Shown: piece after piece, positions 1 to 64,000 of the stretch | Layout: every line of letters starts with the position of its first letter | Position numbering within the stretch: the first letter of the stretch is position 1 | Assembly (NCBI GenBank): GCA_964532665.1 | Contig: CAZHMV010000002.1 | Span: 84,679-148,678 of the forward strand | Direction of reading: 5' to 3' | Length of the DNA: 64,000 bases | Source of the DNA: an uncultured Anaerolineales bacterium | GTDB taxonomy: Bacteria > Chloroflexota > Anaerolineae > Epilineales > JAANWY01 | The notes under the pieces: generated by a model | Seen by the model: only the letters and a program-made list of their open reading frames with translations | The model's database searches: none | What the model was told of the DNA's origin: nothing | Made by a program: the position numbers and the translations under genes

Positions 1-561
1 CCCCAACACCACCCGCAGTGGCAGGTCCAACTGCCGGCGCAGTGGCTGCGCCACCGGCTCCACCCGTGGCTCCCCGATCACCGACACGACACCACTGCGG
101 GCGAAGTAGCGGTCGATGCCCGTCTGCGCTGCGTCACCAGCAGCGCGGGCGATGGCGCCGGCCTGGTCCGCGTCGGGCCACGTCACCCACAGAGTCACGA
201 CGCGATGCCGTGTCTCCGACGATTCTGAGGCGCTGATGGCCCCCGCCGGCACCTCGATCCCCTGATCGGCCAACCGCTCGCTGACCAACTTCGCGAAAGC
301 ATCCCGCCTCACAAACTGGCTGAAATCATCAACCAGGTATTCGGCCGCCTTGGCAGCGCTCTCCCTCGGATCGAAGCCCATCCCGGGCTCGGCCGGCAGG
401 GGGGGAACATCGATCAGCAGGCTGGTGGTCGCCCGGTACAGTTGTGGGGCCGGCCCGCTGAGCACCCTCAGCCCCAGGCTGACGACCAGCACGACCAGGG
501 GCAAGCCCACGGCTACCGGCAGGTGCCGGCGAATGACTGCCCAGTAAGCTTTCAATTCCAT
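1..561 (-). CDS. Wzz/YveK-like polysaccharide chain-length determinant (partial, runs off the window start)
   Basis: Not in the ORF track. Manual translation from ATG 561 gives MELKAYWAVIRRHLPVAVGLPLVVLVVSLG...LYRATTSLLID..., the typical Wzz N-terminal TM helix followed by a YxAT strand. The start overlaps the GT4 stop. Confidence 0.75.
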   Translation of the reverse strand, partial: MELKAYWAVIRRHLPVAVGLPLVVLVVSLGLRVLSGPAPQLYRATTSLLIDVPPLPAEPGMGFDPRESAAKAAEYLVDDFSQFVRRDAFAKLVSERLADQGIEVPAGAISASESSETRHRVVTLWVTWPDADQAGAIARAAGDAAQTGIDRYFARSGVVSVIGEPRVEPVAQPLRRQLDLPLRVVLG

Positions 562-1751
562 CGCTGAGAACTCGATCTGGGTGCTGACGAATGACGAATG
601 CGGCGTCCTTCGCCCGGCTGAGGGCTCACGGTCGATGGTCGATGGTCGGCGGTCGCATCCCTGATCCACCGCCGCAACCTCATCTGGAACCGCTCTACAT
701 CGAACTGCAACGCGTGCTGACGAATGACCTGGGGATCGTAGGCTGACGGATCAAAGCCGGCCACCGCCTCTGCCAATGCTTCCGACGTTTGCTCGTGGAA
801 GAATGTTCCCGTCATTCCATCGATGACGGTGTCCAGCGCCCCGCCGCCGGCAAACGCGATGACAGGCCGGCCCGAAGCCTGGGCTTCAACCGGCGCCAGC
901 CCGAAATCCTCCAGACCCGGCCAGATGAGGGCCTGGCAGTGGGCCAGATGGTCCTGCACTACCTCGGCCGGCTGCCGTCCCAGGAATCGGACGTTTGGGC
1001 CGGCCATCGCCTCCAGATTGGGCCGATCCCGCCCGTCGCCGATGACCACCAGTGGCCGGCCCAGCTCGGTAAACGCTTTCACGGCCAGGTCGATCCGCTT
1101 GTACGGGATGAGCCGTGAGAGGATCAGGTAGTAGTTCCCCGTCCCGTTCGCAGAGGGCCGGAACCGTCGCGTGTCAACCGGTGGATAAATCACCGTTGAT
1201 TCCCGCTGATAGAAACGCTGGATGCGGTGTTGAATCTCTGTTGAGATGGCGGCGAAAGCGCCCACGCGCGTGCGCGCTGCCCGGCGATCCCAGCGCCGGA
1301 GCCATGGCAGGATTAACCGCAGGCCCGTTCGCCCGAGACGCCCCGCTTGTTCTCGTGCCAGGTACTCTGTGGTCTGCCACAGGTATCGCGTGGGCGTGAG
1401 GCAGTAGCACAGATGCGGGATGTTGGCCGGCGTGATGACGCCGTGGCAGAAACCGCTCTTGTTGCTCAGAACCAGGTCGTAGTCAGAGAAGTCGAAGCGT
1501 TCAAAAGCCAGGGGATACAGCGGGAGGTAGTACTGGTGACGCCGGTGGATGGCCGGCAGCCGATCCATGAAGGAGACGCGGATGTCCCAACCGTCCATGT
1601 CAGGCACGGCGGCCGGCCAGTACATGGACGTATAGACCGGCGCCTGCGGAAACATAGATTTGAGGGCGTGCAGCACGATTTCGGCACCGCCGGCCTGGTT
1701 CAGCCAGTCGTGCACAATGGCAATCCGCAAGCCGCGAAGAGAACTTTCCAT
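552..1751 (-). CDS. Glycosyltransferase family 4 (GT-B fold)
   Basis: IAIVHDWLNQAGGAE N-terminus and EDFGLAPVEAQASGRPV (ExFGxxxxEA) motif. Start moved to ATG 1751, just below a promoter-like element. The low-complexity C-terminal tail is repeat-derived. Confidence 0.9.
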   Translation of the reverse strand: MESSLRGLRIAIVHDWLNQAGGAEIVLHALKSMFPQAPVYTSMYWPAAVPDMDGWDIRVSFMDRLPAIHRRHQYYLPLYPLAFERFDFSDYDLVLSNKSGFCHGVITPANIPHLCYCLTPTRYLWQTTEYLAREQAGRLGRTGLRLILPWLRRWDRRAARTRVGAFAAISTEIQHRIQRFYQRESTVIYPPVDTRRFRPSANGTGNYYLILSRLIPYKRIDLAVKAFTELGRPLVVIGDGRDRPNLEAMAGPNVRFLGRQPAEVVQDHLAHCQALIWPGLEDFGLAPVEAQASGRPVIAFAGGGALDTVIDGMTGTFFHEQTSEALAEAVAGFDPSAYDPQVIRQHALQFDVERFQMRLRRWIRDATADHRPSTVSPQPGEGRRIRHSSAPRSSSQRWN

Positions 1752-1760
1752 ACCGACGGA

Positions 1761-1789
1761 AGTATAGCAAAAAGCAAAGCGCAGAGCAA
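1761..1789 (-). promoter_or_regulatory. Sigma70-like promoter for the GT4 gene (TTGCTC-17-TATACT)
   Basis: Hexamers with 17-nt spacing; the -10 box ends 9 nt before the ATG. Confidence 0.55.
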
Positions 1790-1830
1790 AGAGGCGGGGC
1801 CGGCCTGTGGCAGGGGCAGGCAGCGAAGCA

Positions 1831-1926
1831 ACCCTCCCGCAGGTTATCGTCTCCGATGCCCAAATACCTGGTTTTGCAGGGTGCACTTGCATACAAAGCG
1901 ACTTCGCGCTTAACCTGGGGGAGGAT
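1831..1926. mobile_element. MITE-like element, ~96 bp, with ACCCTCCCGCAGGTT-type terminal inverted repeats
   Basis: Left end accctcccgcaggtta (1831-1846) and right end taacctgggggaggat (1911-1926) match 14/16. The same TIR occurs as a perfect pair at 15679/15776. Confidence 0.55.
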
Positions 1927-2026
1927 TCCCAACGCATTTGAGACACACCCAATTGGTGACGCAGATAGAAATGTGATATAATCCGCGTGAGGCACCCAAA
2001 ACTCGACCCTCACCAAGGAGAAGGGC

Positions 2027-2728
2027 ATGTATCCCGATAGCCGGCAGATCATCCATATAGGCGTTAACTTTCGCATAGCCCCGATGCCCATCCTGGACGT
2101 GCAGAGCAATCTGAACTTCCAGCAATCCCTTGTGACCCACGGCATCGATTTCACCCGGGTCCAGTTCACAGAACGGGAGATGGTTGTGGCTCGGGATACA
2201 GCGGCACGTCTGGAGGTGAAGCTCGCGGCCGTTGGTCCACCATCAGTGGGACAGCTTCTGATCCTGGCTCCGCACCCGGGACGTGACCTGACCTTGTTTG
2301 CCAAGGAGGCGGAAGCCGTTGTCGAGGCGTTTGAGGCGACGTGGCCGACGCAGCCGCGACAGATTATATCTCGCGACGCGACGATGCGTGACTTGTATGA
2401 AACTTCGGCCGAACACGCCTTTCGGGAGCTGTGGGAAGTGCGTCTGCACCAGCCGCCGGACTCCCTCGCTGCGCTGGGCCGGCCTGTCCTCGGCGGCGGC
2501 CTCAGATTCGTGATGCCCCCGCAGCCGGACGATCCCGAGCCGGTCCAGATCGAAGTGAAGATAGAATCTTTCTTGAGAGATGCGAAGAAGATCTTTGTGG
2601 AAGCCCAGTTTACGTGGCCTTCGCCAAAGCCGCCCGGCTCACCCTTTGACCCGGCGGACCGGCTGGAGCAGGTCAACGAGTTCATTGAGACCAGGGTCGT
2701 TCCGTTCATGGCGGACGGCCCCGATTAG
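2027..2728 (+). CDS. Hypothetical protein (possibly TIGR04255-like)
   Basis: 233-aa ORF with SD (aaggag) and a TATAAT upstream. The family resemblance is an impression only. Confidence 0.6.
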   Translation: MYPDSRQIIHIGVNFRIAPMPILDVQSNLNFQQSLVTHGIDFTRVQFTEREMVVARDTAARLEVKLAAVGPPSVGQLLILAPHPGRDLTLFAKEAEAVVEAFEATWPTQPRQIISRDATMRDLYETSAEHAFRELWEVRLHQPPDSLAALGRPVLGGGLRFVMPPQPDDPEPVQIEVKIESFLRDAKKIFVEAQFTWPSPKPPGSPFDPADRLEQVNEFIETRVVPFMADGPD

Positions 2729-2799
2729 TAGTGGTTTGGAGTCGTGGACGTGCTGGATGCTATGTGGTTTGAAATTCTGAAGGTAGAGGAGAGATAGCG

Positions 2800-3078
2800 A
2801 TGACTTCAACGACTCTCAGACAATCGATTCAGCGAATGTTGGATGAACTTCCGCCTGAGGTTCTGCCAGAACTGGTAGACTACCTTGACTTTCTGCGATT
2901 CAGGACCAGTCGAAGGACGACTGATCCACAGGTTAAGGAAGCGATACACCTCTACGCGACGGGGGAAATCAGCCTGGGTCGGGCGGCAGAATTAGCGGGG
3001 ATGAACTACTTTCTCTTCGAGGAACTGCTCCGCCGACAGGGGATTTCCGCCATGGAACCTGAAGTGACAGACAGTTGA
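2800..3078 (+). CDS. Antitoxin-like protein: DUF2281-like N-terminus plus UPF0175 HTH C-terminus
   Basis: LDELPPEVLPELVDYLDFLR, then AIHLYATGEISLGRAAELAGM...FEELL (UPF0175 signature). SD gaggag present. Confidence 0.7.
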   Translation: MTSTTLRQSIQRMLDELPPEVLPELVDYLDFLRFRTSRRTTDPQVKEAIHLYATGEISLGRAAELAGMNYFLFEELLRRQGISAMEPEVTDS

Positions 3079-3147
3079 AGCGATGGGTGAAACTGCCGGC
3101 GACCGACGTATGATTATGGGATCGACAATCATCAGAGGAACAGAAGC

Positions 3148-3822
3148 ATGGCCGAGCGCATACTGATCGTCGAAGATGAGGTATCCATCGCCGACTTCAT
3201 CCGCCGTGGCCTGCTGCTTGAGGACTATGCCGTCGAGGTTGCCTACGACGGATACGAAGGGCTGAAAAAGGCGTTAGAAAGCTCGCCAGGCCTGATCATT
3301 CTGGACATCATGTTGCCAGGAATAGATGGCCTGGAAGTATGCCGGCAAGTCCGACGTCAGAGCGACGTGCCGATCATCATGCTTACGGCCAAGGATGCCA
3401 TCCCGGATCGCGTGGCCGGCCTGGAAGCCGGCGCCGACGACTACCTGGTCAAGCCCTTCGCCTTCGATGAGTTGGTGGCGCGTATCCGTGCTCTGCTGCG
3501 CCGGCATCGCCCCACCACCAGCGCGGAGCTTCGCTTTGCCGGCCTGCGGCTCAACCCGGCCACTCGCGAGGTGTACCGTGGCAATCGCCCCATCGATCTG
3601 ACGGCCAAGGAGTATGATCTCCTGGAGCTTTTCATGCGTCACCCTCGCCAGGTGCTGACCAGAGACGCCATCTACGAGCAGGTTTGGGGCTACGACTTCG
3701 GCGGCGAATCGAACATCATCGAAGTGTACATACGCTATTTGCGCTCCAAGTTGGAAGCCGACGGCGAACCCCGGCTAATCCAGACCGTGCGCGGCGTTGG
3801 CTACGCCCTTCGGGAAAACTAG
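3148..3822 (+). CDS. OmpR/PhoB-family response regulator (MprA-like)
   Basis: [27 protein letters not shown] receiver motifs; C-terminal winged helix ...IQTVRGVGY. Confidence 0.95.
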
Positions 3823-3835
3823 ACGCTGGTTCATC

Positions 3836-5275
3836 ATGTCCATTCGAATTCGACTTGGCCTCCTTTATGGTGCTGTCATGGCCCTGGTCCTGGTCGTCCT
3901 GGGGACTGCGCTGTACTACTTTCTTTACTTCACGCTGAACGCCGAAGTGGATCGAACGATGGAACAGGCCGCCGAAACGGTGGCTGCCTCGGCGCGGCCG
4001 GCCCTGATGCCCCAGATGGGGCTGGTAGTGGGGTTTCTCGAATTCGACGTATTTGCCTCCCCGCCCATCTACGTCCAGGCTGTCAACCCCAAAGGCGTTG
4101 TCAGGCGGACGTCCAGCAACCTGGGTGGGGAGACCCTGCCAGAGCTACCCGACGCAATAGCGGCAGCGCTTCAGGGCAACACAGTCTGGCGTGACGTACA
4201 CACCGCCGACGCCCACCTCCGGATTCTCAGCAAACCGTTGGCATTGGGCGGCAAAACGGTGATCGGCGTGTTGCAAGTGGGAGCCTCGCTGAACAACATT
4301 GATCAGACCCTGCACCAACTGCTGACCATCCTGGGGGCCGCCAGCCTGATCTCCATCGTCCTGTCGGCCGGCCTCGGCTTCTTCCTCGCCGACCGCGCCC
4401 TGGCACCCATCGACCGCATCACCCAAACGGCACTCCAGATCTCGCGCACCGAAGACCTGAGCCGGCGCATCCAACAGGTCGGCCCCCAAGACGAAGTGGG
4501 ACGGCTGGCAACCACCTTCAATGAAATGCTAGAGCGCATCGAGCGCCTGTTCCGCACCCAGCAACGCTTCATTGCCGATGTATCACACGAACTACGCACG
4601 CCTCTCACGGTGATTCGCGGCAACCTGGACATCCTTCGACGTGTCAACAGCACGTCGGAGCGCTCCTCGCCGACGAAGGAGGGCGGGAATGGCCACCATC
4701 AGCCGATGCTCGATGAATCGCTGGCCGCTATAGAGCAAGAAGCCGACCGCATGGCCCGGTTGCTCAACGACCTGTTACTCCTGGCTCAGGCCGATGCAGG
4801 CATCCAGCTTCACCATGAACTGGTTGAAATCGACTGCGTGCTGCTTGATGTGTACCGCCACGGCCAGGCCCTGGCCAACGGCGTCCAGCTTCAACTCACG
4901 GCTGAGGATCGAGCCCTGGTGGCCGGCGATCCCGATCGACTCAAGCAGCTCTTGCTGAATTTGGTTGACAATGCGATCAAATACACGCCGGCCGGCGGCC
5001 AGGTGTCCCTGGGACTGGCGCGACGCGACGGATGGGTGCGGATTGACATCGCCGACACGGGGATTGGTATCCCGGCCGACGATCTCCCTCACATCTTCGA
5101 GCGTTTCTATCGCGTTGAGAAGGCCCGCACCCGCAAGTACGGCGGCACCGGCCTCGGCCTCTCCATCGCACGCTGGATTGCCGACGTCCACGGCGGGTAC
5201 ATCGACGTCGAAAGTGAAGTTGGCCAGGGAACGACCTTCACCGTATGGCTCCCCGAGGCGACGGACGAAGAATGA
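3836..5275 (+). CDS. HAMP-domain sensor histidine kinase
   Basis: Two TM helices, HAMP, H-box ADVSHELRTPL, N-box NLVDNAIKY, G boxes DTGIGI and GTGLGL. Start set at ATG 3836. Confidence 0.95.
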   Translation: MSIRIRLGLLYGAVMALVLVVLGTALYYFLYFTLNAEVDRTMEQAAETVAASARPALMPQMGLVVGFLEFDVFASPPIYVQAVNPKGVVRRTSSNLGGETLPELPDAIAAALQGNTVWRDVHTADAHLRILSKPLALGGKTVIGVLQVGASLNNIDQTLHQLLTILGAASLISIVLSAGLGFFLADRALAPIDRITQTALQISRTEDLSRRIQQVGPQDEVGRLATTFNEMLERIERLFRTQQRFIADVSHELRTPLTVIRGNLDILRRVNSTSERSSPTKEGGNGHHQPMLDESLAAIEQEADRMARLLNDLLLLAQADAGIQLHHELVEIDCVLLDVYRHGQALANGVQLQLTAEDRALVAGDPDRLKQLLLNLVDNAIKYTPAGGQVSLGLARRDGWVRIDIADTGIGIPADDLPHIFERFYRVEKARTRKYGGTGLGLSIARWIADVHGGYIDVESEVGQGTTFTVWLPEATDEE

Positions 5276-5296
5276 GTAAGGTTCAAGGAGCAATCT

Positions 5297-6559
5297 ATGT
5301 GGCGTAAACGCATGACGATCATGGTGGCCCTGCTGGGGTTCACTATGCTGGTGGCCAGCCTCAGTTTCACGGCCGGCATCCATGCGGCCGGGTACCCAAC
5401 AAGCACAATCGTCTCACGCATCCCGCTTGCCGACGATATCGTCGGCTTCGTCAACACGCATCCGGCCGCCGGCGCCCCCGATGACCTGGAAAAAGACTTC
5501 GCTGTCTTCTGGGATGTCTGGCACATCGTCGAGAACGACTTCTTCGGCCAGATCGACCGCCAGGCCATGATTCAGGGCGCGATCAAAGGCATGGTCAGTG
5601 CGCTGGACGACCCCTACACCCAGTATGTCAATCCGCAGCAGAACGCGATCATGCGTCAAGATGACAGCGGCGGATTCGAGGGCATCGGGGCCACGGTTGA
5701 CATCATCGATGGCCAACTCACCATCGTTTCTCCGCTCAGGGGCAGCCCGGCTGACCGTGCAGGTCTCAAGGCCGGCGACATCATCCTTGAAGTCGATGGA
5801 CGACCCGTCAAGGGCCTGGACTTGATCGAGGCTGTGTCCCTTGTTCGTGGCCCCAAGGACTCCACCGTCACGCTGACCATCGAGCGTGAAGGCATTGCTG
5901 AGCCGTTCACCGTCTCCATCGTTCGCGCGGCGATTCCGCTGATCACCGTGGACAGCCGGATGCTGACCGACCAGGTCGGTTACCTTGCCATCCACAGCTT
6001 CGGAAGCCACACCGTTGAGGAACTGGACAACAACCTGCGGAAGTTGGAGGAACAGGGCACCCGAGCTCTGATCCTGGACCTGCGAGGCAACCCCGGAGGC
6101 TTCCTCGACGCTGCGGTTGAGACGGTGAGCCGGTTCGTCGAGAGTGGGCCGGCCCTGTGGTGGCAGAACGCAGACGGCACCAGCCGTCCGATTGACGTCA
6201 AGTCACGCCGCACCTTCAAGTGGCCCATGGTCGTGCTGATCGATGGAGGCAGCGCTAGCGCGTCGGAGATCGTGGCCGGCGCATTGCAGGATACGGGCCG
6301 CGCCACCCTCATCGGTGAGCGGAGTTTCGGCAAAGGGTCCGTGCAAAACGTGCATCAACTGCGGGACGGGGGCAGCGTCCGCGTGACGACCGCCCATTGG
6401 CTCACGCCGGACAAACATGAGATCAACGGTGTCGGTCTGGAGCCGGACGTCCACGTCACACGAGACGAATCCCGGCCAGACGTAGACACCCAGTTGAGCT
6501 TCGCCCGCCGGCTGTTGCAAAACCGAATTGCTGTGCCACGCCACATCCCGTTCAAATAG
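5297..6559 (+). CDS. ctpA: S41A carboxy-terminal processing protease with PDZ domain
   Basis: Signal peptide, PDZ (GIGA..PA.RAGLK.GD), LILDLRGNPGG, SASASEIVAGALQD, GKGSVQ. Confidence 0.92.
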   Translation: MWRKRMTIMVALLGFTMLVASLSFTAGIHAAGYPTSTIVSRIPLADDIVGFVNTHPAAGAPDDLEKDFAVFWDVWHIVENDFFGQIDRQAMIQGAIKGMVSALDDPYTQYVNPQQNAIMRQDDSGGFEGIGATVDIIDGQLTIVSPLRGSPADRAGLKAGDIILEVDGRPVKGLDLIEAVSLVRGPKDSTVTLTIEREGIAEPFTVSIVRAAIPLITVDSRMLTDQVGYLAIHSFGSHTVEELDNNLRKLEEQGTRALILDLRGNPGGFLDAAVETVSRFVESGPALWWQNADGTSRPIDVKSRRTFKWPMVVLIDGGSASASEIVAGALQDTGRATLIGERSFGKGSVQNVHQLRDGGSVRVTTAHWLTPDKHEINGVGLEPDVHVTRDESRPDVDTQLSFARRLLQNRIAVPRHIPFK

Positions 6560-6568
6560 GTCTCGAAT

Positions 6569-8668
6569 ATGAAAAGGTGGCTCGCCGGACTTCTCATCGC
6601 CCTGGTGGCCTGCTCGGCCGCAACGGTCATAATGGCCGGCGGGTGGGCCTGGCACCGCTATGGTCGCCCGGAAGCGGTACAGACAGCCAATCGAGCAGCC
6701 ACGGTGCCCCCTCCACTCGCCGCAGATGTCTCGTCAGACCAGCCGGCGCAACCCACGGTGCGAGCAAAGCGCCCATCCGGGGCGGCGCGTCAATCGGGTG
6801 CAGCCACCGCTTCGCCGAAGCCGAGCCCAACCCTTCGACAGGCTCAGGATGCCCTTCGACAGGCTCAGGGTGGTACGCGACCGGCACCAACACCGACCCC
6901 GACGCCCGAGCCATCCACGCTCGAAAAAATTCGAGCGGCCCGTCCCTTGCCAGTGCGTGACCTGTTCAGCCTGGCCCAGCGCCTGGGGCGAGTGGGCGGT
7001 GGTGCCCGGCGCGTCATCAATCCGGCCCCCCCTGAGTACCAGGTCGGTGATCAGACCACATTCTGGATCTCGGAGGAGGCCGGCAAGACCTACTCCGAGA
7101 TCACGGCTACGCTACGCTACATCGGCCAGCACGCAGCCTGGTGGGTCGAGGACGGGGCAGACTACGATGAGGATGGCCTGGTCGCAGCCGCGAAGCGATT
7201 TGATGAACAGACCTACCCGACCAACCATCACTACTTCGGTGAGGAATGGCTCCCGGGGGTTGACAACGACCCGCGCATTCAGGTCGTCAATGGCCGGCTG
7301 TCCCAGGGCATCGGTGGCTACTACTCCAGCTCGGATGAATATCCCGACGCGATCAATCCTCACTCAAATCAGCGTGAGGTGATCTACATCAACCTGGAGG
7401 CCTACTCACCGGGCGAGGAACGGTACGATGCGGTGATCGCCCACGAATTTCAGCACATGATCCACTGGCATAACGACGCCAACGAGAGCACCTGGGTTGA
7501 TGAGGGCCTCTCCGAACTGGCGGTCTACCTGAACGGCTACGGCCAGCAGCGCTGGGCATCGGTCTTCGCGCGCGAGCCGGACACCCAGCTTAATGCGTGG
7601 GTGGATGATACGAGCACAGCCGGCGTCCACTATGGCGCCAGCTACCTGTTCATGCGCTACTTTGCTGAACGCTTCGGCGCGGAGCGTGTTCGCAAACTGG
7701 TTGCATCCGACGAAAGCGGCATGATGGGATTCGACGCCGTGCTCTCCGACGATGGGTTGAGTTTCGACGACGTCTTTCGCGACTGGGTCGTGGCCAACTA
7801 TCTGGGCGATACATCTGTTGCGAACAGTCAGTACGGCTATCAGGATGTTCATATCGCCGTTCACATCGAGAAAGATCTGCAAGCGGACGAGAGTTGGGGA
7901 GACGTCGTTCAGCAATATGGCACGGATTACGTGGAACTGAAACCAGACATCGGCCCACTCTCTGTCCGGTTCAAGGGGCGCGTCACCGTCCCGGTGCTGG
8001 CAACGGAGGCTCACAGCGGCAAGCATTTCTTCTGGTCCAACCGGGGTGACGGTAGTGTCACCTCCATGACGCGCGCCTTCGATCTAACCCACACCGAGCA
8101 GGCCACGCTGGAAGCCTGGCTGTGGTACGATATCGAGGAGTTCTTCGACTTCGTCTACGTTGAAGTCTCAACCGATGGCGGTGAGAGCTGGCAAACCCTG
8201 GCCGGCCAGCACAGCGTCACCGAGAACCCCACGGGCAACGGACTGGGACCCGGTTATTCGGGGCAGAGCCAATCGGAGGGGAAACACGACTGGGTGAAGG
8301 AATCCATCGACCTGTCGCCGTACGCCGGCCAGAAAATCTTGATCCGCTGGGAGCAAATCACCGATGACGGCTACAACGCCCCCGGCTTCGCTATCGACGA
8401 CATCGCCATCCCCGAAATCGGCTATTTTGAAGACTTCGAGAACGGTGATGGCGGGTGGAAGACCAGCGGCTTCGTCCGCATCGATAACATACTCCCACAG
8501 CATTGGTCCCTGCAACTGATCGAACCAGGTGACACGCCTCGCGTCCAGCAGATCCCGGTGTACGATGGTCGTGCCACCTTCAAAGTCGATCAACCTGCTG
8601 TACTCGCTATCTCAGCCATGACGCCATTCACGACCGAGCCGGCGAGTTACACCGTCTCAGTGGACTGA
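6569..8668 (+). CDS. Secreted/anchored zinc metalloprotease, immune inhibitor A (M6/M30)-like, with C-terminal beta-sandwich
   Basis: N-terminal TM and P/T-rich linker; AHEFQHMIH (HExxH) plus DEGLSE; InhA-like WYDIE...VEVSTDGG and DLSPYAGQ.I.IRW segment. Confidence 0.8.
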   Translation: MKRWLAGLLIALVACSAATVIMAGGWAWHRYGRPEAVQTANRAATVPPPLAADVSSDQPAQPTVRAKRPSGAARQSGAATASPKPSPTLRQAQDALRQAQGGTRPAPTPTPTPEPSTLEKIRAARPLPVRDLFSLAQRLGRVGGGARRVINPAPPEYQVGDQTTFWISEEAGKTYSEITATLRYIGQHAAWWVEDGADYDEDGLVAAAKRFDEQTYPTNHHYFGEEWLPGVDNDPRIQVVNGRLSQGIGGYYSSSDEYPDAINPHSNQREVIYINLEAYSPGEERYDAVIAHEFQHMIHWHNDANESTWVDEGLSELAVYLNGYGQQRWASVFAREPDTQLNAWVDDTSTAGVHYGASYLFMRYFAERFGAERVRKLVASDESGMMGFDAVLSDDGLSFDDVFRDWVVANYLGDTSVANSQYGYQDVHIAVHIEKDLQADESWGDVVQQYGTDYVELKPDIGPLSVRFKGRVTVPVLATEAHSGKHFFWSNRGDGSVTSMTRAFDLTHTEQATLEAWLWYDIEEFFDFVYVEVSTDGGESWQTLAGQHSVTENPTGNGLGPGYSGQSQSEGKHDWVKESIDLSPYAGQKILIRWEQITDDGYNAPGFAIDDIAIPEIGYFEDFENGDGGWKTSGFVRIDNILPQHWSLQLIEPGDTPRVQQIPVYDGRATFKVDQPAVLAISAMTPFTTEPASYTVSVD
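6831..6871. repeat. Two tandem CCTTCGACAGGCTCAGG palindromic-family repeats, in frame (encode LRQAQDALRQAQG)
   Basis: Same motif as the intergenic copies at 12297, 12370, 53636 and 58377 (reverse orientation). Confidence 0.75.
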
Positions 8669-10066
8669 GTGTGTGTGAAGAAATCACTCTTTCTTCTCGC
8701 CTGCCTGGTCGCCACACCTGTCCACGCTGATCCCTCCATCGACCCACGCTTCGGAGTTGTCCAGGCGTACGAGGCAGCCGAGGCAGCCGACGAGGTCGAA
8801 GTTGGCTGGGAGCGATTGTTCTTTTCGTGGCCGGACATGCAACCCGACGGCCCGGATCGGTGGGATGAGCCATACTACGGGGACGCGGCCATCGATCAGG
8901 AGGTGGCCGCCGGTCGCGAATTGGTAGGGCTCCTCATCAACACGCCGGCCTGGGCCACCGACGGGTCATCGTTCGCCTCTGTCCCCCGCGGCCTGTATCT
9001 CCCCTACGACGACCCGGAGAACACCTGGGGCCGGTTCGTGGCCGGCATGGCCAGGCGTTACGCCGGCCGCATCGACCGCTGGATCGTGTGGAACGAACCG
9101 GACATCTGGGACGCGGGTCATCCGGCCTACACCTGGGAGGGCAGCGTTGAGGACTACTACCGGCTGGTTCAGGTGGCCTACCTGGCGGCCAGAGTCGCCA
9201 ATCCTGACGCGAAGATCCATCTGGGCGCTTTCACGTATTGGTGGGATGTCAACTACGGACGCCGGCCCTATCTGCTGCGCTTCCTCGACGTCGTCGCCGC
9301 CGATCCCACCGGGCCGGCCAACGACTACTATTTCGATGTCGCCACCGTCCATGCCTATTTTCGGCCCGAGCAGGTCTACGATCTGGTTCGGTTTACCCGC
9401 CAGGCCATGTTGGACCGTGGGATCGACAAGCCGGTGTGGGTCAACGAGACCAACGCGCCGCCGTCCAATGATCCGGTCAATCCCATCAACGGGCCGCTGT
9501 TTCCCGTGCGCCTGTGGGAACAGCCGGCCTTCCTCATCCAGGCTTTCGCCATGGCTTTCGCTGCCGGCGCGGAGCGGGTGGAAGTCTACAAGATGTACGA
9601 CGAGGCACGGCTTTACAGCGGCGAACCATACGGATTGCTGCGTCACGACTTCAGTCGCCGGCCGGCGCTGCGAGCATTCGACACCATGACCGATTACTTC
9701 GCCGGTTTCACCACGGCCACGCTGCAGCGCGCCGGCCCGGTCAACGCGGTGCGCCTGGAACGCCCAGCCGACACCACCACCGTGCTGTGGAACCGCAGCG
9801 ATCGCGCCCTGCTGGTTTGGGTGCCGGCAACGAGCGCCAATGCGTGGCTCATCGATGCCATGGGCCGGCAGCGAATCGTCAGGGCCACGGACGGCGTGTA
9901 CCGGCTGCGATTGCCCGGCACCATCTGCCGCCAGGGCGATTGTTTCATCGGTGGGCCGCCGCGTCTGCTGGTCGAAGCGGGTCAGTCGCCGGCACATCCC
10001 ATCACAGTCTTGCCGTCACGGCTACAACCGTGGGCCGGCGCTGGCCGGCGACCGGTTCCTCGTTGA
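8669..10066 (+). CDS. Secreted clan GH-A glycoside hydrolase (GH39/GH5-like)
   Basis: Signal peptide; WIVWNEPD (acid/base) and WVNETN (nucleophile) motifs. GTG start at 8669 or 8675. Confidence 0.75.
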   Translation: MCVKKSLFLLACLVATPVHADPSIDPRFGVVQAYEAAEAADEVEVGWERLFFSWPDMQPDGPDRWDEPYYGDAAIDQEVAAGRELVGLLINTPAWATDGSSFASVPRGLYLPYDDPENTWGRFVAGMARRYAGRIDRWIVWNEPDIWDAGHPAYTWEGSVEDYYRLVQVAYLAARVANPDAKIHLGAFTYWWDVNYGRRPYLLRFLDVVAADPTGPANDYYFDVATVHAYFRPEQVYDLVRFTRQAMLDRGIDKPVWVNETNAPPSNDPVNPINGPLFPVRLWEQPAFLIQAFAMAFAAGAERVEVYKMYDEARLYSGEPYGLLRHDFSRRPALRAFDTMTDYFAGFTTATLQRAGPVNAVRLERPADTTTVLWNRSDRALLVWVPATSANAWLIDAMGRQRIVRATDGVYRLRLPGTICRQGDCFIGGPPRLLVEAGQSPAHPITVLPSRLQPWAGAGRRPVPR

Positions 10067-10166
10067 TGGGGTGCCTGCCAACATTGAGCGCATTGATCGC
10101 CGAAGGTCTCCGACCGAGGCGAAAAGGGCTCGGTCGGAGACCTTCGCCCATCGTAGTGAAACTGTG

Positions 10167-11282
10167 CTAGCCCCGACAGGCGATGACCCCGGTACAACCA
10201 TCCCGAACAACAGCGTAGTCCCACCCCTTGGGAAGGCCGTTCTGCCGCACCAGAATCGCGTAGATGTCCTCACTCTCATTCCGGTCGTCTGTCCACACAA
10301 CGATGAATTCATCTCGCCTGGGATTGTACGCAATCGCCGGGTCGGACTGGTTCGCTTCAACCCGCGTGATCCCAGAAGTCCGACCTCGCGGCAACCCGTT
10401 GGGAAACAGATTGACGCCGAACAGGTCCAGGCCGGTCTCCGCAGCGTTGATGTCACTCTGCCAGATGGCCACCGACGTGGTTGGCGCCAGAGCCGGCGAC
10501 TCCTGGTTCCCCGGACCGCCGGCGAAGCCCCAGTCGCCGCCCTCCGGTCCGCCAATGGGCAGGCCGGCGGTGAACAACAGCTTGGCCCGAATATCCCTGT
10601 CGCCCGGGTAATCGTCGGTCCACAGGACGAGCAAGCGATCGCCGTTGGGTGCGATGACCGGATCGATCTGGTCCCCGGGGGCCACATGCACCGGGAAGGC
10701 CTCGCTGCCGTGCGGCAGGCCGCTGGTGAATAGGGTCTGGCCGAAAATGTCGCGCCCGGTGTCGGGATTGCGGTCGTCCGTCCACACGGCGACGAAGTCT
10801 TCCCGATGACCACTGAAGGCAACGGCCGGATGCGTCTGGTTGCCCGGTCCAACGTAGATCTCGAAAGGTCGTCCCTTGGGCAGCCCGTTAGTGCGGATCA
10901 ACTGCCCATAGATGTCCCAGCCGTTGGTCTGATCACGATAGGCGCTCCACACCATCATGTATTCGTTGCGACGCGGGTTGTAGGTGATGGCCGGGTCCAC
11001 ATCGTCACCGGCCTCGCGCGTAATCCGAAAGGACGGACCAAAGAACCCGCCCTTCGGCAGTCCATTCGTGAACAACAGCTTGGTGTACAGATCGGTCCCC
11101 TGATTGCCATGTGCCTCTGACCAGATCAGGATGTACTCATCTCGATAAGGGTTGTACACAATCGTCGGGTCCCGCTGATCGTACGCTTTGTCCCTGGCAG
11201 CCGACACCGGGCCGGCTGTGGCCGTACTCACAGCCAGAACAGACAGCACCAATGCTGCCAACAGCAACTTCGCAATTCTCAT
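10167..11282 (-). CDS. Secreted repeat protein, probable six-bladed beta-propeller
   Basis: Signal peptide, then six ~55-aa repeats of Q.DP.I.YNP.R.E...VW.D......DIY..L...NGLP.G. Confidence 0.7.
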   Translation of the reverse strand: MRIAKLLLAALVLSVLAVSTATAGPVSAARDKAYDQRDPTIVYNPYRDEYILIWSEAHGNQGTDLYTKLLFTNGLPKGGFFGPSFRITREAGDDVDPAITYNPRRNEYMMVWSAYRDQTNGWDIYGQLIRTNGLPKGRPFEIYVGPGNQTHPAVAFSGHREDFVAVWTDDRNPDTGRDIFGQTLFTSGLPHGSEAFPVHVAPGDQIDPVIAPNGDRLLVLWTDDYPGDRDIRAKLLFTAGLPIGGPEGGDWGFAGGPGNQESPALAPTTSVAIWQSDINAAETGLDLFGVNLFPNGLPRGRTSGITRVEANQSDPAIAYNPRRDEFIVVWTDDRNESEDIYAILVRQNGLPKGWDYAVVRDGCTGVIACRG

Positions 11283-11490
11283 ATCCTTCTCCACCATCAG
11301 TATTCCACTTTTATATATGAATGGTCACTCATGTGATGGAGGCAAAGCCTTGCTTCTTACCGCGCTTATCGTGACCCATGCCCATCGCACAGGTGGAACC
11401 CGTACCGTAAGAATCACACGCTGCTGCCCATCTAATAACGAATAAATGTGGCTACTCGATCACCCTCAGGGGGGCGGAAAGGAGAGGTCC

Positions 11491-12348
11491 ATGAGGAACG
11501 TGGCTATAGAAGACCCGGGCCTGGATCTGGAGGCACTGCGCGCCGCTATTCGCGAGGAGTATGAGATGGTGGCACTGACCCCCGATCAAGGCTTTCACTT
11601 CCACACCGGCCGTCCGCTGGCCCGGATGTTGGGCTATCGGACCGAGTGGTTGGCCGCCCTCCCCGAAGGTGCTATCGAGTCCTTCGCCGGCACCGGCAAT
11701 CCCTTCAGCCTGGGAGAATTACGTCCTGGGGAGCGCGTAGTAGATGTCGGCTGCGGCGCCGGCATGGATAGTCTCATCGCCGCCAGAATGGTCGGCCCGG
11801 CCGGTCATGTCATCGGTGTAGACATGACCCCAGAGATGCTGGCCAGTGCCCGCCACAGCGCCCGAGAGACTGAGTTCACGAACGCTGAGTTCCGCGAGGG
11901 CCTGGCTGAGGCCCTACCTGTGCCCGACGGTTGGGCGGATGTGGTCATATCCAACGGCGTGCTGAACCTGATGCCCGATAAGTCGGCCGGCCTGGCGGAG
12001 ATGGCGCGCGTGCTGAAGCCCACTGGCCGCCTGCAGATCGGCGACATCTTGGTGCAGAGGGCCGTTCCCGAAAGTGCCAAACGCAACATCGAGCTGTGGA
12101 CGGGTTGAATTGCCGGCGCTCTGCTTCCAGCAGAGCTCGAGGCCACGGTCGTGGCGGCCGGATTTGTGGATTTCGAGATCACCTGGCGGGCAGATGTCTT
12201 CAGCGGCGCGCCGCAGCAGTCGAGTGCCGCCGCTTATGGTACTCTGGGGATCAACTTCCGCGCCCGCCGGCGCCAGGCGAATGAATTCGCGGCAACCCTT
12301 CGACAAGCTCAGGACGTCGCCCTTGCAAAGTCGGCCTACGCCGGCTGA
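11491..12348 (+). CDS. ArsM-like SAM-dependent methyltransferase, putative selenoprotein (UGA at 12106-12108)
   Basis: VVDVGCGAGMD SAM motif. LWTG-UGA-IAGALL aligns with the ArsM-family W.GC.AGAL motif, and the frame continues 80 codons to TGA 12346-12348. SD ggagagg before ATG 11491. Confidence 0.8.
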
Positions 12349-12450
12349 CTCTCAGTCGGCGTAGGCCGACCCTTCGACAGGCTCAGGACGTCGCCTCGCA
12401 GCCGTAGGCGCGGTTTCCGGTTTCAACCGCCGGCAGCAGGAGGCTGGGTA
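12297..12450. repeat. Composite palindromic element
   Basis: Two ~26-bp direct repeats ccttcgaca(a/g)gctcaggacgtcgcc flank a 19-bp-stem hairpin (gtcggcctacgccggctga-ctc-tcagtcggcgtaggccgac). A GTAG-type REP-like segment follows, ending ggctgggtagtcac. Confidence 0.7.
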
Positions 12451-12487
12451 GTCACATTTCATGCATTCATTGGGCAACCACCGCCCC

Positions 12488-12516
12488 TTGAAAAAGGCCG
12501 GCCTTTGCTGTATAAT
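12488..12516 (+). promoter_or_regulatory. Sigma70 promoter of ECF operon 1 (TTGAAA-17-TATAAT)
   Basis: Near-consensus hexamers with 17-nt spacing and an extended -10 TG. Confidence 0.7.
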
Positions 12517-12522
12517 GGCTCA

Positions 12523-12676
12523 AGGGGTAAGCCAACACACGCTTGTACTCAGGTCCAGCCACGCGCGTCGCCGCGAAGGTCGGTGAGCCGGGGTGTGGCG
12601 TGTGCCAGGGGGCAGGCCAATCCCTCGATCTACACTGTCGGCACGGACCAGGGGGTTTCAGGGGGTAGAGGCACCG
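12523..12676 (+). ncRNA. Structured 5' leader, candidate riboswitch
   Basis: Nested stems GGUCC/GGACC, GCCACGC/GUGUGGC and GUGCC/GGCAC, plus a competing CACACGC/GCGUGUG pairing. No match to known riboswitch consensus by eye. Confidence 0.4.
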
Positions 12677-14398
12677 TTGGGTAGGAGCGCCGGTCTTCCG
12701 CTGGTCGTTCGCGACCTGTCTTTCCGCTATCGCAACCGGTCGGAGCACGCTTTGCGAAACGTCTCGTTCCAGGCTGGGGCGGGGGAGGTTGTCCTGATCG
12801 CCGGCGCCAGCGGGTCTGGCAAGACGACTTTGATGCGCTGCATCAATGGCCTGATTCCTCGCAGCTACAAAGGGGGCGAGCTATCGGGGGAAATCCGCCT
12901 GTTCGGTCAGGACCCCACGCCTCTCAGCCTCCCCCAAATCTCCCAGATGGTAGGCACCGTTCTTCAGAACCCCGAGAAGCAGATCGTGAGCAGCTATGTG
13001 GCCAATGAAATCGCCTTCGGCCTGGAGAACCTGGGTGTGCCCCGCCCGGAGATGCGCAGCCGTGTAGACGCCATCCTGGACTACCTGGGGTTAGCTCACC
13101 TGCGCGATCGCGAGACCTTCCAACTGTCGGGGGGCGAGAAGCAGAAAGTGGTCATCGCCGGCGTGCTGGCTATGGAGCCGTCCATTCTGCTGCTGGATGA
13201 GCCTTTGGCCAACCTGGACCCCGTGAGCGTGCAGGAGACCCTCGCCCTCATCCGACGACTGGCCGACGCGGGACGGTCGGTGCTGATCATCGAACATCGG
13301 GTCGAAGATGTGCTGAAGATTCGGCCCGACAGGGTCCTGTTTCTGGCGGATGGGGAGCAACGCTACTTCGGTGAAGTGGAAGGCTTTGAAGCCGTCGCTG
13401 ACTACCGGGACGTCAAGCTGCCCGCGCCCCTGGTGGTACAGCGATTGATGCACGGGGCACCCCGGGTGATGGTTAATGGCCAGGCCCCGACTGTTCGCCA
13501 GTCGCAATCCGTCCCTCGCAACTCACCGCTGGTTGTGTTCCAGGACGTCACTTTCTGGTACGAGCCCGAAAAGCCAGTGTTGCACGATGTCAGTTTCACC
13601 ATCCAGCCGGGTGACGTGATCGCGATACTGGGACCCAATGGTGCCGGCAAGACCACCCTGGTGAAGCACGCCATCGGGCTGCTCAAGCCGCGACGGGGAC
13701 AGGTGTTGGTGGGTGAGCGGGATACCCAAACAGTGAGCGTGGCCCAGGTGGCTCGCACGTTGGGTTACGTCTTCCAGAGCCCCAGCCACATGCTCTTTGC
13801 GCCAACGGTGCGTGAGGAACTGGCCTTTGGCCCGCGCAACCTGGGGTACGACGAGGCTACAATAGCCGCCAATGTCCAGTCGGCCCTGGAGACGGTCAAC
13901 CTGGCGGAGCGGGCCGACGATCCGCCTCTGGCCCTCAGCTTCGGGCAGCAGAAACGGGTAACCATTGCCGCCGTACTGGCCATGCGGTCCAGGATTCTGG
14001 TCATGGACGAGCCCACAGCCGGCCAGGACTACCGGAACTACACCGCGTTCATGGATGCCATCCTCAACCCAGACAGACAAAGCGCGTGGGGTGCTGCTTT
14101 CGACGCCGTGATCTTTATCACCCATGACCTGGACCTGGCCATCAGCCACGCCAATCGGGTGGTCTTGCTTAACGAAGGCTACATCGTCGCCGACGGGCCG
14201 CCGCACGCGGTTCTGGCCGACCGCGAACTCCTGGACCGCTGCCGCCTGGTGCCCACCTCGTTGTTGGAACTGAACCTGGCGTTGCTACCTCAAACTGGCC
14301 GCTTCATGCGGCCTGAACTGCTGGCCCGATATGTCCAAAACACCGACCCCGGCTGGGCTTCATCAGCCGGAGTCGGCGAAAAGGGCGGGCCGGCGTGA
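12677..14398 (+). CDS. ECF transporter fused dual ATPase (A-A')
   Basis: Two Walker A motifs (GASGSGKT, GPNGAGKT), LSGGEKQKV and LSFGQQKRV signatures, two DEP motifs. Start inferred at TTG 12677 behind gagg. Confidence 0.9.
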   Translation: MGRSAGLPLVVRDLSFRYRNRSEHALRNVSFQAGAGEVVLIAGASGSGKTTLMRCINGLIPRSYKGGELSGEIRLFGQDPTPLSLPQISQMVGTVLQNPEKQIVSSYVANEIAFGLENLGVPRPEMRSRVDAILDYLGLAHLRDRETFQLSGGEKQKVVIAGVLAMEPSILLLDEPLANLDPVSVQETLALIRRLADAGRSVLIIEHRVEDVLKIRPDRVLFLADGEQRYFGEVEGFEAVADYRDVKLPAPLVVQRLMHGAPRVMVNGQAPTVRQSQSVPRNSPLVVFQDVTFWYEPEKPVLHDVSFTIQPGDVIAILGPNGAGKTTLVKHAIGLLKPRRGQVLVGERDTQTVSVAQVARTLGYVFQSPSHMLFAPTVREELAFGPRNLGYDEATIAANVQSALETVNLAERADDPPLALSFGQQKRVTIAAVLAMRSRILVMDEPTAGQDYRNYTAFMDAILNPDRQSAWGAAFDAVIFITHDLDLAISHANRVVLLNEGYIVADGPPHAVLADRELLDRCRLVPTSLLELNLALLPQTGRFMRPELLARYVQNTDPGWASSAGVGEKGGPA

Positions 14399-14449
14399 TG
14401 ATGATCTGTTCATCCGTGATCGTCCGTTCATGACAAAGGAGGGGTCATT

Positions 14450-15562
14450 ATGTTCGCTTCGGAGAATCGCTATCTGCGGCCGCTTCCGCCCCTGGTCATC
14501 GGGCTGGTTGTCAGCATTGTCTTGCTGTACATCGGCAACGTAATCGCCAGTGTGCGGAGTTCGGATGCCTTCGGCCTGGCTGCCCAGGCTACCTTCGGTG
14601 CCGGCGGCTGGGCTACCTGGCTGATCATTGCTGCCATCGTTGTGTACGTCATTTACATCTACTTTGCCGACCGGCCTATCTGGTCCGTGGGCACCCGCGA
14701 AGTGGTGTACATGGCCCTGGGCGCGGCTTTGTACGGCCTGTTGTCGTGGGCCTTCAACGCTATCCCGGTCCCTTCGGTGAGCCTGGTGTCACTGCGTCCG
14801 ACGGTGGTCATCCCCATCTTCTTCGGCTATGCCTTTGGCCCGGTGGTGGGCTTTTTCACCGGCTTCGTTGGCAACATTCTGGGCGACGCTCTCACCGGCT
14901 GGGGGGTGTTCCCGGCATGGGACGTGGGCAATGGCCTGATGGGGTTGATCCCCGGTCTGGTCCTGGCCTTCACGCATCGGGATCGGGCGGTGAGAGTCTT
15001 GATCTGGGTGACAGCCGTTGCTCTGCTCATAGCGACTGCACTCCCCATCATCAATCCGAATATCTCTGATCCCTTCAGCGGGGAGCCGGCCAACTTCGGC
15101 AACTGGTGGTGGGTGCCCCTGGTGGGCCTGGTTCTGCTGCTGGTCACGGCTTTCGCCACTCGCTTCTGGCCGGTGCTGGTGGGGCTGTTGGCATTGGGCT
15201 TCCTGGTGCGAGCCGTGCAGAGCCTGGCGAGCCAGGGGCTCAGTGGCGGTGTTATCCTGCTCTTGCTGATGACCGTCGTTATCATCCTGCTCGGTTGGTA
15301 CCTTTTCCGTCGCCGGGAGGCGATTGCCGAGGCCCTGTCCGACACAGACACGAAGGCCATCGTCGTGTGGGGTACACTGGGCATCATCATCGGCATCGGC
15401 TTCGCCGCTCTGGCGGACATCTGGATCAATGGCTATACGTTCTTCACCGCCTTCGTCGGGGAGTTTGTTCCGGCTGCCGGCCCTAACACGCTCTTCGCCA
15501 TTGTGCTGACGCCACTGCTGTATGGTGCCTGGCGGCAGGCGCAGGCGCAGACAGGACGCTAG
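14450..15562 (+). CDS. ECF transporter substrate-binding S component (UPF0397/MtsT-like core, enlarged)
   Basis: VVYMALGAALY...FGPVVGFFTGFVGNILGD core. About twice the usual length, with extra TM segments. Confidence 0.8.
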   Translation: MFASENRYLRPLPPLVIGLVVSIVLLYIGNVIASVRSSDAFGLAAQATFGAGGWATWLIIAAIVVYVIYIYFADRPIWSVGTREVVYMALGAALYGLLSWAFNAIPVPSVSLVSLRPTVVIPIFFGYAFGPVVGFFTGFVGNILGDALTGWGVFPAWDVGNGLMGLIPGLVLAFTHRDRAVRVLIWVTAVALLIATALPIINPNISDPFSGEPANFGNWWWVPLVGLVLLLVTAFATRFWPVLVGLLALGFLVRAVQSLASQGLSGGVILLLLMTVVIILLGWYLFRRREAIAEALSDTDTKAIVVWGTLGIIIGIGFAALADIWINGYTFFTAFVGEFVPAAGPNTLFAIVLTPLLYGAWRQAQAQTGR

Positions 15563-15566
15563 TTTT

Positions 15567-15620
15567 GAGCAGGGGGGCAGGGGAGCGGAGGTGCAGAGGG
15601 GCATCCTCCGCTGCTCCCCG
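15567..15620. repeat. G-rich tandem/inverted hairpin (GG(A/G)GC(A/G)G(G/A) units)
   Basis: ggggagcggagg (15580-15591) can pair with cctccgctgctcccc (15605-15619). Confidence 0.5.
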
Positions 15621-15664
15621 GGCTGCCGGCAAAGTGAGCAGTGGCCTTCGATGATCAACGGCCG

Positions 15665-15786
15665 GTTACTGCTCAGCCACCCTCCCGCAGGTTGCGGTGC
15701 GCAGTGGTTTTGCATCCGAAAAACGGCCTTGAAGCAGCGGTTCTCGGCCAGAGAGGCTTCAAACCTGCGGGAGGGTGAGTAGCTAC
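15665..15786. mobile_element. MITE-like element: perfect 15-bp internal IR and ACTACTCAG-type ends
   Basis: accctcccgcaggtt (15679-15693) and aacctgcgggagggt (15762-15776). Outer ends are gttactgctca and tgagtagctac. Confidence 0.6.
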
Positions 15787-15886
15787 GAGGTAAGCGTTCA
15801 GGGATAACTCAAGGAGCATCCCGAGTAGGCCGAGACGAAGTCGAGGCCGTATCGAGGGGTGCGGCTTACGCTACGAGTTGTAAACG

Positions 15887-16750
15887 ATGCTGGTTACCTG
15901 GAAGTATCGCGAACGAGACACGATCATCCAGCGCCTGGACCCCCGGGCGCGGATTATCTTCATGCTGTGTGCTTTCTTCAGCATCATTCAGTTCTGGGAC
16001 CTGCGCTTCCTGTTGGGATTTCTGGTTCTGGCTCTGGCCCAGATGGCGCTGGCACGGTTGGGATGGCGGGAAACGCGACGGTTCTGGCTGTTCATCACCG
16101 TGATCGCCTTTGCCCTGTCACTCATGACGGCACTGACCGGCCGGGGTGGAGTGGGGGTGTATGCTCAGGAGCATACCCTCTGGCGGGGTGAGTTCCATCT
16201 GCTGGGGGCGACCTTCGCTCTGGCCGTCAGCGCCGAACGCCTGACGTTCATGGTGGCGCAAATTGTGCGCATCTTTTCCTTCGCCGCGCTGGCCGTGGTC
16301 ATTCCCTACACCATTCACCCGGCTCGTTACGGGATCACCTTCCGCCGGCTGGGGGTGCCCGACAAGTTCGCCTTCGCCATGGACCTGGCCTTCCGCTTCA
16401 TCCCATCCCTGGGCCAGGATTTCCAGATGACCCTAGACGCCCAGCGGGCGCGGGGCTACGAGCTGGAGCGCATCGGCGGTGGGATCATCCGGCAGATTCG
16501 CAACATGGCTCCCCTGCTGATTCCGGTCACCATCGGCGCTATTGTGCGGGGTGAGGAGGTCATCGATGCCATGGACCTGCGCGCGTTCGGCACCGGACCG
16601 CGTACCTGGCTGGAGGAGTTGCACTACACCCCTCGGGACTACGCCCTGACCGTGTTCAGCGTCCTGTTGCTCCTGGGATCGACGGTACTCCACCTGTTAG
16701 GCTACGGTGGCTTCTGGGTGCCGGCGTGGCTGTTGGCCCTGGCCCGGTGA
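15887..16750 (+). CDS. ecfT: ECF transporter transmembrane T component
   Basis: LDPRARI start, LAFRFIP, AQRARG and AMDLRAF coupling motifs. Confidence 0.92.
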   Translation: MLVTWKYRERDTIIQRLDPRARIIFMLCAFFSIIQFWDLRFLLGFLVLALAQMALARLGWRETRRFWLFITVIAFALSLMTALTGRGGVGVYAQEHTLWRGEFHLLGATFALAVSAERLTFMVAQIVRIFSFAALAVVIPYTIHPARYGITFRRLGVPDKFAFAMDLAFRFIPSLGQDFQMTLDAQRARGYELERIGGGIIRQIRNMAPLLIPVTIGAIVRGEEVIDAMDLRAFGTGPRTWLEELHYTPRDYALTVFSVLLLLGSTVLHLLGYGGFWVPAWLLALAR

Positions 16751-16800
16751 CACTTCTGAGCAGTCGCCATGCCCCTGCGGGGCACCATGAAGCATGAAAA

Positions 16801-16853
16801 TAGCTAGATGGCTAGATGGCTCAAAGCCATCCAGCTATCCAGCTATCCAGCTA
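16801..16853. repeat. Tandem 8-mer inverted hairpin (TAGATGGC / GC(T/C)ATCCA)
   Basis: Left arm tagctagatggctagatggct, right arm agccatccagctatccagctatccagcta. A second copy lies at 61231-61310. Confidence 0.75.
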
Positions 16854-16879
16854 TTCTCAGACGAGATGGGATGATCCGT

Positions 16880-16908
16880 TTGACAAATCGGTGTTGGTTT
16901 GGTATACT
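16880..16908 (+). promoter_or_regulatory. Sigma70 promoter of the lys operon (TTGACA-17-TATACT)
   Basis: Consensus -35, 5/6 -10, 17-nt spacer. Confidence 0.8.
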
Positions 16909-16918
16909 ATCGCCCGCA

Positions 16919-16996
16919 ATGAATATGTCGGTTGTTTTGGGCGCTTTTGACGCCAAGCAGGGCAAGAAGGAGAAGCCGGACGACTCGTCTGGTTAG
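16919..16996 (+). CDS. Lysine-rich leader peptide MNMSVVLGAFDAKQGKKEKPDDSSG
   Basis: 25-aa ORF starting 10 nt below the -10 box, with four AAG codons in a 7-codon stretch, upstream of antiterminator/terminator pairings. Confidence 0.7.
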   Translation: MNMSVVLGAFDAKQGKKEKPDDSSG

Positions 16997-17072
16997 CTGT
17001 GCTTGCCTGAAAACGCCCACAACGCGTAGCCAACGCCGGCCACCAGACGAGGTGAGCCGGCGGTTTTTGTTT
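16976..17072 (+). terminator. Attenuator: antiterminator (16984-16993 with 17042-17051) competing with an intrinsic terminator (17032-17072)
   Basis: CTCGTCTGGT is the perfect complement of ACCAGACGAG. Terminator aacgccggc-cacc-agacga-ggtg-a-gccggcggtt followed by a U-rich tract. Confidence 0.75.
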
Positions 17073-17104
17073 CATGCCGAAAGTGCAAAAGGAGGTTCTC
17101 GGAA

Positions 17105-17275
17105 ATGGCAACTGCAACGTGTCCCGAATGCGCCGGTGAGGTTCTCTTCGGCTCTGACATCGTGGTCGGCGAGATTGCCCAGTGCCCCGACTGCGGTGTG
17201 GAGCTGGAGGTTCTGAGCGTCGATCCGCTCGAAGTCGATCTGGCACCGGAAGTCGAAGAGGATTGGGGAGAGTAG
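17105..17275 (+). CDS. lysW: Amino-group carrier protein LysW
   Basis: Missed by the ORF track (56 aa). MATATCPECAGEV...CPDCGVELEV...EVEEDWGE: two CPxC motifs and the invariant C-terminal EDWGE. SD aggagg. Confidence 0.97.
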   Translation: MATATCPECAGEVLFGSDIVVGEIAQCPDCGVELEVLSVDPLEVDLAPEVEEDWGE

Positions 17276-17276
17276 T

Positions 17277-17344
17277 ACGTGAAACGTAAAGCGTGAAGAT
17301 CGGTGCAGTCCCCGTTCCTCACGTTTCACGTTTTACGTTTCACG
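17277..17344. repeat. Tandem 7-mer inverted hairpin (ACGT(G/A)AA / TT(T/C)ACGT)
   Basis: Between lysW and lysX. A related copy lies at 43542-43624. Confidence 0.75.
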
Positions 17345-17385
17345 CCTTCTCAAACCTCATTCTGGTCTTGAAAAGGAGCGTGTCC

Positions 17386-18330
17386 ATGCGCATAGGTATT
17401 CTACATTCTAGAATCCGGCTCGAAGAGAAGCTGATCCTGCAGGAATTGGATCGGCGCGGTCTCAACTACGACATGATCGATGTGCGCCGGATCGTGTTCA
17501 ATCTCCACGAGAACGGGTGGGCCGATTATGACGTGATTCTGGAGCGCTGCGTCAGCCACTCGCGGGCCTTGTCGGCGCTGCGCATCCTGGATGCCTGGGG
17601 CGTGCCCACGGTCAACCCCTTCCAGGTGGGCGAGGTCTGTGGCGACAAGCTGAATACATCCCTGGCGCTGATCCAGGCCGGCGTGCCCACCCCCCGCGTC
17701 GAGATCGCCTTTACCCCCGAATCCGCTCTGGAAGCCATCGAGCGGTTGGGCTACCCCGTTGTCCTGAAGCCGGCGGTCGGCTCGTGGGGCCGGCTGTTGG
17801 CCCGCGTCAACGACCGCGACGCCGCCGAAGCCCTGCTGGAGCACAAGTCCACCCTGGGATCGTACCACCACTCCATCTACTACATCCAGGACTACGTTGA
17901 TAAGCCCGGCCGCGACATCCGCAGCTTTGTCGTCGGCGATGAGACGATCTGCGCCATCCTGCGGGAGTCGCAGCACTGGATCACCAACACCGCCCGAGGG
18001 GGTCGCGCCAGCAACTGTCCGGTGACACCCGAAATCGATGCACTTTCTCGGGCTGCTGCTCGGGCCGTGGGAGGCGGCATTGTGGCCGTGGACATCCTGG
18101 AGAGTCCCGACGGGGAGTTGCTGGTGAACGAAGTTAACTACACCATGGAATTCCGCAACAGCATCGAGCCGACGGGGGTGGACATTCCGGCGAAGATTGT
18201 GGATTATGTGGTGGCTGTGGGGGAGGGGCGACAGGAGTTCGGAGAGCGTCGGGAACTCGGGGGAACTCGGGGGAACTCGGGGGAACTGGCGGTGCCGGCG
18301 CAGGGTGTGGAGGAGAGCGGGCGTGGTTAG
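17386..18330 (+). CDS. lysX: LysW-alpha-aminoadipate ligase (ATP-grasp)
   Basis: [36 protein letters not shown]. Start ATG 17386 with SD aaggag. C-terminal tail [12 protein letters not shown] is repeat-encoded. Confidence 0.95.
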
Positions 18331-19348
18331 GGCGAGCATTGTGGGGGGGTCGGGGTATGCCGGCGGTGAGCTGTTGCGGTTGCTGCTGAGACACCCCGAG
18401 GTGGAAGTGCAGCAGGTGACGTCGGAGCGGTACGCCGGTCGCTACGTCCACAGTGTGCACCCCAACCTGCGGGACCAGACGCGGCTGCAGTTCAGCCGAC
18501 TGGAACAGCTTGAACCCTGCGATCTGCTCTTCCTGGCGCTGCCCCACGGTCAGGCAGCCCGGCAAATCGACCACTTCGCCACGCTCGCCGACCGCATCAT
18601 CGACCTGTCGGCCGATTTTCGGCTGCGCGATGCCGGCGCGTACCAGCGCTGGTACGGTGCGGAGCACCCCGCCCCGGCATGGCTCGACCGGTTCGTGTAC
18701 GGGCTGCCCGAAGTGTACCGCGGCGAGCTTCGCGACGCCCACTACGCCAGCGGCGTCGGTTGCAACGCCACGGCGGTCAACCTGGCCCTGTGGCCCCTGG
18801 CCCGCGCGGGTCTCATCGAGTGCGTGGTAGCTGAGGTGAAGGTCGGTTCGTCCGAGGCCGGCAACAAGCACAGCCTGGCCTCCCACCACCCGGAGCGCAG
18901 CGGCGCGGTCCGCTCCTTCGCCCCCACCGGCCACCGCCATCAGGCCGAGATGCAGCAGGTGTTGGGCGATTTCGAGCTGCACTTTTCGGCCACGGCTGTC
19001 GAGTTGGTGCGCGGCGTCCTGTGTACGGCTCACTGTTTCCTGCGGGAAGACTTGCAGGAACGCGATCTCTGGAAGCTTTACCGCGGGGCATACAACGACG
19101 AGCCCTTCATCCGCATTGTCAAGGATCGAACCGGCGTGTACCGCTACCCGGAGCCCAAGGTCCTGGCCGGCACCAATTTCTGCGACGTGGGTTTCGAGCG
19201 CGATCCCGACTCGAACCGCGTCGTGGTCATCAGCGCGCTGGACAACCTGGTGAAGGGCGCGGCCGGCAGTGCTGTCCAGTCAATGAATGTGATGATGGGG
19301 TGGGGGGAGACGACGGGGTTGGAGTTTGTGGGGCTGCATCCGGTGTAA
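18323..19348 (+). CDS. lysY: LysW-aminoadipyl-phosphate reductase (ArgC family)
   Basis: [25 protein letters not shown] catalytic Cys, [12 protein letters not shown] start overlaps the lysX end. Confidence 0.93.
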
Positions 19349-19403
19349 TGCGTCTTACGTCTTACGTCTTACGCAGTACGCAAGACGTAAGACGCAAGAC
19401 GCA
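19349..19403. repeat. Tandem 7-mer inverted hairpin (CGTCTTA / (T/C)AAGACG)
   Basis: Fills most of the lysY-lysZ spacer. Confidence 0.8.
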
Positions 19404-19420
19404 ATGGAGGAAATAGGGAC

Positions 19421-20236
19421 ATGATCGTTGTGAAGGTTGGCGGCAGCGCAGGCATCAATCTCGACGCTGTGTGCGCTGATGTCGCATCTCTCGTGCAGGC
19501 GGGTCAGCGACTCATCCTGGTCCACGGCGGGTCACACCAGACGAATGAGGTGGCCGAGAAGTTGGGGCATCCACCCCGGTTTGTGACGTCGCCGTCGGGC
19601 TACACCAGCCGGCGCACCGACCGGCGCACCCTGGAGATTTTCGAGATGGTCTACTGCGGCCAGATCAACAAGGGTGTCGTCGAGCGGCTGCAGCAGCACG
19701 GTGTGAACGCCGTCGGGCTGTCGGGCATCGACGGGCGCATCTGGGAGGGCCGGCGCAAGAAGGCAATCCGCATCGTGGAAAACGGCAAGACGTTGATCGT
19801 GCGCGATGACTACACGGGGGTCGTCGAGCGAGTCAACACTGGATTGCTCCAGACCCTGCTCGATGCCGGCTACCTGCCGGTGCTGACGCCGCCGGCCATC
19901 AGCTTCGAGGGCGAGGCCATCAACGTGGACGGCGACCGCGCCGCTGGCGCCACCGCCATCGCATTCGGGGCCGAGGCTTTGCTTCTGCTTTCCAACGTAC
20001 CAGGCCTGCTGCGCAACTTCCCCGACGAGAGCAGCCTGATTCGCCACATCTCCGGCGACGAGATCGAAGCTGCGGCCAAACACGCCGAAGGCCGCATGCG
20101 CATGAAACTCCTGGGCGCCCGCGAAGCGCTGGCCGGCGGCGTGGGGCGGGTGATCCTGGGGGATGCGCGGGTGGAGCAGCCGGTGAGACGGGCGTTGGCG
20201 GGGGAGGGAACAGTTATTGGAACTCAGGGGAACTGA
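19421..20236 (+). CDS. lysZ: LysW-aminoadipate kinase (ArgB family)
   Basis: IVVKVGGS, LVHGGS, INVDGDRAA, GRMRMKL. Confidence 0.93.
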   Translation: MIVVKVGGSAGINLDAVCADVASLVQAGQRLILVHGGSHQTNEVAEKLGHPPRFVTSPSGYTSRRTDRRTLEIFEMVYCGQINKGVVERLQQHGVNAVGLSGIDGRIWEGRRKKAIRIVENGKTLIVRDDYTGVVERVNTGLLQTLLDAGYLPVLTPPAISFEGEAINVDGDRAAGATAIAFGAEALLLLSNVPGLLRNFPDESSLIRHISGDEIEAAAKHAEGRMRMKLLGAREALAGGVGRVILGDARVEQPVRRALAGEGTVIGTQGN

Positions 20237-20317
20237 GAGGAACTCAAGGGAACTTGGCCAACAATGACTGTGGGCTTCTCTCAAGTTCTGCTGAGTTCCC
20301 CCGAGTTCCTCTGAGTT
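20218..20317. repeat. GGAACTC-family tandem ~10-mer inverted hairpin
   Basis: ggaactcaggggaactgagaggaactcaagggaact ... gagttccccgagttcctctgagtt. Overlaps the lysZ stop. Confidence 0.75.
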
Positions 20318-20337
20318 GCCCTTTTTCGGGATCTGCA

Positions 20338-21507
20338 ATGAAACCAAACATGGACGTGATCGAATTGGAACGGCAGTTTACCAGCGGTGTGTATCCCAAA
20401 CGGGACGTCGCCATCGTGCGGGGTGAGGGTACGCGGGTTTGGGACGCTGAGGGACAGGAGTATATCGACTGTGTGGGCGGGCATGGGGTTGCGAATCTCG
20501 GGCACTGCCATCCGAAGGTTGTCGAGGCCATCGCGCAGCAGGCGCGGACGCTGATCACATGCCCCGAGGTGTTCTACAACGACCGGCGGGCGGAGCTGCT
20601 GAGCCGGCTGTCGGCCCGCCTGCCCGACGGCTTGAACCGCATTTTCCTGTGCAACTCGGGTGCTGAGGCCGTCGAGGGGGCCATCAAGTTTGCGCGTCTG
20701 AGCACGGGCCGGCCCGGCATCGTCGCCACCATGCGCGGCTTTCACGGTCGCACTCTGGGCGCCCTGTCGGCAACGTGGGAGCGCAAGTATCGGGAGCCGT
20801 TCGAGCCGTTGGTGCCGGCCTTCTCTCACGTTCCGTTTAACAACCTGGACCGGATGGCGCAAGCTGTGAGCGACGACACAGCAGCGGTCCTGGTCGAAAT
20901 CGTCCAGGGCGAGGGGGGGGTGCGACCCGGGTCAGCAGAGTACTTCCAGGGGCTGCGGAAGTTGTGCGACGAACGGGGCGTGTTGCTCATCGTCGATGAG
21001 GTGCAGACCGGCTTCGGGCGAACCGGTCGCTGGTTTGCGGTAGAGCATGCCGGCATCATCCCCGACCTGATCTGTCTGGGCAAGGCAATTGCCGGCGGAG
21101 TGCCCATGGGGGCCGTGGCCATCGGGCCGGCGGTGGCCGAGCTGCCGGCCGGAACCCACGGTTCGACCTTCGGTGGCAATCCGCTGGCCTGCGCTGCCGC
21201 CGTCGCCGCCCTGGAAGCCTACGCGCGCGAAAGCCTGATCCAGCGCTCGGCCGAGATGGGGAGGTATCTGCTCGACCGGCTGCAGACCATCGAGTCGCCG
21301 TTGATCCGTGAGGTGCGGGGCCTGGGGCTGATGGTCGGCATCGAGCTCAAGACGCGAGTGACGCCGGTGCTGCAAGGCTTGATGGAGCGGGGGGTGCTGG
21401 CGCTGCCGGCGGGTCCAACGGTGCTGCGGCTGTTGCCGCCGCTGGTGATCAGCCGTGAGGAGATCGAGACGGTGATTCGCGCTATTGATGCCACCCTGCG
21501 TCAGTGA
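20338..21507 (+). CDS. lysJ: LysW-aminoadipate semialdehyde aminotransferase (class III PLP)
   Basis: CNSGAEAVEGAIK, GFHGRT, DEVQTGFGRTG, GKAIAGG, HGSTFGGNP. Start at ATG 20338 or 20350. Confidence 0.92.
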   Translation: MKPNMDVIELERQFTSGVYPKRDVAIVRGEGTRVWDAEGQEYIDCVGGHGVANLGHCHPKVVEAIAQQARTLITCPEVFYNDRRAELLSRLSARLPDGLNRIFLCNSGAEAVEGAIKFARLSTGRPGIVATMRGFHGRTLGALSATWERKYREPFEPLVPAFSHVPFNNLDRMAQAVSDDTAAVLVEIVQGEGGVRPGSAEYFQGLRKLCDERGVLLIVDEVQTGFGRTGRWFAVEHAGIIPDLICLGKAIAGGVPMGAVAIGPAVAELPAGTHGSTFGGNPLACAAAVAALEAYARESLIQRSAEMGRYLLDRLQTIESPLIREVRGLGLMVGIELKTRVTPVLQGLMERGVLALPAGPTVLRLLPPLVISREEIETVIRAIDATLRQ

Positions 21508-21594
21508 TCAGTGATCAGTAATCAGTATTCAGATTCTCATTACTGACCACTGATCACTGTTTACTGTTGACTGATCACTGATCACTGATCACTG
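21501..21594. repeat. Tandem 7-mer inverted hairpin (TCAGTGA / TCACTGA)
   Basis: Fills the lysJ-lysK spacer. The first units supply the lysJ stop codon. Confidence 0.8.
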
Positions 21595-21615
21595 AGACTT
21601 AGAACTGAGGACCAA

Positions 21616-22674
21616 ATGGATGCCGTTGAGCTTCTGCGACGGATGTTGGAAATCGAGAGCCTGTCGGGCCAGGAGGGCGAGTTGGCCGAGTTCCTTGTGG
21701 AGCGGATGGCCGGCTGGGGGTTTGATGCGCGCGTGGACGAGGCTGGCAATGCTGTCGGCGTGGTGGGCGATGGCCCCAACGAGATTGTGCTGCTGGGCCA
21801 TATCGACACGGTGCCGGGGCGGATTCCGGTTCGGATCGAGGGTGAGCGACTGTACGGACGGGGAGCGGTGGATGCGAAGGGACCGATGGCGGCCTTCGTT
21901 GTCGCAACCGCGCAAGCCGGCCCGCTGCCGGGCACGCGGGTCATCGTTGTTGGCGCCACCGAAGAGGAGGCGGCTACCTCGAAGGGGGCGCGCTTCGCCG
22001 TTGAGCGATATCGGCCTGCGTTCTGCGTCATCGGCGAGCCCAGCGGCTGGGATAGCATCACGCTGGGCTACAAGGGCCGGCTGCTTATCAACTACCGGCT
22101 GGAACGCTCCATGGGCCACACCGCCGGCCCCGAGGGGGGCGTGGCCGAGGAGGCGGTGGCCTGGTGGCAGGCGCTCAAGGCCAGGGCCGAAGCCTTCAAT
22201 GCTGAGCACAACAGCGCCTTCAGCCAACTGTTGCCATCCCTGCGAAACATTGTCACCCACAGCGATGGGCTGACCAATTCAGTTGAAGCCACTGTCGGGA
22301 TTCGGCTGCCACTCGACTATGACGCCAGCGCACTGGAGCGCGCTGCTCGTGAGCTGGCCGGCGACGCCCGGGTCCGCTGCTACAGCTACGAGCCGGCCTT
22401 TCGCGCCTCGAAGAACACGCCGCTGGTGCGCGCCTTTCTGCGAGCCATCCGCGCCGAAGGTGGCCGGCCCACATTCAAGTTGAAGACCGGTACGTCGGAC
22501 ATGAACGTCGTCGGACCGGTGTGGAACTGCCCCATCGTCGCCTACGGTCCGGGCGATTCCAGCCTGGACCACACGCCGAATGAGTACATTGAGATTGCGG
22601 AGTACCTGCGGGGGATTGAGGTACTTCAGCGAGCGTTGGATTTGTTGGTCGAACAGGAACTCGGAGGAACATAG
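21616..22674 (+). CDS. lysK: LysW-lysine hydrolase (M20 family)
   Basis: LLGHIDTVPG, GRGAVDAKG, ATEEE, GTSDMN, YGPGDSSLDHTPNE. Confidence 0.93.
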   Translation: MDAVELLRRMLEIESLSGQEGELAEFLVERMAGWGFDARVDEAGNAVGVVGDGPNEIVLLGHIDTVPGRIPVRIEGERLYGRGAVDAKGPMAAFVVATAQAGPLPGTRVIVVGATEEEAATSKGARFAVERYRPAFCVIGEPSGWDSITLGYKGRLLINYRLERSMGHTAGPEGGVAEEAVAWWQALKARAEAFNAEHNSAFSQLLPSLRNIVTHSDGLTNSVEATVGIRLPLDYDASALERAARELAGDARVRCYSYEPAFRASKNTPLVRAFLRAIRAEGGRPTFKLKTGTSDMNVVGPVWNCPIVAYGPGDSSLDHTPNEYIEIAEYLRGIEVLQRALDLLVEQELGGT

Positions 22675-22738
22675 GGGAACTCAGGGAAGCCAGGGGATCT
22701 TGAGTTCCCCCGAGTTCCCCTGAAATCCTCCGAGTTCC
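22655..22738. repeat. GGAACTC-family inverted hairpin
   Basis: ggaactcggaggaacataggggaactcaggg ... gagttcccccgagttcccc. Overlaps the lysK end. Confidence 0.7.
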
Positions 22739-22773
22739 CGCTGCGCAAGTTCTCCCATGTAAAGGAGCTAACC

Positions 22774-23922
22774 ATGAGTCTAGAGAACTTCTCAATCATC
22801 GAGTCTACCCTGCGCGAGGGTGAGCAATTCGTAAATGCTTTCTTCACGACGGAGCAGAAGATCCAGATTGCCCGGTTGCTGGACGAGTTCGGGGTCGAGT
22901 ATCTGGAGCTGACATCGCCGCTGGCGTCGCCCCAGAGTCGGGAGGACTGCACGACCATCGCCGGCCTGGGTCTGCGCGCCAGGATTCTCACCCACACGCG
23001 GTGTCACCTGAAGGATGCCCAGATCGCCGTCGAGACCGGCGTGGATGGCGTGGATGTGGTCATCGGTACCTCATCATACCTGCGGGAATTCAGCCACGGC
23101 AAGAGCATTGACCAGATCGTCGATCTGGCGCGCGACGTGGTGGCATACCTCCAGGAACAGGGCGTCATCGTGCGCTTCAGCACCGAGGACAGCCTGCGCA
23201 GCAATCCCGAGGACCTTTTCCGCGTCTACGAGGCAGTGGACGAACTGGGCGTGGATCGGGTGGGGGTTGCCGACACAGTGGGCGTCGGCACGCCGCGCCA
23301 GATCTACGCTCTGGTGAGCGAGCTGAGGCAGCGGGTGAAGTGCGACATCGAGTTCCACGGGCACAACGACTCCGGCTGTGCCATCGCCAACAGTTATGCC
23401 GCACTGGAGGCCGGCGCGACTCACATCGACACCAGCGTGCTCGGCATCGGCGAGCGAAATGGCATCACGCCGCTGGGGGGCCTGGTCGCCCGGCTCTTTG
23501 CCACCGACCCGAAGCTGGTGGAGAAGTACAACCTGCCCGTCATCCGCGATCTCGACCGGCTGGTGGCCGATTTGGTTGACGTAGACATCCCGTTCAACAA
23601 CTACATCACGGGGTTTTCGGCTTTCACGCACAAGGCCGGCATCCACGCCAAAGCCGTCCTGAACCACCCCTCGACCTACGAGATTCTAAAGCCCGAGGCC
23701 TTCGGGCTGACACGCTACATCCACATCGCCCACCGGCTAACCGGCTGGAACGCTGTTCGCCACCGCGCTGAGCAGCTCGGTCTGGAGCTGGACGACGATC
23801 AGGTGAAGCATCTGACGGCTCACATTAAAGCCCTGGCCGACGAGCGCGCATTGACCCTGGACGACGTGGATGCGCTGCTCCACCACTGGGCAGATGGCAA
23901 AGCAGAAGAGCAAGGGACCTGA
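22774..23922 (+). CDS. hcs: Homocitrate synthase
   Basis: [41 protein letters not shown] (DRE-TIM fold, Thermus/fungal HCS-like). Confidence 0.92.
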
Positions 23923-23933
23923 GGTGCAAGGGG

Positions 23934-24380
23934 CTAGCTGAGCCCTTCTTCGATCAATGTCCGGACAGCCTGCACGAACTCGGCCGGTGTCTCGATTCTC
24001 AGTCCACTCTCCTCTGCTACTTGAACTGGCTTGATGAAGTCTTTGACATCCAGGGTCAGAAAACGGTCGGGGGCGGCTGTCACTGCTGCTGCAAGGATGG
24101 GGGCGTCCTTGGGATCGATCACAGATTCCCAGTGAACGACCTCCTCGCTGCTCGGATCGGGGACAATCTCGGGACCAATGGCTGCCATTAACTCTGCGAA
24201 GACGGGGAGAGCTGCCGGCAATTTCTTGCGCAAGTTGCGCTCAGTTTCGTCAAGGACCTGTCGGGAGACAACCAGCCGGTACAAACCAATCTCGGCCATG
24301 GTCAGCACGGCGCGACTGGCACCGGTGCGTGAGCCTGCACCGGCTACTAGAACGGTGGCGTCAGCGAAGACCCTGGTCAC
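23934..24380 (-). CDS. PIN-domain putative toxin (VapC-like)
   Basis: RVFADATVL, ETERNL, DPKDAPILAAA, LTLDVKDF acidic PIN residues. Confidence 0.85.
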   Translation of the reverse strand: MTRVFADATVLVAGAGSRTGASRAVLTMAEIGLYRLVVSRQVLDETERNLRKKLPAALPVFAELMAAIGPEIVPDPSSEEVVHWESVIDPKDAPILAAAVTAAPDRFLTLDVKDFIKPVQVAEESGLRIETPAEFVQAVRTLIEEGLS

Positions 24381-24699
24381 GGGTTGTCTTCTCCTGACGG
24401 GCCCACCGTTCCTGATAAATTGCCGCTCGTTCTTCCTTCAACCCAATCAGCAAGTCAGCCAGAGTTACGCCTTCCGCTTCCATCAACTCCACAATCCGAT
24501 CTGCCAGCAGAGGTACAACGGGCCGTTTCGGGGTAAGCAGCAGGGTCGAACCCACCTGGACAAGCGCTAGCGTATCGCCATCCCTCATATTCAATTGCTT
24601 GCGCACTTCTTGTGGCACCGTGATCTGGCCTCGCTGCCGCAGACGGACGTCATACGTTTTCAGAGAGGTAACTTCGCCCGACACTTGCGCAGTAGTCAT
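24361..24699 (-). CDS. AbrB/MazE-type antitoxin
   Basis: VRLRQRGQITVPQEVRKQLNMRDGD swapped-hairpin motif. Overlaps the PIN gene start. Confidence 0.85.
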   Translation of the reverse strand: MTTAQVSGEVTSLKTYDVRLRQRGQITVPQEVRKQLNMRDGDTLALVQVGSTLLLTPKRPVVPLLADRIVELMEAEGVTLADLLIGLKEERAAIYQERWARQEKTTRDQGLR

Positions 24700-24713
24700 T
24701 TCGGCTCCTTCTG

Positions 24714-24771
24714 ACTATCATACTTTCAGATTATCTGATAGTAGTATACCACTCTACAGGGCCACCGTCAA
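24714..24771 (-). promoter_or_regulatory. TA promoter (TTGACG-17-TATACT) with downstream inverted repeats (candidate operator)
   Basis: Forward strand agtatacc...ccgtcaa. IRs actatca/tgatagt and tcaga/tctga lie between the promoter and the start codon. Confidence 0.55.
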
Positions 24772-24788
24772 GCAGTGAAAGGTACTGG

Positions 24789-25706
24789 TCACAGGATCCG
24801 CTGGCCGAAGAGGGACGCGGCGAGTTCCACGCCCAACCGGGCGGTGCGGTTGCGGTCGTCGAGGATGGTGTTGACTTCCACGATGTCCAGGGAGGCGACT
24901 TTGCCGGAATCGGCCAGGATTTCCATGAGCAGGTGCGCCTCGCGGTAGGTCAGGCCGCCGGCCACCGGCGTGCCCACACCCGGTGCCTCGTCCGGGTCCA
25001 GGGCGTCCATGTCCAGGCTCACATGTAGCCTGGCGAGGTGGTTGAGGTGGTCAAGCGCGTGGCGCGTGGCCGCACCCATCCCCATCTCATCGATCTCGTG
25101 CATGGTCACGACGTGGATGCCGGCATCGCGCAACGCAATCCGTTCTTCGGGGTCCAGGTCGCGCACCCCGATAAGCACGACATCGGAGGCTTTGAGTCTG
25201 GGGCCGGCCTGCCCGATGTCGGTGAGCGTCGTCGGCCCGCGTCCCAGCAACGCCGCCAGGGCCATGCCGTGCACATTGCCGGAGGGCGTCGTTTCGGGCG
25301 TGTTGAAGTCGGCGTGGGCGTCCACCCACACCACCCCCACATCCCCGCCGTATGCAGCCATGGCCGACACCGTGCCGATGCTGATGGAGTGGTCGCCGCC
25401 CAGGAAGATCGGGGCTTCGTCCTGCTGGAGGCAGGTAAGGGCATGGTCGTAGACATCCTGGCACACGCCGGCGATGCTGTGCAGGTACCGCGCTTTAACG
25501 GGCACCGGCTCATTGGGTGGCTCACTCTCCGGCTGTGGGACAGCAAGATTGCCCCCGTCGATGACCGTGTGGCCGAGGGCACGCAGGCGGTCGCCCAGGC
25601 CGGCGTAGCGCAGCGCACTCGGTCCCATGTCCACGCCACGCCGCTGCTGCCCCAGGTCCATGGGGACGCCGATGATGCGAATCGTGCGCTCAGGAGAAGA
25701 AGTCAT
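24789..25706 (-). CDS. rocF: Arginase
   Basis: [41 protein letters not shown]. Confidence 0.93.
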
Positions 25707-25734
25707 CAGGCACCTGCAAGTCCGTTGTTTCGAG

Positions 25735-26001
25735 TTATTCAGCCTGTGTAGGCTGCACGCCTGTGGCCTCCTGAAACAGGCGGTGGATTTCTCCCGGTTC
25801 GGCGTGCCGGCCTGTGGCCTTCTTGCTGTAGATCAACTGGTCGTCCACCTTCACCTCGAACCGCCCTCCACCCGAGGGGATCAGGGTCAGGGACTTTATC
25901 ACGGGCGCGAAGTCTGCCAGTAGCTCTTCCGTCAAACTGACGGCGCGTGGCCGGTAGTTTCACACCTCGCAGTATTCGATGCTGATTTCGTACTGATGCA
26001 T
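25735..26001 (-). CDS. SelW/Rdx-family selenoprotein (CxxU)
   Basis: From ATG 26001 (SD aaggag): [16 protein letters not shown](25962-25960)[14 protein letters not shown]...[21 protein letters not shown]-like hairpin CCGTCA-GTT-TGACGG downstream. Confidence 0.92.
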
Positions 26002-26042
26002 GGGTAGTCTCCTTCAACACGTTGTCACACCCGGCAGGGGAG

Positions 26043-26071
26043 CAATTGTACCACAGGGCAGGCCGGCCATC
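26043..26071 (-). promoter_or_regulatory. Sigma70-like promoter for the selW-like/arginase genes (TTGATG-17-TACAAT)
   Basis: 17-nt spacing with an extended -10 TG. Confidence 0.5.
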
Positions 26072-26123
26072 AAAACAACTGGAATACCCGGAGCGATTCC
26101 CTCTGGTGTTCCGCAGCTAGCAC

Positions 26124-27515
26124 TCAGTTGGTCAGAACCAGGTCCTGGGGACTAATCAGCATCACGCCCTGGCGGCCAGCAACCTCCTGCAAAGCTTCCG
26201 TGAATCCAGCACGGGAGAACAGCGCATAGTGGACCCGATCCCAGGGCCCCTCACGCTGCAAGAGCTGTGCTTTCGCCCGCAACCTCTCCAGGATGTTTAC
26301 GCCCACAGGCTTGGTGCGCCATTTGCACTCGCCGACCAGCACAGCCTGCTCCTCGTCGCTAATGGCGACCACGTCAATCTCCCCCTTCGGGCTCCACCAG
26401 GCACCAACCCGCTCCGGCGTGAAAGGTAACCCCAACCGCCAGACGTGCCGGCGGCAAATTTCCTCAAAAGTGTCAGCCGCAAACTCACCCAGCCGGGGCA
26501 CAACCTGCTGCTCCAGTACCTGATCCGTCCTTCCTTCTTCAAGGGCGCTTCGATGAGGGTAGACGAAACGGAACCAGAAACGGAAGAAGGGATCGCTGAT
26601 GCGGTAGATGCCCTTCCGGCTTTTGTGGGGGTGGCGCTGCGTGGCCGGCACCCTCCGCTCTACAAGCCGCAGATCCATCAACATCTTGACATACGGCATG
26701 GCGGCCGGTCCACCCCCCAGGCCGGCAGCCTGCGCAATCTCGTTCGGACGGGTGTTTCCTCGCGCCATGGCTTCCAGTATGGCGAAGTAGGAGCGGGGCT
26801 CCCGTACCTCTTGCAGCAGCAGGAAACGGGGCTCGTCGTACAGGTAGGTCTGGGAAGTCAGGATCCGGTCCCTGATATTATCCAGCAGGGAGTACTGATC
26901 GTCGAACTGGCGCAGGTACGCCGGCGTCCCGCCCAACACTGCGTAAGCGTTGACCAGGTCATCCGGACTGTAGCGAGGGAAGAAAAGGGCAGCTTCGGGA
27001 AAATCCAGTGGCGTGAGCAAGTATTGGGCCGTTCGCCGGCCATACAGCGGAGCACGGTAAGCCAGCACTTCTCGTTCCATCAGGCTCACATACGAGCCAC
27101 AGAGAACCAGAACGATACGGGTATCTTTGAGGCGTGTATCCCACAGCCGTTGCAGGATGGAGGGGAAGGCCGGGTTGGCCTGCGCCAGGTAGCCGAACTC
27201 GTCCAGCACGACCACCAGCCGTTCGGCCTGGGCTGCGCCGGCCAGGTACTCAAAAGCGGCATCCCAGGTAGGGAAGGCCAGCGGGACACCGGCCCCCAGC
27301 AGGTGCTCCCCGATGACCCGCGAGAAAGCCGCCAGCAGCAGCGCCTCGGACCCCAGGTCAGCCACAAAGAAGACGTGCCGCTTCTCCTGGCAGAAAGCCC
27401 GCAGCAGTTCTGTCTTTCCCACCCGACGCCGACCATAGAGGACAAACAACTCCGCCTGGTCCGAGTTGTACCGTTTCTCCAACATAGCCAACTCCCGTTC
27501 GCGATCGATGAACAT
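26124..27515 (-). CDS. Archaeal-type AAA ATPase (ATPase_2) with DUF234-like and C-terminal nuclease-like domain
   Basis: MFIDRERELAML, YGRRRVGKT, LDEFGY, LCGS, DPFFRFWFRF, GEIDVVA...GECKW. Confidence 0.85.
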   Translation of the reverse strand: MFIDRERELAMLEKRYNSDQAELFVLYGRRRVGKTELLRAFCQEKRHVFFVADLGSEALLLAAFSRVIGEHLLGAGVPLAFPTWDAAFEYLAGAAQAERLVVVLDEFGYLAQANPAFPSILQRLWDTRLKDTRIVLVLCGSYVSLMEREVLAYRAPLYGRRTAQYLLTPLDFPEAALFFPRYSPDDLVNAYAVLGGTPAYLRQFDDQYSLLDNIRDRILTSQTYLYDEPRFLLLQEVREPRSYFAILEAMARGNTRPNEIAQAAGLGGGPAAMPYVKMLMDLRLVERRVPATQRHPHKSRKGIYRISDPFFRFWFRFVYPHRSALEEGRTDQVLEQQVVPRLGEFAADTFEEICRRHVWRLGLPFTPERVGAWWSPKGEIDVVAISDEEQAVLVGECKWRTKPVGVNILERLRAKAQLLQREGPWDRVHYALFSRAGFTEALQEVAGRQGVMLISPQDLVLTN

Positions 27516-27684
27516 GTAGCCCTCCTCACGCCTCGCCTGTTTATTGAAGCCAGCTTAATTTAATCTTGCTTATTTTACATCAGATCAGAGCGAAGGGCAA
27601 ATCCTGAGCCCGACCGGCCGCTCTCCGTCGTGGATATGGATGTGTTGTGACCGGCGTTGCAGTCCATCTCAATCCGGCGTATAA

Positions 27685-27843
27685 TTGGAGTCAACTGGTA
27701 TCGCAAAGTTCTGGCTGGAGCCGATTGTTGCCCTGGCCAGGTTCCACAATTTGAAAACCAAGGATCTGCGCAAGATTGAGGCAATCGTCAAGGAGCACGA
27801 GGATGATTTCAGAGATGCCTGGCGCCGCCATTTCTTACAGTGA
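27685..27843 (+). pseudogene. 5'-truncated DUF4160-family gene
   Basis: AKFWLEPIVALARFHNLKTKDLRKIEAIVKEHEDDFRDAWRRHF matches the C-terminal half. An in-frame TAA lies just upstream and the N-terminal HxH motif is absent. Confidence 0.65.
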
Positions 27844-28063
27844 AGTGACAAACATTGGAGCGACCGGTTTTTGGCTGTTGGTTGATGACAAGGAATATTT
27901 CGTTCCTTTTGACGACTACCCGGTTTTCTGGGATGCAACGGTAGCTCAAATCTACGCAGTTCAGCGTCTGGGTCCCACGCAGTTTCACTGGCCGGAGTTG
28001 GACGCCGATATCGAATTGGAGGCCCTGGAATATCCGGAGCGATTTCCCCTGGTGTTCCGGTGA
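27815..28063 (+). CDS. DUF2442-family protein
   Basis: GFWLLVDDKEYFVPFDDYP.F...FHWPELDADIELE. Usual partner of DUF4160. Confidence 0.75.
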   Translation: MPGAAISYSEVTNIGATGFWLLVDDKEYFVPFDDYPVFWDATVAQIYAVQRLGPTQFHWPELDADIELEALEYPERFPLVFR

Positions 28064-28133
28064 GCGTTCAGGAGAGTAGGGCATTGCGCATCGCAACTTT
28101 CGGGAGCGTGGCCGAGTAGTTAGTAGTTATCCA

Positions 28134-28586
28134 ATGGACACTTTGCACGCTGAAGGCAGCATACTCGTCAATCACTCCGCCGGCGACGTCTTTGAGTTTC
28201 TCTGCAATCCGCACGTCGATCCGGCCGAGCTGACGCCGTTTGAAGATCGGGTAACGGAGCGCAGCGAGACGCCCGGCGTCGGCGCCGTGCTCCGGACAAC
28301 GGTAGAACTCGCGGCACGTGAACTGGATTGCCTGGCGCGATGCGTCGAGTTCGAGCCTCCACACCGGCTGGCCATGCGTTTGGAAGGTGATCTGGAAGGA
28401 ACGCAGACCTGGTGCCTGTCGCCGGAAGGGACGGGCACCGTCGTTCAACTGGACATCCGTATCGCCGCGCCGGAGTGGCTGCCGGCCTACCTGCGGGATG
28501 AGACGGCGGCGTCCCGCTGGACACAGATGTTGGTTGACCAGACGCTGGAAAACGTCAAGACAGCCCTGGAGCCAGCCGACGAATGA
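28134..28586 (+). CDS. SRPBCC/polyketide cyclase-like protein
   Basis: EGSILVNHSAGDVFEFL...VEFEPPHRL...LENVKTALE pattern. Confidence 0.75.
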   Translation: MDTLHAEGSILVNHSAGDVFEFLCNPHVDPAELTPFEDRVTERSETPGVGAVLRTTVELAARELDCLARCVEFEPPHRLAMRLEGDLEGTQTWCLSPEGTGTVVQLDIRIAAPEWLPAYLRDETAASRWTQMLVDQTLENVKTALEPADE

Positions 28587-29584
28587 GCTGGTTTGAGCAA
28601 GTACCCAAGGTCGAACTCCACCTGCACCTGGAGGGCGCAATTCCCCACGACGCCCTGTGGGAGCTGATTCAGAAATACGGCGGGGACCCGTCGGTGCCTG
28701 ACCTGCCGGCCCTGGAGCGGCAGTTCGAGTATCGGGACTTCCCGCACTTCATCGACACCTGGGTGTGGAAAAACCGGTTTCTGCGGGAATACGAGGACTT
28801 CACGTTCATCGCCGAAGCGGTAGCACGGGACCTGGCGTGCCAGAACATCTGCTACGCCGAGGCCTTCTACTCCCCGCCGGACTTCACCCGCCACGGCCTG
28901 GAGACCGGGAAGCTCACCGAAGCGATCCGCGCCGGCCTGGCTCGCGTCCCGGACATCGAAATCGCACTGGTGGCCGACCTGGTGCGCGACTTCGGGCCGG
29001 AGCGCGCCGCCGGCACCCTGGCAGAGGTGAGCGAGGTGCAGGACCTGGGCGTGATCGGCGTCACTATCGGCGGGTCGGAGCAGGATGTTCCGCCAGAGCC
29101 CTTCGAGGCGGTCTACGAGGAGGCACGGCACTTCGGGTTTCACACCAGCGCCCATGCCGGCGAGGCTGCGGGAGCCGAAAGCATCTGGGAGGCCATTCGC
29201 ACGCTGCGGGTGGAGCGCATCGGCCACGGCACTCGCGCCTGGGAGGACGAATCCCTGCTCGACTACCTGGCAGAGCACGGTATCCCGCTGGAGATGTGCC
29301 CCGTATCCAACGTGCGGACCGGCGTGGTGCGCTCCCTCGACGAACATCCCGTGCGCAGCTACTTCGAGCGCGGGATCGTCGTTACCATCAACACCGACGA
29401 CCCCAGGATGTTTGGCAACTCCCTGGCCGGGGAGTTCCGGCTCCTCGAAGAACGCCTGGGCTTCTCCCGCGATGACATCCGCACGCTGATTCTCCAGGGC
29501 GTCCAGGCGTCCTGGCTGGCGGAAGACCGGAAGCAGAAGCTGATCGAAGCGTTCCGCAGCCATCCGGCCTGGCCGGCGGCGTAA
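28583..29584 (+). CDS. add: Adenosine/adenine deaminase
   Basis: PKVELHLHLEG, AHAGE, RIGHG, LEMCPVSN, INTDDP. Confidence 0.9.
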   Translation: MSWFEQVPKVELHLHLEGAIPHDALWELIQKYGGDPSVPDLPALERQFEYRDFPHFIDTWVWKNRFLREYEDFTFIAEAVARDLACQNICYAEAFYSPPDFTRHGLETGKLTEAIRAGLARVPDIEIALVADLVRDFGPERAAGTLAEVSEVQDLGVIGVTIGGSEQDVPPEPFEAVYEEARHFGFHTSAHAGEAAGAESIWEAIRTLRVERIGHGTRAWEDESLLDYLAEHGIPLEMCPVSNVRTGVVRSLDEHPVRSYFERGIVVTINTDDPRMFGNSLAGEFRLLEERLGFSRDDIRTLILQGVQASWLAEDRKQKLIEAFRSHPAWPAA

Positions 29585-29622
29585 CCGTGCAGCGAAGCCG
29601 TGCCTCAAACGGACAGTTTTCT

Positions 29623-29693
29623 CCCACGGATAGAAAGAAACACGGATAGAATCTAAGTTTCTCTGTTTTCATCCGTGTTTCTTTCTATCCGTG
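29623..29693. repeat. CACGGAT/ATCCGTG inverted tandem hairpin after add (possible terminator)
   Basis: ccacggatagaaagaaacacggat ... atccgtgtttctttctatccgtg is a near-perfect long stem. Confidence 0.7.
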
Positions 29694-29937
29694 AGGAAAA
29701 CCTGTTTGGGATGCTCCGTGGGCTATCCCTGGACGCCTGCCCGGCTGCTGCTTGAGCGATGGTAAGGCAGCGACGCCCCCACCAGTCCTATTCCATGGGA
29801 CCAAACTTGGACCTGTTTTTGACTTGCGTGTGCCCAACTTTGTGGTATACTTGAGACAAACAAACGCCCGTTAGTCTGCGGCCCATTCGAGCAACGTTTC
29901 GGCAGTTGAAACTGCACCAACGTCTGCGAAGCATGTC

Positions 29938-30045
29938 CTAAGCCTGCCGAAGGATCTCCCTTGGGCGACTGGTTGGTCTTCAGCCGGCGAAGGCCGGCTT
30001 CGCGAGGGTTGCCGCGATTTCAATCGCCAGGCTGAGTAGCTACGT
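29938..30045. repeat. Palindromic/REP-like composite element
   Basis: cctaagcctgccgaagg (reverse CTTCGACAGGCTCAGG type), gccggcgaaggccggc hairpin, gcgatttcaatcgc, and end ggctgagtagctac. Resembles 12390-12450. Confidence 0.55.
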
Positions 30046-30094
30046 CACTGCTACACACTCCTCGGGCGGGTGCCGGCGACAACGGGAAATGTTG

Positions 30095-30240
30095 CATCGT
30101 TTCAGCGCACACCCAGATCGCTTTACACTTTTGCTCGCGCTGGACAACAGTCCAGCGCTCCGAAACGCTTTGGAAGCTGCCGGACTGTTGTCCGGCAGGA
30201 GCAAATTGTAAAGCCAAGTTCCCCTTACGGTGAAACGATG
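30095..30240 (+). other. ~145-nt nested inverted repeat in the PAL leader
   Basis: CATCGTTTCA/TGAAACGATG, GCTTTACA/TGTAAAGC, TTTGCTC/GAGCAAA and GGACAACAGTCC/GGACTGTTGTCC. Confidence 0.7.
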
Positions 30241-30285
30241 CCGGAAATGTCGAAGTCCTCCAAAACCGAAAGGAGATAGAATCCA

Positions 30286-31983
30286 ATGGCCGACACGACT
30301 TCTGAACTAGCCTTCTCCCAACCGTCGCCCGACGTCGTGACCATGGACGGCGCAGTCGTCCTGGACGGCGCGGGCTTAACCATCGATGAGATCGTTCGCG
30401 TAGCGCGCCATCACGCGCGCGTGCGCATTGCCAATGACGACACGATCACCCGGCGTATCCTGGCCTCGCACGACTACGTGACGAACGCCGTCGAAGCCGG
30501 CCAGGCCATTTACGGCGTGACAACTGGCTTTGGCGGCATGGCCAGCAAGGTGATTACCGTCGAAAACGCGACCGAGTTGCAGAACAATCTGATCTGGTTC
30601 ATGAAAACCGGCGCCGGCCGGCGCATCCCTACCGCCGACGTGCGCGCCGCGATGCTCCTGCGCATCAATTCCCACCTGCGGGGCGCTTCTGGCCTGCGGT
30701 TGGAGCTGATTCGACGGATGGAGACGTTCCTGAACGCCGGCGTCACACCTCACGTGCACGAATATGGCTCCATCGGCGCCAGTGGTGACCTGGTGCCCCT
30801 GGTCAGCATCACCGGCGCGCTGATCGGCCTGGACCCCAGCTTCACAGTCGATTACAACGGCCAGGAGCTGGATGCACTGACGGCCCTGGATCGGCTCGGG
30901 CTGTCCCCCATGCGTCTGGGTCCCAAGGAAGGACTTGCCATGGTCAACGGCACGTCGGTGATGACCGGTATTGCTGCCAACAACGTGTATGATGCGCGCA
31001 TTCTCCTCGCGCTGTCCATGGGCGCGCATGCGCTGGCCATTCAGGCGCTGCGCGGAACCAACCAATCGTTCCACCCATTCATCCACGACAACAAGCCGCA
31101 CCCGGGCCAGAGGTGGGCCGCCGCCCGCATGCTGGACCTGTTGGCCGGCTCCAGGCTGGTACGCGACGAGCTGGATGGCCGGCACGACTACCGCAACGGC
31201 GACCTGATTCAGGATCGCTACTCGCTGCGCTGCCTGCCCCAGTACGCCGGTCCCATCGTTGACGGACTCGCCCAGATTGCGCGGCAGGTTGAAGTCGAAG
31301 CCAATTCAGCCACGGACAACCCGTTGATCGACCCCGAGACGCAGGTGAGCTTCCATGGTGGCAATTTCCTGGGGCAGTACATTGGTGTGGCGATGGACCA
31401 ACTGCGCTACTACATTGGCCTGCTGGCCAAGCACCTGGATGCCCAGATTGCGCTGCTGGTGGCACCGGAGTTCAGCAACGGGCTGCCGCCGTCCCTCATC
31501 GGCAATCCCGACCGCGAGGTGAACATGGGGCTCAAGGGCTTGCAGATCACCGGCAACTCCCTCATGCCGCTGCTGACCTTCTTCGGCAACTCGCTGGTCG
31601 ATCACTTCCCGACCCATGCCGAGCAGTTCAACCAGAACATCAACAGCCAGGGGTATGGTTCGGCCAACCTGGCGCGCCAGTCCATCGAAATCTTCCAGCA
31701 GTACATGGCAGTTGCGCTGATGTTTGGCGTACAGGCGGTCGATCTGCGGACGCACGTGGTGGCCGGCCACTACGACGCCCGCGAGGTTCTGTCGCCGGCC
31801 ACATCGCGATTGTACGAAGCAGTGCGCCAGGTAGTCGATCATCCGCCATCGGCCGACCGGCCCTACGTGTGGAATGACAACGAGCAGCCGCTGGATGCCG
31901 ACATTGCGCGTATTGCGGCTGACATCGCTGCCGGCGGGCACATCCCCCAGGCGGTCAACGAGATCAGCCATCCAGCCATCTAA
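30286..31983 (+). CDS. pal: Phenylalanine ammonia-lyase, cyanobacterial (Anabaena/Nostoc) type
   Basis: MIO motif GSIGASGDLVPL; IYGVTTGFGG; specificity segment LQNNLIWFMKTGAG (Phe, not His); QDRYSLRCLPQY; HAEQFNQNINSQG. Collinear with Anabaena PAL as I recall it. Confidence 0.85.
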   Translation: MADTTSELAFSQPSPDVVTMDGAVVLDGAGLTIDEIVRVARHHARVRIANDDTITRRILASHDYVTNAVEAGQAIYGVTTGFGGMASKVITVENATELQNNLIWFMKTGAGRRIPTADVRAAMLLRINSHLRGASGLRLELIRRMETFLNAGVTPHVHEYGSIGASGDLVPLVSITGALIGLDPSFTVDYNGQELDALTALDRLGLSPMRLGPKEGLAMVNGTSVMTGIAANNVYDARILLALSMGAHALAIQALRGTNQSFHPFIHDNKPHPGQRWAAARMLDLLAGSRLVRDELDGRHDYRNGDLIQDRYSLRCLPQYAGPIVDGLAQIARQVEVEANSATDNPLIDPETQVSFHGGNFLGQYIGVAMDQLRYYIGLLAKHLDAQIALLVAPEFSNGLPPSLIGNPDREVNMGLKGLQITGNSLMPLLTFFGNSLVDHFPTHAEQFNQNINSQGYGSANLARQSIEIFQQYMAVALMFGVQAVDLRTHVVAGHYDAREVLSPATSRLYEAVRQVVDHPPSADRPYVWNDNEQPLDADIARIAADIAAGGHIPQAVNEISHPAI

Positions 31984-32004
31984 CAAACGATCTTCGAGGT
32001 AGAC

Positions 32005-32571
32005 ATGCCAAAGACGCGAGAAGATGCCTGGGTGTTGGTGAACGAGTTCACCAAGAACAAGAACCTGGTCAAGCACATGCTGGCGGTGGAGGCCGGCATG
32101 CGAGCCTATGCGCGCTACTTCGGCGAGGACGAGGAGACGTGGGGGATCGTCGGATTGCTGCATGACTTCGACTACGAGATGCATCCGACGATCCCCGATC
32201 ACCCGCTGAGAGGCGCGCCGATTCTCCGCGAGCGTGGCTGGCCAGCCGAGATTATCGACGCCATTTTATCCCATGCCGACGAGAGCGGGGTCCCCCGTGA
32301 CACCGACATGCGAAAGGCCCTGTATGCTGTAGATGAGCTCACGGGGCTGATCGTTGCCGTGGCCCTTGTCCGTCCGACACGGGATATTCGGGATGTTGAC
32401 GTGTCGTCGGTGAAGAAGAAGTGGGGCGAGAAGCGGTTCGCCGCCGGCGTGAATCGCGAAGAAATCGAGCGGGGGACCGAGGCGCTGGGTGTTGCGTTGG
32501 ACGACCACATCCAACGGGTCCTGGCAGCCATGCAGGGCATTGCCGGCGATCTGGGGCTCGACGGGCGGTAG
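32005..32571 (+). CDS. HD/HDIG-domain phosphohydrolase
   Basis: LVKHMLAVE, GLLHDFDYE, HPLRG, AILSH, VDELTG. Confidence 0.85.
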   Translation: MPKTREDAWVLVNEFTKNKNLVKHMLAVEAGMRAYARYFGEDEETWGIVGLLHDFDYEMHPTIPDHPLRGAPILRERGWPAEIIDAILSHADESGVPRDTDMRKALYAVDELTGLIVAVALVRPTRDIRDVDVSSVKKKWGEKRFAAGVNREEIERGTEALGVALDDHIQRVLAAMQGIAGDLGLDGR

Positions 32572-32594
32572 GTCAGTCAGGCGGGGATACGCCT

Positions 32595-33647
32595 GTGAAC
32601 CAGCGCAGCGACTCCGTACATCGGAAATCAAGCCGCCAACACGTCGGCCTGTTCGTGAATGGCATGGGCCTGTTGGCGACTCTGTACCTCCTCGGGTGGG
32701 TCGGCTTTGCATTGCCAGGTGCATCGGAGCGGCCGCCGGCGCTGGCGGCCGCTCCGACACATCCCTTTCAACATTCTTCGCCGGCAACCGCCACGCCCAC
32801 CGTCACGCTCACCCCAACGGCGACAATCCCACCGTCCCTCGAAGATCACACCGCTTATCTGCCGTTGATCCAAAAGCAGATCCTCATCCCCGGCTCTCTA
32901 TCCATCGCAGAGGTGTACACGACCCGCTTCGACGGTGAGCGGGAGACAACCTTCCGCCCCTGTCAGGCCATCGCGCTCTGGGTCCGCATGCGAAACGAGG
33001 CCGACGCCACTCAGCCGGCCACCCTCTTCTGGGAGACAGAGGGGCCAGAGGGGAAGACACACCCCCATCTGAGCGCCCATCGCCAGGTGAACGTCCCACC
33101 GGGCGACAGCAGCCGGCGTTTTCTCGGTGCACCGGACCTGGATGCGCCGGCCGGCGAGTATCGATTTACCGTACGGTTCACCAGCGGAACGGATCGACAG
33201 GAAGTTGTCGGGGAGTTCACACTGGCCGGCGAGCCGGTGCCCACCCACTATCTGGAGGGCTTCACGGCCACGATTGATCCCAGGCACTACGACATGGTGT
33301 TGGGGCGTAGTGTGGACCCACCGTGGGTGTATGCCACCCATCCGGTGCGGGTGACCGATCTGTTTACCACACAGGACAAGTACGTGGTGCAGAGCACGGT
33401 GTGGGAAGGGGTGCGGCAAGACACGGCGATCCTCACGCGGCGCTATCGGCCGGATGGCCGGCCGTGGGGTGTCGCCAACTACGCATTCCGCTACCACGGT
33501 GAGTACCCGAGGTGTCTCCGTCGCCACACGGTGTGGTGGGAGATCGATGAGTGGGTGAAGCAGACGCCCGGGCAGTGGACCCTGGAGTTCTCATCCGATG
33601 GCGGACAGACCTGGCAGGGCCGGCTACTTTTCACGCTAACCGACTAG
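32595..33647 (+). CDS. Hypothetical exported protein with T/P-rich linker and YLPLIQK motif
   Basis: Hydrophobic N-terminus, TATPTVTLTPT linker, TAYLPLIQK, then beta-rich domains. Start uncertain. Confidence 0.6.
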   Translation: MNQRSDSVHRKSSRQHVGLFVNGMGLLATLYLLGWVGFALPGASERPPALAAAPTHPFQHSSPATATPTVTLTPTATIPPSLEDHTAYLPLIQKQILIPGSLSIAEVYTTRFDGERETTFRPCQAIALWVRMRNEADATQPATLFWETEGPEGKTHPHLSAHRQVNVPPGDSSRRFLGAPDLDAPAGEYRFTVRFTSGTDRQEVVGEFTLAGEPVPTHYLEGFTATIDPRHYDMVLGRSVDPPWVYATHPVRVTDLFTTQDKYVVQSTVWEGVRQDTAILTRRYRPDGRPWGVANYAFRYHGEYPRCLRRHTVWWEIDEWVKQTPGQWTLEFSSDGGQTWQGRLLFTLTD

Positions 33648-33773
33648 CAGCGGCTTCAGAGTTTCTTAACTGAAGCTTTATCTTCCTCCCATCCATTAAC
33701 TTCCGCTATCAGTTACAATAGTGGTGATGCACCATCCTTGGTCACGTGCCCACGGGCGTGGGCTTGCCCAGCC

Positions 33774-33974
33774 GCAACTACTCGGGCATAGAACCCTTAC
33801 GAAGGTTTCGTCGTGAGGCTCAGCCCGAAGGGTTACGAATCGCCTTGCCGACAGAGCGATTCTCGGCTTGCGAGGATACTTCCGGCCCAGAATCTGCTCG
33901 CGAACCGTTCGGCTGAGTCCTGGGCGGAACCAGGCCTCACGACGAAGCCTTCGCAAGGGTGACTGAGTAGTTGC
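33774..33974. mobile_element. 201-bp MITE-like long hairpin element
   Basis: Ends gcaactactcgg and ctgagtagttgc (11/12). Inner IRs aacccttacgaagg/ccttcgcaagggt and ttcgtcgtgaggc/gcctcacgacgaa (perfect 13 bp). Confidence 0.65.
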
Positions 33975-33997
33975 GAATCTTGCATAGGGAGCTGTTA

Positions 33998-35089
33998 ATG
34001 AAACATTGGACCCTCCGCCGGAAGATTATTAGCTTCGTTCTCGTTGTCATGGCAGTGTTCCTCATCACGCGTGCCATCGGCGAGGCCCGCAAATCATATA
34101 ACGTGTATCTACATTTCGTCATTGAGGAAGCACGCAGTACCGCAGAGACCCTGGCAACCTCCATTTCGCAGGGTGGCTATTGGGACGATCCGGATCGGAT
34201 GCAGGGCTTGCTGTCGGCCTTGCGCAGTCGGGCCGGTCAGGGTGAACGTAACGTGCTGGTGGTAGACATGAGCGGCCGCGTGTTGGCTGCCACCGATTCT
34301 ACAATGCTCGGCTCAGTGGTCCCTGGAGATGCACAACGCAAGCTGCACGAAGTGATCGACCACGGCGCGTCGGCGACTTTCGGAGTGTCAGATGGTTCCA
34401 GAACAACCAACGAACTCGCCGTCCCTATCGAGGTAGACGGCCAAACGAAAGGTGCGTTGCTCGTCGAGTATTTCCAGGACTCCGCGAGACTGCTGGCGCG
34501 CGACACTGCGAGGTCCGAGGTCTTTATTTTCGCCGTTATGACGATGGGGCTCGTGCTCATCCTTTTGGTAGGACTTCGCAAGATGGTGCTCCAGCCCCTG
34601 GCCATTCTGGAACAGGGGGCGGCGCATTTTGGTAAGGGTGACCTGGACGCTCGAATCGAACTGAAAACGGGTGACGAATTGGAGACCGTAGCCAACGCTT
34701 TCAATCGCATGGCAGGGGCATTGAAAGCCTACCATGCAAAACACGTGGCCCAGGAAAAGCAAGCCACGCTGGTGGAGGTGGCCTGCACCACCGCGTTCGA
34801 GTTGAGCCAGCCGTTGACCGTCGTCCTGGGATACGCTGAGCTTCTCCGTGAGCAGGAGGTCCCCAGCCCAGAACTGCTGGACGAGGCGGCCCGGTCGATT
34901 CAACGAGGCAGCCAGAAGATGGCCGGGATTGTACGCCAGCTCTCCAGTATGGGTGGCGAACATGGCGTTCCAGATGCACCGATGAATGGCCGGCCAGCTA
35001 CCGACCGCAGCCTCGAAAGGACTCCACGAGCCGGAGCCAGGGTGCACTCGAGCGCCGCCGGCATGCTGGACCATGCTTACAAGGCGTAG
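33998..35089 (+). CDS. Membrane sensor with HAMP and degenerate HisKA domain (no catalytic domain)
   Basis: Two TM helices, HAMP (PLAILEQGA..FGKGDL..RIE..TGDELE..A.AFNRM), H-box reads TAFELSQPL. The protein ends without N/G boxes. Confidence 0.75.
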   Translation: MKHWTLRRKIISFVLVVMAVFLITRAIGEARKSYNVYLHFVIEEARSTAETLATSISQGGYWDDPDRMQGLLSALRSRAGQGERNVLVVDMSGRVLAATDSTMLGSVVPGDAQRKLHEVIDHGASATFGVSDGSRTTNELAVPIEVDGQTKGALLVEYFQDSARLLARDTARSEVFIFAVMTMGLVLILLVGLRKMVLQPLAILEQGAAHFGKGDLDARIELKTGDELETVANAFNRMAGALKAYHAKHVAQEKQATLVEVACTTAFELSQPLTVVLGYAELLREQEVPSPELLDEAARSIQRGSQKMAGIVRQLSSMGGEHGVPDAPMNGRPATDRSLERTPRAGARVHSSAAGMLDHAYKA

Positions 35090-35200
35090 TTCAAGGCACC
35101 GACTGGCGGAGCAATCCGCCAGGTGGTTTGCATGTAGGGATGCACCTCCGCGCCCGTAGATCGGGCTTGAGCCGCGTGAGACGTGCTGAACTACACAGAA

Positions 35201-35236
35201 ATGGCGTGCACTGAACATCAGTGCACGCCATAGTTT
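35201..35236. terminator. Perfect 14-bp hairpin, possible terminator
   Basis: atggcgtgcactga-aca-tcagtgcacgccat followed by agtttt. Confidence 0.5.
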
Positions 35237-35382
35237 TGCCGTAACTTTGCCCAAATTCACGCCCTGGGTCGGTTCTATTGCCGGGCACATTGTGTCCTCT
35301 GCAGCATCAGTCTAACAGAGCCGGCCCGGGGCTTCGACTTGTTTTTGACCAAAGCAGCAAAATCCTTATCATTAGTCGTAGC

Positions 35383-36270
35383 ATGAGTGCCATCGACGTA
35401 ACTGACGTTTCCAAACACTATGGCAGCTTCGAGGCTGTCAAGAATCTCTCGTTCAGTGTTCAGCCCGGTGAGATATTCGGCCTGCTCGGTCCGAACGGTG
35501 CCGGCAAGACCACGACGATTCGGATGTTGATGGACATCATCAAGCCCGACGCCGGCCACATTCGGATTCTGGACGAATCGCCGTCGGACGCGACCAAGAA
35601 CCGAATTGGCTATTTGCCAGAAGAGCGTGGGCTTTACAAGGGCCTGAAAGTGATGGACACGCTGGTCTACCTGGCTGCGTTGAAGGATATGGACCGCCAC
35701 AAAGCCGAGCGGCGGGCTGAAGCTCTGCTGAAGAGGGTCGATCTGTGGGGCAGTCGCAACCACAAGATCAGCGCGCTCAGCAAGGGGATGCAGCAGAAAC
35801 TTCAGTTCGTCGTGACGATTCTGCACGATCCCGATTTGGTGGTGCTGGATGAGCCGTTCCAGGGACTCGATCCCGTCAACCTGGAGCTGATTCAAGAGAT
35901 GATCGCGGCGCTGCCGGCCCAGGGCAAGACCGTGGTGCTCAGCACGCACATGATGAACCAGGTGGAACGCCTGTGCGATCGAATCTTGCTCATCGACCAT
36001 GGCCGGTCGGTCCTGTACGGCCAGATCGACGAGATCAAGACCAGATTCGCGAATAACGCGGTCATCCTGCGGACCGCCGGCCACCTCGACGGCATGACCG
36101 GCGTGAAGCGCGTCGTGAACCATGGCCGGTACTACGAGTTGTTTCTGGAAGAGAACACGACCCCCCAGGACATCCTGCAGCGGTTGATCCACGCCGGCAT
36201 TGAGGTGCGAGAGTTTGAGGTGGCCACGCCGGCGCTGAATGAGATCTTCATTGAGGTGGTGGGCAGATAA
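35383..36270 (+). CDS. ABC-2 type exporter ATP-binding protein
   Basis: GPNGAGKT, LSKGMQQK, VVLDEPF, LSTH. Start at ATG 35383, below TTGACC-16-TATCAT. Confidence 0.92.
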   Translation: MSAIDVTDVSKHYGSFEAVKNLSFSVQPGEIFGLLGPNGAGKTTTIRMLMDIIKPDAGHIRILDESPSDATKNRIGYLPEERGLYKGLKVMDTLVYLAALKDMDRHKAERRAEALLKRVDLWGSRNHKISALSKGMQQKLQFVVTILHDPDLVVLDEPFQGLDPVNLELIQEMIAALPAQGKTVVLSTHMMNQVERLCDRILLIDHGRSVLYGQIDEIKTRFANNAVILRTAGHLDGMTGVKRVVNHGRYYELFLEENTTPQDILQRLIHAGIEVREFEVATPALNEIFIEVVGR

Positions 36271-36295
36271 AGCCGGCTTGATAAGAGTGAGCCCT

Positions 36296-37522
36296 ATGCA
36301 CAAGATCCTGACTGTGACCCGCCATGAGTTGTTTGTCAATTTGCGGCGACCCAGCTACATCATCATGACGCTGGCTGTGCCGGCGTTGGGGCTGGTGGGC
36401 ATTCTGGTGACAGTGTACTTCGGCGGGCACATTGCCGGAACCGTGGTATCTCAGTTTGAAACGGGCACCAGCCGGCACATTGGGTACGTGGATCGATCAG
36501 GCTGGATCAGGGATGGGGAGTATGCTGCAAGTGAAGGCTTTCGCGCCTTTGACAGCGAGGACACTGCCCGCGCTGCTCTGGATAGGGGTGAAATCTCCGG
36601 CTTCATCATCCTCACCGACGATTACCTGGCGACGGGAAAGGTGATTCGCTACGTCAGGGGAAAGGGTGTCCTCGGTTTCGATGAAGTGGATCGCGAGCGC
36701 ATCCACGATTTTTTGATGGACAACCTGTTGGAGAACGTCGATGATTCAGCGCTGCGAGCACGGCTACGCAAGCCCCTCGACCTGTCCACCGTCGATCTGG
36801 CCGGCGGTGAGGGGCGAACACTGAACCCGCTGGACTTCGTGATACCCTACGCCTTCTCTGTTCTGCTGGTCATCTCGATTTTCACCTCATCCGGCTTCCT
36901 GCTCCAGAGTGTGACCGAGGAGAAGGAGAACCGGGTGGTCGAGGTGCTGCTGTCCTCGGTGTCACCGCTGCAACTCATGGCCGGCAAGATTCTGGGGCTT
37001 GGCATCCTCGGCCTGGTGCAGGTCATCGTCTGGTTTGGTGCTGTTTGGGCAGTGGGTGGTGTTGCGGCGGCCAGTTTCGCCGTGCTGTCCGGTTTTCGTA
37101 TCGGTCCTTCCGTTGTTGTGCTGTCCATCGTCTACTTCCTGCTGGGCTACCTGCTGTTTGCGGCGTTCATGGCGGCTGCCGGCGCTGCTTCCACCACGCT
37201 GCGCGAGGGCCAGCAACTGGCCGGCATCGTGTCGTTCGTAAGCGCGATCCCCTTCATGCTGGCCAGTCTGCTGTTTGCAAACCCCGATTCCCTTGTCATT
37301 CGGGTGCTCACCTACTTCCCCCTGACAACGCCGATCATGATGATGCAACGTCTGGCACTGGGCGACGTGTCAGGCCTGGAAATCGCCGGCAGTATTGTGC
37401 TGCTGAGCGCCAGCATCGTCGTCGGCACGTGGGCTGCGGCCAAGATCTTCCGTGTCGGGATGCTCATGTACGGTCAGCGGCTCGGCGTCCGGCAGCTCTG
37501 GACATCTCTCCGGCAAGCGTAG
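36296..37522 (+). CDS. ABC-2 type permease (NatB/YhaP-like)
   Basis: SVTEEKENRVVEVLLSSV...LMAGKILG; six TM helices. Confidence 0.9.
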   Translation: MHKILTVTRHELFVNLRRPSYIIMTLAVPALGLVGILVTVYFGGHIAGTVVSQFETGTSRHIGYVDRSGWIRDGEYAASEGFRAFDSEDTARAALDRGEISGFIILTDDYLATGKVIRYVRGKGVLGFDEVDRERIHDFLMDNLLENVDDSALRARLRKPLDLSTVDLAGGEGRTLNPLDFVIPYAFSVLLVISIFTSSGFLLQSVTEEKENRVVEVLLSSVSPLQLMAGKILGLGILGLVQVIVWFGAVWAVGGVAAASFAVLSGFRIGPSVVVLSIVYFLLGYLLFAAFMAAAGAASTTLREGQQLAGIVSFVSAIPFMLASLLFANPDSLVIRVLTYFPLTTPIMMMQRLALGDVSGLEIAGSIVLLSASIVVGTWAAAKIFRVGMLMYGQRLGVRQLWTSLRQA

Positions 37523-37548
37523 TTCTGCTCAGCTACCCCGCTGTCAAC

Positions 37549-38631
37549 ATGCAAATCTCAGACTCTCTCTACGGCAAAATCCTCCTCGATCCATGGGCAG
37601 AACGGCTCGTGCGGACGGCGGCATTCGACCGCCTGCACGACGTCTCCCTGTCCAGCCTGCCGCCCGAGTTTTGGCCGGATGTCGCGCGGGCGTCTCGATG
37701 GGAGCACTGCCTGGGCGTGTACCACCTCGCAAAGATCGCGCAACCCGACGATCTGGAACTGCAGGCAGCAGCGCTGCTGCACGACGCCGGCCAGCCCCCC
37801 TTCTCTCACCTGGCCGAACATCTGATGATCGAGATGCGGGGCGTCGATCACGAGGAGCGGGTGGCCGAACTCATCGAGAGGATGGGTGCGCGCCGGCTGG
37901 CGCCCGACATCGACTGGGATGTCGTGCCGGCCTTGATCCTGGGCAAGGGTCGCGGCCAACTCCTCAGCAGCACGATGGACCTGGATAACATCGACTATCC
38001 GCTGCGTTCCTTCGACGACCTGCGAGATGCGTACGATGCGGTGCGCCTGGCCAGGGGCCTGGTGGTGCACGACGGCATTCTTGCACTGCGCCCCGAGGTC
38101 AGACCCGACGCCCTGGCCTGGCAGCAGACGCGACGCCGGCTGTACGACCGCTACTGGAGCCACGGCAACCTCGTCCCCCACGCCATGCTGCGCAAGGCCG
38201 TCGAGTTGGTGGCCGCTGACGGCGCTCTCCCCCTGCGCTTTTTCGATCTGGCAAACGCGGAAGCGCTGGATTTCCTGGCCAGCTTCGATGCAGTCCGACC
38301 ACTTCTGGACCGACTGTGGGCATTGGACGTCTACGTCTGCGTCTGGGAGGCCGTGACTGCACCGAACCTGCACATCCCGTGGCGTGACATGCTGGCGCTG
38401 GAATCCGAGATCGCGGAGCGCGCCGGCCTGCGTCCGGTTGATGTCGTGCTGGAACTGAGCACCTCGCGCGCCGCCCGTGCGCTGCCGCCGGTGCTGGCCG
38501 ATGGCGGGCTGTCTCCCACACGCCCACCCGACCCCTCAGAACGAATCCTCCACGTCTTCGCCGCGCAGACCACCGGGCAAGTCGCGGGGGCCGCCGAGGC
38601 GGTGCTTGGCCGGTGGAAGCACTGCGGATAG
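37549..38631 (+). CDS. HD-domain phosphohydrolase (dNTPase/YdhJ-like)
   Basis: SRWEHCLGVYHL, AAALLHDAGQPPFSHLAE, DLDNIDY. Confidence 0.8.
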   Translation: MQISDSLYGKILLDPWAERLVRTAAFDRLHDVSLSSLPPEFWPDVARASRWEHCLGVYHLAKIAQPDDLELQAAALLHDAGQPPFSHLAEHLMIEMRGVDHEERVAELIERMGARRLAPDIDWDVVPALILGKGRGQLLSSTMDLDNIDYPLRSFDDLRDAYDAVRLARGLVVHDGILALRPEVRPDALAWQQTRRRLYDRYWSHGNLVPHAMLRKAVELVAADGALPLRFFDLANAEALDFLASFDAVRPLLDRLWALDVYVCVWEAVTAPNLHIPWRDMLALESEIAERAGLRPVDVVLELSTSRAARALPPVLADGGLSPTRPPDPSERILHVFAAQTTGQVAGAAEAVLGRWKHCG

Positions 38632-38827
38632 CCAGGACGACCACGATCTGGCGATTGCCGGCAGCACAGAACGGAACTGACTCCCCGGCTCCTTTCCATT
38701 CGACCCCTTCAATCCGACTTGCCTCATTCCTGTCCAGGAGAGACCTCAGGACAGGATCTTCGCCGACCAGCCGCCGTAGGGCGGCTTTGCAGTTGTTGCC
38801 GCGAATTCATTCGCCAGGCATCCGCTC

Positions 38828-38856
38828 TTGACGCCGCCGCCCTTCCCGGCTACACT
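38828..38856 (+). promoter_or_regulatory. Sigma70 promoter (TTGACG-17-TACACT)
   Basis: The -10 box ends 9 nt before the HAD ATG; no SD sequence. Confidence 0.6.
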
Positions 38857-38865
38857 TGGGCAATC

Positions 38866-39621
38866 ATGTCCGCCATTCGAGCTGTCACCTTCGACTTCTG
38901 GTCCACCCTGTACGTGCCGCGAGATCGTGCCCAGCTTCAGACGGTCCGTGAGCAGCGCCCCATCGTGCTCCGAGATGTGCTGACTGAGGCCGGCTTCCCC
39001 TTCTCTCTCGACGCCGTGCGCGCTGCGTATCAGCCTCCCGCCGAACTGGTGGGGCCGGCGGTGACGCTGGGCGATACGATTGATGCAATGTGCCAACGGC
39101 TGGACATCCGGCCCTCTGCCGAGGTGCGACGCCGGCTGGTGCGCGTGCTGGATGAATTGGCCGGCAAAATTCGCTGGGTTCACGCGCCGGGCGCGCCGGC
39201 TGTGCTGCGCCACCTGCGGCAGCACGACTACTTGTTGGGTTTGGTAGCCAACGCGTACTTCCCCTCGAGTCGCGTCATCCGCCAGGTACTGGGCGCCGAC
39301 GGCACGCTCATGTACTTCCAGGCCTTCGCATTCTCCGACGAAGTCGGTGTCTACAAGCCCGACCCGGCGATATTTCAACACGTTCTGTACCACCTGGATC
39401 TCGACACGGACCCTGGAGTCGTTGTGCACGTGGGCGACCATCCCGAGGCGGATGTGGCCGGCGCGCGTGCAGCCGGCCTGCACACCGTGCGCTACGCCGG
39501 CTACCGGGATCGCGCCGCCGCTCCAGAGGCCGACGTCGTGCTCCGCGATTTCCGCCAACTGCCGGACATCATCCACAACTGGACGTTTGGATCGTTTGAC
39601 AATCAGCCAATTGGCTCTTGA
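38866..39621 (+). CDS. HAD-superfamily hydrolase
   Basis: AVTFDFWSTL, YKPDPAIF, VHVGDHPEADVAGARAAGL. Confidence 0.85.
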   Translation: MSAIRAVTFDFWSTLYVPRDRAQLQTVREQRPIVLRDVLTEAGFPFSLDAVRAAYQPPAELVGPAVTLGDTIDAMCQRLDIRPSAEVRRRLVRVLDELAGKIRWVHAPGAPAVLRHLRQHDYLLGLVANAYFPSSRVIRQVLGADGTLMYFQAFAFSDEVGVYKPDPAIFQHVLYHLDLDTDPGVVVHVGDHPEADVAGARAAGLHTVRYAGYRDRAAAPEADVVLRDFRQLPDIIHNWTFGSFDNQPIGS

Positions 39622-39654
39622 CATTCCTTTTTTTTCCGCTATAATGCCAATTGG
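39606..39654 (+). promoter_or_regulatory. Promoter TTGACA-16-TATAAT flanked by two GCCAATTGG palindromes (candidate MocR operator)
   Basis: GCCAATTGGC at 39606-39615 and GCCAATTGG at 39646-39654, 40 bp apart. Confidence 0.65.
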
Positions 39655-39655
39655 T

Positions 39656-41173
39656 ATGGTCCAACTGATCCAACTTGACCGTGGAAGTCAAATCCCGCTC
39701 TACCTCCAGATCAGGGGTCAACTGCGCGAGATGATCCTGGCCGGCGTTCTGCCGGAAGGAACACGGCTCCCGCCGGAGCGCACACTGGCCGAGCGGCTGG
39801 GCGTCAATCGCGGCACAGTGACCAACGCCTATCGCGAGTTGGTCGCCGATGGCCTGGCGGAGGCGCGCGTGGGGCGAGGGACGGTCGTGCGCCGGCTGGA
39901 CATCAACACGGATGTGACCGGGCTGGCATTGCTGGCCGCCCCCCCGTGGGCGGAACTGTTTGCCCAGCAGCCGCGGTGGTTGCGCCATCCCCTGCTCGGT
40001 GACCTGGCGGCGCTGGCAGCCCACAGAGACGTCATCTCCCTGGCCGCCGGCGTGCCGGCCCCCGACCTCTACCCGACCAGGGCTTTCGGACAAGTCGTGG
40101 GCGACCTGCTGGCACAGGGCGATCCGGCCAGGCTCGGCCCCTGTCCCACCGAAGGGATCGAGCCACTACGCCGCGCGATTGCTGAGCGACTGATGGACCC
40201 GGCAGCCGGCGTCAGTCCGCACGAAATCTTGATCGTCACCGGTTCGCAGCAGGGTCTCGACCTGATCGCGCGCGCCTTCATTGATCCCGGCGACGCTGTT
40301 GTCATCGAAGCGCCGACCTACCTGGGCGCTCTCCAGACCTTCGGTGCAGCCGGCGCGCGCCTGCTGAGCGTACCTCTGGACGAACACGGGCTACGCCTGG
40401 ACGTTTTGCAGGGCCTGCTGGCGCGACACCGACCCAAATTCATCTACACGCTGCCCACCTGCCAGAATCCGTCGGGAGTGACCCAGAACCTGGAACGACG
40501 ACGGGGACTGTTGGACCTGGCAGGCCGCTTTGGCGTGCCTGTTGTCGAGGATGATCCGTATGGCCCGTTGTACTACGATGTAGCGCCTCCGCCGACGCTC
40601 AAGGCATTGGCCGGCCACGACCGGACTATTTATCTGAGCACGTTCTCCAAAATTATGTTTCCGGGGCTACGGCTCGGGTGGGTGGCAGCCCCACGACCGG
40701 TTATCGAGCGACTGGCGTCGATCAAGCAGCGGGTCGATCTGTATGGCAACAGCCTGGCACAGTGGGCCACAGTGACCTTCATCCAGGATGGGTATCTGGA
40801 TGCTCACCTGGCGTGGGTGCGCGGAATCTATCCCCGCCGGCGACAGGCTATGGTCGATGCGCTGCGCCAGGCATGTCCCGAGCTGCGGTTTCAAGTCCCC
40901 AACGGCGGATTCAACCTGTGGTGCCGGCTGCCGGCTGGCTTGAAATCGCGGGCCTTGCTGATGGAGGCCGGCCGGCAAGGTGTGGCCTTTGTCCCGGGGG
41001 AGGTTTTCTATGCCGAGGCCGGCGGGGAAGACGCCCTGCGTCTCAATTTCTCGTCTCAACCCGGGCCCCACATCCATGAGGGGATCGCACGACTGGGCAG
41101 GGCGCTGGAAATCCTGAAATCGCGACGCGAACAGGAGCCAGAAATCACCCGATTGGCTCAGCCGCTGGTGTGA
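39656..41173 (+). CDS. MocR/GabR-family regulator (GntR wHTH plus PLP aminotransferase domain)
   Basis: PLYLQI...LPPERTLAERLGVNRGTVTNAY; GSQQGLDL; VEDDPY; STFSKIMFPGLRLGW. Confidence 0.92.
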   Translation: MVQLIQLDRGSQIPLYLQIRGQLREMILAGVLPEGTRLPPERTLAERLGVNRGTVTNAYRELVADGLAEARVGRGTVVRRLDINTDVTGLALLAAPPWAELFAQQPRWLRHPLLGDLAALAAHRDVISLAAGVPAPDLYPTRAFGQVVGDLLAQGDPARLGPCPTEGIEPLRRAIAERLMDPAAGVSPHEILIVTGSQQGLDLIARAFIDPGDAVVIEAPTYLGALQTFGAAGARLLSVPLDEHGLRLDVLQGLLARHRPKFIYTLPTCQNPSGVTQNLERRRGLLDLAGRFGVPVVEDDPYGPLYYDVAPPPTLKALAGHDRTIYLSTFSKIMFPGLRLGWVAAPRPVIERLASIKQRVDLYGNSLAQWATVTFIQDGYLDAHLAWVRGIYPRRRQAMVDALRQACPELRFQVPNGGFNLWCRLPAGLKSRALLMEAGRQGVAFVPGEVFYAEAGGEDALRLNFSSQPGPHIHEGIARLGRALEILKSRREQEPEITRLAQPLV

Positions 41174-41212
41174 CAAAACAAACTCACTTTTCGAAAGGGA
41201 GGACTGTCGAAC

Positions 41213-41755
41213 ATGCTCAAAGAACGCTCAACACTAGACCCACGCACCATCGCCCTCATCTCCATCATGACAGCGGTCACGATTGTGTTCACGCTGGCCG
41301 TGCGTGTGCCGTTCGCGCCGACGCGAGGTTACTTCACGCTGGCTGACGTGGGGGTGTATTTCACCGCCTTCGCCTTTGGTCCACTGATCGGGTTCATCGT
41401 CGGGGGACTGGGCACCGGCCTGGCCGATGTCCTGGGTGGATATGCCCACTTCGCTATCTGGTCGTTTCTGATCCACGGCTTTCAGGGGCTGGTGGCCGGC
41501 TACCTGGGCTATCGGCGGGGGTGGTCTGGCATGATCGCCGGCTGGTTGGCCGGCGCTGTGGTGATGATTGGCGGCTATTTTGCGGTGGAGTACTGGCTGG
41601 AAGGATTCGGACCGGCCGCCGGCGAGGCGACGACCGTCAACCTGCCCCAGGTTGCCATCGGCGGCCTGGTGGCTCTGGCCCTGCTCGTTGCCGTGCGCCG
41701 CGCCTATCCCCAGATCGACACATTCGCTCAACCGCGCAGATGGCGTGAAGGGTAG
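41213..41755 (+). CDS. ECF S component, HmpT/PdxU2-like (probable vitamin B6 vitamer)
   Basis: VPFAPTRGYFTLADVGVYFTAFAFGP..G.IVGGLGTGLADVLGGY pattern; directly behind the MocR regulator. Confidence 0.75.
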   Translation: MLKERSTLDPRTIALISIMTAVTIVFTLAVRVPFAPTRGYFTLADVGVYFTAFAFGPLIGFIVGGLGTGLADVLGGYAHFAIWSFLIHGFQGLVAGYLGYRRGWSGMIAGWLAGAVVMIGGYFAVEYWLEGFGPAAGEATTVNLPQVAIGGLVALALLVAVRRAYPQIDTFAQPRRWREG

Positions 41756-41763
41756 ACTCAGCC

Positions 41764-43554
41764 CTGATTCACGTTGACAACCTGCACTACAGTTATCCCC
41801 CGGTGATCCCCGGCGGCGATCCCGTGCCCGCCCTGCGCGGCATCGACCTGGAAATCGGGCGCGGCGAATTCGTCGCTGTGATGGGAGCAACCGGGGCCGG
41901 CAAGACCACGCTGTGCCTGGCTCTCACCGGTCTCGTACCCCATGCCACCGGTGGGATCATTCGCGGCGATGTCCGGGTAGAGGGCCGCAACACGAAACAG
42001 TGCAGCGTGGCTGACCTGGCAACCCTCGTCGGCCTTGTGTTCCAGGACTCTGAGAGCCAACTGTTCAACATGAGCGTGGAACAGGAAGCGGCGTTCGGGC
42101 CAGAGAGCCTGGGTCTGCCGGCGGGTGAGATCGAGCAGCGCATCGATTGGGCGCTGGAGGCCGTCGGGCTGTCTGAGCTCAGGCAGCGGTCGCCGGCTGC
42201 GTTGTCGGGTGGACAGCAACGCCGGCTGGCCATCGCCTCCGTGCTGGCCATGCGGCCGGCTCTGCTCGTCCTGGACGAACCGGTGGCCGGCCTCGACCCG
42301 CTGGGGCGTCAGGCTGTCCTGTCGGTGATCGCTGACCTGCGCCGGCAGGGAACCACGGTTCTCATGGCAACTCAGGACCCGGACACTGTCGCCGCGCTTG
42401 CCGATCGCGTGGTTGTTCTGGACGAAGGCCGGCTTGCCGTGGTTGGGACCCCGCGTGTGGTTTTCAGCCAGGTTGATCTCATGCACGCCCTCGGGCTGGA
42501 AGTCCCACAGGTGACCGAGGCCGGCTGGAAGTTGGGATGGGACCCGCTGCCGCTGACGTTGGAGGAAGCGGAAAAGAGGGGAACTCGGGGGAACTTGGGG
42601 GAACTTGGGGGAACTCAGGAGAACTCAGGGGAACTCAGGGGAACTCAGGGGAACTCAGGGGCATTGGACAACAAACTCCATGTTCCCCTGAATTCCCCCA
42701 AATTCCCCCGAGTTCCCCTGAGTTCGGGTTCTCCTTCCGTTCGCGTTGACGATCTCTGGTATCAGTACGACGGGGTTCAGGCATTGGCCGGGGCGACCTG
42801 TTCGTTCGAGGGCGGCGGGTTTGTGGCGCTGGTTGGGGCGAACGGGTCAGGGAAAACAACGCTGGCGAAGCACCTGAACGGTCTGTTGCTTCCTCAGCGT
42901 GGTCGGGTGGTCGTGCTGGGGGATGACACGCGGTCGCTGCCGGCCGGCGTTCTGGCACGTCGGGTGGGCTACGTGTTCCAGAATCCAGATCATCAGATCT
43001 TCGCGCCGTCGGTGCGCGACGAGGTGGCATTCGGCCCGCGCAATTTGGGGCTGCCGGCCGACGAAGTCGAGGCGCGCGTCGAGGCGGCCCTGGCGACTTT
43101 CGACCTGACCGATGTGGCGGCTGTGCCACCGGCAACGCTGGGCTACGGGACTCGCCGGCTGGTTGCTCTGGCATCTGTGCACGCGATGGATCCCGAAGTC
43201 CTGATCCTGGACGAGGCAACCGTCGGCCTGGATCGCCGGCTGGCGGGCCGGCTCATGGCATGGGCCGAAGAACGCCAGCGTCAGGGGGTCACGGTGATCA
43301 TGATCACCCACGACATGCGGCTGGTCGCCGAGCGCGCTCAGCGCTGCCTGGTCATGCGTGCCGGCCAGGTCCTGGCAAACGGCACGCCGGCCCAGGTCTT
43401 TGCTGACCCGACCAGCCTGACGACAGGCCTGAACCCGCCGCCGGTGTTTGAGCTGGGCCGGCGACTTGGCCTGTCTTCTCCAACATTGACCGTTGCCGAC
43501 TTCTGCACGCTCTATGCCGGCCGGCTGAAAGAAGACAGAGGACGTGAAACATAA
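41764..43554 (+). CDS. ECF fused dual ATPase with repeat-encoded linker insertion
   Basis: GATGAGKT and GANGSGKT Walker A motifs, LSGGQQRR. The frame extends upstream of the track start (41803) to CTG 41764 (IHVDNLHYSYP). Confidence 0.88.
   Translation: MIHVDNLHYSYPPVIPGGDPVPALRGIDLEIGRGEFVAVMGATGAGKTTLCLALTGLVPHATGGIIRGDVRVEGRNTKQCSVADLATLVGLVFQDSESQLFNMSVEQEAAFGPESLGLPAGEIEQRIDWALEAVGLSELRQRSPAALSGGQQRRLAIASVLAMRPALLVLDEPVAGLDPLGRQAVLSVIADLRRQGTTVLMATQDPDTVAALADRVVVLDEGRLAVVGTPRVVFSQVDLMHALGLEVPQVTEAGWKLGWDPLPLTLEEAEKRGTRGNLGELGGTQENSGELRGTQGNSGALDNKLHVPLNSPKFPRVPLSSGSPSVRVDDLWYQYDGVQALAGATCSFEGGGFVALVGANGSGKTTLAKHLNGLLLPQRGRVVVLGDDTRSLPAGVLARRVGYVFQNPDHQIFAPSVRDEVAFGPRNLGLPADEVEARVEAALATFDLTDVAAVPPATLGYGTRRLVALASVHAMDPEVLILDEATVGLDRRLAGRLMAWAEERQRQGVTVIMITHDMRLVAERAQRCLVMRAGQVLANGTPAQVFADPTSLTTGLNPPPVFELGRRLGLSSPTLTVADFCTLYAGRLKEDRGRET
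42577..42727. repeat. GGAACTC-family element inserted in frame in the ATPase linker
   Basis: About eight tandem ~10-mers (ggggaactc(a/g)/ggggaacttg) with an inverted arm; encodes GTRGNLGELGGTQENSGELRGTQGNSG...PLNSPKFPRVPLSS. Confidence 0.85.
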
Positions 43555-43624
43555 AACGTGAAACGTGAAGACTGGTCAGAGGGAGAAGCCATCACGTTTC
43601 ACGTTTTACGTTTCACGTTTCGCG
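43542..43624. repeat. Tandem 7-mer inverted hairpin (ACGTGAA family)
   Basis: acgtgaaacataaaacgtgaaacgtgaa ... tcacgtttcacgttttacgtttcacgtttcgcg. The right arm is nearly identical to that at 17319-17344. Confidence 0.8.
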
Positions 43625-43657
43625 CCGTTGTATTGAGTCGACAAAGTCCATAGCAGA

Positions 43658-44467
43658 ATGGCTATCACCACACCGATCTACGTCCACGGCAATTCCTGGC
43701 TTCACCAACTGGACCCGCGAGTGAAGTTGCTGTTCGCTGTTGGTGGGATGGCGACGATGTTAGCGCTCGGGAATCTGCCTGTGTTTCTGGTGTTCCTGGT
43801 CGTGTGCCACGTCCTGCTGTTGTTGGCCGGCGTGCCGGTGAGTCGGCTGGCATGGGCCTGGCGGTTGATGCTGCCGATCACCATCCTGATCCCGGTTCTG
43901 TGGCCCATTTTCTCCACCGCCGGCAGTTCCGTGCTCCTCAGGCTGGGTCCGATCACGGTCACAACGCTGGATGTGTGGCAGGGTCTGGCTATGGCAGCCC
44001 GGGTCGATGCCATGGCTTTTGCCTTTTTCGTGTGGCTGTTTACCACCGACCAGGAGTCGATGGTTGCGGGACTGGTCGGCCTGGGGATACCCTACGAGTG
44101 GGGGCTGGTGGTGGCCATTTCGCTGCGCTACGTGCCAACGCTGTACGAGTCGTTCCAGCGAGTGCTGGACGCCCAGCGGGCGCGGGGGCTGGTGATTCCG
44201 CGGTCAAATCCGGCGAAAGCGGCGCGAGCTTACCTGCCGGCCCTGGTAGCCACACTCATCGGGGCACTGCGCACAGCCGAGCACCTGTCGTGGGCCATGC
44301 AGGCGCGGGCATTCGGGGCAACGGGCCGGCAGCGGACCATCCGGCGGGAGTTGCGCTTCAGGCCGGCAGATGGGGTCGCGACGGCAGTGGTGGTTCTTGG
44401 GTTTGGAGCGGTTATCGTTGCGCGTGTCCTCTTCGGTTTTGGCCGGCTGCCGTTATCGCTGTTGTAA
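43658..44467 (+). CDS. ecfT: ECF T component
   Basis: LHQLDPRVKL, ISLRYVP, AQRARG, AMQARAF. Confidence 0.9.
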   Translation: MAITTPIYVHGNSWLHQLDPRVKLLFAVGGMATMLALGNLPVFLVFLVVCHVLLLLAGVPVSRLAWAWRLMLPITILIPVLWPIFSTAGSSVLLRLGPITVTTLDVWQGLAMAARVDAMAFAFFVWLFTTDQESMVAGLVGLGIPYEWGLVVAISLRYVPTLYESFQRVLDAQRARGLVIPRSNPAKAARAYLPALVATLIGALRTAEHLSWAMQARAFGATGRQRTIRRELRFRPADGVATAVVVLGFGAVIVARVLFGFGRLPLSLL

Positions 44468-44578
44468 CCCACCTGGCCATTTCAGGTCGCAGTTCGGGGG
44501 GAGGCACGGGACGCTCGTAGTTGATGCGCCAGTCGTAGCCGGCGCGGCCATAGACAGCCCGGATTGCAGCATTCTGCC
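44462..44578 (-). pseudogene. C-terminal remnant of a DUF4058-like gene
   Basis: Minus frame reads RQNAAIRAVYGRAGYDWRINYERPVPPPELRPEMARWV with an upstream in-frame stop. Family recognised from memory. Confidence 0.5.
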
Positions 44579-44626
44579 TTCAATCAGGAACACTTGCCTG
44601 GTCGAATATCAGTAAATGAGAATTCT

Positions 44627-44666
44627 CGCTCCTGACTGGTCACGGACCAGTCAGGAGCGTGTTTTC
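44627..44666. terminator. Perfect 15-bp hairpin between convergent ecfT and acyP
   Basis: cgctcctgactggtc-acg-gaccagtcaggagcg followed by tgttttc. Confidence 0.6.
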
Positions 44667-44730
44667 CCAGGTACTGAATATCGTCAAGTGGATTATAGGT
44701 CGGGGGAAGCAGACAGACAAACTGACGTAC

Positions 44731-45015
44731 TTATCGTGTGTAGCGTATCGAAAATGTATCGAACGCTCCGGTATATTCGCCGTATTCCACATCCACGTGA
44801 GTGACCAGGGCTCGCGGCGGGCCTTGTCGTGCGAACCGGACCATCTGGCGCACGGCGTCCTCTTCCCCCTCAAACACGGCCTCCACTCGACCGTCGATCA
44901 GATTGCGCACCCAGCCGGTAACGCCGAGGGCCTGGGCGCGCCGGCGCGTCGTGTCGCGGAAGTAGACACCATGCACATGCCCCTCGATGTAAACGTGCGC
45001 TCGTGCCTTGCTCAC
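44731..45015 (-). CDS. acyP: Acylphosphatase
   Basis: VYIEGHVHGVYFR, GVTGWVRNL.DGRVE, QGPPRALV. The usual VQGV reads VHGV here. Confidence 0.9.
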   Translation of the reverse strand: MSKARAHVYIEGHVHGVYFRDTTRRRAQALGVTGWVRNLIDGRVEAVFEGEEDAVRQMVRFARQGPPRALVTHVDVEYGEYTGAFDTFSIRYTR

Positions 45016-45033
45016 ATCTGTTCACCCCTTGCT

Positions 45034-45495
45034 TCAGGATTCGCCGGCATCTACGATGTGAAAGCCAAAAGCATCTTCGATCAACTGTTTCTCCGGCTCG
45101 GCGTCGAGATCGGGATCGCCGTGCATCTGGTAGACGTAGCGGGCAACTTCGTGGCCGGCCGGGTCAAACAGAAGCGCGACGTCGCCCCGGTTGACCCAGA
45201 CAGGCTCCGAACTCCAGTACAAATCTGATGGGGGGTTCTGCTTCAGCGTCGCATTCGCGCCGGTGTGAATGGTCACGGTTCTGCCCGGCCCCAGTGTAAA
45301 GCCCGGCGGGAAGCGAAACACTTTTCCCTCTTTCAACGCGCCCAGAGACCAGCCACCTATCACCTGGGGCCGATCGCCGTTGTTGGTAACTTTCGCGTGC
45401 TCTGACCATCCCCAATTCCAGATCTCGGTGATTTCAACGCCAACCCGGGATCGCGAGCGAACCTGCGTCGTTTCAGCATACTGTGTCGTGGTCAT
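45034..45495 (-). CDS. Lamin-tail-domain (LTD) protein
   Basis: VTNNGDRPQVIGGWSL, FRFPPGFTLGPG.TVTIHTG, VWVNRGD.ALLFD..G.EV. Confidence 0.75.
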   Translation of the reverse strand: MTTTQYAETTQVRSRSRVGVEITEIWNWGWSEHAKVTNNGDRPQVIGGWSLGALKEGKVFRFPPGFTLGPGRTVTIHTGANATLKQNPPSDLYWSSEPVWVNRGDVALLFDPAGHEVARYVYQMHGDPDLDAEPEKQLIEDAFGFHIVDAGES

Positions 45496-45589
45496 GATGT
45501 ACTCCTTGGTTGTGGATTACTGCTATCGAGATTATAGGGAATGTGGCCCCAGGGTCAAATACAGTTGAAACCGGGGCTTGCGTAGCGCC

Positions 45590-46288
45590 TCAAGGTACGA
45601 CCTGGAGGATGACCAGCCACCACAGCACGGCGTGCAGCACCACCGTCGGCGCAATGGAACGGGTGCGCCAGCGCACCAGCCCCAGGATCAACGCCAGGCC
45701 GTAGAGTTCCAGCAGACGCGCCGACCAGCCGGCCAGCCCCGCATGCCCCTCATACAGGTCCAGCGGCAGGTGACGCAGGCCGAAGAGCAGGGCCGGCAGC
45801 AGGATGCTGAGCCAGACCTGCCCACGAGCCTCCAGTTGGGTCTGCATCCACCCCCGAAACATCCCCTCCTCGCCGGCAATGGCGGCGACCCACAGCGCCA
45901 GCAGGCCGGCGAACACCAGCAAGACCTGCGGGAAGGGGTAGCTTTGACCTCCGGTGCCGGCCTCGGTCACGGGGATCAGCCGGCTGATGATCCACGCCCA
46001 GGCCAGGAAGACGGCCAGCCCACCGAGTCCCCACGCCAGGCTGCGCCGGCCCGCCCAGTGCCAGGCCAGCCCCTCGCGCCAGGGGATGCCGCGCCGGCGC
46101 AGCCACCAGAGCGGCAAGCCCAGGTTCAGCGCCATCAGCCCGACCTCAGCCGGCACTTCGAGATACGGCGGAAGGGCGAAGTAGGGTTGACCGAAGATCA
46201 GGTAGATCAGCAGGTGCGGGCCGAAGTTGGCCACAACCCACAGCAGCAGGATCCAGCCGATGAGGCCAGCGGGCGTATCACGCGTCAC
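45590..46288 (-). CDS. CPBP/Abi (CAAX protease-like) intramembrane glutamic endopeptidase
   Basis: GEEGMFRGW, LLFGLRH, SIAPTVVLH. Start uncertain (GTG 46288 or ATG 46309). Confidence 0.85.
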   Translation of the reverse strand: MTRDTPAGLIGWILLLWVVANFGPHLLIYLIFGQPYFALPPYLEVPAEVGLMALNLGLPLWWLRRRGIPWREGLAWHWAGRRSLAWGLGGLAVFLAWAWIISRLIPVTEAGTGGQSYPFPQVLLVFAGLLALWVAAIAGEEGMFRGWMQTQLEARGQVWLSILLPALLFGLRHLPLDLYEGHAGLAGWSARLLELYGLALILGLVRWRTRSIAPTVVLHAVLWWLVILQVVP

Positions 46289-46463
46289 TTTTGCTCCAGG
46301 CGGATCCAAAAAGACAGGCCCGACGCACGTTCGGAAAGCCCGGCAAGATGACGGCCGCGGACCCGCGCACCGCCTGAGTCACCTGCTGCCGCAACGCCTC
46401 CTGCCTGTGAGCCTCCTGCTGCTGTCGCGCCTTCAAACAGGCCCGGCCGGCATCCAGATTCAC
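46278..46463 (-). pseudogene. N-terminal remnant of a minimal nucleotidyltransferase (MNT)
   Basis: Helical leader, then FPNVRRACLFGS, then an early stop before the DxD metal motif. Confidence 0.55.
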
Positions 46464-46474
46464 AACCGATCTCG

Positions 46475-47146
46475 TCAGTCGTCCTGAATGATGCTGCCAT
46501 CCGCCTGCCGGCGGTACAGCCGGCGCTTGAGGAATACCTCCGCCGCACGCTCGGCGGCCGCCTGCGATTGCCGGTCGCCGGCTATTCGAGCATGCAACGC
46601 CAGGGCACGCAGCGGAATCAGGCTCTCCATGAAGGATGAGTTGACGGCCTCGGGCCGCTTGTCGCAATTCCAACCCCCGTCCGGCCATTGCCACTGGCGC
46701 AAGCGGGCGGCCAACTCGTCGGTTCGCTCGTCGGCCAAGCCGAGAGTGAGCAGATAATAGAGGGCGTTCCCTTCCTGCGAGGCACACCGACGCACCCGTC
46801 CGGCGATCGTCTTGATTCGTCTCTGGTGGCTCTGGCCGAAGAGCCACTTGTAGACCCGCTCTCGCAGGGGAATCAGGGACTCGTCGCCAGGCGGGTAGCC
46901 GATGTCCGCCAGATCGGCCAGGACCCAATTCGCGCCGATCCATTTGGTGTAGGGATGGGGGGGCAGGTTGCCGGCCTCGTCCCGCTCCAAGAGTAACCGT
47001 CGCACCCGTGGCGACGACCTGATCTGCTCCGGCAACTGGCGGACTTCCGCCGACTGCGGATCTCTGCCCAGAACATGGACCAGGACCTTGTACCTCACTG
47101 ACGGCTCATCAGATGCAAGCAACGTCTCAATGATGGTAGTCATCAT
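46475..47146 (-). pseudogene. C-terminally truncated prenyltransferase/squalene-cyclase-fold (alpha/alpha toroid) protein
   Basis: Homologous to 50152-51117 and 51231-52241 (LL..D.PSVRY, QWPDGGWNC) but stops at 223 aa, lacking the shared C-terminal YW.YD/DPR region. Confidence 0.65.
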
Positions 47147-47149
47147 GTC

Positions 47150-47360
47150 ACCTCCCCTCCATCAACCAACGCAGACACCCGAACGCGACGACGTACGTGA
47201 GCAGACTCCAGCCCGCGTGGTGGAGCAGAGCAAAGCCGCCACGCTCATCGCGCACCTGCACAATCTGGCGCACAAGTTCAGCATTGACGCCTGGCACGGT
47301 GCGCAGATCAATGACCGTCGCCGCGTTCAGGTTGAAGTGATAGGGCCTGGGCAGACTCCG
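47150..47360 (-). pseudogene. Helix-hairpin-helix (ComEA-like) remnant
   Basis: FNLNAATVIDLRTVPGVNAELVRQIVQVRDERGGF, overlapping the end of the neighbouring gene with no proper start. Confidence 0.55.
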
Positions 47361-48183
47361 GAGACGTCGAACACCGCTCTTTCTCGAGTGACCCCCACAG
47401 CACTGTTCCAAGGCCCAGCAGCGCGAACGTTCCCATGCCGAAGAAACCGGCCACCGCCGGCCCGGCCCACCCCATCTCCAACGCAATGGCCACGTTGCCG
47501 AGCCAGGTGACGGCGTAGGCCCACAGGGGCAGGTTCCGGAAGCGTTGGCTGCTGTTGCCCCAGGGTTGTGGTGCGCGCCGGCCCACGATCAGCCGATACA
47601 GCAGATAGATACAGAAGGTCGTGACCAGCCAGCCGGCGTAGTTGCGGACCGGAATGCCGAAGTAGGCACCTTCCACCTCCCACACCCAGTGGTCGCCGGC
47701 CACCATGATGGGATCCATCACCAGGTCCCAGGCTGTCATCGCCAGGGCGCTCAGGCTGGCCAGCCACACGGTCCGGCTCAAGCCCGATCCACGATGGCCC
47801 GCTGCCAGTCGCTCCACCAGCACGTGGGAGGGGTAGATCATCATGAACCAGGCGATGGGGATCAGCAGTGGCACCAGCCCGAACACCTTGACTCCCAGCC
47901 GATCGGTGTAGTGGTAGGGGCCGTACACCCAACCGGTGAGCACACCGACGCTCTCGAACAGCAGGCTGACAGCGAAGGCGAGACCGAGAAAGAGGAGCGC
48001 CTGCCGGCCACCCAGGCTCCACACCGCATGGCCCACGGAGAATCCAAACAGGATCAACGTGGACAGGATGAGCAAGATGGGGACGAAGGGAAGTCCCAGC
48101 AGCGGACGAATCACAAAGTAGGCCATCAACAGAGCGTAGAGTGCCCACAATGCTGTTACTGTGAGTTGCCAGTAACGTCTCAT
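47308..48183 (-). CDS. Carotenoid biosynthesis membrane protein (CruF/DUF422-like)
   Basis: FESVGVLTGWVYGPYHYTDRLG, VPLLIPIAWF, AWDLVMDP, YFGIPVRNYAGW. Start at ATG 48183. Confidence 0.8.
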   Translation of the reverse strand: MRRYWQLTVTALWALYALLMAYFVIRPLLGLPFVPILLILSTLILFGFSVGHAVWSLGGRQALLFLGLAFAVSLLFESVGVLTGWVYGPYHYTDRLGVKVFGLVPLLIPIAWFMMIYPSHVLVERLAAGHRGSGLSRTVWLASLSALAMTAWDLVMDPIMVAGDHWVWEVEGAYFGIPVRNYAGWLVTTFCIYLLYRLIVGRRAPQPWGNSSQRFRNLPLWAYAVTWLGNVAIALEMGWAGPAVAGFFGMGTFALLGLGTVLWGSLEKERCSTSPESAQALSLQPERGDGH

Positions 48184-48263
48184 TGTACCCCCTGAGAGTA
48201 TGTCCGAAAAGCTCACTCCTGGCGTCGTAGTAACGACTGAAGTCGTCACTACGAACAGATGCC

Positions 48264-49223
48264 TCAGGCCGGGGACTCTCGCCGGCGCAGTCGGTCCACA
48301 CCCAGCCCAACGGCGATCAGAGCGATGCCGGTGATCAGCAACACCGCCGGCAGCCCAAGCCGGTCACTGAAGTACTCGAAGTTGATGTCGGCGATATACA
48401 CCAGCAAGAACAAAGCGCCGCTATACAGCAGGACCCGCGACTGCCGAACCACGCTCCAGGCGATGATGGCCAGACTCTCGATGAGCAGCAGCGTCTCCCA
48501 AGCCGGCAGCTTATCCTGCAGGCCGATGACCAGGGCAAAAAACAGCCAGGCCCAGGCGCCGGCCAGATTGAAGAGCCAGACCAGGTTGCCCTCATCGTGC
48601 CGGCGAGCCACCTCAGCAGCGGCTAACCCGACGGCTCCCGCGACTGCCCAGGGTGAATAGAGTGCCCACCGGGCGTCGGGAGCCCACGTCTCGCCGACCA
48701 GGTTGCTTATGCTCATGGCGATGGTTGTGACCAGGGTCACAGCCGCCAGCCCCTGGGGCAATCCCGGCAAAACCAGCAGCACGATGATTGCCAGCGGCAA
48801 TGCACCAGCGCCGGCCCACAGCGCCAACCACGCGTCTCCCAGGTCGAGCCCGGGCCATTCGTTAAGGATCACCGCGATCAGGATGGCTGTAAGCCAGGCG
48901 GCCACCATCCAACAGACCTTGGCACCACGAATTAGCGACGCTCCACCACGGCGGCGCAGCAGTTCTCCTGCACCCCACAGGATTGCGGTGGGTACCGCCA
49001 CGACCATGACCCGGCTCAGGGAACCCAGGTCGTCCCACAACACCTGGAGGCCGAAGCCCACGGCCATCAGCACGAAGAAGCCACCTACGTAGACGAAAAC
49101 CTCTCGCAGGGCCACGCGGCGAGCTTCAGCCAGCGATTCAAAGCCGGCGATGGACTCGGCCTGGTCAGCCGTGATGAGGCCGGCCTCCTGCCAGTTTTCC
49201 AGTCGTTCCTTCAGATCGGTCAT
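48264..49223 (-). CDS. DUF2157-family membrane protein
   Basis: LENWQEAGLITADQAESI N-terminus followed by many TM helices. Confidence 0.75.
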   Translation of the reverse strand: MTDLKERLENWQEAGLITADQAESIAGFESLAEARRVALREVFVYVGGFFVLMAVGFGLQVLWDDLGSLSRVMVVAVPTAILWGAGELLRRRGGASLIRGAKVCWMVAAWLTAILIAVILNEWPGLDLGDAWLALWAGAGALPLAIIVLLVLPGLPQGLAAVTLVTTIAMSISNLVGETWAPDARWALYSPWAVAGAVGLAAAEVARRHDEGNLVWLFNLAGAWAWLFFALVIGLQDKLPAWETLLLIESLAIIAWSVVRQSRVLLYSGALFLLVYIADINFEYFSDRLGLPAVLLITGIALIAVGLGVDRLRRRESPA

Positions 49224-49379
49224 TGCCTCAACCTCCTTCCACTATACATTCACAATACATTTATACATTCTATCACACGCAGGTCAAGGCTCGGTTACCG
49301 CCCGGTCCAAACGCAGTCCACGACATTCGGGGGAACTTCAACAGACGGCAGAAGAGCCTGGGTAGGTGGTGAAGGTCAA

Positions 49380-49979
49380 TCATTGGGTATCGACGGGTGT
49401 CTCACGCTTTCCGCGCCGCAGCACCCAAAGGAGCACAAGGGTCGCGCCCCCGGCCACGGGCCACACCCACGCCAGATCGCCTGGGCCATAAGGGCCACTC
49501 ACTGTGTGGTCCAGCTGAATACGCACCAATGGCCGGTCAGCCAGCTTCTCTCTCAGAGCCTCATCCGAGATAGTGTGGGGATTGATGCCCTCGAAGGTTT
49601 CGGCGGCAAACCCGCTGTTGATCAGTATCTGGCGCGCCATGGTCAGATACTCATCCGGATCGGTCACTTCCTCAGCGTGGCCGGCCCACCAGCCATCGGG
49701 AAGCCACACCTCGACCTCCGGGTTCGCCTGGAGATTGCGGTACCAGTCAGACGCCTTGCCGAAGCCGGCCATGCAGTACACATCGCCGTTCGCCTGGGCG
49801 TAGTTGACCGGTGTGCGCCGTTTCAGGCCCGACCGACGTCCAGTGGTGATGAGCACCATGATTCGGCCCGTCGTTTCAGGGTTCATGTTGATCCACGGGC
49901 CAAGGCCCAGGCGCCACATCAGGAGCATGAGTTTGTTGAACTGCTTGAAAGCCGATCGGGTTGCATCTGTGTAGGTCAT
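49380..49979 (-). CDS. F420-dependent (deazaflavin) nitroreductase-family oxidoreductase
   Basis: VLITTGRRSGLKRRTPV, SDWYRNLQANPEVEV. Start at ATG 49979. Confidence 0.85.
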   Translation of the reverse strand: MTYTDATRSAFKQFNKLMLLMWRLGLGPWINMNPETTGRIMVLITTGRRSGLKRRTPVNYAQANGDVYCMAGFGKASDWYRNLQANPEVEVWLPDGWWAGHAEEVTDPDEYLTMARQILINSGFAAETFEGINPHTISDEALREKLADRPLVRIQLDHTVSGPYGPGDLAWVWPVAGGATLVLLWVLRRGKRETPVDTQ

Positions 49980-49992
49980 CAGACTACTCCAT

Positions 49993-50124
49993 TTACGTCG
50001 CTCTCTCGATTGGGTGCCGCAGGATGGTCTTGAGGTTCTCTGGCCTGGCCCGGCGCGGGTCACCCAGGTAGATCTCGTGATGTTTTCCACGCAGGCGATA
50101 GCCGCTCTCACGAGCGAACTCCAT
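49993..50124 (-). pseudogene. C-terminal remnant of a GyrI-like small-molecule-binding protein
   Basis: Not in the track: MEFARESGYRLRGKHHEIYLGDPRRARPENLKTILRHPIERAT (43 aa). Confidence 0.65.
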
Positions 50125-50151
50125 CTCCCCAAATAGCGGGAACTCGCGTGT

Positions 50152-51117
50152 TCATCTTGTCATCCTCAACATCCGTTGAGCCAGCAAGGTCAACCAGGCT
50201 GAGGGAGCTTTCTTCTGCCCGAAGTCCCACCCTTTCCACGCCCGCCACACCGACTCCGCCTTGAAGCGCCCCTCCTCATCGGCCTTGGCCGTCACGATTT
50301 CGACCATCTCTTGCAGCCGGGCGTCTTCCGCCAGCCATGGGAACTGCGTAAGCACATCCGTCACATGCAGGATGTCGTACCAGATGAGAGGGGCTCTGAG
50401 GTTCGCGAAATGGGTGCCCATGGCGAACAGGTATGGCCGGCGTTCCCGCCGCTGTGTCCACAGGCTCAGCAGCGTCTCGGCCCCGGTGCGGCAGGCGTCG
50501 CCATCGCGCAGTGCCGGCACCCGGGACAGGGCTTTGAGGGCGACCAGGTTGGCGTAGGGGCAGGGATCGGATTTGCGCCCCGGCCCCCGAAACTTCCCCA
50601 GGTCGGGGGTGACGGCGCAGGGCCAGCCGTTGTCGCGGATCAGGCCCACCAGGTGTTGCAGGGCAATCTGGACACGGGGCTCTGCTTCCAGGCCGAATTT
50701 GAGCAGGACGTAGAGGACCAGCGGAGCATCGCACAGCATCCAGGCCCGCTGATCCTCCCCTGTACCTCCGTAACGCGGGGCGATGTTAACCCGGACCTGG
50801 AAAGCGCCCTCTGGCGACTGGTGGGCCAGAATACGTTCGATGATTGGGTCCACACCAGGATCGCCGGCCCGCAGACCAAGGTCGGCGACGAACGTCAGTT
50901 TGTGCAAAGGGTGGGTTGCGTCGTTATGACGCTTGAGTGGGGGGCCGGGCCAGCCGGCTAACTCCCCCAGCAATCCCTGCACCTGGGGATGGGCGACCAG
51001 CGCATGCCGGGCAGCCAGCACTTCCGGATCGTCTTCTGGCTGGCCCAGCAGGTCTACCCGGGTGCGGTACTGCACCCAGGGCGGGCCTTCCAGCAACCAC
51101 GCTGTCAATTCGTTCAT
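50152..51117 (-). CDS. Prenyltransferase/squalene-cyclase-fold protein of unknown function
   Basis: WLLEGPPWVQY, QSPEGAF, NGWPC, IWYDIL, PSAWLTLLAQRML. No DxDD motif. Confidence 0.7.
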   Translation of the reverse strand: MNELTAWLLEGPPWVQYRTRVDLLGQPEDDPEVLAARHALVAHPQVQGLLGELAGWPGPPLKRHNDATHPLHKLTFVADLGLRAGDPGVDPIIERILAHQSPEGAFQVRVNIAPRYGGTGEDQRAWMLCDAPLVLYVLLKFGLEAEPRVQIALQHLVGLIRDNGWPCAVTPDLGKFRGPGRKSDPCPYANLVALKALSRVPALRDGDACRTGAETLLSLWTQRRERRPYLFAMGTHFANLRAPLIWYDILHVTDVLTQFPWLAEDARLQEMVEIVTAKADEEGRFKAESVWRAWKGWDFGQKKAPSAWLTLLAQRMLRMTR

Positions 51118-51136
51118 GGGTATTCTCCCACAACAT

Positions 51137-51226
51137 GTTCGTAGTCAGGCACGCAACGAAGTGGAGTGCCGTACCAACGCCACTCCGCGTCGCTGCGTGG
51201 CTCACTACGAACGGCTCACTACAAAC
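51137..51226. repeat. GTTCGTAG-ended REP-like hairpin
   Basis: gttcgtagt (51137) ... actacgaac (51212) with inner pairings cacgcaacga/tcgctgcgtg, plus an extra partial end copy. Confidence 0.55.
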
Positions 51227-51230
51227 AGCG

Positions 51231-52241
51231 TCAGGTGGTAGCCACTCTTACGCGCTTCAGGACGCGCAGCGCGCGCAGGGTGATCCACTTGCTCGGTTTC
51301 TCCTTCTCCTCGATGTCGGCCCACATCTTGCCGTTGAGCGAGTTCTCAAGCTTCCAACGGCCTCGGTCATCCTGTTTGCTCAGGATGAATTGGAGCGCAT
51401 TGGCCAGTCGGGGGTCGCCGCCATAGCCCGCCTCCACCAGCACTGCTGTGGTCTCCAGCACGTCGCTCCAGTAGCTCAGCGGGAAGCCGAACTTGAACCA
51501 GGTGGAACTCACCCGCGTGGTGTAGGGGTAGTCGGCCACGGCCGGGTCGCGGCTGAACAGGAAGTCGGCGCCGGCCTGGATGGCCCGCTCAATGACCGGG
51601 GTGCGTCGATCCGGCGGCACCGCCAGCAGTGCCCGCATGGCTTTGTTGGCACCCCAGCCACACGACTGGCTCTCGTTGACGCTGCAAGCGAAAGCCGGCC
51701 CGCACGTGCCCGACTTGAGATACTTGAAGTCGCCCTCGCCGGTGATGGCCCGCGCCTGCCAGTCCAGCGCCCCTTGCACACGCTCGTCATCACCGAAGCC
51801 CAGGCGCTGCAAGGCGTACAACAGATTGCCGTTCAGGCAGTGAATGGCACCGCTATTCACCGGCTTCTGATAAGCTGAGAATGCCCCGTTGGGCGCGATG
51901 CTGTGGCTCAAGACGTACTCACAGCCCCGCTGCACTCGCTCGTCGGCCGGGTCGGCGCCCAACTCAGCCAGGAAGATGATCTGCCAGACAGTACCGCGAT
52001 ACTTGGGCGAGTAACCACTGCCCGGCTTGACCCAACAGCCGTCGGGTTCCTGGGCATCGAGGATGGCCAGCACCGGGCCGCTGGTCATGACAGCGTGCTT
52101 TGCCTCGCCCACCTCCGGATCATCTGCCGGCCGATCCAACAGATCCACAAGCGCGAAGTAGCGGGCGCCAGGGTTGTCGGGGTCAGGCTCCAACAGCCAG
52201 GGAAGGGGGTCACCGTTCAACGTGGGATGCCAATCGGACAT
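51231..52241 (-). CDS. Prenyltransferase/squalene-cyclase-fold protein of unknown function
   Basis: LPWLLEPDPDNPGARY, QEPDGCW, YWSDVLE, GDPRLANAL, QDDRGRW, PSKWITLRALRVL. Confidence 0.72.
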   Translation of the reverse strand: MSDWHPTLNGDPLPWLLEPDPDNPGARYFALVDLLDRPADDPEVGEAKHAVMTSGPVLAILDAQEPDGCWVKPGSGYSPKYRGTVWQIIFLAELGADPADERVQRGCEYVLSHSIAPNGAFSAYQKPVNSGAIHCLNGNLLYALQRLGFGDDERVQGALDWQARAITGEGDFKYLKSGTCGPAFACSVNESQSCGWGANKAMRALLAVPPDRRTPVIERAIQAGADFLFSRDPAVADYPYTTRVSSTWFKFGFPLSYWSDVLETTAVLVEAGYGGDPRLANALQFILSKQDDRGRWKLENSLNGKMWADIEEKEKPSKWITLRALRVLKRVRVATT

Positions 52242-52355
52242 CTCGTCACTCACCTCCGCGAGTGTAGCTATGCTTTGCCTTGGGAGTTGGCCTTCGGCAG
52301 ATCGGAGAGGGCAGCCTCATGCCAGGAGCCGGCGAGGAAGACCTAACCGCGCCTG

Positions 52356-53570
52356 CTACCCACCTTGTGCAACCTCAGCCGCCGCTCGTATCTGGCCAAT
52401 GTGCTCCCGCGTGTGGTCGAACATCTCCAACGCCATCTCAGCAATGCGTCGATAGCGCGCTTTGCGGGCCACAATATCGGGCCTCAGCGACCGGATGAAA
52501 GCCAGGCTCTCTGCCTGATCCTGTTGGAAGCGCTCCAGCAGCGCTGGCACGGCTGGGGCGGCCGCCAGCGTCATGGCCAGCTTCTCGGGCACCGTACTCG
52601 GGTTACCCGTCATTTCGCTGGCCCACTCGCCCAGGATGATCTGGCCGTACCAGTAGAGGATGTCCCGCTCTGTGACGGACAGATGGGCCAGGGTCTGCTT
52701 GACTGACCACTCGCCTGGGGCCGGCTCTCGCCCGGCCAGATCCTCCGTCAGCCCGGCCACAGCCTCCGCCAGTTCACCGTTGACCTTCGCCTGCTCCGCC
52801 TCGACTCGGGCCACCAGTGCATCCAGGTCCTCGGGAACCTCCGGCCTGGGCCTGGAGCCGAGTTCCACAGTGGTCGCCATGCGCTCCTGCCCACGCACGA
52901 AGGTCATTTCTACACCGTCACCGGCGCGGTAGGCGCGCAAGCCAGCCACCAGGCTGTCGAAGTCCCGCACCTCGACGTCCTCAATGGCCACGATGACATC
53001 ACCCTTCTGAAGGCCGGCTGCCTGGGCACCGGCCCCTTCGATCACATTCGTCAGGTAGACGCCGGCCTCCGCCGCGATGCCTTCCCTGGCGGCTCGTTGC
53101 GCGTCCAGCGGCTCAAGACCGACGCCCAGGAATGGCTGTCGAGCCAGACGGAGATCGATCCCCGTTTCCAGGAGCGAAGCCAGGTTCTCCAGGCTCATGG
53201 ACCAGCCCTTCTCGGCCTCGGCCAGGGGTTTCTCCCACTCCGGTTCCGGTCCGAAGCCGCTGTGGGTGACACGCACCAGCGTACCACCCTCGGCCGGGAT
53301 CAGGTCAAACCAAACCCGGGTCTCGCCCGGCTCGTCCGTTCCCCGCCAGGAGAAGCCCACTCCATCGGGTCTCAGTTCAGTGAAGTGTCCCCGCGCCTCG
53401 TACCCGCTGCGCCAACGCGCCTCAAAGCGGCCACCAGGCCGTGGGGCGGTGCGCGCGTAATCGCACAGCCATCCCGCCAGGTCACCGGCCACGGTCAATG
53501 CCTCATAGACGTGCTCGGTCGGTGCTTTGATGAATTGCTCTTGCTGGATAGAGCGTTCGTTGCTACTCAT
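52356..53570 (-). CDS. SRPBCC(AHSA1)-PDZ-DinB fusion protein
   Basis: N-terminal AHSA1-like domain (APTEHVYEALT...TLVRVTHSGF), PDZ (FLGVGL...GAQAAGLQKGDVIVAI), DinB (GEWSVKQTLAHL...FDHTREHIGQI). Confidence 0.8.
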   Translation of the reverse strand: MSSNERSIQQEQFIKAPTEHVYEALTVAGDLAGWLCDYARTAPRPGGRFEARWRSGYEARGHFTELRPDGVGFSWRGTDEPGETRVWFDLIPAEGGTLVRVTHSGFGPEPEWEKPLAEAEKGWSMSLENLASLLETGIDLRLARQPFLGVGLEPLDAQRAAREGIAAEAGVYLTNVIEGAGAQAAGLQKGDVIVAIEDVEVRDFDSLVAGLRAYRAGDGVEMTFVRGQERMATTVELGSRPRPEVPEDLDALVARVEAEQAKVNGELAEAVAGLTEDLAGREPAPGEWSVKQTLAHLSVTERDILYWYGQIILGEWASEMTGNPSTVPEKLAMTLAAAPAVPALLERFQQDQAESLAFIRSLRPDIVARKARYRRIAEMALEMFDHTREHIGQIRAAAEVAQGG

Positions 53571-53692
53571 GTTCCTCCTCCCTTCGTTCTCCTCTCGAAA
53601 AGAGCTCCCTATGTTGGGCGAGAGCCTGCCCTTAGCCCTTCGACAAGTGATGCTCTCTGCAATGTGCACAGATATCTCTCGAATGGAATGAC

Positions 53693-54394
53693 CTAAGAGA
53701 GCCGTACGAGTATCTGCTGGATTTGCTCGAAGACGTCGTCCAGCATGGCCTGGGTCAGCCGGCCCGTCTGGGTGTTCTGCCGGCTGGGATGGTAGGAGAC
53801 AACCAGCGTCGGCAAAGGCGGCTCGAACTCGTAGCACGCCCCGTGGCGGAAGGCCAGGCGCGGCACGTCCACGCCCTGATCTCGCAACAGCGCCAGATAG
53901 CCGTCAAATGCGATGCGTCCCAGGGCCAGCACCACCCGCACGGATGACAATAGCTCCAGTTCCCGCGCCAGAAAGCGCCGGCAGTTGAGCTGCTCCTGCC
54001 GGGTTGGCCGGTTCTTGGGCGGAGCACAGCGCGCCACAGCGGTGATGAAAGCGCCGTGCAGTTGCAGACCATCATCTCGATGCTCCGATGTGGTCTGGTT
54101 GGCGAAGCCGGCACGATGCAGAGCCGCCGTCAACGTGTTGCCGGAGCTATCGCCGGTGAACATGCGCCCGGTGCGGTTGGCACCATGGGCTGCCGGCGCC
54201 AGCCCCACGATCAGCAGTTGCGCGTTCCGGTCGCCGAAGCCCGGCACCGGGCGCCCCCAGTATTCCCAGTCCCGAAAGGCCCGCCGCTTCGTGCGGGCGA
54301 TTTCCTGGCGGTAAGCGACCAGGCGGGAACACGCCTCACAGGTCACGACCTGGCTATTCAGCTCTTTCCACGAGTCCGTCTGCAGTGGGTTCAT
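53693..54394 (-). CDS. Uracil-DNA glycosylase, family 5 (UdgB-like)
   Basis: C..C.RL Fe-S cysteines, GLAPAAHGANRTGRMFTGD, YHPSRQNTQTG. Confidence 0.9.
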   Translation of the reverse strand: MNPLQTDSWKELNSQVVTCEACSRLVAYRQEIARTKRRAFRDWEYWGRPVPGFGDRNAQLLIVGLAPAAHGANRTGRMFTGDSSGNTLTAALHRAGFANQTTSEHRDDGLQLHGAFITAVARCAPPKNRPTRQEQLNCRRFLARELELLSSVRVVLALGRIAFDGYLALLRDQGVDVPRLAFRHGACYEFEPPLPTLVVSYHPSRQNTQTGRLTQAMLDDVFEQIQQILVRLS

Positions 54395-54621
54395 CAGTCT
54401 CCGTTTCGTTCGCGGTGGGCAGGAATCCTGTAGCGGAGGAGAACCGCACCTGGGGGTGCTGACTCCTCAAATTTGGATCTACTGAGCCTCGATGGCGCGA
54501 TCAATCGCCTCGACCTTACCAGCGGGAGCGTGAGTATTTGCGGCCTGTGCGAAGCATAGTACAGATGTTCTGGTCAGTCAAGTCATTCTGTTTCCGGTTT
54601 CCGCCACATCTATTCAACATC

Positions 54622-55707
54622 TCATCGACCAGCCCAGGGCCAAAGGTGCGGCGCGTGCTGGTGCAGGCAACGCAGCAGAGGGCGCAGGTCCGGCTCTCGG
54701 AGGACGATGTCTGCGGCGGCGGCAACCTCTGGCCGGCCGGGATTGACCGCCACGCCGACAGCCGCCCGCTCGAACAGCGGGACGTCGCCGATAGCGTCGC
54801 CTACGGCCAGGCACTGGTCCGGCGCAACATTCAGTCGCGCCTGCAGACCCTCCAATGCCGCGCCTTTTCCGTGCAACGCAACGTGAGCACGCACCCGACC
54901 GCTGACGACCCAACCCGCACCATCGCTCTCGAACAGAATCTCGTTGCCGAAAACCGGCCCAATACCCAACTCATCGGCCACCATTTCGGCTTGGATCAGC
55001 GGGCCACTGCTGATAATGGCCACGTGCACATCACGTGCCTGGAGTGCAGCCACCGTCTCCCTCGCTCCGGGCAGGTAGGGGTTCTCCCGCAACAACTGCT
55101 CAATGACCGCTCGGGGGGTACCGCTAGCCAGATCGACCCGCTGAACGACGGCGTCAGCCTCAGCCGGCGTGCGGCCGCGCTCCACCAGCGTCCACTTGAG
55201 GATAGAGCCACCATCCACGATGGGCAGCGGTGCCAGGCTCCCCGTGAAGATGAAGCCGTGGCCGATGCATGACCAGCCGGCCAATTCGTGGGCCAGCGAG
55301 TCGCGCGGTGCCAGGCCACGCAACAGCAGACTGGACAGCAAGCCCAGTGCGCTGTAGATCGGCCCGCCCAGGGCGCGCATGCGGTGCGCCTGGGGTGGGA
55401 CGTCATTGTCGAAATAGATGGTGCGCGGCATCTCCGGGGAAACGAGGATTTCGTCCATCGGCGCGCCGGCATAGCAAGCGCTGACAATGTGAGCCATGGC
55501 GTGGCCGATGTCGGCGACAACCAGCGTGGCTGTGGATAGTGCACCGACCATGAGGCGGGCCGGCCAGGAACGTTCCGGATGCCGCCGGCCGGCCATCCTC
55601 GACAGTACGCCCCACGATGCCAGAAGGTTGCCTAATACGGCCGGCTTCACCTTGACTGGTGTGTCCAGAACGGTGAACAGGGTCGGTGCTTCCCCGTTGG
55701 TGGCCAT
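54622..55707 (-). CDS. Chimeric ORF: degenerate M50 (site-2 protease-like) domain fused to an N-truncated SerB-like HAD phosphatase
   Basis: GHAMAH and LAPLPIVDGG in the N-terminal half. ISSG, HGKG and VGDAIGD in the C-terminal half, but HAD motif I (DxD) is missing. Confidence 0.65.
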   Translation of the reverse strand: MATNGEAPTLFTVLDTPVKVKPAVLGNLLASWGVLSRMAGRRHPERSWPARLMVGALSTATLVVADIGHAMAHIVSACYAGAPMDEILVSPEMPRTIYFDNDVPPQAHRMRALGGPIYSALGLLSSLLLRGLAPRDSLAHELAGWSCIGHGFIFTGSLAPLPIVDGGSILKWTLVERGRTPAEADAVVQRVDLASGTPRAVIEQLLRENPYLPGARETVAALQARDVHVAIISSGPLIQAEMVADELGIGPVFGNEILFESDGAGWVVSGRVRAHVALHGKGAALEGLQARLNVAPDQCLAVGDAIGDVPLFERAAVGVAVNPGRPEVAAAADIVLREPDLRPLLRCLHQHAPHLWPWAGR

Positions 55708-55792
55708 TTGACTGTACTCCTTGACCCGTGGTAGCCACGAATGAAACCGTGGCCCGCTACCGAAAATACGCTGGGCGCATGTTACGGCGTTG

Positions 55793-56833
55793 CTACCTGT
55801 TTGCCTTCTCATCGCCGGCTGCCATGTACTCAGCCCGTTCGATGAAGTGGACGAGGCGGGCGCGCAGTTGAGCTGGATCGGCGGCCGGCCTGGTCAATCG
55901 CTCCCGGTCGGGGCCATGGTATTCGCTCCACAGCCAGCGCAGAATCAGGAAGGGCCAGCGTGTCGCCAGGAGCCGATCCCACACCGCGAGTCGCTCCTCG
56001 AAAGCGTCGTCGCCGGCTGGCCGGGGATACCCCTCCCGCAGCCAGATGTGCTGTTGTTCGCTCAGTCCGACCAGCGCCGCATGCCAGCGCAGCTCCGCCA
56101 GTTCCAGAGCGGGATCGCCCCACCCGCTGTACTCCCAGTCTACCCAGCGCAGCCGGCCATCCCCGCCCCACACCGTGTTTGCCAGGTTCGGGTCCACGCG
56201 ACACAAGCGCAACGACACACTCTCGCGGCCTGGATTCACCTCTGAGGTCAGGATGGCATTGGTGCAGCTATCAACCAACTGGGCCAACCGACCATACAAT
56301 CCTCGCCCGTCCGAATCAGTACCTGCCAGCCACGGTCCGTACTCGTCGAAGAAGTCGCGCAGTTCAGCCAGGTACGGCACGAAGTCAAACCAGTGAAAAA
56401 CCGCATCAGGGATGTCGGAGCTCTCAAAGTCGCCCGGCTGAACGGTGTGCAAACGTTGCAGACTGTCGAGCAATGCTGCCAATTGCGGTGCCGAGAGCGA
56501 TGAGCCGAGCGGCTCACCGGCCAGCCAGCGGTAGGCGACGGCCGGGTAAGGAGCGATGGTGCAGCTTTCATCCAACCAGAGCGGCTGCGGAGCGATCTCC
56601 AGCCCTGCTGCGTGGAGCAAGCTGAGCGCTCCGAACTCGCGTGTCGCGCGTCGGCGCTCATCAACGACACACAGCTTGCAGGCGTATTGGTGCCCGTCAG
56701 TCTCTACCCGGTACAGCGCGTTGTTGAATCCGCCGGCCACCCGCCGCACCGTCACACTATCTTCCGTCCAGGTATCGGACCCAGCGGCGTAGGCGGCAGC
56801 GATTGCGGACAACCAGCCGCGTCTCTCGCTCAC
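55793..56833 (-). CDS. APH/choline-kinase-like phosphotransferase
   Basis: AGGFNNALYRV, YACKL, RVDPNLAN (the usual HxD is changed to RVD), VDWEYSGWGDPALELA. Confidence 0.8.
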   Translation of the reverse strand: MSERRGWLSAIAAAYAAGSDTWTEDSVTVRRVAGGFNNALYRVETDGHQYACKLCVVDERRRATREFGALSLLHAAGLEIAPQPLWLDESCTIAPYPAVAYRWLAGEPLGSSLSAPQLAALLDSLQRLHTVQPGDFESSDIPDAVFHWFDFVPYLAELRDFFDEYGPWLAGTDSDGRGLYGRLAQLVDSCTNAILTSEVNPGRESVSLRLCRVDPNLANTVWGGDGRLRWVDWEYSGWGDPALELAELRWHAALVGLSEQQHIWLREGYPRPAGDDAFEERLAVWDRLLATRWPFLILRWLWSEYHGPDRERLTRPAADPAQLRARLVHFIERAEYMAAGDEKANR

Positions 56834-56836
56834 GCG

Positions 56837-57283
56837 TTACGCTTCTGATTCTGCGCTACCGCATTTCTCGGCGACAACGTCCGCGCACGTTCTGGCGCAG
56901 GCCCGGATTGTCTTGCTAATCCAGAAGACGGCCCACGCCCCCATGGCAATGCCGGCGAGAGCAATACGCGTCTCGTCGTTGATCGGGTGAAACGTAAGGC
57001 TGTCGGGGGCGATGCGGATGTAGCCAACGGGTCTTGCGCGACCGCCGGCCCCGCCGCCCCCACCGCCGCCTTCGCTAGTGCCGGCAGCTTCCTCGCCCGT
57101 TTCAGCGGTCTCACCGGGGCCCTGACCCCAACCGAATCCGTATCCGAAGCCGATGCCGACTTCTGCGACGGGAATGATGGTGACGTCGCCCTCCGTGGTG
57201 GGTTCTCCAAACACCGTATCTACACTCAGGCGCTCCAACATCTGTTCGATGGGTTGCGTTACCTGCATCACTTTCTCACTCAT
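56837..57283 (-). CDS. YtfJ/GerW-like protein
   Basis: VDTVFGEP...TIIPVAEVGIGFGYGFG...GGGGGAGGRARPVGYI. Confidence 0.8.
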   Translation of the reverse strand: MSEKVMQVTQPIEQMLERLSVDTVFGEPTTEGDVTIIPVAEVGIGFGYGFGWGQGPGETAETGEEAAGTSEGGGGGGGAGGRARPVGYIRIAPDSLTFHPINDETRIALAGIAMGAWAVFWISKTIRACARTCADVVAEKCGSAESEA

Positions 57284-57365
57284 GAGTGTGCCTCCTTGCC
57301 GCGCTCGATGGTCGGCGGACCGTCTGCCCTTCATGCTGACCGCTGAGGTTGAGGGTCAGAGTTCA

Positions 57366-57680
57366 TCACGCCCGCTTTCGGCGGAGCATAAACATGAACA
57401 ACCAGCACACACTGGCGACGAGAAGCGCAGAAAAAATGATCCCTCGCATGGATTCACGCGTAGGATCGGTCATGCCGACCCGGTATTCGGGTCCGTCCTC
57501 TTCGCGCACTACGACTTCGATGGGCGTGACACGTAGCCACGCGCCAGCGGTGTCGCTGCCACCGGAACCGAACCAGCCGGCCACCTGCGCGACAGGTTGA
57601 ATCGTTCGCTCCCCGACCGTGATCCGTTGGCCGACGACGCGCTTTTGTATTTGCGTGGGGCTTTGACCCCGATCCCGCAT
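57366..57680 (-). CDS. Small YtfJ-like protein with C-terminal TM helix
   Basis: GQRITVGERTIQPVA...GAWLRVTPIEVVV resembles the YtfJ core. Confidence 0.55.
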   Translation of the reverse strand: MRDRGQSPTQIQKRVVGQRITVGERTIQPVAQVAGWFGSGGSDTAGAWLRVTPIEVVVREEDGPEYRVGMTDPTRESMRGIIFSALLVASVCWLFMFMLRRKRA

Positions 57681-57683
57681 TTG

Positions 57684-58226
57684 TTACTCCCCTGTCCCTT
57701 CGCCCCGTGCTGGCTCGGTGGCCGGCCCGCTCTCGCGCCAGATGGTGAAGATAATCCATGCGCCGATGATAATCAGAATGGCCGGCCACCAGTTTCCGAC
57801 GAACTGAAGGATGTCTAGGGCAACACCGCCGATGCCCACTGCCAGTCCGATCAGCACCATGATTCCGCCTGGGATCAGAGGCCACCAGTTGCTGACCCTC
57901 ATGAACAGTACATCCAGCACCCAGATCAGGATGAAACCGAGTCCGAGCGGCACCAGGAACAGGGCAGCTTCGAAGTCCTCCGGCACATTCTGCACCGCAG
58001 TCACCATGATGATCCCCGTCCCCAGTCCGGTCAGGATGCCGCCCGGCACAAGCCATCCATAGTGACGGCTCCAGAAGAACATCGCCAGGAATCCGAGGCC
58101 CAGGAATAGCAGAGCCCACGACCCCAGGTCTGTCAATTGGGCAATCAGGAGCACGAGACCGATAACAATGAAAGCCACGGCCATTGTCATTCGCTCGCGC
58201 TGCTGCTCGGACCTTTGTGCACTCAC
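57684..58226 (-). CDS. Membrane protein (LiaF/DUF5668-like TM repeats)
   Basis: Repeated W.L(V/I)PGGI and WWP..LI.IG motifs across five to six TM helices. Confidence 0.6.
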   Translation of the reverse strand: MSAQRSEQQRERMTMAVAFIVIGLVLLIAQLTDLGSWALLFLGLGFLAMFFWSRHYGWLVPGGILTGLGTGIIMVTAVQNVPEDFEAALFLVPLGLGFILIWVLDVLFMRVSNWWPLIPGGIMVLIGLAVGIGGVALDILQFVGNWWPAILIIIGAWIIFTIWRESGPATEPARGEGTGE

Positions 58227-58376
58227 TGTGTTTCACCTCCCACCATCTCTCTACGCACGAATTCGGCTCTGGTTGCCCAGACCGCCGGCAGATCGGTCTC
58301 GGTAGATCGAGATCTGAGGAGTCAGCACCCCCAGAGCCTGTCCTGAGGCCTGGGCCGGCCCAGGGCCGGCCCCAAG

Positions 58377-58402
58377 AGCCTGCCCTGAGCCCGCCGAAGG
58401 GC
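58377..58402. repeat. CTTCGACAGGCTCAGG-family repeat (reverse orientation)
   Basis: agcctgccctgagcccgccgaaggg; a truncated sister copy lies at 58333-58347. Confidence 0.6.
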
Positions 58403-58431
58403 TGCGGCTCCGTCCGGCACGTAGGCGTGCC

Positions 58432-58929
58432 TCACTCCTCGAAAATTGAATCTGCCGAGTCTGGCATCTCGCGCTGGAGCCGCAGCCGCAGGCGGTTCAC
58501 CAGAGCTGCGACTTCAGCCTGATCTCCTCGGGGAGCATCGGGCCACTCGTCTACGCGCACGCCCCGGTACTCCTGTGGAGCACCAGGATGACGTGGGATG
58601 AGATGGATGTGCAGGTGGGGTACACGATCCCCAACAACGAAAGCGTACACGTTCTCGGCGTGGAGTTCCGCTTTGAGGGCGCGGCTGAGGCGGGCAACCA
58701 ACCGGCCTATGGCCTGGGCTTCCGCGTCCGTCAGGTCGGCTAGGCCAGGGGCGTGGCGACGAAGATCGACGAAGCAATAGCCCAGGTATGTGCGGCCCCC
58801 TGCCGGCACTGCCTGATGGCTGGCGTAGACCAAATCGTCCTCGTAGATTGGGCCACCCGGCACCGGCTCCTCGCCACGGTGCTTTCGGCAGACGAAGCAA
58901 AGGGCACGGTCCGTCACAGTCACCTCCAA
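58432..58929 (-). CDS. HIT-family protein
   Basis: CFVC, RVPHLHIHLIPR histidine triad. Confidence 0.88.
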   Translation of the reverse strand: MEVTVTDRALCFVCRKHRGEEPVPGGPIYEDDLVYASHQAVPAGGRTYLGYCFVDLRRHAPGLADLTDAEAQAIGRLVARLSRALKAELHAENVYAFVVGDRVPHLHIHLIPRHPGAPQEYRGVRVDEWPDAPRGDQAEVAALVNRLRLRLQREMPDSADSIFEE

Positions 58930-58946
58930 TACCTGGTTGACCCCGC

Positions 58947-59327
58947 CTACCTGAGGGCCAGGTTGTACTTGAGTGCCTCATCCACTTCGGTCATTCGCTC
59001 TGGGCTCAGCCGCCCAATACAGGAGACTTCCGACTCTCCGCGTGGCGGTCGCAGCCGCGAACCGGGATCGGTCTGCTGGATGGTGGCTATCTGAGCACAA
59101 TTGACTGCGCTACGGGTTGGCAGACCACTCTCTTCGGGCTCAATGATCACAACGAAGGGGTAGGGTCGGGGAGGCAAAGTCGTCGTGATGGCTACGACCA
59201 CAGTCGTGGGGCTGTAGCGATTGCCAACGTCGTTCTGGACGACGAGAGCCGGGCGCAGCCCACCTTGCTCACTGCCCTTGACGGGATCAAACTCAACCCA
59301 GTAGATTTCACCCCGCTCAACGGGCAT
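58947..59327 (-). CDS. mazF: MazF/PemK endoribonuclease toxin
   Basis: RGEIYWVEFDPVKGSEQGGLRPALVVQND.GN.YSPT.VVVAIT. Confidence 0.93.
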   Translation of the reverse strand: MPVERGEIYWVEFDPVKGSEQGGLRPALVVQNDVGNRYSPTTVVVAITTTLPPRPYPFVVIIEPEESGLPTRSAVNCAQIATIQQTDPGSRLRPPRGESEVSCIGRLSPERMTEVDEALKYNLALR

Positions 59328-59571
59328 TTTCGAATGCCTCCGCTACCGCACCCGCGCTGGCAGCCGCGAAGTCGGCCGCTTCCTGAGCATAGAAGCGATA
59401 GCCCTCGACTGCCAGGCTTTCTTCCTCCATGGCCTGGACCTGGGACAATGTGCGTGCGATGAACCGGCTGCGACTGATGTTCAGTTGAGCAGCCTGACGA
59501 TCAGCGAACTCAACCAGATTCACCGGGAGCGAAATGGTGATCTTGCGGATTGATGCGATCTCAGTGGACAT
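59317..59571 (-). CDS. Ribbon-helix-helix antitoxin
   Basis: RKITISLPVNLVEFADRQA...SRSRFI; overlaps the toxin start. Confidence 0.85.
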   Translation of the reverse strand: MSTEIASIRKITISLPVNLVEFADRQAAQLNISRSRFIARTLSQVQAMEEESLAVEGYRFYAQEAADFAAASAGAVAEAFENAR

Positions 59572-59603
59572 GATTCACCTCCAAACTTCAAGAATACAAT
59601 AAC

Positions 59604-59633
59604 ATCTTACCACACATCTGGACGTCTGTCCAG
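59604..59633 (-). promoter_or_regulatory. TA promoter (TGGACA-17-TAAGAT) with CTGGAC-N4-GTCCAG palindrome over the -35
   Basis: Perfect 6-bp-arm palindrome at 59618-59633. Confidence 0.5.
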
Positions 59634-59677
59634 TCATACCTCTCAGGAGGAACACACTTACCTGCTCTGCACAGGGT

Positions 59678-59829
59678 CGTGGACTTCCGGCACGCTATCC
59701 AGGTCCACCACGCTCTCCGTCGAAGTCGAAGCGGCCGAAGTGAGAGCAATAGAACTCCGTCTCACTCAGGGTGACGGGCTCCACAGTGTAACCGGTGAAC
59801 AGCTCCTGGAAGTGACTGGAATGGATCAT
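59678..59829 (-). pseudogene. Degenerate, internally deleted duplicate of the nucleotidyltransferase segment of the adjacent gene
   Basis: 59720-59812 is about 90% identical to 60138-60231; homology resumes after a deletion (gagagcgtggtg..ctgga...cgtgccgg). Confidence 0.75.
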
Positions 59830-59887
59830 AGGCCACCTCTGTCTCGCGCTCAACTCACCTCACGGGTATGTTTCCCGCAAGTCGCCC

Positions 59888-61210
59888 TCACAGGACACTC
59901 GTTGTCCGATCTCCGCGCAGCAGCGCCATCAGCCGGCCATGATCGCAGTGGGACAGGCACAGAGCCGCGCGGTCCAGCCGGCCACGCCGGATGTAGGCCA
60001 GCACCTCCTCCTCCAACCACGAAACGCGTACCGGCACGCCGTCCAGATACACCACGCTCTCTGTCGCGGTTGCCGTCGGCACCCAATCGCCGGCTTCGCG
60101 CCGATGCAGATCGCCCATGACCTCCACCGTCACGCCATCGAAGTCGAAGCGGCCAAAGTGAGAGCGATAGGACTCCGTCTCACTCAGGGTGACGGGCTCC
60201 ACGGCGTAGCTGGTGAACAGATCCTGGAAGCGGCAGGCACCATCGGCATCTGTCTCCAGGTCCAGATCCTTCACCGGCACCGGGACGCCGTGCAGTGCAG
60301 CCGATGTCCCACCGACGACCTTGTAGGGCACGCCGGCCTCCTCCAACTGCCGGGCGATCTGGCACAGCACCGCTCGCCAGCGAGGCTTGTGGGCGACGAC
60401 CAACAGGTGCTCGACACACCCATGGATCGAGGAGTCTGCCGCCACGCGATAGTTGAGGTTCACCCAGGTATCCCAGGCTTCGCCGGAGAGGGCGTTCACC
60501 TCATCCTCGATCATGCTCACCAGGCCTTCAACGCCCAGGACGACCTGGACCTCGAAGCCCGCTTGCCGGCAGAGGGGACCGACCTCGTTGGGGTGAGCGA
60601 AGTGGGCGACGAAGACCCGACCGTCTTCTTCCCGAGGAGGCAGCACACCTGTGTCCAGAATCGACTCTAACAGCGCCGGCTGCTCCAGGGGCCAGGTTGG
60701 CTCGTGGGCAGCCGCGTAGCGCAGGCCGGCGTAGCGGGCGATGAAGGCCGCAAATAGAAGACCGCCGGGCTTCAGCACGCGGTAGGCTTCGGCCAGGGCC
60801 TGCCGGCGATCACCTTCCTCCAACAGGTGATAGAGCGGTCCCATCAGGAGAACGGCATCGAAGCTTGCATCGGGGAAGCGAGAGAGGTCGGTGGCTGTGC
60901 CCTGCTCGTGGCCGGCCAGAGTCACGCCGGCCTCGGCCGCCTTCATCTCGGCCAGTTGCAGATTCTCAGACGACAGGTCAAAGAGCGTGACGGTGTAGCC
61001 GGCACGGGCCAGCTCAATGGCGTAGCGACCGGGACCGCCGCCGCAGTCCAGCAGATGGGCCGGCGGCAGGGGCAGATGTTCGCGCAGCGCCCGCATGGTC
61101 ACTGCGAACTCAGTGCGGTGGCGATCCAGCCGTTCCCATTCCCGCTCAGCCTGCCGGTCGTAGTAGAGCTCGACTGACTTGCGTGCCAGGTCTTGATGCT
61201 CTGTCGCCAA
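59888..61210 (-). CDS. Class I SAM methyltransferase fused to a nucleotidyltransferase-like domain
   Basis: LLDCGGGPGRY, DAVLLMGPLYHL; C-terminal YKVVGGTSAALHG..VPVKDLDL (GG...DxD). Confidence 0.8.
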   Translation of the reverse strand: MATEHQDLARKSVELYYDRQAEREWERLDRHRTEFAVTMRALREHLPLPPAHLLDCGGGPGRYAIELARAGYTVTLFDLSSENLQLAEMKAAEAGVTLAGHEQGTATDLSRFPDASFDAVLLMGPLYHLLEEGDRRQALAEAYRVLKPGGLLFAAFIARYAGLRYAAAHEPTWPLEQPALLESILDTGVLPPREEDGRVFVAHFAHPNEVGPLCRQAGFEVQVVLGVEGLVSMIEDEVNALSGEAWDTWVNLNYRVAADSSIHGCVEHLLVVAHKPRWRAVLCQIARQLEEAGVPYKVVGGTSAALHGVPVPVKDLDLETDADGACRFQDLFTSYAVEPVTLSETESYRSHFGRFDFDGVTVEVMGDLHRREAGDWVPTATATESVVYLDGVPVRVSWLEEEVLAYIRRGRLDRAALCLSHCDHGRLMALLRGDRTTSVL

Positions 61211-61230
61211 TCCAGGGTTTCTCCCGGAGA

Positions 61231-61310
61231 TAGATGGCTACTTGGCTAGATGGCTAGTTGGCTGAGTGATTAGTGCTAGCCATCCAGCCATCCAGCCACC
61301 TAGCCATCCA
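61231..61310. repeat. Tandem 8-mer inverted hairpin (TAG(A/T)TGGC / GCCATCCA)
   Basis: Same family as 16801-16853. Confidence 0.75.
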
Positions 61311-61327
61311 TAATGGTGTGCCGCCGC

Positions 61328-61480
61328 TCACGTTGACTCCCCTCCACACCTGGAAAGGGACGTCTCGTTCAGAACCCGCGCCAACAGGGCCACGTCATCA
61401 GCGATGATGCCGTCCACACCCATGCGTGCCAGCCGTCGAATCTCGGCCGGGTTGGCCGCCGGCTCTCGCTCCAGGCTGGT
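61328..61480 (-). pseudogene. C-terminal remnant of a glycerophosphodiester phosphodiesterase
   Basis: ANPAEIRRLARMGVDGIIADDVALLARVL matches the GDPD C-terminal motif; the rest of the enzyme is absent. Confidence 0.6.
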
Positions 61481-61597
61481 GACAATACCCAGGCCGCTGC
61501 TGATCTTCATCAGGAAAAACAAAGCCCGGCCTGCAATAGCCGGGCTCATGTCAATTCGGAATTCGCCGCTCCTGACCACGTGTGGTGCTATAGCTAG

Positions 61598-61672
61598 TGC
61601 CCCCAAGGGGATTCGAACCCCTGTCTCCACCTTGAAAGGGTGATGTCCTGGGCCAGGCTAGACGATGGGGGC
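61598..61672 (-). tRNA. trnE: tRNA-Glu(UUC), CCA not encoded
   Basis: GCCCCCA/TGGGGGC acceptor stem, TCACC-CTTTCAA-GGTGG anticodon arm, GGTTCGAATCC T-arm. Confidence 0.95.
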
Positions 61673-61691
61673 CAACTGACCAGCAAAACCA

Positions 61692-61720
61692 ATTGTAGCA
61701 TCGATCCCTTCTATGGTCAA
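61692..61720 (-). promoter_or_regulatory. tRNA promoter (TTGACC-17-TACAAT)
   Basis: Near-consensus hexamers with 17-nt spacing. Confidence 0.65.
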
Positions 61721-61851
61721 ATCCCAACCGTAAAACTTGATATAAACTCTTGACTTCTGACCTTCACTTCAGTATAATCACGCCAGGTGAGCATGGGAGA
61801 GATGTCTGGCCAGCAGCCACGCGTCAGACTACTGTGCGAGAGAAAGGGTAC

Positions 61852-62172
61852 ATGACCGCCGAAATCTATGCTGCAAACGATGACTGGGTCGAAGTTGCCT
61901 CCTGGCGAGGTGACGGTAACAAGAAGACGGAGTCCTTCCCCATCTCCAGCCAGGAGTGGCGCATCCGCTGGATGAAACATTCCACCAGCCACCGCCCGGG
62001 GTATATCACCGTCTTCGTACATCACTCGGATGACCGCCTGGTGGGCCTCGCCGTGAATGAACGCGTCATGGAGAGCGGAGAATCCTATCTGGACGAGCAA
62101 GGGGAATTCTATCTGGACATCGTTTCTCGCCGTTGCGAGTGGGAAATCATTGTGGAGGAGAAACGGTCCTGA
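61852..62172 (+). CDS. Hypothetical beta-sandwich protein
   Basis: 106-aa ORF behind TTGACT-17-TATAAT; W.GDG.K.TESF.I...EWRI.W pattern. Confidence 0.6.
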   Translation: MTAEIYAANDDWVEVASWRGDGNKKTESFPISSQEWRIRWMKHSTSHRPGYITVFVHHSDDRLVGLAVNERVMESGESYLDEQGEFYLDIVSRRCEWEIIVEEKRS

Positions 62173-62365
62173 TCCGGTTATCGGGCTGATCTCAACATGC
62201 AAAAGGGCAGCATCGGGCCGACGCTGCCCTTTTGCATGTTTCCGCCCCAAATACTTATGTTAAGTATCCCAGCATTGGTGTTTCTCGGCGACTCAGGCAT
62301 AAGCAGGTTCGGGCCTCGACTGCTGCTGTGCGACAAGCGTGCCGTTGGCCATGGCGGTGAACCCT

Positions 62366-62656
62366 CTACCGAGAGGACCGCCGGATCAACGGCATGTAGT
62401 TGCGGTGGCCGGGGGTTGGTGTCGTAGTCAGATTGGCCGGCGGTGTTAGTGTCAGTGTGGCTGTGGTCGTGGCAACACTCGTCGCGGTACTCGTTGGCAT
62501 CAGGGTGGCTGTGCTGGTGGGGGTCTGCGTCAGCTCGTAGGGCTGCGAGTACGCTGTCCAGTCAAGCGCGTCGTAGGGCAGGGGAATGAAAGGAAGCGCC
62601 AGCAACAACCCCAGGAGCAGGCCGGCCATCACAATGGATCCACGTCGGTAGCTCAT
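62366..62656 (-). CDS. Small exported T-rich protein ending in the YMPLIRR motif
   Basis: Hydrophobic N-terminus, Thr-rich linker, NYMPLIRRSSR. SD aggagg-like before ATG 62656. Confidence 0.6.
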   Translation of the reverse strand: MSYRRGSIVMAGLLLGLLLALPFIPLPYDALDWTAYSQPYELTQTPTSTATLMPTSTATSVATTTATLTLTPPANLTTTPTPGHRNYMPLIRRSSR

Positions 62657-62956
62657 CGAAACCCTCCTTACACTGATATTCTCACTCCTCGATTGCCCGT
62701 CGCCGCCATCGCTCCGTCTGGGAGGCAAACTCGACCACGGCCTTTGGCCCGTCGCGTTCCAACCCCCGCCTAAACGCTTGCGGATCGTTGGGCCTTTACT
62801 CCAGCCGATGGACGACGAAGGGTGAAACGACCTGCCGGAGGGTGGCTGCGTAGCAACGATCCGCACATCATTATACCTGGCAGGTTCCGGTATGCAAGTG
62901 TGGGATATCACATTAGCCCGAAATCACCCAGCATGCAGATACGCAGTGCGCCACGT

Positions 62957-64000
62957 CTAATTCCTCGTCACCAGCGGAAGCAAGACCGCCGGCGCAGACA
63001 ACGCCCAGTCCAGATCAAACATACGTGCCAGATAGTCGTACGCCGCATCTGACTGAACCTGGAGAGCGACTTCCCGATTGATCTTGTTAGCCGCCTCACT
63101 CCCGTTGATGGAGCCCACATGCACGTAGCCGGCCCCGTCGATCTGGGCCAGCACCATTTTGTTGTGAATGCCCAGCCCGGTCAGGTTGCTCCGCTGCGCC
63201 TGCAGGTCCAGCCCTTCCTCCGCAGCCACCTGGTTCACGTAACGAACGGCCGCCGCATTGCTGCGGGGCGAGGCCGGATCGTCGAAGTAGCGATCCAGCA
63301 TGATCCGCACCCGAGCCCCACGGCGCGCAGCCGCGATGTAGGCCTCCAGGCGGATATTCGGGTCCGTACCAGGCGAGCCGCTAATCGGGCCCCAGTACGG
63401 CGGCTCCTGCAACTGCTGGACGTACAGCGTGTCCCCGTCACCGGCCCGGCCCACCAACCCCAGCAGCCCGCCATGCGCGTTGAGACTGTTCTCCGGTGAG
63501 CTGATGATCTGAAACTGGAACGCGCCATGAACGGTCAGCGGATCCGGCCAGTAAACCCGATAAATGTCGCCGCCGGACATGTCTTCCGGCACAAACCAGT
63601 CGGGCGGGGCGTAGTTCGGATCGTCCAGCGGCCACCGACGGATGTCGCGATGCCGTGCGGGGTCCAGATCGGCGTCGAACAGCTCTTGCAGGCCGGCCAC
63701 GGCCCCTGGCGCATCGGTGATCAGATACACGCCGCGATGGCCGGCTGTCCCATCCGAGAGGTCATCACTCGGCATACCGCCCGGCCCCGGATTCTCCGAA
63801 CCGACCATCGCCAGTCGGTGGTCGATAATGAACACCTTGGGGTGATGGCTGCGATAGCGGTCGTGGATGCCCTCGGTTGGCCGATTCACCATCAGATAGA
63901 CCTTGCCGCCGGCCTCTCCAATCTCGCGGGCGGCCCATTTCCCTTCCCACGTGATGCCGCCGGCCGGCCCATCCTCCAGCAGGAGCGTGACGTCCACGCC
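62957..64000 (-). CDS. Phospholipase D-superfamily protein (partial, start beyond the window)
   Basis: Two HKD motifs (HHPKVFIID, HNKMVLAQID with GSIN) and C-terminal LLPLVTRN. Confidence 0.85.
   Translation of the reverse strand, partial: GVDVTLLLEDGPAGGITWEGKWAAREIGEAGGKVYLMVNRPTEGIHDRYRSHHPKVFIIDHRLAMVGSENPGPGGMPSDDLSDGTAGHRGVYLITDAPGAVAGLQELFDADLDPARHRDIRRWPLDDPNYAPPDWFVPEDMSGGDIYRVYWPDPLTVHGAFQFQIISSPENSLNAHGGLLGLVGRAGDGDTLYVQQLQEPPYWGPISGSPGTDPNIRLEAYIAAARRGARVRIMLDRYFDDPASPRSNAAAVRYVNQVAAEEGLDLQAQRSNLTGLGIHNKMVLAQIDGAGYVHVGSINGSEAANKINREVALQVQSDAAYDYLARMFDLDWALSAPAVLLPLVTRN

Follow-up and report, generated by a model that had tools for sequence, protein, structure and literature searches.

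Tandem-unit hairpins of a lys operon as probable ORF-less relatives of four-helix-bundle cassettes

Hairpins whose arms are arrays of short tandem units stand between the genes of a lys operon in the 64-kb stretch of DNA analyzed here (the window). With a probability of about 0.72, we interpret them as solo (MITE-like) representatives, devoid of an ORF, of a palindromic-cassette family that would spread selfishly and whose transcripts would pass through an RNase III step. ORF-less cassettes may account for the abundance of 7-base tandem repeats between bacterial genes.

Paired tandem arrays in the window

Tandem Repeats Finder (TRF) and an inverted-repeat search located seven tandem arrays between 16.8 and 22.7 kb, with units of 7, 8 or 10 nt, and recovered every element listed in a preliminary description of this DNA. 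The reverse complement follows the array in six of the seven cases, giving stems of 20-39 bp with energies of -28 to -58 kcal/mol (RNA fold); the loop and unit count are individual to each copy. The gene names given earlier are right, as lysW, lysX, lysY, lysZ, lysK and hcs pass NCBIfam cut-offs and LysJ passes the argD-subfamily cut-off. The region reads as follows (copies are given as left / right arm, and hairpins carry no strand):

16800-16856 (repeat searches, 16803-16854), hairpin with 8-nt units, GCTAGATG / AGCTATCC (also given as TAGATGGC / GCCATCYA; TRF, RNA fold), copies 2.4 / 3.8, 20 pairs, -28.4 kcal/mol; an ECF-T (CbiQ-like) stop lies 50 nt before it and the lys promoter -35 24 nt after it
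16880-16908, plus strand, lys operon promoter, TTGACA-17-TATACT with TG extension (11/12 consensus matches, promoter scan)
16919-17072, plus strand, Lys-rich leader ORF (16919-16996) and intrinsic terminator (~17034-17072; sequence, fold)
17105-17275, plus strand, lysW (TIGR01206, 57.5 bits vs cut-off 53.2), TAG stop 1 nt upstream of the ACGTGAA hairpin
17276-17344, ACGTGAA / TTCACGT hairpin, lysW/lysX junction (inverted-repeat search, fold), arms 95% complementary, 25 pairs, -32.8 kcal/mol; lysX ATG 41 nt downstream
17386-18330, plus strand, lysX (TIGR02144, 352.8 bits, residues 3-278 of 314)
18251-18287, plus strand, single-arm array, GGGAACTCGG x3.7 (TRF, 100% matches)
18323-19348, plus strand, lysY (ArgC family; TIGR01850, 381 bits), GTG start overlapping the lysX stop, TAA stop abutting the CGTCTTA hairpin
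19349-19404, CGTCTTA / TAAGACG hairpin, lysY/lysZ junction (inverted-repeat search, fold), copies 3.3 / 3.9, 25-nt arms, 92% complementary, -34.7 kcal/mol; lysZ ATG 16 nt downstream
19421-20236, plus strand, lysZ (NF010659, 449.5 bits)
20219-20322, hairpin with 10-nt units, GGAACTCAGG / CTGAGTTCC, lysZ/lysJ junction (TRF, inverted-repeat search, fold), copies 3.6 / 3.2, 39 pairs, -55.3 kcal/mol, followed by T5; lysJ ATG 15 nt downstream
20338-21507, plus strand, lysJ (NF042418, 510 bits, below the equivalog cut-off; TIGR00707, 456 bits, above cut-off), TGA stop within the first unit of the TCAGTGA hairpin
21501-21595, TCAGTGA / TCACTGA hairpin, lysJ/lysK junction (TRF, inverted-repeat search, fold), copies 4.6 / 7.7, -44.5 kcal/mol; lysK ATG 20 nt downstream
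21616-22674, plus strand, lysK (NF003367, 456 bits), final codons and TAG stop falling within the left arm of the 10-nt-unit hairpin that follows
22656-22739, 10-nt GGGGAACTCR-family hairpin (unit tabulated as GGAACTCRGG), lysK/hcs junction (TRF, inverted-repeat search, fold), copies 4.3 / 3.8, -58.0 kcal/mol; hcs ATG 34 nt downstream
22774-23922, plus strand, homocitrate synthase (hcs), last gene of the cluster (TIGR02146, 479.7 bits)

The leader ORF and terminator are also conserved in a relative, L001 (92% LysZ identity; dS versus the window 0.70-0.85), and probably form a lysine attenuator separate from the repeat elements. The preliminary description had read the lysZ/lysJ and lysK/hcs units as 9 nt and 7 nt long; they are instead one 10-nt family, GGGGAACTCR. 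The array that it placed at the lysX/lysY junction sits within the lysX 3' end, in frame, and codes for part of a C-terminal tail of ~36 residues by which LysX extends past the family model. No complementary arm for this array is visible in the sequence downstream; single-arm forms are also found on phage contigs L088 and L092. The final four codons of lysZ and its TGA (..VIG TQGN-stop) come from the left arm of the adjoining hairpin, where relatives end in ..GTVIG-stop.

Four further elements lie outside the lys region:

29613-29705, hairpin of two ~16-nt units containing CACGGAT (inverted-repeat search, fold), 35-nt arms, 89% complementary, -50.4 kcal/mol, 28 nt past an adenosine deaminase stop (Pfam A_deaminase)
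42577-42725, largest copy of the 10-mer-family hairpin, 8.5 + 4.4 units (TRF, inverted-repeat search), read through in frame without a stop in ORF 41803-43554 (fused ECF ATPase), as the linker joining two ABC_tran domains
43542-43621, second ACGTGAA hairpin, ecfA/ecfT junction (TRF, inverted-repeat search, fold), copies 4.0 / 4.3, -41.9 kcal/mol; ecfA TAA stop inside the left arm, ecfT ATG 36 nt downstream
61230-61311, second TAGATGGC-type hairpin (TRF, inverted-repeat search, fold), minus-strand fold -53.6 kcal/mol; it lies 20 nt upstream of a methyltransferase ORF encoded on the minus strand, with a tRNA gene (61598-61672) farther upstream

These comprise the CACGGAT type noted earlier near 29623 and the recurrences noted at 42577, 43542 and 61231, with the qualification that the 42577 copy is embedded in frame within an ORF. 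Homologues of the fused ATPase at 63-75% identity have a shorter and degenerate linker. Six elements have a stop codon inside them or no more than 1 nt upstream, always that of an upstream, co-directional gene, and two are translated in frame (the LysX tail and the linker of the double ABC ATPase). The window holds six unit types: two, ACGTGAA (two copies) and GGGGAACTCR (five), are tied to four-helix-bundle cassettes described below, and four have no linked passenger gene.

This density is far from random. A strict TRF-plus-pairing test found six hairpins in the window versus none in each of 100 dinucleotide-preserving shuffles, and arrays of period 6-12 numbered 43 versus 10.6 +/- 3.3 in the shuffles. 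A stop triplet is present in 23 of 42 units versus ~10 expected, and the period is not a multiple of 3 in 39 of the 42. It is scarcely credible that the hairpins are an assembly or sequencing artefact. The repeats do break assemblies, as shown by two short contigs that terminate precisely at hairpins (17347 and 18242), but window 7082-27275 is matched at 99.9-100% by contigs assembled from three JGI metagenomes and one Logan run, each a separate sample; the four independent assemblies agree base for base over all seven lys elements, with zero differences in hairpin interiors, and another genome holds orthologous copies.

Four-helix-bundle cassettes with matching arms

In other genomes (L017, L019, L039, L053 and L060), arms of tandem units enclose four-helix-bundle genes, and these cassettes occupy the same junctions as ORF-less hairpins. 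The passengers belong to the TIGR02436/PF05635 (23S-rRNA-IVS/Avd) family; an NCBIfam scan of two of them, those of L017 and L019, gave TIGR02436 scores of 59 and 81 bits (cut-off 24), and the other three were recognized by jackhmmer seeded with those two. The L053 arm is (ACGTGAA)x8, and ACGTGAA-armed cassettes occur in L053 and L226-L231. A metagenome scan with the 10-mer yielded more than 120 stretches, among which GGGGAACTCR arrays flank four-helix-bundle genes in L097, L103 and L114. Cassettes bearing the window's own arm units thus confirm the link to four-helix-bundle genes that the preliminary description had made, whereas the GxxExxY genes named with them gave one distant match only, without such arms. 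As it had stated, no four-helix-bundle gene was found in the 64-kb window.

The arm unit tracks the protein clade. L053-type proteins (62-70% identity) have ACGTGAA-type arms at 6/6 independent insertion sites, and L097-type proteins (48-89% identity) have GGAACT-type arms at 4/4 independent sites with both flanks visible; a fifth L097-type site, L114, is cut by a contig end and carries the array on its single visible flank. Host operons all differ across both clades' sites, and the unit is conserved with the clade though synonymous sites are saturated. L017 is near the ACGTGAA clade (55-61% identity) yet has TAATAAG arms, and a plasmid-borne four-helix-bundle gene of Pseudanabaena (L234) lacks arms of this kind. 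Each of the 16 cassettes examined runs in the same direction as the host gene upstream of it, and in ACGTGAA and GGGGAACTCR cassettes the host stop codon lies in or beside the left arm. The loop end of window hairpin 43542-43621, gCCATCACGTT, resembles the junction that follows the stop in cassettes L226 and L227. Neither transposase, integrase nor reverse transcriptase was found beside any cassette, and no consistent target-site duplication was found.

Conservation of the unit despite synonymous saturation points to sequence-specific recognition, and each unit could be a candidate site for a nucleoid-associated or four-helix-bundle protein, with paired arrays organizing DNA or regulating transcription. 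Complementarity is equally good on both strands, and the same architecture appears in the paired 'global regulator binding sites' of Geobacter metallireducens, interpreted as IHF/HU sites (Aklujkar et al. 2009; PMC2700814). As the passages of that paper on these sites describe them, 3-5 tandem units of 7-9 nt are paired with an opposite-strand array at variable distance, at dozens of intergenic and intragenic places per genome; the unit sequences differ from ours, and those passages report no link to four-helix-bundle genes or stop codons. We nevertheless consider such a DNA-level role unlikely, since most copies lie within transcription units and not at promoters, and uniform co-orientation of cassettes with host transcription is unexpected for a symmetric DNA site.

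Empty and retained junctions in relatives

Comparing the lys operon across sister genomes for presence or absence, as the preliminary description had suggested, revealed insertion polymorphism among relatives. At 80 lysZ loci of other genomes, an array lies within 150 nt upstream in 19 and within 200 nt downstream in 15, and the unit differs at almost every array-bearing locus. Unoccupied junctions in relatives are ATGA overlaps or ~25-nt spacers. At three junctions, orthologous hairpins persist between the window and L001 over dS ~0.75 (L001 coordinates, no strand):

3729-3919, orthologue of the lysZ/lysJ hairpin, expanded
5096-5202, orthologue of the lysJ/lysK hairpin, CAGTGAA units
6254-6350, orthologue of the lysK/hcs hairpin

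Arm complementarity in the shared hairpins is ~70-94% despite divergence. The weakest stem, that of L001 lysJ/lysK, keeps ~5 of 7 Watson-Crick positions per unit, and most of its other mismatches can be read as plus-strand G.U pairs. A unit change between the window and L001, CTCAG to CTAAG, is accompanied by the matching change in the other arm.

The preliminary description had offered two explanations. The first, mobile elements at stop-codon junctions seen as empty cassettes, is favored because relatives' junctions are empty and tightly coupled where the window has hairpins and because ACGTGAA and GGGGAACTCR form the arms of four-helix-bundle cassettes elsewhere, although movement itself was not observed. 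The second, co-opted RNA signals, may hold in addition. Host-selected RNA elements could uncouple cistron translation, protect 3' ends after processing or set enzyme stoichiometry, with likeness to cassette arms secondary, which would be compatible with a selfish origin. We entertain this tentatively: three orthologous junctions keep their hairpins with compensated changes, all lys junctions are occupied versus few elsewhere in the window, and downstream of each hairpin there is still a ribosome-binding site and a gap of 15-41 nt to the next start codon. REP-type hairpins in E. coli stabilize upstream mRNA. However, overlapping or 25-nt junctions suffice in most relatives, these units also turn up in unrelated operons, within protein linkers and flanking a passenger gene, and a U-tract is present at one hairpin only. 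The one test run, for a sense-strand G.U bias, was negative; the sense fold was weaker than the antisense in 7 of 10, and thus gave no signature of selection on RNA alone.

We regard as very improbable an origin in place without mobility, in which replication slippage in the stop region was followed by a template switch that copied the array in reverse, with units arising convergently. Some units include the last codons and stop of the host gene itself, such as CAG TGA at the lysJ end of both the window and L001 and AGTGAGC at the lysZ end in L026 and L030, each copy's loop is unique and orthologues differ in unit number, all as this origin would predict. It is at odds with identical units at several unrelated sites of one genome, with the same units in distant genomes and metagenomes and with arms that travel with a particular protein clade, and is strongly disfavored for the ACGTGAA and 10-mer families.

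A cassette model and its closest known systems

Under our preferred reading, that the hairpins are solo cassettes, a full element consists of (unit)n, a ribosome-binding site, a small four-helix-bundle gene (TIGR02436/PF05635) and (reverse-complement unit)n. It lies co-directionally within a host operon, directly where a host cistron ends, and each four-helix-bundle clade has its own arm unit. The left arm usually carries stop triplets, which a period of 7, 8 or 10 nt places in all three frames, so that the arm ends the host gene; the next cistron retains its own ribosome-binding site past the right arm. Solo copies plausibly arose by loss of the passenger gene, as the left-arm array flanks it on either side in some full copies, and recombination between these direct arrays would leave exactly arm-loop-arm. 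We infer that the elements spread as selfish DNA. Counting against this, identical copies in four assemblies and three orthologous ones fit prolonged vertical inheritance and perhaps a role in the host. Placement at stop codons fits active targeting and survival at harmless sites alike.

Among the closest known systems is the 23S rRNA IVS of Coxiella burnetii and Leptospira. In Coxiella, a 428-nt IVS has inverted repeats on either side of an S23p (four-helix-bundle) ORF, and the 28-bp stem into which they pair is cut by RNase III (PMC4990558). IVSs share with the cassettes a passenger of the same family between terminal inverted repeats, a long stem in transcribed RNA, the lack of a transposase, a site where RNA cutting is harmless and a sporadic distribution that suggests horizontal spread (PMC4990558). 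Unlike IVSs, the cassettes are situated in mRNA rather than rRNA helices, namely at the borders of cistrons and within protein linkers, their arms are arrays of 7-10-nt tandem units, and the window copies have no ORF, whether lost or never present. By analogy with these ORF-bearing homologues, near-perfect stems of 20-57 bp would be cut by RNase III once transcribed, and the lys polycistron would undergo processing at nearly every junction; we propose that such processing is why these positions tolerate elements.

A survey of prokaryotes found heptamers to be more common than any other intergenic tandem repeat (bioRxiv 10.1101/309039), and the function of intergenic heptamers, which include the TAACTGA repeats of Beggiatoaceae (PMC4679880), has been declared unknown. 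Those repeats and the cyanobacterial STRR resemble the window arrays in heptamer period, stop-containing units, location at gene ends and starts and many copies per genome, but are mostly of single orientation, whereas here the reverse complement follows the array. Paired tandem-unit sites and intergenic heptamers have already been noted, without explanation, and we found no paper tying them to these cassettes.

MITEs and REP/BIME elements are likewise short ORF-less palindromes scattered between operon genes and kin to longer ORF-bearing copies. Here, by contrast, neither a known transposase nor a RAYT is encoded by the ORF-bearing relatives, a GTAG/CGTC head and conserved internal sequence are lacking, no consistent target duplication was found, the arms are tandem units and, unlike in ordinary MITEs, loop and unit count are particular to each copy. 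Target regions of diversity-generating retroelements (DGRs) lie at gene 3' ends, beside a hairpin. Avd, a DGR accessory protein, has a homologous four-helix-bundle fold and family (PMC10053308). Unlike in DGRs, there is no reverse transcriptase or template repeat near any cassette seen, and we take the Avd relation as a lead towards a mobility mechanism. Rickettsia palindromic elements, which have no known sequence relation to those described here, can sit in frame in protein-coding genes and be translated, as do window copies 42577-42725 and 18251-18287 and the in-frame translated copies also observed in L133 and L151.

Tandem-unit hairpins in the lysine operon

All of the elements listed in the preliminary description, runs of short tandem units that in all but one case are followed by their reverse complement, were recovered with Tandem Repeats Finder (TRF) and an inverted-repeat search. 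Four more hairpins lie outside the lysine operon, three of them with units that recur, as had been claimed. Seven of the 11 window elements fall in the 6-kb aminoadipate/LysW lysine-biosynthesis (lys) operon, whose genes were identified by NCBIfam.

Genes (NCBIfam) and elements (hairpins, TRF and inverted-repeat search; one-arm array, TRF) of the lys operon, with the four hairpins outside it
16803-16854, hairpin
16880-16908, strong sigma-70-type lys promoter
17105-17275, lysW
17276-17344, hairpin
17386-18330, lysX
18251-18287, one-arm array
18323-19348, lysY
19349-19404, hairpin
19421-20236, lysZ
20219-20322, hairpin
20338-21507, lysJ
21501-21595, hairpin
21616-22674, lysK
22656-22739, hairpin
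22774-23922, homocitrate synthase (hcs)
29613-29705, hairpin
42577-42725, hairpin
43542-43621, hairpin
61230-61311, hairpin

By TRF, the unit is 7, 8 or 10 nt long, apart from 29613 with about 16 nt, and is repeated 2.4-8.5 times per arm; the opposite arm is the reverse complement. An array is paired with the same array on the other strand in 10 of 11 elements, across spacers of 5-27 nt, and the RNA folds have stems of 20-57 pairs at -28 to -92 kcal/mol. Nine of the 11 elements lie between genes, three unit families recur within the window, and each copy has its own loop and its own unit count. A stop triplet occurs in 23 of 42 units, against about 10 expected, and the period is not divisible by 3 in 39 of 42, so that a stop-bearing array ends translation in all frames. 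Such all-frame stops fit elements obliged to terminate the host gene at the landing site.

The elements had been said to supply or overlap the upstream stop codon, and the stops of lysZ, lysJ, lysK and ecfA indeed lie inside the left arm, with the element encoding the last codons; the LysZ C terminus reads ..VIG|TQGN*, its final residues coming from the element. The lysW stop lies 1 nt upstream of its hairpin, the lysY stop adjoins the next one, and 15-41 nt, ribosome-binding site included, separate the right arm from the next start codon. The array assigned to the lysX/Y junction is present but misplaced, as it is translated within a LysX tail of about 36 residues past the family model. The largest copy, 42577-42725, is translated in frame within a fused ECF ATPase, where it links the two ATPase domains. 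Homologues at 63-75% identity have a shorter, degenerate linker, consistent with a putative insertion that expanded in the window genome; comparison with the paralogue and homologues yielded no clean empty site.

Regarding chance, a strict test (two TRF arrays of equal period with reverse-complement consensus units, at most 120 nt apart) was passed by 6 hairpins of the window and by none in any of 100 dinucleotide-preserving shuffles, and arrays of period 6-12 numbered 43 compared to 10.6 +/- 3.3 in shuffles. As for assembly artefact, contigs from four independent assemblies (three JGI metagenomes and one Logan run), found via the exact LysW protein, match window 7082-27275 at 99.9-100%, with the hairpins free of differences. 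Hairpins form the exact endpoints of two short contigs, as expected of multi-copy repeats. Elsewhere, at 12295-12395, two 26-nt direct repeats (CCCTTCGACARGCTCAGGACGTCGCC) surround a palindrome with a 14-bp stem; contig L081 lacks 23 nt there, the sole such indel among the four assemblies, and contig L083 has a single-base difference at 12886.

Ahead of lysW, a Lys-rich leader ORF of 25 codons (MNMSVVLGAFDAKQGKKEKPDDSSG) is followed by an intrinsic terminator (GCCGGCC..GGCCGGC and T5), and the end of the ORF is able to pair with the left arm of the terminator. This region (16880-17072) is likely a lysine attenuator; it matched no Rfam family. At 15569-15640, 7 nt past the stop of an ECF S-component gene, lies a degenerate GCAGRGG x4 array; it has a partial complement and is possibly a twelfth element in decay, and a separate 20-nt inverted repeat (CACCCTCCCGCAGGTT ... 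AACCTGCGGGAGGGTG) with arms about 85 nt apart lies at 15660-15785. Neither matched Rfam. Two heptamer arrays at 585-655 (TGACGAA x2.3 and GGTCGAT x2.7), unrelated and not mutually complementary, sit at the 3' end of a minus-strand glycosyltransferase ORF (552-1952). A PIN-domain/MazE-like toxin-antitoxin pair (23934-24699, minus strand; Pfam labels via the identical contig L082) is convergent on homocitrate synthase.

Lysine-operon junctions in related genomes

Scanning a genome collection with LysZ yielded 80 loci, allowing the comparison of the lys operon among sister genomes that the preliminary description had proposed. An array lies at most 150 nt upstream of lysZ in 19 of these loci and at most 200 nt downstream in 15, nearly always with a period of 7 nt and with a different unit at almost each locus. 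Where arrays are absent, adjacent genes overlap by ATGA or stand about 25 nt apart, and because unoccupied junctions are this tight, the hairpins represent insertions into junctions that were originally tight. Near the boundaries of lysZ, arrays are about 8 times as dense as on average over the locus; since arrays avoid coding sequence, this is no proof of a preference for lys over other junctions.

The closest locus (L001, from an Anaerolineae MAG with a LysZ 92% identical) carries hairpins at three orthologous junctions (lysZ/J, lysJ/K and lysK/hcs), with flanks equal to those in the window. Unit counts differ between the orthologues (for example, about 9 versus 4), and the 10-mer unit differs by one base (GGAACTAAGG versus GGAACTCAGG), matched in the opposite arm; the L001 form is common to both of its 10-mer loci, and all five window loci carry the other form. 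L001 and the window genome have a synonymous divergence of 0.70-0.85, at which unconstrained stems are expected to have decayed, so the shared stems have been either maintained or regenerated. A second reading offered at the outset was that the hairpins are co-opted RNA signals. Mismatches compatible with G.U pairing were not enriched on the sense strand, so it is apparently at the DNA level, or through regeneration, that complementarity persists, and the antisense fold was more stable in 7 of 10 hairpins, leaving RNA-only selection unsupported. The lys leader and terminator are also conserved in L001 (2580-2720), where lysZ follows them directly (2580-2935) without lysW, lysX and lysY between, a different operon arrangement.

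Four-helix-bundle genes between matching arms

Similar arms had been said to flank four-helix-bundle (4HB) genes in other genomes, and this association was borne out: at several loci of the LysZ scan the arms lie 360-520 nt apart with a small 4HB gene between them, an arrangement that we term a cassette. The L017 and L019 genes scored 59 and 81 bits against TIGR02436 (cut-off 24), and those of L039, L053 and L060 were identified by jackhmmer seeded with these two. As had been stated, the window itself holds no 4HB gene detectable by jackhmmer. The parallel link to GxxExxY genes was not confirmed; an approximate probe sequence led to one distant ORF (L166) flanked by plain hairpins with no tandem-unit arms.

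Cassettes and their host junctions (L numbers are loci from other genomes or metagenomes; a vertical separation of host genes is written with a slash)
L017, lysZ/J, TAATAAG arms
L019 and L039, lysX/Y, AAAAATG-type arms
L053, lysZ/J, ACGTGAA x8
L060, TCAATGA arms
L097-type, sites with both flanks visible: the L097/L103 site; aldo-keto reductase / metallophosphoesterase; MarR / ABC exporter; livG / livF
L053-type: lysZ / lysJ; PDH E1 / E2; hypothetical / SpoIIE; after an MFS gene; after an SSF gene; histidine kinase / response regulator

Querying metagenomes with two adjacent copies of the window 10-mer (GGGGAACTCR family) returned more than 120 stretches, mostly ORF-less hairpins (solos), with some in frame within ORFs (L133, L151). 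None of these loci overlapped the window, and they therefore hold no strain-level variation for the source organism. GGGGAACTCR arrays flank 4HB genes in L097, L103 and L114. Among L097-L216, 10-mer palindromes are of two kinds, one opening with the purine-rich arm, like those of the window, and one opening with the pyrimidine-rich arm and having a 7-10-nt loop (e.g. L100, L104, L120).

Homologues of the L097-type and L053-type proteins form 210 and 4,630 clusters (the latter at 90% identity), with PF05635 present in 120 of the 120 clusters listed for each, and we fetched contigs of these homologues for flank inspection. In the L097-type clade (identities 48-89%), (GGAACT..)n lies upstream and (..AGTTCC)n downstream at all four independent sites with both flanks visible; a fifth, L114, is cut by a contig end and has an array on its single visible flank. 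The L053-type clade (62-70% identity) has (ACGTGAA)n ... (TCACGTT)n at 6 of 6 sites, one on a contig labelled Pseudomonadota. L017 is an exception, 55-61% identical to the L053-type clade yet carrying TAATAAG arms. In 16 of 16 cases the cassette runs in the same direction as the upstream host gene, and the host stop codon lies within the left arm or adjoins it. Because units are conserved where synonymous sites are saturated, arms and gene constitute one element with sequence-specific ends.

Cassettes with arm units of the window are L053, L097, L103 and L226-L231. The left-arm array occurs on both sides of the gene in the full copies L097, L103 and L060, and recombination between these direct arrays would produce an arm-loop-arm solo. 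Window loop 43570-43591 ends gCCATCACGTT, equal to the junction after the stop codon in cassettes L226 and L227 ('TGA CCATCACGTT'), a match that suggests such an origin. The first reading in the preliminary description, mobile elements at stop-codon junctions seen as empty cassettes, thus gains support both from insertion into tight junctions and from the 4HB genes that ACGTGAA and GGGGAACTCR arms carry elsewhere. Based on these sequence comparisons, the window hairpins with those two units are best read as gene-less copies of the two cassette families; the other four unit types share the architecture, with no passenger identified.

At L053 10506-11264, the 4HB ORF of the ACGTGAA cassette has no stop and continues in frame via a short right arm into lysJ, making possible either a fusion protein or an internal lysJ start. 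A NUDIX hydrolase gene in the same lys cluster (L053 2942-3566) lies between AAGGAGT arrays and their reverse complement, and arms may enclose passengers besides 4HB genes.

A PDB sequence search with the passenger protein gave 2GSC (XCC0516), functionally uncharacterised, as its sole match. The passenger family is homologous to Avd, a nucleic-acid-binding partner of DGR reverse transcriptases (PMC10053308), which offers a lead, and only that, to the mechanism of mobility. On a Picosynechococcus PCC 7003 plasmid (L233 1300-1850, NZ_CP016476), cas10/cmr2 and cmr3 are separated by a gene annotated 'four helix bundle protein', whose arms are (GGAGATAA)n / (TTATCTCC)n. Genes termed 23S_rRNA_IVP inside cas operons, between cmr2 and cmr3, have been interpreted as CRISPR-associated (PMC3936711); our observations suggest that this association reflects cassette insertion.

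Known repeat classes and a candidate mobile cassette

Heptamer arrays between genes have been described in cyanobacteria and Beggiatoaceae (PMC4679880), and in a survey of 7,006 genomes no intergenic tandem repeat was commoner than heptamers, for whose function it gave 'no clear clue' (bioRxiv 10.1101/309039). With such STRR-type arrays the window elements share at least two tandem copies of a 6-10-nt unit (periods 7, 8 and 10), intergenic sites near starts and stops, and occurrence in several copies. The Geobacter metallireducens genome paper describes a paired tandem-repeat architecture termed 'global regulator binding sites' (PMC2700814), and this paired opposite-strand arrangement is shared by 10 of 11 window elements.

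The nearest characterised relative is the Coxiella 23S rRNA intervening sequence (IVS), a 428-nt element with an S23p (4HB) ORF between inverted repeats that form a 28-bp stem cut mid-stem by RNase III, considered selfish and horizontally acquired (PMC4990558). The window elements share inverted-repeat stems of at least about 20 bp, but the ORF between the arms is present only in relatives with the same arm units, so the window copies are classed as ORF-less derivatives and not as full members. The IVS resides in a 23S rRNA helix; the copies described here are all located within protein-coding genes or between them, and the window is without rRNA. Terminal inverted repeats are shared with MITEs, whereas transposase parentage is not: the ORF-bearing relatives encode only the 4HB protein, and their neighbours are ordinary host genes. 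No consistent target-site duplication was found in the window flanks or between occupied and empty lysZ junctions, which include no close-relative empty site, and no recombinase or reverse transcriptase is present near the elements. Element units are missing the REP/BIME head (GTAG or CGTC, 20-40-nt palindrome). At gathering score, Rfam matched tRNA alone across the window and no element family, and under permissive settings the stretch 15500-17400 gave nothing beyond chance hits of miRNA hairpins to its palindromes. Intrinsic terminators were also considered; a terminator scan flagged none of the hairpins, and T5 follows 20219-20322 only.

We class the elements as a variant of types already known (IVS-like, MITE-like, STRR-like). 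A search of papers, with subscription journals covered in part, found no link of tandem-unit arms to 4HB cassettes; neither the anatomy that unites the elements nor the correspondence between arm unit and protein clade seems to have been described before. We tentatively propose, at roughly three chances in ten for the reading as a whole, that 4HB (Avd/S23p-family) genes with tandem-heptamer inverted arms form a large, so far unrecognised class of mobile cassette. Such cassettes would lack a transposase and would insert co-directionally, the target sites being cistron 3' ends of transcribed operons, rRNA loops and protein linkers. They would use a so far undescribed mechanism, which might proceed through RNA or a hairpin, the Avd-like protein recognising cognate arm units. 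Gene-less remnants would lie behind much of the unexplained prokaryote-wide excess of intergenic 7-nt tandem repeats, and the same class would also explain 23S rRNA intervening sequences and the 'association' of 23S_rRNA_IVP with cas operons.

If correct, this proposal would give intergenic heptamers a testable origin, uniting cyanobacterial STRRs, Beggiatoa TAACTGA repeats, Geobacter paired sites and 23S rRNA intervening sequences, and would take in the very large 'four helix bundle protein' family without assigned function. Arms alter host C termini and stop codons (LysZ, LysJ, LysK, EcfA and the LysX tail), can fuse or extend ORFs, as in the ATPase linker and the L053 ORF entering lysJ, disrupt short-read assemblies, and can give 4HB genes a false appearance of belonging to the operon of insertion. 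By analogy with the IVS, the transcribed 20-57-bp stems would be RNase III substrates, and the lys transcript would be cut at nearly all junctions; with a long stem at each, we predict heavy processing.

Viral contigs carry ACGTGAA arrays at phage gene junctions as well, mostly single arms without a 4HB gene and thus uninformative on mobility. In three IMG/VR contigs (L088 3800-5260, L092 4250-5080, L096 760-1620), successive structural-gene junctions hold different single-arm heptamer arrays (ACGTGAA, GCAGAAA, CATCCAA, ATTGAAT), placed after the stop codon and ahead of the next ribosome-binding site.

What the first reader, a model, noticed from the sequence alone, without database searches (positions are those of the whole stretch)
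16880..17072. Unannotated ribosome-mediated lysine attenuator with a near-leaderless leader peptide
Seen: promoter, then a 25-codon ORF with Lys codons at 16955, 16964, 16967 and 16973. Its 3' end (CTCGTCTGGT, 16984-93) is the perfect complement of the loop/inner stem (17042-51) of an intrinsic terminator before lysW. A ribosome reaching the stop (16994-96) would cover the antiterminator strand and allow termination; stalling at Lys codons would free it. Established: leader-peptide attenuation of the LysW lysine cluster is known in Thermus thermophilus. Inference: an equivalent, structurally distinct attenuator in this lineage.
Basis: partly seen in the sequence, partly recalled or inferred. 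Interest (0 to 1): 0.65.

Follow-up and report, generated by a model that had tools for sequence, protein, structure and literature searches.

The report
Lysine leader-peptide attenuator before lysW
A 25-codon lysine-rich mini-gene and switchable RNA hairpins in front of the lysine-synthesis operon of an uncultured Anaerolineae bacterium most likely let transcription continue only when lysine is scarce. This is a textbook mechanism, but this version is conserved across Chloroflexota and matches no Rfam family.

Summary
There is a strong promoter (16880-16908), a 25-codon ORF (16919-16996) with four AAG Lys codons, an intrinsic terminator (17034-17072), and a perfect 10-nt complement (16984-93 with 17042-51). 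All of this lies just before lysWXYZJK-hcs.

One is a hairpin formed by the last Lys codon region with the antiterminator strand (16974-82/16986-94). The other is a long outer helix that pairs the Lys-codon region with the sequence just after the stop codon.

Comparative data support a ribosome-mediated Lys attenuator:
- The ORF is kept in frame in relatives. The core ...K-K-P-D-x-x-S-G-stop recurs in at least 14 families of two Chloroflexota classes, using TAG, TGA or TAA at the same site.
- Lys makes up 22% of the preceding codons, against 2.1% genome-wide.
- The antiterminator pairing covaries at its flanks.
- The element precedes lysW, lysZ, hcs or homoaconitase genes.

With a ribosome modelled on the Lys codons, the predicted fold sequesters the whole 5' arm of the terminator.

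No expression data exist for this organism. The mechanism is classical and, from my memory, already reported for lysine in Thermus. I rate it a new member of a known kind, of moderate interest.

The parts
16880..16908 (+). Sigma-70-type promoter: -35 TTGACA (16880-85), 17-nt spacer with TG, -10 TATACT (16903-08). The predicted TSS is about 16915-16916.
   Evidence: It matches 11 of 12 consensus positions. The -35, the -10 and their spacing are conserved in G005, G001, G003, G004 and L033, while sequence further upstream diverges.
16919..16996 (+). Leader ORF of 25 codons, MNMSVVLGAFDAKQGKKEKPDDSSG, ending at TAG. It has no SD, and its ATG lies 10 nt after the -10 hexamer (near-leaderless).
   Evidence: It is in frame in all family relatives, with synonymous changes and one 3-nt insertion. 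The C-terminal core [K/R]KPDxxSG-stop recurs across Chloroflexota with TAG, TGA or TAA.
16955..16975 (+). Regulatory Lys codons: AAG at 16955-57, 16964-66, 16967-69 and 16973-75.
   Evidence: K13, K16 and K19 are invariant in the family. Lys makes up 22% of the 11 codons before the last AAG in 20 leaders, against 2.1% in long ORFs of this genome. The binomial p is 0.0016 for the window and 3e-35 for the pooled set.
16924..16963 (+). P0 5' strand: the leader ORF region, including Lys codons, that pairs with 16996-17028 when no ribosome is present.
   Evidence: MFE folds. An equivalent outer helix with different sequences is predicted in most other families.
16974..16982 (+). Segment 1: 5' arm of hairpin 1:2 (AGCCGGACG). 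It overlaps the last Lys codon and the Pro-Asp codons.
   Evidence: A 9-bp hairpin of -12.0 kcal/mol. Pairing is kept by one-sided changes in G003a (G-U to A-U) and G003b (C-G to U-G).
16984..16994 (+). Segment 2: 3' arm of hairpin 1:2 (CGUCUGGUU, 16986-94) and antiterminator strand (CUCGUCUGGU, 16984-93). The stop codon starts at its last base.
   Evidence: GTCTGGTTAGC is invariant in the family.
16996..17028 (+). P0 3' strand. In the antiterminated fold, its 5' part (GCUG.GC.UUG, 16996-17005) instead pairs with 17031-17040, which includes the base of the terminator's 5' arm.
   Evidence: Constrained folds. GCYGTGCTTG is conserved in type A and type B leaders.
17034..17062 (+). Intrinsic terminator hairpin: 5' arm 17034-44, loop AGACGA 17045-50, 3' arm 17051-54 and 17056-62. 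Segment 3 of the antiterminator is 17042-51.
   Evidence: -23.0 kcal/mol. The stem and the loop are both invariant across genera of the family. Unusual conservation of a loop fits pairing with segment 2.
17064..17072 (+). U-tract of the terminator (TTTTTGTTT).
17090..17275 (+). SD AGGAGG (17090-95) and lysW (17105-17275), the first gene of lysW-X-Y-Z-J-K-hcs (to 23922).
   Evidence: Pfam hits: PF21344 for LysW, LysX pre-ATP-grasp/RimK, semialdehyde dehydrogenase, amino-acid kinase, aminotransferase III, M20, and HMGL plus HCS_D2.

Best explanation
This is a classical ribosome-mediated transcription attenuator that reports the supply of charged tRNA-Lys to the lysW-X-Y-Z-J-K-hcs operon.

Transcription starts about 3 nt before the leader ATG. 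Three states follow.

1. No ribosome on the leader, or after the ribosome is released. The Lys-codon region pairs with the sequence after the stop (helix P0) and segment 1 pairs with segment 2 (hairpin 16974-82/16986-94). Segment 2 is locked away, the terminator 17034-62 forms, and RNA polymerase stops at the U-tract near 17070.

2. Lysine plentiful. The ribosome runs to the TAG, which begins at the last base of segment 2. It therefore covers segments 1 and 2 and part of the P0 3' strand. The terminator again forms.

3. Lys-tRNA scarce. The ribosome stalls on the AAG codons at 16955-16975. Its footprint masks the P0 5' strand and segment 1 but leaves segment 2 and the P0 3' strand free. These pair with 17024-17051. 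Specifically, CUCGUCUGGU pairs with ACCAGACGAG, and GCUG.GC pairs with GC.CGGC. This sequesters the whole 5' arm of the terminator before its 3' arm is made, so polymerase reads through into lysW.

Shown: the sequence elements, their conservation and covariation, Lys-codon enrichment, and association with lysine genes. Inferred: translation of the ORF, the TSS, ribosome footprint geometry, and the lysine response itself.
For: Anatomy in the window.

Conservation in the same family (G005, G001, G003 twice, G004, metagenome contig L033):
- The promoter, an in-frame ORF, K13/K16/K19, GTCTGGTTAGC and the complete terminator including its loop are conserved. The flanks and the N-terminal codons diverge.
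- L033 has an in-frame 3-nt insertion.
- G003 carries the leader both before lysW and before a separate lysZ-lysJ operon.
- G004, G003b and L033 carry a second, diverged Lys leader plus terminator in tandem. Its terminator stem shows compensatory changes and again has CCAGAC at its top.

Class- and phylum-wide:
- The motif AAGCCRGAC-N-GTCTGG occurs in 91 of 401 Anaerolineae-class genomes.
- 17 of the 29 new loci inspected are short ORFs ending [K/R]KPDxxSG with a stop exactly 1 nt after GTCTGG. The stop is usually TAG, but TGA in G120 and TAA in G078.
- In 16 of these 17 a strong terminator was detected 40-80 nt downstream. In G049 the scan found none: the hairpin is there but the T-run is weak.
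- The downstream gene is lysW or homocitrate synthase.
- With the stop included in the pattern, there are 23 hits against 4 control hits in 401 Chloroflexota genomes. Of the 23, 22 lie in genomes outside Anaerolineae (15 in f75, 3 in f112, 4 singletons); the remaining hit is the window's own genome. The three that were read precede hcs, a homoaconitase-like gene and a LysE-family gene. The 4 singletons were not inspected, and 2 of them end in TGG, which is not a stop.

Lys enrichment: 22% against 2.1%.

Antiterminator pairing:
- It is 6-13 bp in all 26 members tested. A member's own pairing beats cross-family pairing in 10 of 12 families, Wilcoxon p=0.001.
- The flanking positions covary. R1 is paired in 26/30 (A-U, U-A, U-G). 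L1 is paired in 25/30 with 4 pair types. L2 is paired in 20/30 with 4 pair types. Cross-family pairing at these positions is 34-48%.

Folding with a ribosome block on any Lys codon gives the 16984-17051 antiterminator, at -29.4 kcal/mol against -23.0 for the terminator. The same behaviour is seen in 17 of 22 members.

No riboswitch, T-box or other Rfam family matches, even at E<=10.

A homologous Roseiflexus-like leader is transcribed in hot-spring mats. Contig 5' ends lie 7 nt after its -10 hexamer.
Against: - There is no experimental evidence for this organism. The only metatranscriptomes from its samples hold no reads on the region. Neither the TSS, the ~155-nt terminated RNA, nor any lysine response has been seen.
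- The metatranscriptome contigs of the Roseiflexus-like homologue run through the terminator and give no depth profile.
- In full-length folds with a 29-nt ribosome block, the terminator form is still the MFE. Antitermination must therefore be kinetic, as it is in trp.
- One relative (G004 type A) has only a 6-bp seg2:seg3 pairing.
- Several Lys codons lie in the P0 helix (CAAGC:GCUUG), so part of the AAG conservation could be structural.
- The relatives were collected with a pattern that imposes one AAG, CCRGAC and GTCTGG. Those features are not independent observations. About 40% of raw pattern hits are chance.
- Near-leaderless initiation with a ~3-nt 5' UTR is assumed, not shown.
Confidence: 0.8

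Rival explanations
1. An RNA-only switch: an undescribed riboswitch, or a target of an RNA-binding protein or tRNA. It would choose between the same antiterminator and terminator, and the short ORF would be incidental or only modulatory.
For: - Nucleotide conservation is strongest in the untranslated part (GTCTGGTTAGCYGTGCTTG... and the terminator loop).
- The same GTCTGGTYAG is read in different frames in type A and type B leaders.
- The structure is compact and significantly stable.
Against: - The start codon, the reading frame and a stop codon of any of the three kinds are kept at one position across families.
- An insertion in the ORF is in frame.
- Lys codons are enriched tenfold.
- There is no aptamer-like conserved junction, and no Rfam match to Lysine, T-box or any other cis-regulator.
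- The conserved untranslated bases are explained by the alternative pairings.
Confidence: 0.08
2. A constitutive partial terminator or insulator, or an RNA-stability element, after a strong promoter, together with an unrelated or non-functional small ORF. There would be no lysine sensing.
For: The region is full of hairpin-forming repeat elements at gene junctions. No expression data show regulation.
Against: - The element is specifically linked to lysine-pathway genes in at least 14 families. It was duplicated when the operon was split in G003.
- The mutually exclusive pairing covaries.
- The Lys codons sit exactly where a stalled ribosome would unmask segment 2.
Confidence: 0.05
3. An arrest-peptide sensor like TnaC or SpeFL. 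The conserved C-terminus KPDxxSG-stop would stall the ribosome at or near the stop codon in response to free lysine, and the stalled ribosome would set the RNA fold.
For: The peptide C-terminus and the stop position are conserved across the phylum. The Pro-Asp pair lies just before the stop region.
Against: - The conserved residues are fully explained by the RNA hairpin they encode (CCRGAC/GUCUGG). The loop-encoded residues vary freely.
- A subclass with a 6-nt loop reads the same bases in another frame and ends elsewhere.
- Stalling at the stop would cover segment 2, as normal termination does. It would not by itself create a lysine-dependent difference.
Confidence: 0.04

Closest known systems
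Leader-peptide attenuator of the Thermus thermophilus lysine (alpha-aminoadipate) gene cluster. The source is Tsubouchi et al., J Biol Chem 2005, cited from my own memory. The paper is not in the searchable library.
   Same: A short upstream ORF with lysine codons and a terminator control genes of the LysW/alpha-aminoadipate lysine pathway. The predicted logic is the same: Lys-tRNA shortage leads to read-through.
   Different: - This element is in Chloroflexota (Anaerolineae), directly before lysW. In Thermus, as I recall, it lies before hcs.
- The start here is near-leaderless.
- Helix P0 is long, and the antiterminator is bipartite.
- Whether the two leaders are homologous in sequence could not be tested, because the Thermus genome was only a named control and was not retrievable.
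Enterobacterial trp, his, leu, thr and pheA operon attenuators (Rfam leader families).
   Same: Four-segment design with 1:2, 2:3 and 3:4 pairings. Regulatory codons sit at the start of segment 1, the stop codon sits next to segment 2, and an intrinsic terminator lies before the first structural gene.
   Different: - The regulatory amino acid is lysine.
- An extra outer helix encloses the Lys codons.
- The stop codon lies immediately after segment 2, not between segments 1 and 2.
- There is no SD in this lineage.
- No Rfam leader family matches.
Lysine riboswitch (L-box, RF00168).
   Same: A cis-acting RNA that shuts off lysine biosynthesis or transport genes, often through a terminator.
   Different: It senses free lysine through a roughly 180-nt five-helix aptamer without translation. 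No match here, even at E<=10, and the leader is too short and carries a conserved ORF.
T-box leaders.
   Same: They sense uncharged tRNA and choose between an antiterminator and a terminator upstream of amino-acid genes. They are reported in Chloroflexota.
   Different: They use direct tRNA binding through a specifier loop and T-box sequence, with no ORF. No Rfam match.

Membership tests
Ribosome-mediated (leader-peptide) transcription attenuator | A short translatable ORF lies between the promoter and the first structural gene of an amino-acid biosynthesis operon. | tested here: met
   The 25-codon ORF 16919-16996 lies before lysW. The frame, start and stop are conserved in relatives, all three stop codons are used at the same site, and one indel is in frame. 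Translation itself was not observed.
Ribosome-mediated (leader-peptide) transcription attenuator | The ORF is enriched in codons for the pathway's end-product amino acid. | tested here: met
   4 Lys in 25 codons against 2.1% genome-wide, p=0.0016. In 20 leaders, Lys makes up 22% of the 11 codons before the last AAG.
Ribosome-mediated (leader-peptide) transcription attenuator | A Rho-independent terminator lies between the leader ORF and the structural gene. | tested here: met
   Hairpin 17034-62 (-23.0 kcal/mol) plus U-tract 17064-72. A terminator was detected in 19 of 20 members from other families.
Ribosome-mediated (leader-peptide) transcription attenuator | An alternative antiterminator pairing, mutually exclusive with the terminator, is supported by covariation. 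| tested here: met
   16984-93 pairs with 17042-51. The fold extends over 16984-17051 at -29.4 kcal/mol. Flank covariation at R1, L1 and L2, and own pairing beats cross-family pairing in 10 of 12 families, p=0.001.
Ribosome-mediated (leader-peptide) transcription attenuator | The geometry is right: a ribosome stalled at the regulatory codons masks segment 1 but not segment 2, and a ribosome at the stop masks segment 2. | tested here: met
   The Lys codons end at 16975. Segment 1 is 16974-82 and segment 2 is 16984-94. The stop begins at 16994. Folds with a 29-nt block give the antiterminator for stalls at K13-K19 and the terminator for a ribosome at the stop. The footprint size is assumed.
Ribosome-mediated (leader-peptide) transcription attenuator | Termination and read-through depend on the amino acid in vivo or in vitro. 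| not testable with these tools
   There are no RNA reads for this organism. Contigs for the homologue in mats lack depth resolution.
Thermus thermophilus lysine-cluster leader attenuator | It controls genes of the alpha-aminoadipate/LysW lysine pathway through Lys codons in a leader peptide. | tested here: met
   The operon is lysWXYZJK-hcs, and the leader carries Lys codons.
Thermus thermophilus lysine-cluster leader attenuator | Sequence or structure homology to the Thermus leader. | not tested
   The Thermus genome was not retrievable and the paper is not in the library. Earlier scan notes claim a related K-[K/R]-P core in other phyla, but these are unchecked.
Lysine riboswitch (RF00168) | A match to the L-box covariance model. 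| tested here: not met
   cmscan of 16600-17500 at E<=10 gave only spurious miRNA-type hits on neighbouring repeat hairpins and a 13-bit Guanidine-III hit on the terminator.
T-box leader (RF00230) | A match to the T-box covariance model. | tested here: not met
   No hit at E<=10.

The most novel reading that the evidence does not exclude
The window holds one member of an old attenuator family that matches no Rfam model and that I could not find described. The family is built on a fixed core: Lys-Lys-Pro-Asp codons form the 5' arm of a hairpin whose 3' arm, GUCUGG, is followed at once by the stop codon.

This family travels with LysW-pathway genes (lysW, lysZ, hcs, homoaconitase) through at least two Chloroflexota classes. 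It may extend to other phyla, including Thermus. The strand that shields the Lys codons in the off state is re-used in the on state to sequester the base of the terminator, giving a bipartite antiterminator.

Some lineages, with Arg-rich leaders such as RRKKPD, may read arginine as well.
Probability: 0.4. Interest if true: 0.55.

Novelty: new member of a known kind. Interest (0 to 1): 0.4.

Why it matters
- It gives the regulatory logic of lysine biosynthesis through the LysW/alpha-aminoadipate route in Chloroflexota, a large and mostly uncultured phylum.
- It shows that classical leader-peptide attenuation is used well beyond Proteobacteria, Actinobacteria and Thermus.
- The conserved core (KKPD hairpin, stop, CCAGAC-topped terminator) is specific enough to seed a curated RNA or leader family. 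Such a family would annotate promoters, operon starts and lysine regulons in metagenome-assembled genomes, including genes not obviously linked to lysine, such as a LysE-family membrane protein.
- Homologous leaders occur in complete ~5 Mb genomes of a second Chloroflexota class that I take, without names, to be Chloroflexus/Roseiflexus-like. If those are cultured strains, the prediction can be tested directly.
- The near-leaderless variant is a simple natural case for studying how leaderless initiation is coupled to transcription.

Tried and rejected
- Rfam at permissive thresholds gave nothing relevant.
- The simple terminator scan missed the terminator because of its bulge and 6-nt loop. 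The fold shows it.
- My first alignment used the wrong strands for three loci and was discarded.
- The short DNA hits in G012, G028 and G002 are Lys-rich coding regions, not leaders.
- Covariance model R1, built from type A only, found only the same family plus the tandem type B copy. It was too narrow for the order.
- Exact-pattern scans of genome and metagenome collections returned only the family itself.
- RNA evidence was not obtained:
  - Runs from the window's own samples hold nothing.
  - DNA runs only reproduced known variants.
  - Metatranscriptome contigs for a Roseiflexus-like homologue show transcription and a 5' end, but no termination profile.
  - Runs for a Chloroflexus-like homologue are too shallow.
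- Ten literature searches found no description of this element, and did not find the Thermus paper either.
- The Thermus genome could not be fetched for comparison.
- The two other lysW-like genes of this genome (contig C27) have no such leader.
- The constrained-fold test failed for G044, G120, G078 and G040. The causes were technical: the terminator was mis-delimited, or the P0 strand upstream of the modelled footprint re-paired.

Full report
**Observation.**
- Promoter: TTGACA (16880-85), a 17-nt spacer with TG, and TATACT (16903-08). This matches 11 of 12 consensus positions, and such sites are rare in the surrounding 2 kb.
- ORF: an ATG at 16919 opens a 25-codon ORF, MNMSVVLGAFDAKQGKKEKPDDSSG, closed by TAG at 16994-96. 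AAG codons lie at 16955, 16964, 16967 and 16973.
- Terminator: CGCCGGCCACC-AGACGA-GGUG-A-GCCGGCG (17034-62, -23.0 kcal/mol), followed by TTTTTGTTT.
- Downstream: AGGAGG, then the lysW ATG at 17105.
- Complement: CTCGTCTGGT (16984-93) is the exact complement of ACCAGACGAG (17042-51).
- Operon: Pfam identifies the genes as lysW, lysX, lysY, lysZ, lysJ, lysK and homocitrate synthase.

Taken alone, the window's statistics are only suggestive. The 10-bp complement was reached by 3 of 200 shuffles. Four Lys in 25 codons has p=0.0016 at the genome's 2.1% Lys frequency. The leader folds with z=-3.15.

The unconstrained fold shows that the proposed antiterminator strand is not free by default.
- It forms a 9-bp hairpin with the sequence just upstream (16974-82 with 16986-94, -12 kcal/mol). 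That upstream arm overlaps the last Lys codon and the Pro-Asp codons.
- This hairpin sits at the tip of a long outer helix, P0. P0 pairs the Lys-codon part of the ORF (about 16924-63) with the region after the stop (16996-17028).

These are the 'segment 1:2' elements that a classical attenuator needs. They explain why a ribosome stalled on Lys codons would release segment 2.

**Organism and close relatives.**
The window belongs to an Anaerolineae (Chloroflexota) metagenome-assembled genome (MAG). Its relatives are named, and its reads occur in microbial-mat and hydrothermal-vent metagenomes.

In four other genomes of the same family and one metagenome contig, the following are conserved while the flanks and N-terminal codons diverge:
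- the promoter;
- the 10-nt distance from the -10 hexamer to the ATG;
- the reading frame;
- K13, K16 and K19;
- GTCTGGTTAGC;
- the whole terminator, including its loop.

Codon changes include synonymous third-position substitutions. Contig L033 has a 3-nt in-frame insertion.

The pairing is 7-8 bp in G001 and G005, and 6 bp in G004.

Two further observations link the element to lysine genes rather than to this locus:
- G003 carries one copy before lysW and another before a separate lysZ-lysJ operon.
- G004, G003b and L033 carry a second, diverged Lys leader with its own terminator in tandem. The terminator stems of these second copies differ by compensatory changes and again carry CCAGAC at the top.

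**Wider distribution.**
Two same-class genomes from other families (G038, G040) have the following before lysW:
- a promoter;
- an ORF containing KKPD;
- the hairpin CCAGAC...GUCUGG;
- an unrelated terminator whose 5' arm is complementary to segment 2;
- an outer helix of different sequence.

A pattern scan of 401 genomes of the class found 107 hits. Of the 29 new loci read, 17 are short ORFs ending [K/R]KPDxxSG with a stop exactly 1 nt after GTCTGG. The stop is usually TAG, but TGA in G120 and TAA in G078. In 16 of the 17 a strong terminator was detected 40-80 nt downstream; G049 has the hairpin but only a weak T-run, so the scan reported none. The next gene is lysW or homocitrate synthase. 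The remaining 12 are chance matches.

Loop lengths of the hits peak at 5 nt (45 hits) and 6 nt (29 hits), against 4-9 hits for other lengths. This suggests about 60 real elements and a second subclass in which the ORF ends further downstream.

Adding the stop to the pattern gave 23 hits against 4 control hits in 401 genomes of the phylum. Of the 23, 22 lie in genomes outside Anaerolineae (15 in f75, 3 in f112, 4 singletons); the remaining hit is the window's own genome. Many f75 and f112 genomes are complete and about 5 Mb. In the three loci that I read, the leader precedes a small ORF plus hcs, a homoaconitase-like gene, and a LysE-family membrane protein. The 4 singletons were not inspected, and 2 of them end in TGG, which is not a stop.

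**Tests of the model.**
1. Lys enrichment. In 20 leaders from 11 families, Lys makes up 22% of the 11 codons before the one AAG imposed by the search pattern. The figure is 2.1% in long ORFs of this genome. Lys is preferred at positions -1, -4 and -6/-7. Arg is not clearly enriched overall.

2. Antiterminator pairing. All 26 members tested have a 6-13 bp complement between segment 2 and the top of the terminator's 5' arm or loop. A member's own partner gives a longer helix than partners from other families in 10 of 12 families, Wilcoxon p=0.001. Per position, the base after GUCUGG pairs with the base before CCAGAC in 26 of 30 cases (A-U 13, U-A 7, U-G 6), against 38% in cross-family pairing. 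The two bases before GUCUGG pair in 25 and 20 of 30 cases, each with four pair types, against 48% and 34%. These are compensatory changes in a pairing that competes with the terminator.

3. Geometry. I blocked 29 nt around an A-site Lys codon and folded the RNA made before the terminator's 3' arm emerges. This gives a single structure for 16984-17051 (-29.4 kcal/mol). In it, CUCGUCUGGU pairs with ACCAGACGAG. The former P0 3' strand, GCUG.GC.UUG, pairs with CAA.GC.CGGC, which is the base of the terminator's 5' arm. With the block on the stop codon, the terminator forms. The same behaviour is seen in 17 of 22 members, and the four complete failures are technical. In the full-length constrained fold the terminator form is still the minimum. 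Antitermination must therefore be kinetic, as in trp.

**Expression data.**
None exist for this organism.

A Roseiflexus-like homologue is transcribed in hot-spring mat metatranscriptomes. Contig 5' ends abut adapter sequence 7 nt after its -10 hexamer, and contigs continue through the terminator into the gene. This supports the promoter prediction and shows that read-through occurs. It says nothing about regulated termination. Runs for a Chloroflexus-like homologue were too shallow.

**Comparison with known systems.**
The design is that of the enterobacterial amino-acid attenuators. The nearest functional precedent is the Lys leader of the Thermus thermophilus alpha-aminoadipate cluster. I cite that from memory (Tsubouchi et al. 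2005), because the library does not hold it. I could not retrieve the Thermus leader to test homology.

No lysine riboswitch, T-box or leader family of Rfam matches.

Earlier notes of this scan describe similar Lys leaders before lysW in at least 21 other genomes (Chloroflexota, Planctomycetes, CPR), including tandem pairs. These notes are unchecked AI readings. They agree with what I found independently but are not evidence.

**Verdict.**
The element is very probably a ribosome-mediated lysine attenuator (confidence 0.8). It belongs to a conserved Chloroflexota-wide family that matches no Rfam model. The mechanism is textbook, and a lysine example is, from my memory, already known. I therefore rate it a new member of a known kind, with interest 0.4.

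Noticed in passing
window 16797-16858 and 17277-17345: Long hairpins built from tandem short repeats and their reverse complements. TAGATGGC units lie just upstream of the promoter, and ACGTGAA-type heptamers lie between lysW and lysX. They gave spurious miRNA-type Rfam hits. Similar repeat elements, which translate as ...[11 protein letters not shown]..., sit at other junctions of the operon. An earlier scan note, e1-5038987, has already flagged them.
   Followed up: no
L018 243-372 (-), L029 2745-2885 (+), L033 557-680 (-): Relatives carry a second, diverged Lys leader (e.g. MFFNTKKQDKKRKPDSGLVSRACP) with its own terminator, in tandem between the first terminator and the gene. The window lacks it, and G003a keeps only a decayed remnant. 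In this type the strand GCUUGU can pair with ACAAGC at the base of the terminator.
   Followed up: partly
L019 1501-1618 / L029 2520-2940: In genome G003 the lysine cluster is split, and the leader is duplicated. One copy lies before lysW and another, itself followed by a tandem second leader, lies before lysZ-lysJ.
   Followed up: partly
L084 (G670) about 1450-1575 (-): A canonical leader (MQITDAIIAKQQKRAKKPDNVSG, TGA stop) plus terminator precedes a LysE/RhtB-family membrane protein rather than a biosynthetic gene. Induction of an exporter-type protein under lysine shortage would be odd, so its substrate or direction may differ.
   Followed up: no
L007 (G038) and L010 (G040) leaders: Some lineages have Arg-rich leaders (LKRRIRKKPD, RSPRRKKPD) with only 2-3 Lys. 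This may indicate combined Lys and Arg sensing where the LysW pathway also serves arginine. The idea also appears in earlier scan notes (e1-1454414, e1-1530419).
   Followed up: no
own genome contig C27:43745-43876 and 43978-44097: Two further lysW-like zinc-ribbon genes sit in tandem elsewhere in the genome, without any Lys leader upstream. They may be carrier proteins of another LysW-type pathway.
   Followed up: partly
L082 1434-1460 (G693): Hot-spring mat metatranscriptome contigs of a Roseiflexus-like strain begin 7 nt after the predicted -10 hexamer, directly next to adapter sequence. That strain has a 5' UTR about 10 nt shorter than the reference.
   Followed up: partly
window 12593-16750: Upstream of the leader lies an ECF-type transporter set: a fused double ATPase, a 370-aa S component (PF07155) and a CbiQ-type T component (PF02361). 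It ends at 16750 and is unrelated to the attenuator.
   Followed up: no

Follow-up and report, generated by a model that had tools for sequence, protein, structure and literature searches.

How did a phenylalanine ammonia-lyase (PAL) of the cyanobacterial type come to be encoded in a bacterium that is not a cyanobacterium, and what might it do there? The question is raised by a gene on a 64-kb stretch of DNA, the whole of which is called the window here. The original prediction took this gene for a bacterial PAL acquired by horizontal exchange with cyanobacteria and offering a possibly useful natural variant. The drug pegvaliase has as its active ingredient the PAL of Anabaena (Trichormus) variabilis, AvPAL, whose surface cysteines had to be engineered out for this use; AvPAL is also a mainstay of biocatalysis. 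We put at roughly 0.8 the probability that the gene encodes a functional PAL (EC 4.3.1.24) of the type represented by AvPAL and by NpPAL of Nostoc punctiforme, that it has long been resident in Anaerolineae under a conserved promoter of its own, and that it belongs to a branch with a Phe-Met (F-M) selectivity pair and no adenylating or carrier partner.

The gene and its family

The gene (Table 1) has a codon composition of the coding type (GC1/2/3 of 0.66/0.42/0.81), and its product matches Pfam PF00221 (Lyase_aromatic) with 492.9 bits against a gathering threshold of 27.3, over profile positions 1-466 of 466. Among the NCBIfam models the PAL equivalog TIGR01226 comes first with 399 bits, under its cutoff of 519. 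This shortfall is uninformative, because proven AvPAL also fails (402 bits, with the models ranked in the same order) and the cutoff defines the plant/fungal type. The HutH model TIGR01225 reaches 364 bits against a cutoff of 539, and the tyrosine ammonia-lyase (TAL) and aminomutase models FlxA, BagA, Tyr_2_3_mutase and Phe-mutase lie far under their cutoffs and below the PAL model. In a phmmer search of the PDB the closest solved structures are AvPAL (2nyn, E 1.6e-261) and NpPAL (2nyf, E 5.4e-259), followed at a distance by plant PALs and mutases (about 1e-81) and Pseudomonas HutH (about 1e-56). Branching with HutH had been named in the original prediction as a check on the assignment; the protein branches instead with AvPAL and NpPAL (1e-261 vs 1e-56), and the trees described below agree. 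Judged by its sequence, the open reading frame almost certainly encodes an Anabaena-type PAL.

Table 1. Features of the PAL locus, with positions counted from the first nucleotide of the window
Feature	Position	Strand	Remarks
Adenosine deaminase	28583..29584	+	Above TIGR01430 cutoff; upstream of PAL; adjacency kept in sister MAGs
Conserved block, ~120 bp, with promoter-like TTGACT (29819) ... TGGTATACT (-10 at 29846-29851)	29755..29870	+	Kept in two sister Anaerolineae MAGs
Unusually long leader, ~428 nt from putative start to ATG	29872..30269	+	~50 nt in the closest MAG (L005)
Shine-Dalgarno-like AAGGAG	30270..30275	+	10 nt 5' of the PAL ATG; read directly in the sequence
PAL coding sequence, 565 aa + stop	30286..31983	+	ATG start; AvPAL-type MIO-dependent ammonia-lyase; longest ORF there
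Selectivity-pair codons, F105-M106 (AvPAL F107-L108)	30598..30603	+	From alignment to AvPAL
MIO-forming tripeptide codons, A165-S166-G167 (AvPAL 167-169)	30778..30786	+	Triad invariant in 199/199 clade members
V220 codon (AvPAL M222)	30943..30945	+	From alignment to AvPAL
V501 codon (AvPAL C503; Ser in pegvaliase)	31786..31788	+	From alignment to AvPAL
P563 codon (collinear with AvPAL C565)	31972..31974	+	Variable tail, not alignable across the clade
HDIG-domain protein, 188 aa	32005..32571	+	21 nt downstream of PAL, co-directional

Residue-by-residue comparison with AvPAL

Both motifs on which the original prediction was built are present, the MIO tripeptide ASG at residues 165-167 and the segment NLIWFMKTG at residues 101-109. 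The string ASG occurs twice in the protein; the MIO copy is the one in GASGDL (residues 164-169), and the other, at 134-136, is incidental. The collinearity with AvPAL stated in the original prediction is borne out by an ungapped alignment of residues 22-560 to AvPAL 24-562 with 386 of 539 positions identical (71.6%), so that residue n of the protein corresponds to AvPAL n+2. Checked singly in this alignment, L108 is replaced by M106, M222 by V220 and C503 by V501, the last in a column that is anchored independently by the Cys of chain 2nyn and the Ser of the C503S/C565S chain 3czo. Weakest of these four mappings is that of C565 to P563, which falls in the variable C-terminal tail and is based on the agreement in length and on collinearity. 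All of the substitutions foreseen for these positions, including the lack of a Cys at either site mutated in the drug, are thereby found. Further differences from AvPAL include T102N and D306N. Only one Cys remains in the whole protein, C316, which is the invariant AvPAL C318; the other four of the five cysteines in the aligned part of AvPAL are replaced (Cys64, 235, 424 and 503 by H, N, T and V), as is Cys565 in the tail (by P), and the count is the lowest among 199 clade members, for which the median is 5.

The active site is conserved to a far greater extent. We compared 24 residues (in AvPAL numbering Y78, F84, G85, L104, F107, the MIO triad, L171, G218, L219, N223, Q311, Y314, R317, N347, H359, F363, K419, I423, E448, N451, Q452 and N453) and found all of them identical, the sole exceptions among the contacts examined being L108M and M222V. 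A census of the 199 clade members (identity to the query of 66% or more), covering all of these residues except F84, G85, L104, L219, N347 and H359, found 16 of them to be invariant in 199/199 members, among them the MIO triad, the catalytic Tyr (Y78), Y314, R317, N223 and E448; I423 and G218 vary slightly. In the proposed mechanism, A165-S166-G167 would cyclise autocatalytically to give the MIO electrophile, and the substrate would be bound and deprotonated by Y76 (AvPAL Y78, on the inner loop), Y312 and R315. With F105, M106, L102, V220 and I421 forming a hydrophobic pocket for the aryl ring of Phe, the reaction would yield trans-cinnamate and ammonia.

Both pocket substitutions have been made in AvPAL in a deep mutational scan (10.1101/2021.06.06.447205), where L108M was confirmed to exceed the parental activity and M222V raised fitness, which its authors read as higher activity. 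The same study gives the natural frequencies: A, K, M, Q and T combined account for 18/998 homologs at position 108, so that Met is rare, and Val is the commonest residue at position 222 (469/998). Given the scan, these two differences are consistent with PAL activity, and may indeed be favourable to it.

Substrate selectivity

Identity to AvPAL of 72% does not by itself fix the substrate, because specificity switches repeatedly within the AvPAL-like clade. Our own tree places F-L, Y-H and F-H pairs in alternation (that of F-L and Y-H also inside the cyanobacterial clade), and repeated PAL-TAL switches are likewise noted by Weise et al. (PMC5651878), in whose scheme Y-H and F-H pairs are TAL-like, F-L denotes PAL and S-H histidine ammonia-lyase (HAL). 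The main substrate might accordingly be something other than Phe, the enzyme acting on Tyr, His or another aryl amino acid, as a bifunctional PAL/TAL, or as an aminomutase. Besides the frequency of these switches, such a reading draws on an aryl pocket reshaped by M106 and V220, on a slow mutase-like activity of AvPAL itself (PMC6413883), and on the NCBI label of the closest relatives, "histidine ammonia-lyase." Measured against the 19-residue zymophore of Weise et al. (threshold 18/19; PMC5651878), the protein differs at position 7 (L108), and its score would fall to 17/19, under the threshold, if M222 belongs to the motif; the other pocket residues checked are identical.

We nevertheless regard a main substrate other than Phe as very unlikely. 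The pair F105-M106 retains Phe at position 107, as originally predicted, and has a hydrophobic residue at 108, so that neither position carries the His of the TAL-like pairs (H-L, Y-H or F-H) or of the S-H pair of HAL. Both L108M and M222V kept and raised Phe activity or fitness when introduced into AvPAL, and the HutH, TAL and mutase models score below the PAL model and far under their cutoffs. The window contains no hutU, hutI or hutG, the arginase-family gene 4.6 kb upstream of PAL being a bona fide rocF-type arginase and not hutG. The label "histidine ammonia-lyase" on the closest proteins, which come from metagenome-assembled genomes (MAGs), is thus probably a misnomer, and the reading of the gene as a Phe ammonia-lyase is retained in what follows.

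Position 108 divides the clade. In the 199 members it is occupied by L in 83, H in 75 and M in 37, where L belongs to F-L pairs (the AvPAL type), H mostly to Y-H pairs and M to F-M pairs. The F-M pair is found in 9/22 non-cyanobacterial loci vs 0/58 cyanobacterial loci, its combination with V222 occurs in at least 20 database sequences, and a characterised F-M enzyme is apparently absent from the literature searched.

Host, phylogeny and the question of cyanobacterial transfer

The host is not a cyanobacterium, in agreement with the original prediction. Every named match of the window's homocitrate synthase comes from Chloroflexota (Anaerolineae, Anaerolineales and Ardenticatena), and a LysW-type lysine cluster is present. 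Lysine biosynthesis of this kind is usual in Chloroflexota, Deinococcota and archaea, and is not known to be typical of cyanobacteria. Three MAGs labelled "Anaerolineae bacterium" carry the nearest PAL homologs, 85-91% identical, and in these sister MAGs the flanking genes for an SRPBCC protein, adenosine deaminase, HDIG protein and arginase are 87-89% identical to those of the window, with two genes further downstream at 64-73%. The GC content is 0.62 over the PAL gene and its flanks, and GC3, at 0.81, matches that of the neighbours. Taken together, the host-like GC and GC3, the shared synteny and the conserved upstream block argue that the gene is native to its Anaerolineae lineage. The IVYWREL proxy for growth temperature gives 55-68 C for the window, with mesophile control loci spread over 10-46 C, which hints weakly at thermophily of the host.

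Relatives of the gene are present in 327 of 185,579 species-level genomes and are mostly cyanobacterial. The statement that bacterial PALs are uncommon thus stands when counted per genome, though hundreds of close homologs exist. Non-cyanobacterial relatives come from Chloroflexota (Anaerolineae, Caldilineaceae, Chloroflexia and Herpetosiphonaceae), Desulfobacterales, SAR324, Methylomirabilota and Scalindua, and a protein search added a homolog from Binatia. We built two trees, both by neighbour-joining only and rooted with representatives 35-63% identical, from a sample biased to the query in which several MAG taxon labels are dubious: one of 105 taxa with 200 bootstraps, and one of 208 taxa with 100 bootstraps from which three motif columns were taken out. 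The AvPAL-like clade has 96% bootstrap in the 105-taxon tree. In both trees the cyanobacterial sequences form a single clade (92-96% bootstrap), and the Anaerolineae PAL lies outside it, in a closely knit group with 100% support whose seven sequences are all F-M; the bootstraps of the non-cyanobacterial backbone are only 1-41%.

These results bear on the proposal that a horizontal exchange with cyanobacteria, of relatively recent date, brought the gene to its Chloroflexota host. The proposal is understandable, as identities of 66-76% across phyla are high for such an enzyme, at least six phyla are mixed in the clade, and the named matches are mostly cyanobacteria. Emiliani et al. (2009; PMC2657906), moreover, found Herpetosiphon (Chloroflexi) and Methylobacterium grouped with two cyanobacterial PALs, and read the heterogeneity of the group as horizontal gene transfer; owing to that grouping, a cyanobacterial-type PAL outside cyanobacteria is not new. 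Our literature search on PAL in Chloroflexi returned plant and rhizosphere papers only. Against a recent exchange, the single cyanobacterial clade leaves out the Anaerolineae group, whose nearest relatives beyond the sister MAGs (75-80% identical) are of the F-M type and non-cyanobacterial, and the F-M pair is wanting in every cyanobacterial locus sampled. Base composition is host-like, synteny and promoter are kept across MAGs that are about 10-15% diverged in protein, with flanks as diverged as the gene itself, and the AMP-binding gene that is the hallmark partner in cyanobacteria is absent. A recent exchange is therefore highly improbable, and this part of the original prediction is not supported in the form given. 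The tree topology, as far as it can be read from these sequences, does not support acquisition from cyanobacteria, and an ancient transfer between phyla somewhere within the clade, in either direction, is plausible. Long residence in Anaerolineae remains our preferred account.

Upstream region and neighbouring genes

A putative promoter region belongs to the PAL gene itself, to judge by the sequence of the conserved block upstream of it (Table 1), though a strict sigma-70 scan did not pick up the TTGACT...TGGTATACT pair. The leader that follows contains inverted repeats nested within one another, and one of its segments is related to other intergenic repeats. We considered it as a dedicated riboregulator and rejected the idea, since the sister MAGs are without it and it is made up in part of a dispersed intergenic repeat; the long leader is read as an insertion and not as a conserved element. 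An Rfam search of the 700-bp upstream gap gave "miRNA" matches below threshold, caused by a long hairpin, and one weak match to a CRISPR repeat, all judged to be chance, and over the whole window Rfam found one tRNA only.

The HDIG gene is possibly co-transcribed with PAL. It was rejected as a conserved functional partner, being linked in the closest MAG only and absent from the other loci. Two genes upstream of PAL lies the SRPBCC (Polyketide_cyc2) gene, whose 4-nt overlap with the adenosine deaminase gene places it with that gene; as a clue to a polyketide pathway it was set aside, its family also being generic. Genes that could supply a pathway are missing, as the original prediction had said of a CoA ligase or polyketide synthase (PKS) in adjacent positions: no AMP-binding/CoA ligase or PKS gene was found within 10 kb on either side or in the rest of the 64-kb window, nor any UbiD/UbiX or enoate reductase anywhere in it. 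A tblastn search of the window for remnants of an Lrp/AsnC regulator or of ligase, MaoC or SDR genes gave no match better than E 0.01, and the idea of such degraded genes was dropped. A partner gene for PAL is likewise absent in the sister MAGs.

The contexts of related genes are quite different. An AMP-binding gene adjoins 50 of the 58 cyanobacterial homologs (29/32 with F-L and 21/26 with Y-H), nearly always directly downstream and on the same strand. Its product is an adenylating enzyme, in some cases in the form of an A-T didomain, and the relatives include PAL-A-T, A-PAL and thioesterase-PAL fusions. This context is a starter-unit loading arrangement. An AMP-binding partner accompanies none of the nine F-M genome loci. 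Immediately upstream in seven F-M loci (L024, L085, L086, L088, L089, L090 and L092) is an Lrp/AsnC regulator, and immediately downstream in five of deltaproteobacterial type (L040, L041, L062, L067 and L091) is an alpha/beta-hydrolase; a further F-M locus, L087, has an adenine deaminase and a thioesterase. Among the F-M relatives an AMP-binding ligase occurs in L085 and L089 only. The ligase, MaoC and SDR genes of L085 make up a set resembling cinnamate beta-oxidation. In the seven-sequence group to which the Anaerolineae PAL belongs, none of the regulator, hydrolase and ligase neighbours of the other F-M genes is found.

Likely role

What the enzyme does for its host is a more tentative matter. 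It may act alone, releasing ammonia from Phe for the scavenging of nitrogen or amino acids beside arginase and adenosine deaminase, with the cinnamate excreted or handled by genes elsewhere; we offer this tentatively, from a loose gene neighbourhood. A biosynthetic role, in which the enzyme would provide cinnamate or benzoyl-CoA for a secondary metabolism encoded elsewhere in the genome, after the manner of EncP, StlA and the cyanobacterial PAL-A-T pairs, is a serious rival, though we think it rather unlikely. It would fit the dominant context of the clade, with an adenylating enzyme next to most cyanobacterial homologs and didomain partners or fusions among the relatives; the downstream ligase of two F-M relatives, with or without MaoC and SDR, could be counted in its favour, as could the SRPBCC gene two genes upstream. 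The attachment of that SRPBCC gene to the adenosine deaminase gene speaks against it, as do the lack of any such pathway gene within 64 kb and the sister MAGs that are also without a partner.

The scavenging role can be carried a step further, with more doubt. Among the AvPAL-like lyases the F-M enzymes might constitute a non-cyanobacterial subfamily that is distinct in function, whose adenylation/carrier partner was lost or never present, and whose members serve as catabolic deaminases, under Lrp/AsnC control or standing alone. The Anaerolineae PAL would then be a "pre-engineered" variant (L108M and M222V, a single Cys, possibly from a thermophile) that is more active and less prone to aggregation than AvPAL. 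We think this extended proposal unlikely as a whole. If true, it would reveal an under-appreciated PAL route in Chloroflexota, Desulfobacterota and their relatives, by which Phe is scavenged for nitrogen or broken down via cinnamate.

On the applied side, the suggestion of a useful natural variant holds insofar as L108M and M222V each raised the activity or fitness of AvPAL, but the F-M/V222 combination is shared with the other database sequences counted above. The two natural substitutions, the single Cys and the weak hint of thermophily are of modest applied interest. Because it unites two activity- or fitness-raising substitutions with freedom from the surface cysteines removed for the drug, the protein is a candidate that could be expressed and tested at little cost.

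Comparison with known systems

AvPAL (PDB 2nyn, 3czo, 5ltm), with 567 aa against 565, is effectively equal in length to the Anaerolineae PAL and shares with it the MIO triad, all catalytic and carboxylate-binding residues checked, and Phe at the selectivity position. The two differ in host (Nostocales vs Chloroflexota) and in context, no adenylating gene being found downstream of the Anaerolineae PAL. NpPAL (2nyf) is likewise a full-length collinear match with differences of the same kinds, and falls inside the cyanobacterial clade that excludes the Anaerolineae PAL. The Chloroflexi and Methylobacterium homologs of Emiliani et al. (PMC2657906) are also non-cyanobacterial and uncharacterised and belong to the same bacterial PAL group; the Herpetosiphonaceae sequence that we sampled has a Y-H pair (TAL-like) and is only 66% identical to the Anaerolineae PAL. 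More distant is MxPAL, which is 50% identical to AvPAL (PMC5651878).

EncP of Streptomyces maritimus and StlA of Photorhabdus catalyse the same reaction with the same MIO chemistry from distant branches, and do so inside dedicated pathways (enterocin and stilbene, respectively; PMC2657906), whereas the Anaerolineae PAL is without pathway context. HutH of Pseudomonas putida (1gkm) belongs to the same PF00221 fold family and is matched at E 1e-56, but it has an S-H pair against F-M, and no hut genes lie near the PAL gene. Seen beside these systems, the Anaerolineae PAL is not evidence of recent cyanobacterial transfer but a natural, as yet uncharacterised variant of an enzyme already known, and the understanding of how PALs work is unchanged by it. 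The F-M subfamily without an adenylation partner is a modest lead for comparative genomics. Compared across loci, the split in gene context (adenylation and carrier functions in cyanobacteria; Lrp/AsnC regulators, hydrolases or no partner at all with F-M enzymes) hints that the same scaffold may have been put to two roles.

Genetic Surroundings of the PAL Gene

The unusually long leader upstream of the PAL start codon (29872-30269) contains repeat-like and inverted-repeat sequence, and a hairpin lies in the region preceding it. The near-perfect hairpin that follows the adenosine deaminase gene is AT-richer than the genome and is also present in the sister Anaerolineae MAG L031; in the closest one, L005, another long palindrome occupies the matching site. 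The miRNA matches that Rfam returned at this position are spurious and caused by the hairpin itself, and across the whole window no gathering-level Rfam match was obtained besides a tRNA gene. Because one leader segment resembles two other intergenic stretches at 75-89% similarity, the three together suggest, on sequence likeness, a small dispersed repeat family.

Features of the window
Feature	Position	Strand	Description
ECF-type transporter module 1	12593-16750		
ECF-type transporter module 2	41213-44467		
LysW-type lysine biosynthesis cluster	17293-23922		alpha-aminoadipate type
DUF4160/DUF2442 gene pair and weak MazE-like antitoxin gene	27685-28063 and 24361-24699		small pair; coordinates converted from JGI gene calls
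Hairpin	29613-29705		near-perfect; shortly 3' of adenosine deaminase stop; 35-nt arms, 23-nt perfect core
Repeat-like segment	29908-30032		PAL leader
Repeat-like segment	12272-12417	-	intergenic
Repeat-like segment	38768-38819	+	intergenic
Nested inverted repeat	30094-30107 with 30228-30241		PAL leader
Nested inverted repeat	30130-30156 with 30179-30205		PAL leader
tRNA gene	61598-61672	-	single; Rfam

The lysine cluster comprises genes for a LysX-like ATP-grasp protein, a semialdehyde dehydrogenase, an amino-acid kinase, a class-III aminotransferase, an M20 peptidase and a homocitrate synthase. Each ECF-type module combines a duplicated-ABC ATPase, an S component and a CbiQ-like T component, and the two lie less than 30 kb apart. 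The DUF4160/DUF2442 pair and the MazE-like gene are possibly toxin-antitoxin-like modules. Over the whole window, the IVYWREL fraction of 0.416-0.430 translates nominally into a growth optimum of 55-68 C, a proxy that is noisy at a sample size of 34-45 predicted proteins; this is the top of the range of the control loci, among which the cyanobacterial ones gave 10-46 C.

Relatives of the Window's PAL

Four homologous proteins (P0122, P0124, P0125 and P0136) carry PAL domains of 49-63% identity to the query fused with other domains, as PAL-A-T (adenylation and carrier; 1188 aa), A-PAL (1085 and 1322 aa) or thioesterase with PAL (789 aa). In two further proteins, P0123 (917 aa) and P0126 (2535 aa), the PAL domain is accompanied by additional regions to which no Pfam domain is assigned. 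Public records name AvPAL-like P0002 and P0004, the closest relatives, as well as P0040 and P0083 “histidine ammonia-lyase,” which is probably a misannotation given their clade membership and their F-M or F-L selectivity pair (AvPAL positions 107-108). The taxon labels of three binchicken MAGs (L012, L025, L058), “uncultured Enterobacteriaceae bacterium,” look unreliable, since their PAL homologs cluster with a Methylomirabilota sequence and their GC content is 55-58%.

Within the cyanobacterial AvPAL-like clade (loci L007-L084), PAL-type F-L and TAL-like Y-H pairs alternate repeatedly at about 70% identity, and an AMP-binding gene usually comes next after both types alike. Several of these cyanobacteria possess two PAL-like copies per genome, including Nostoc FACHB-892 (L017, L068), Atlanticothrix CENA357 (L030, L034) and Brasilonema UFV-L1 (L028, L042). 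PAL-TAL switches of this kind have already been recorded (Weise et al., 2017; PMC5651878).
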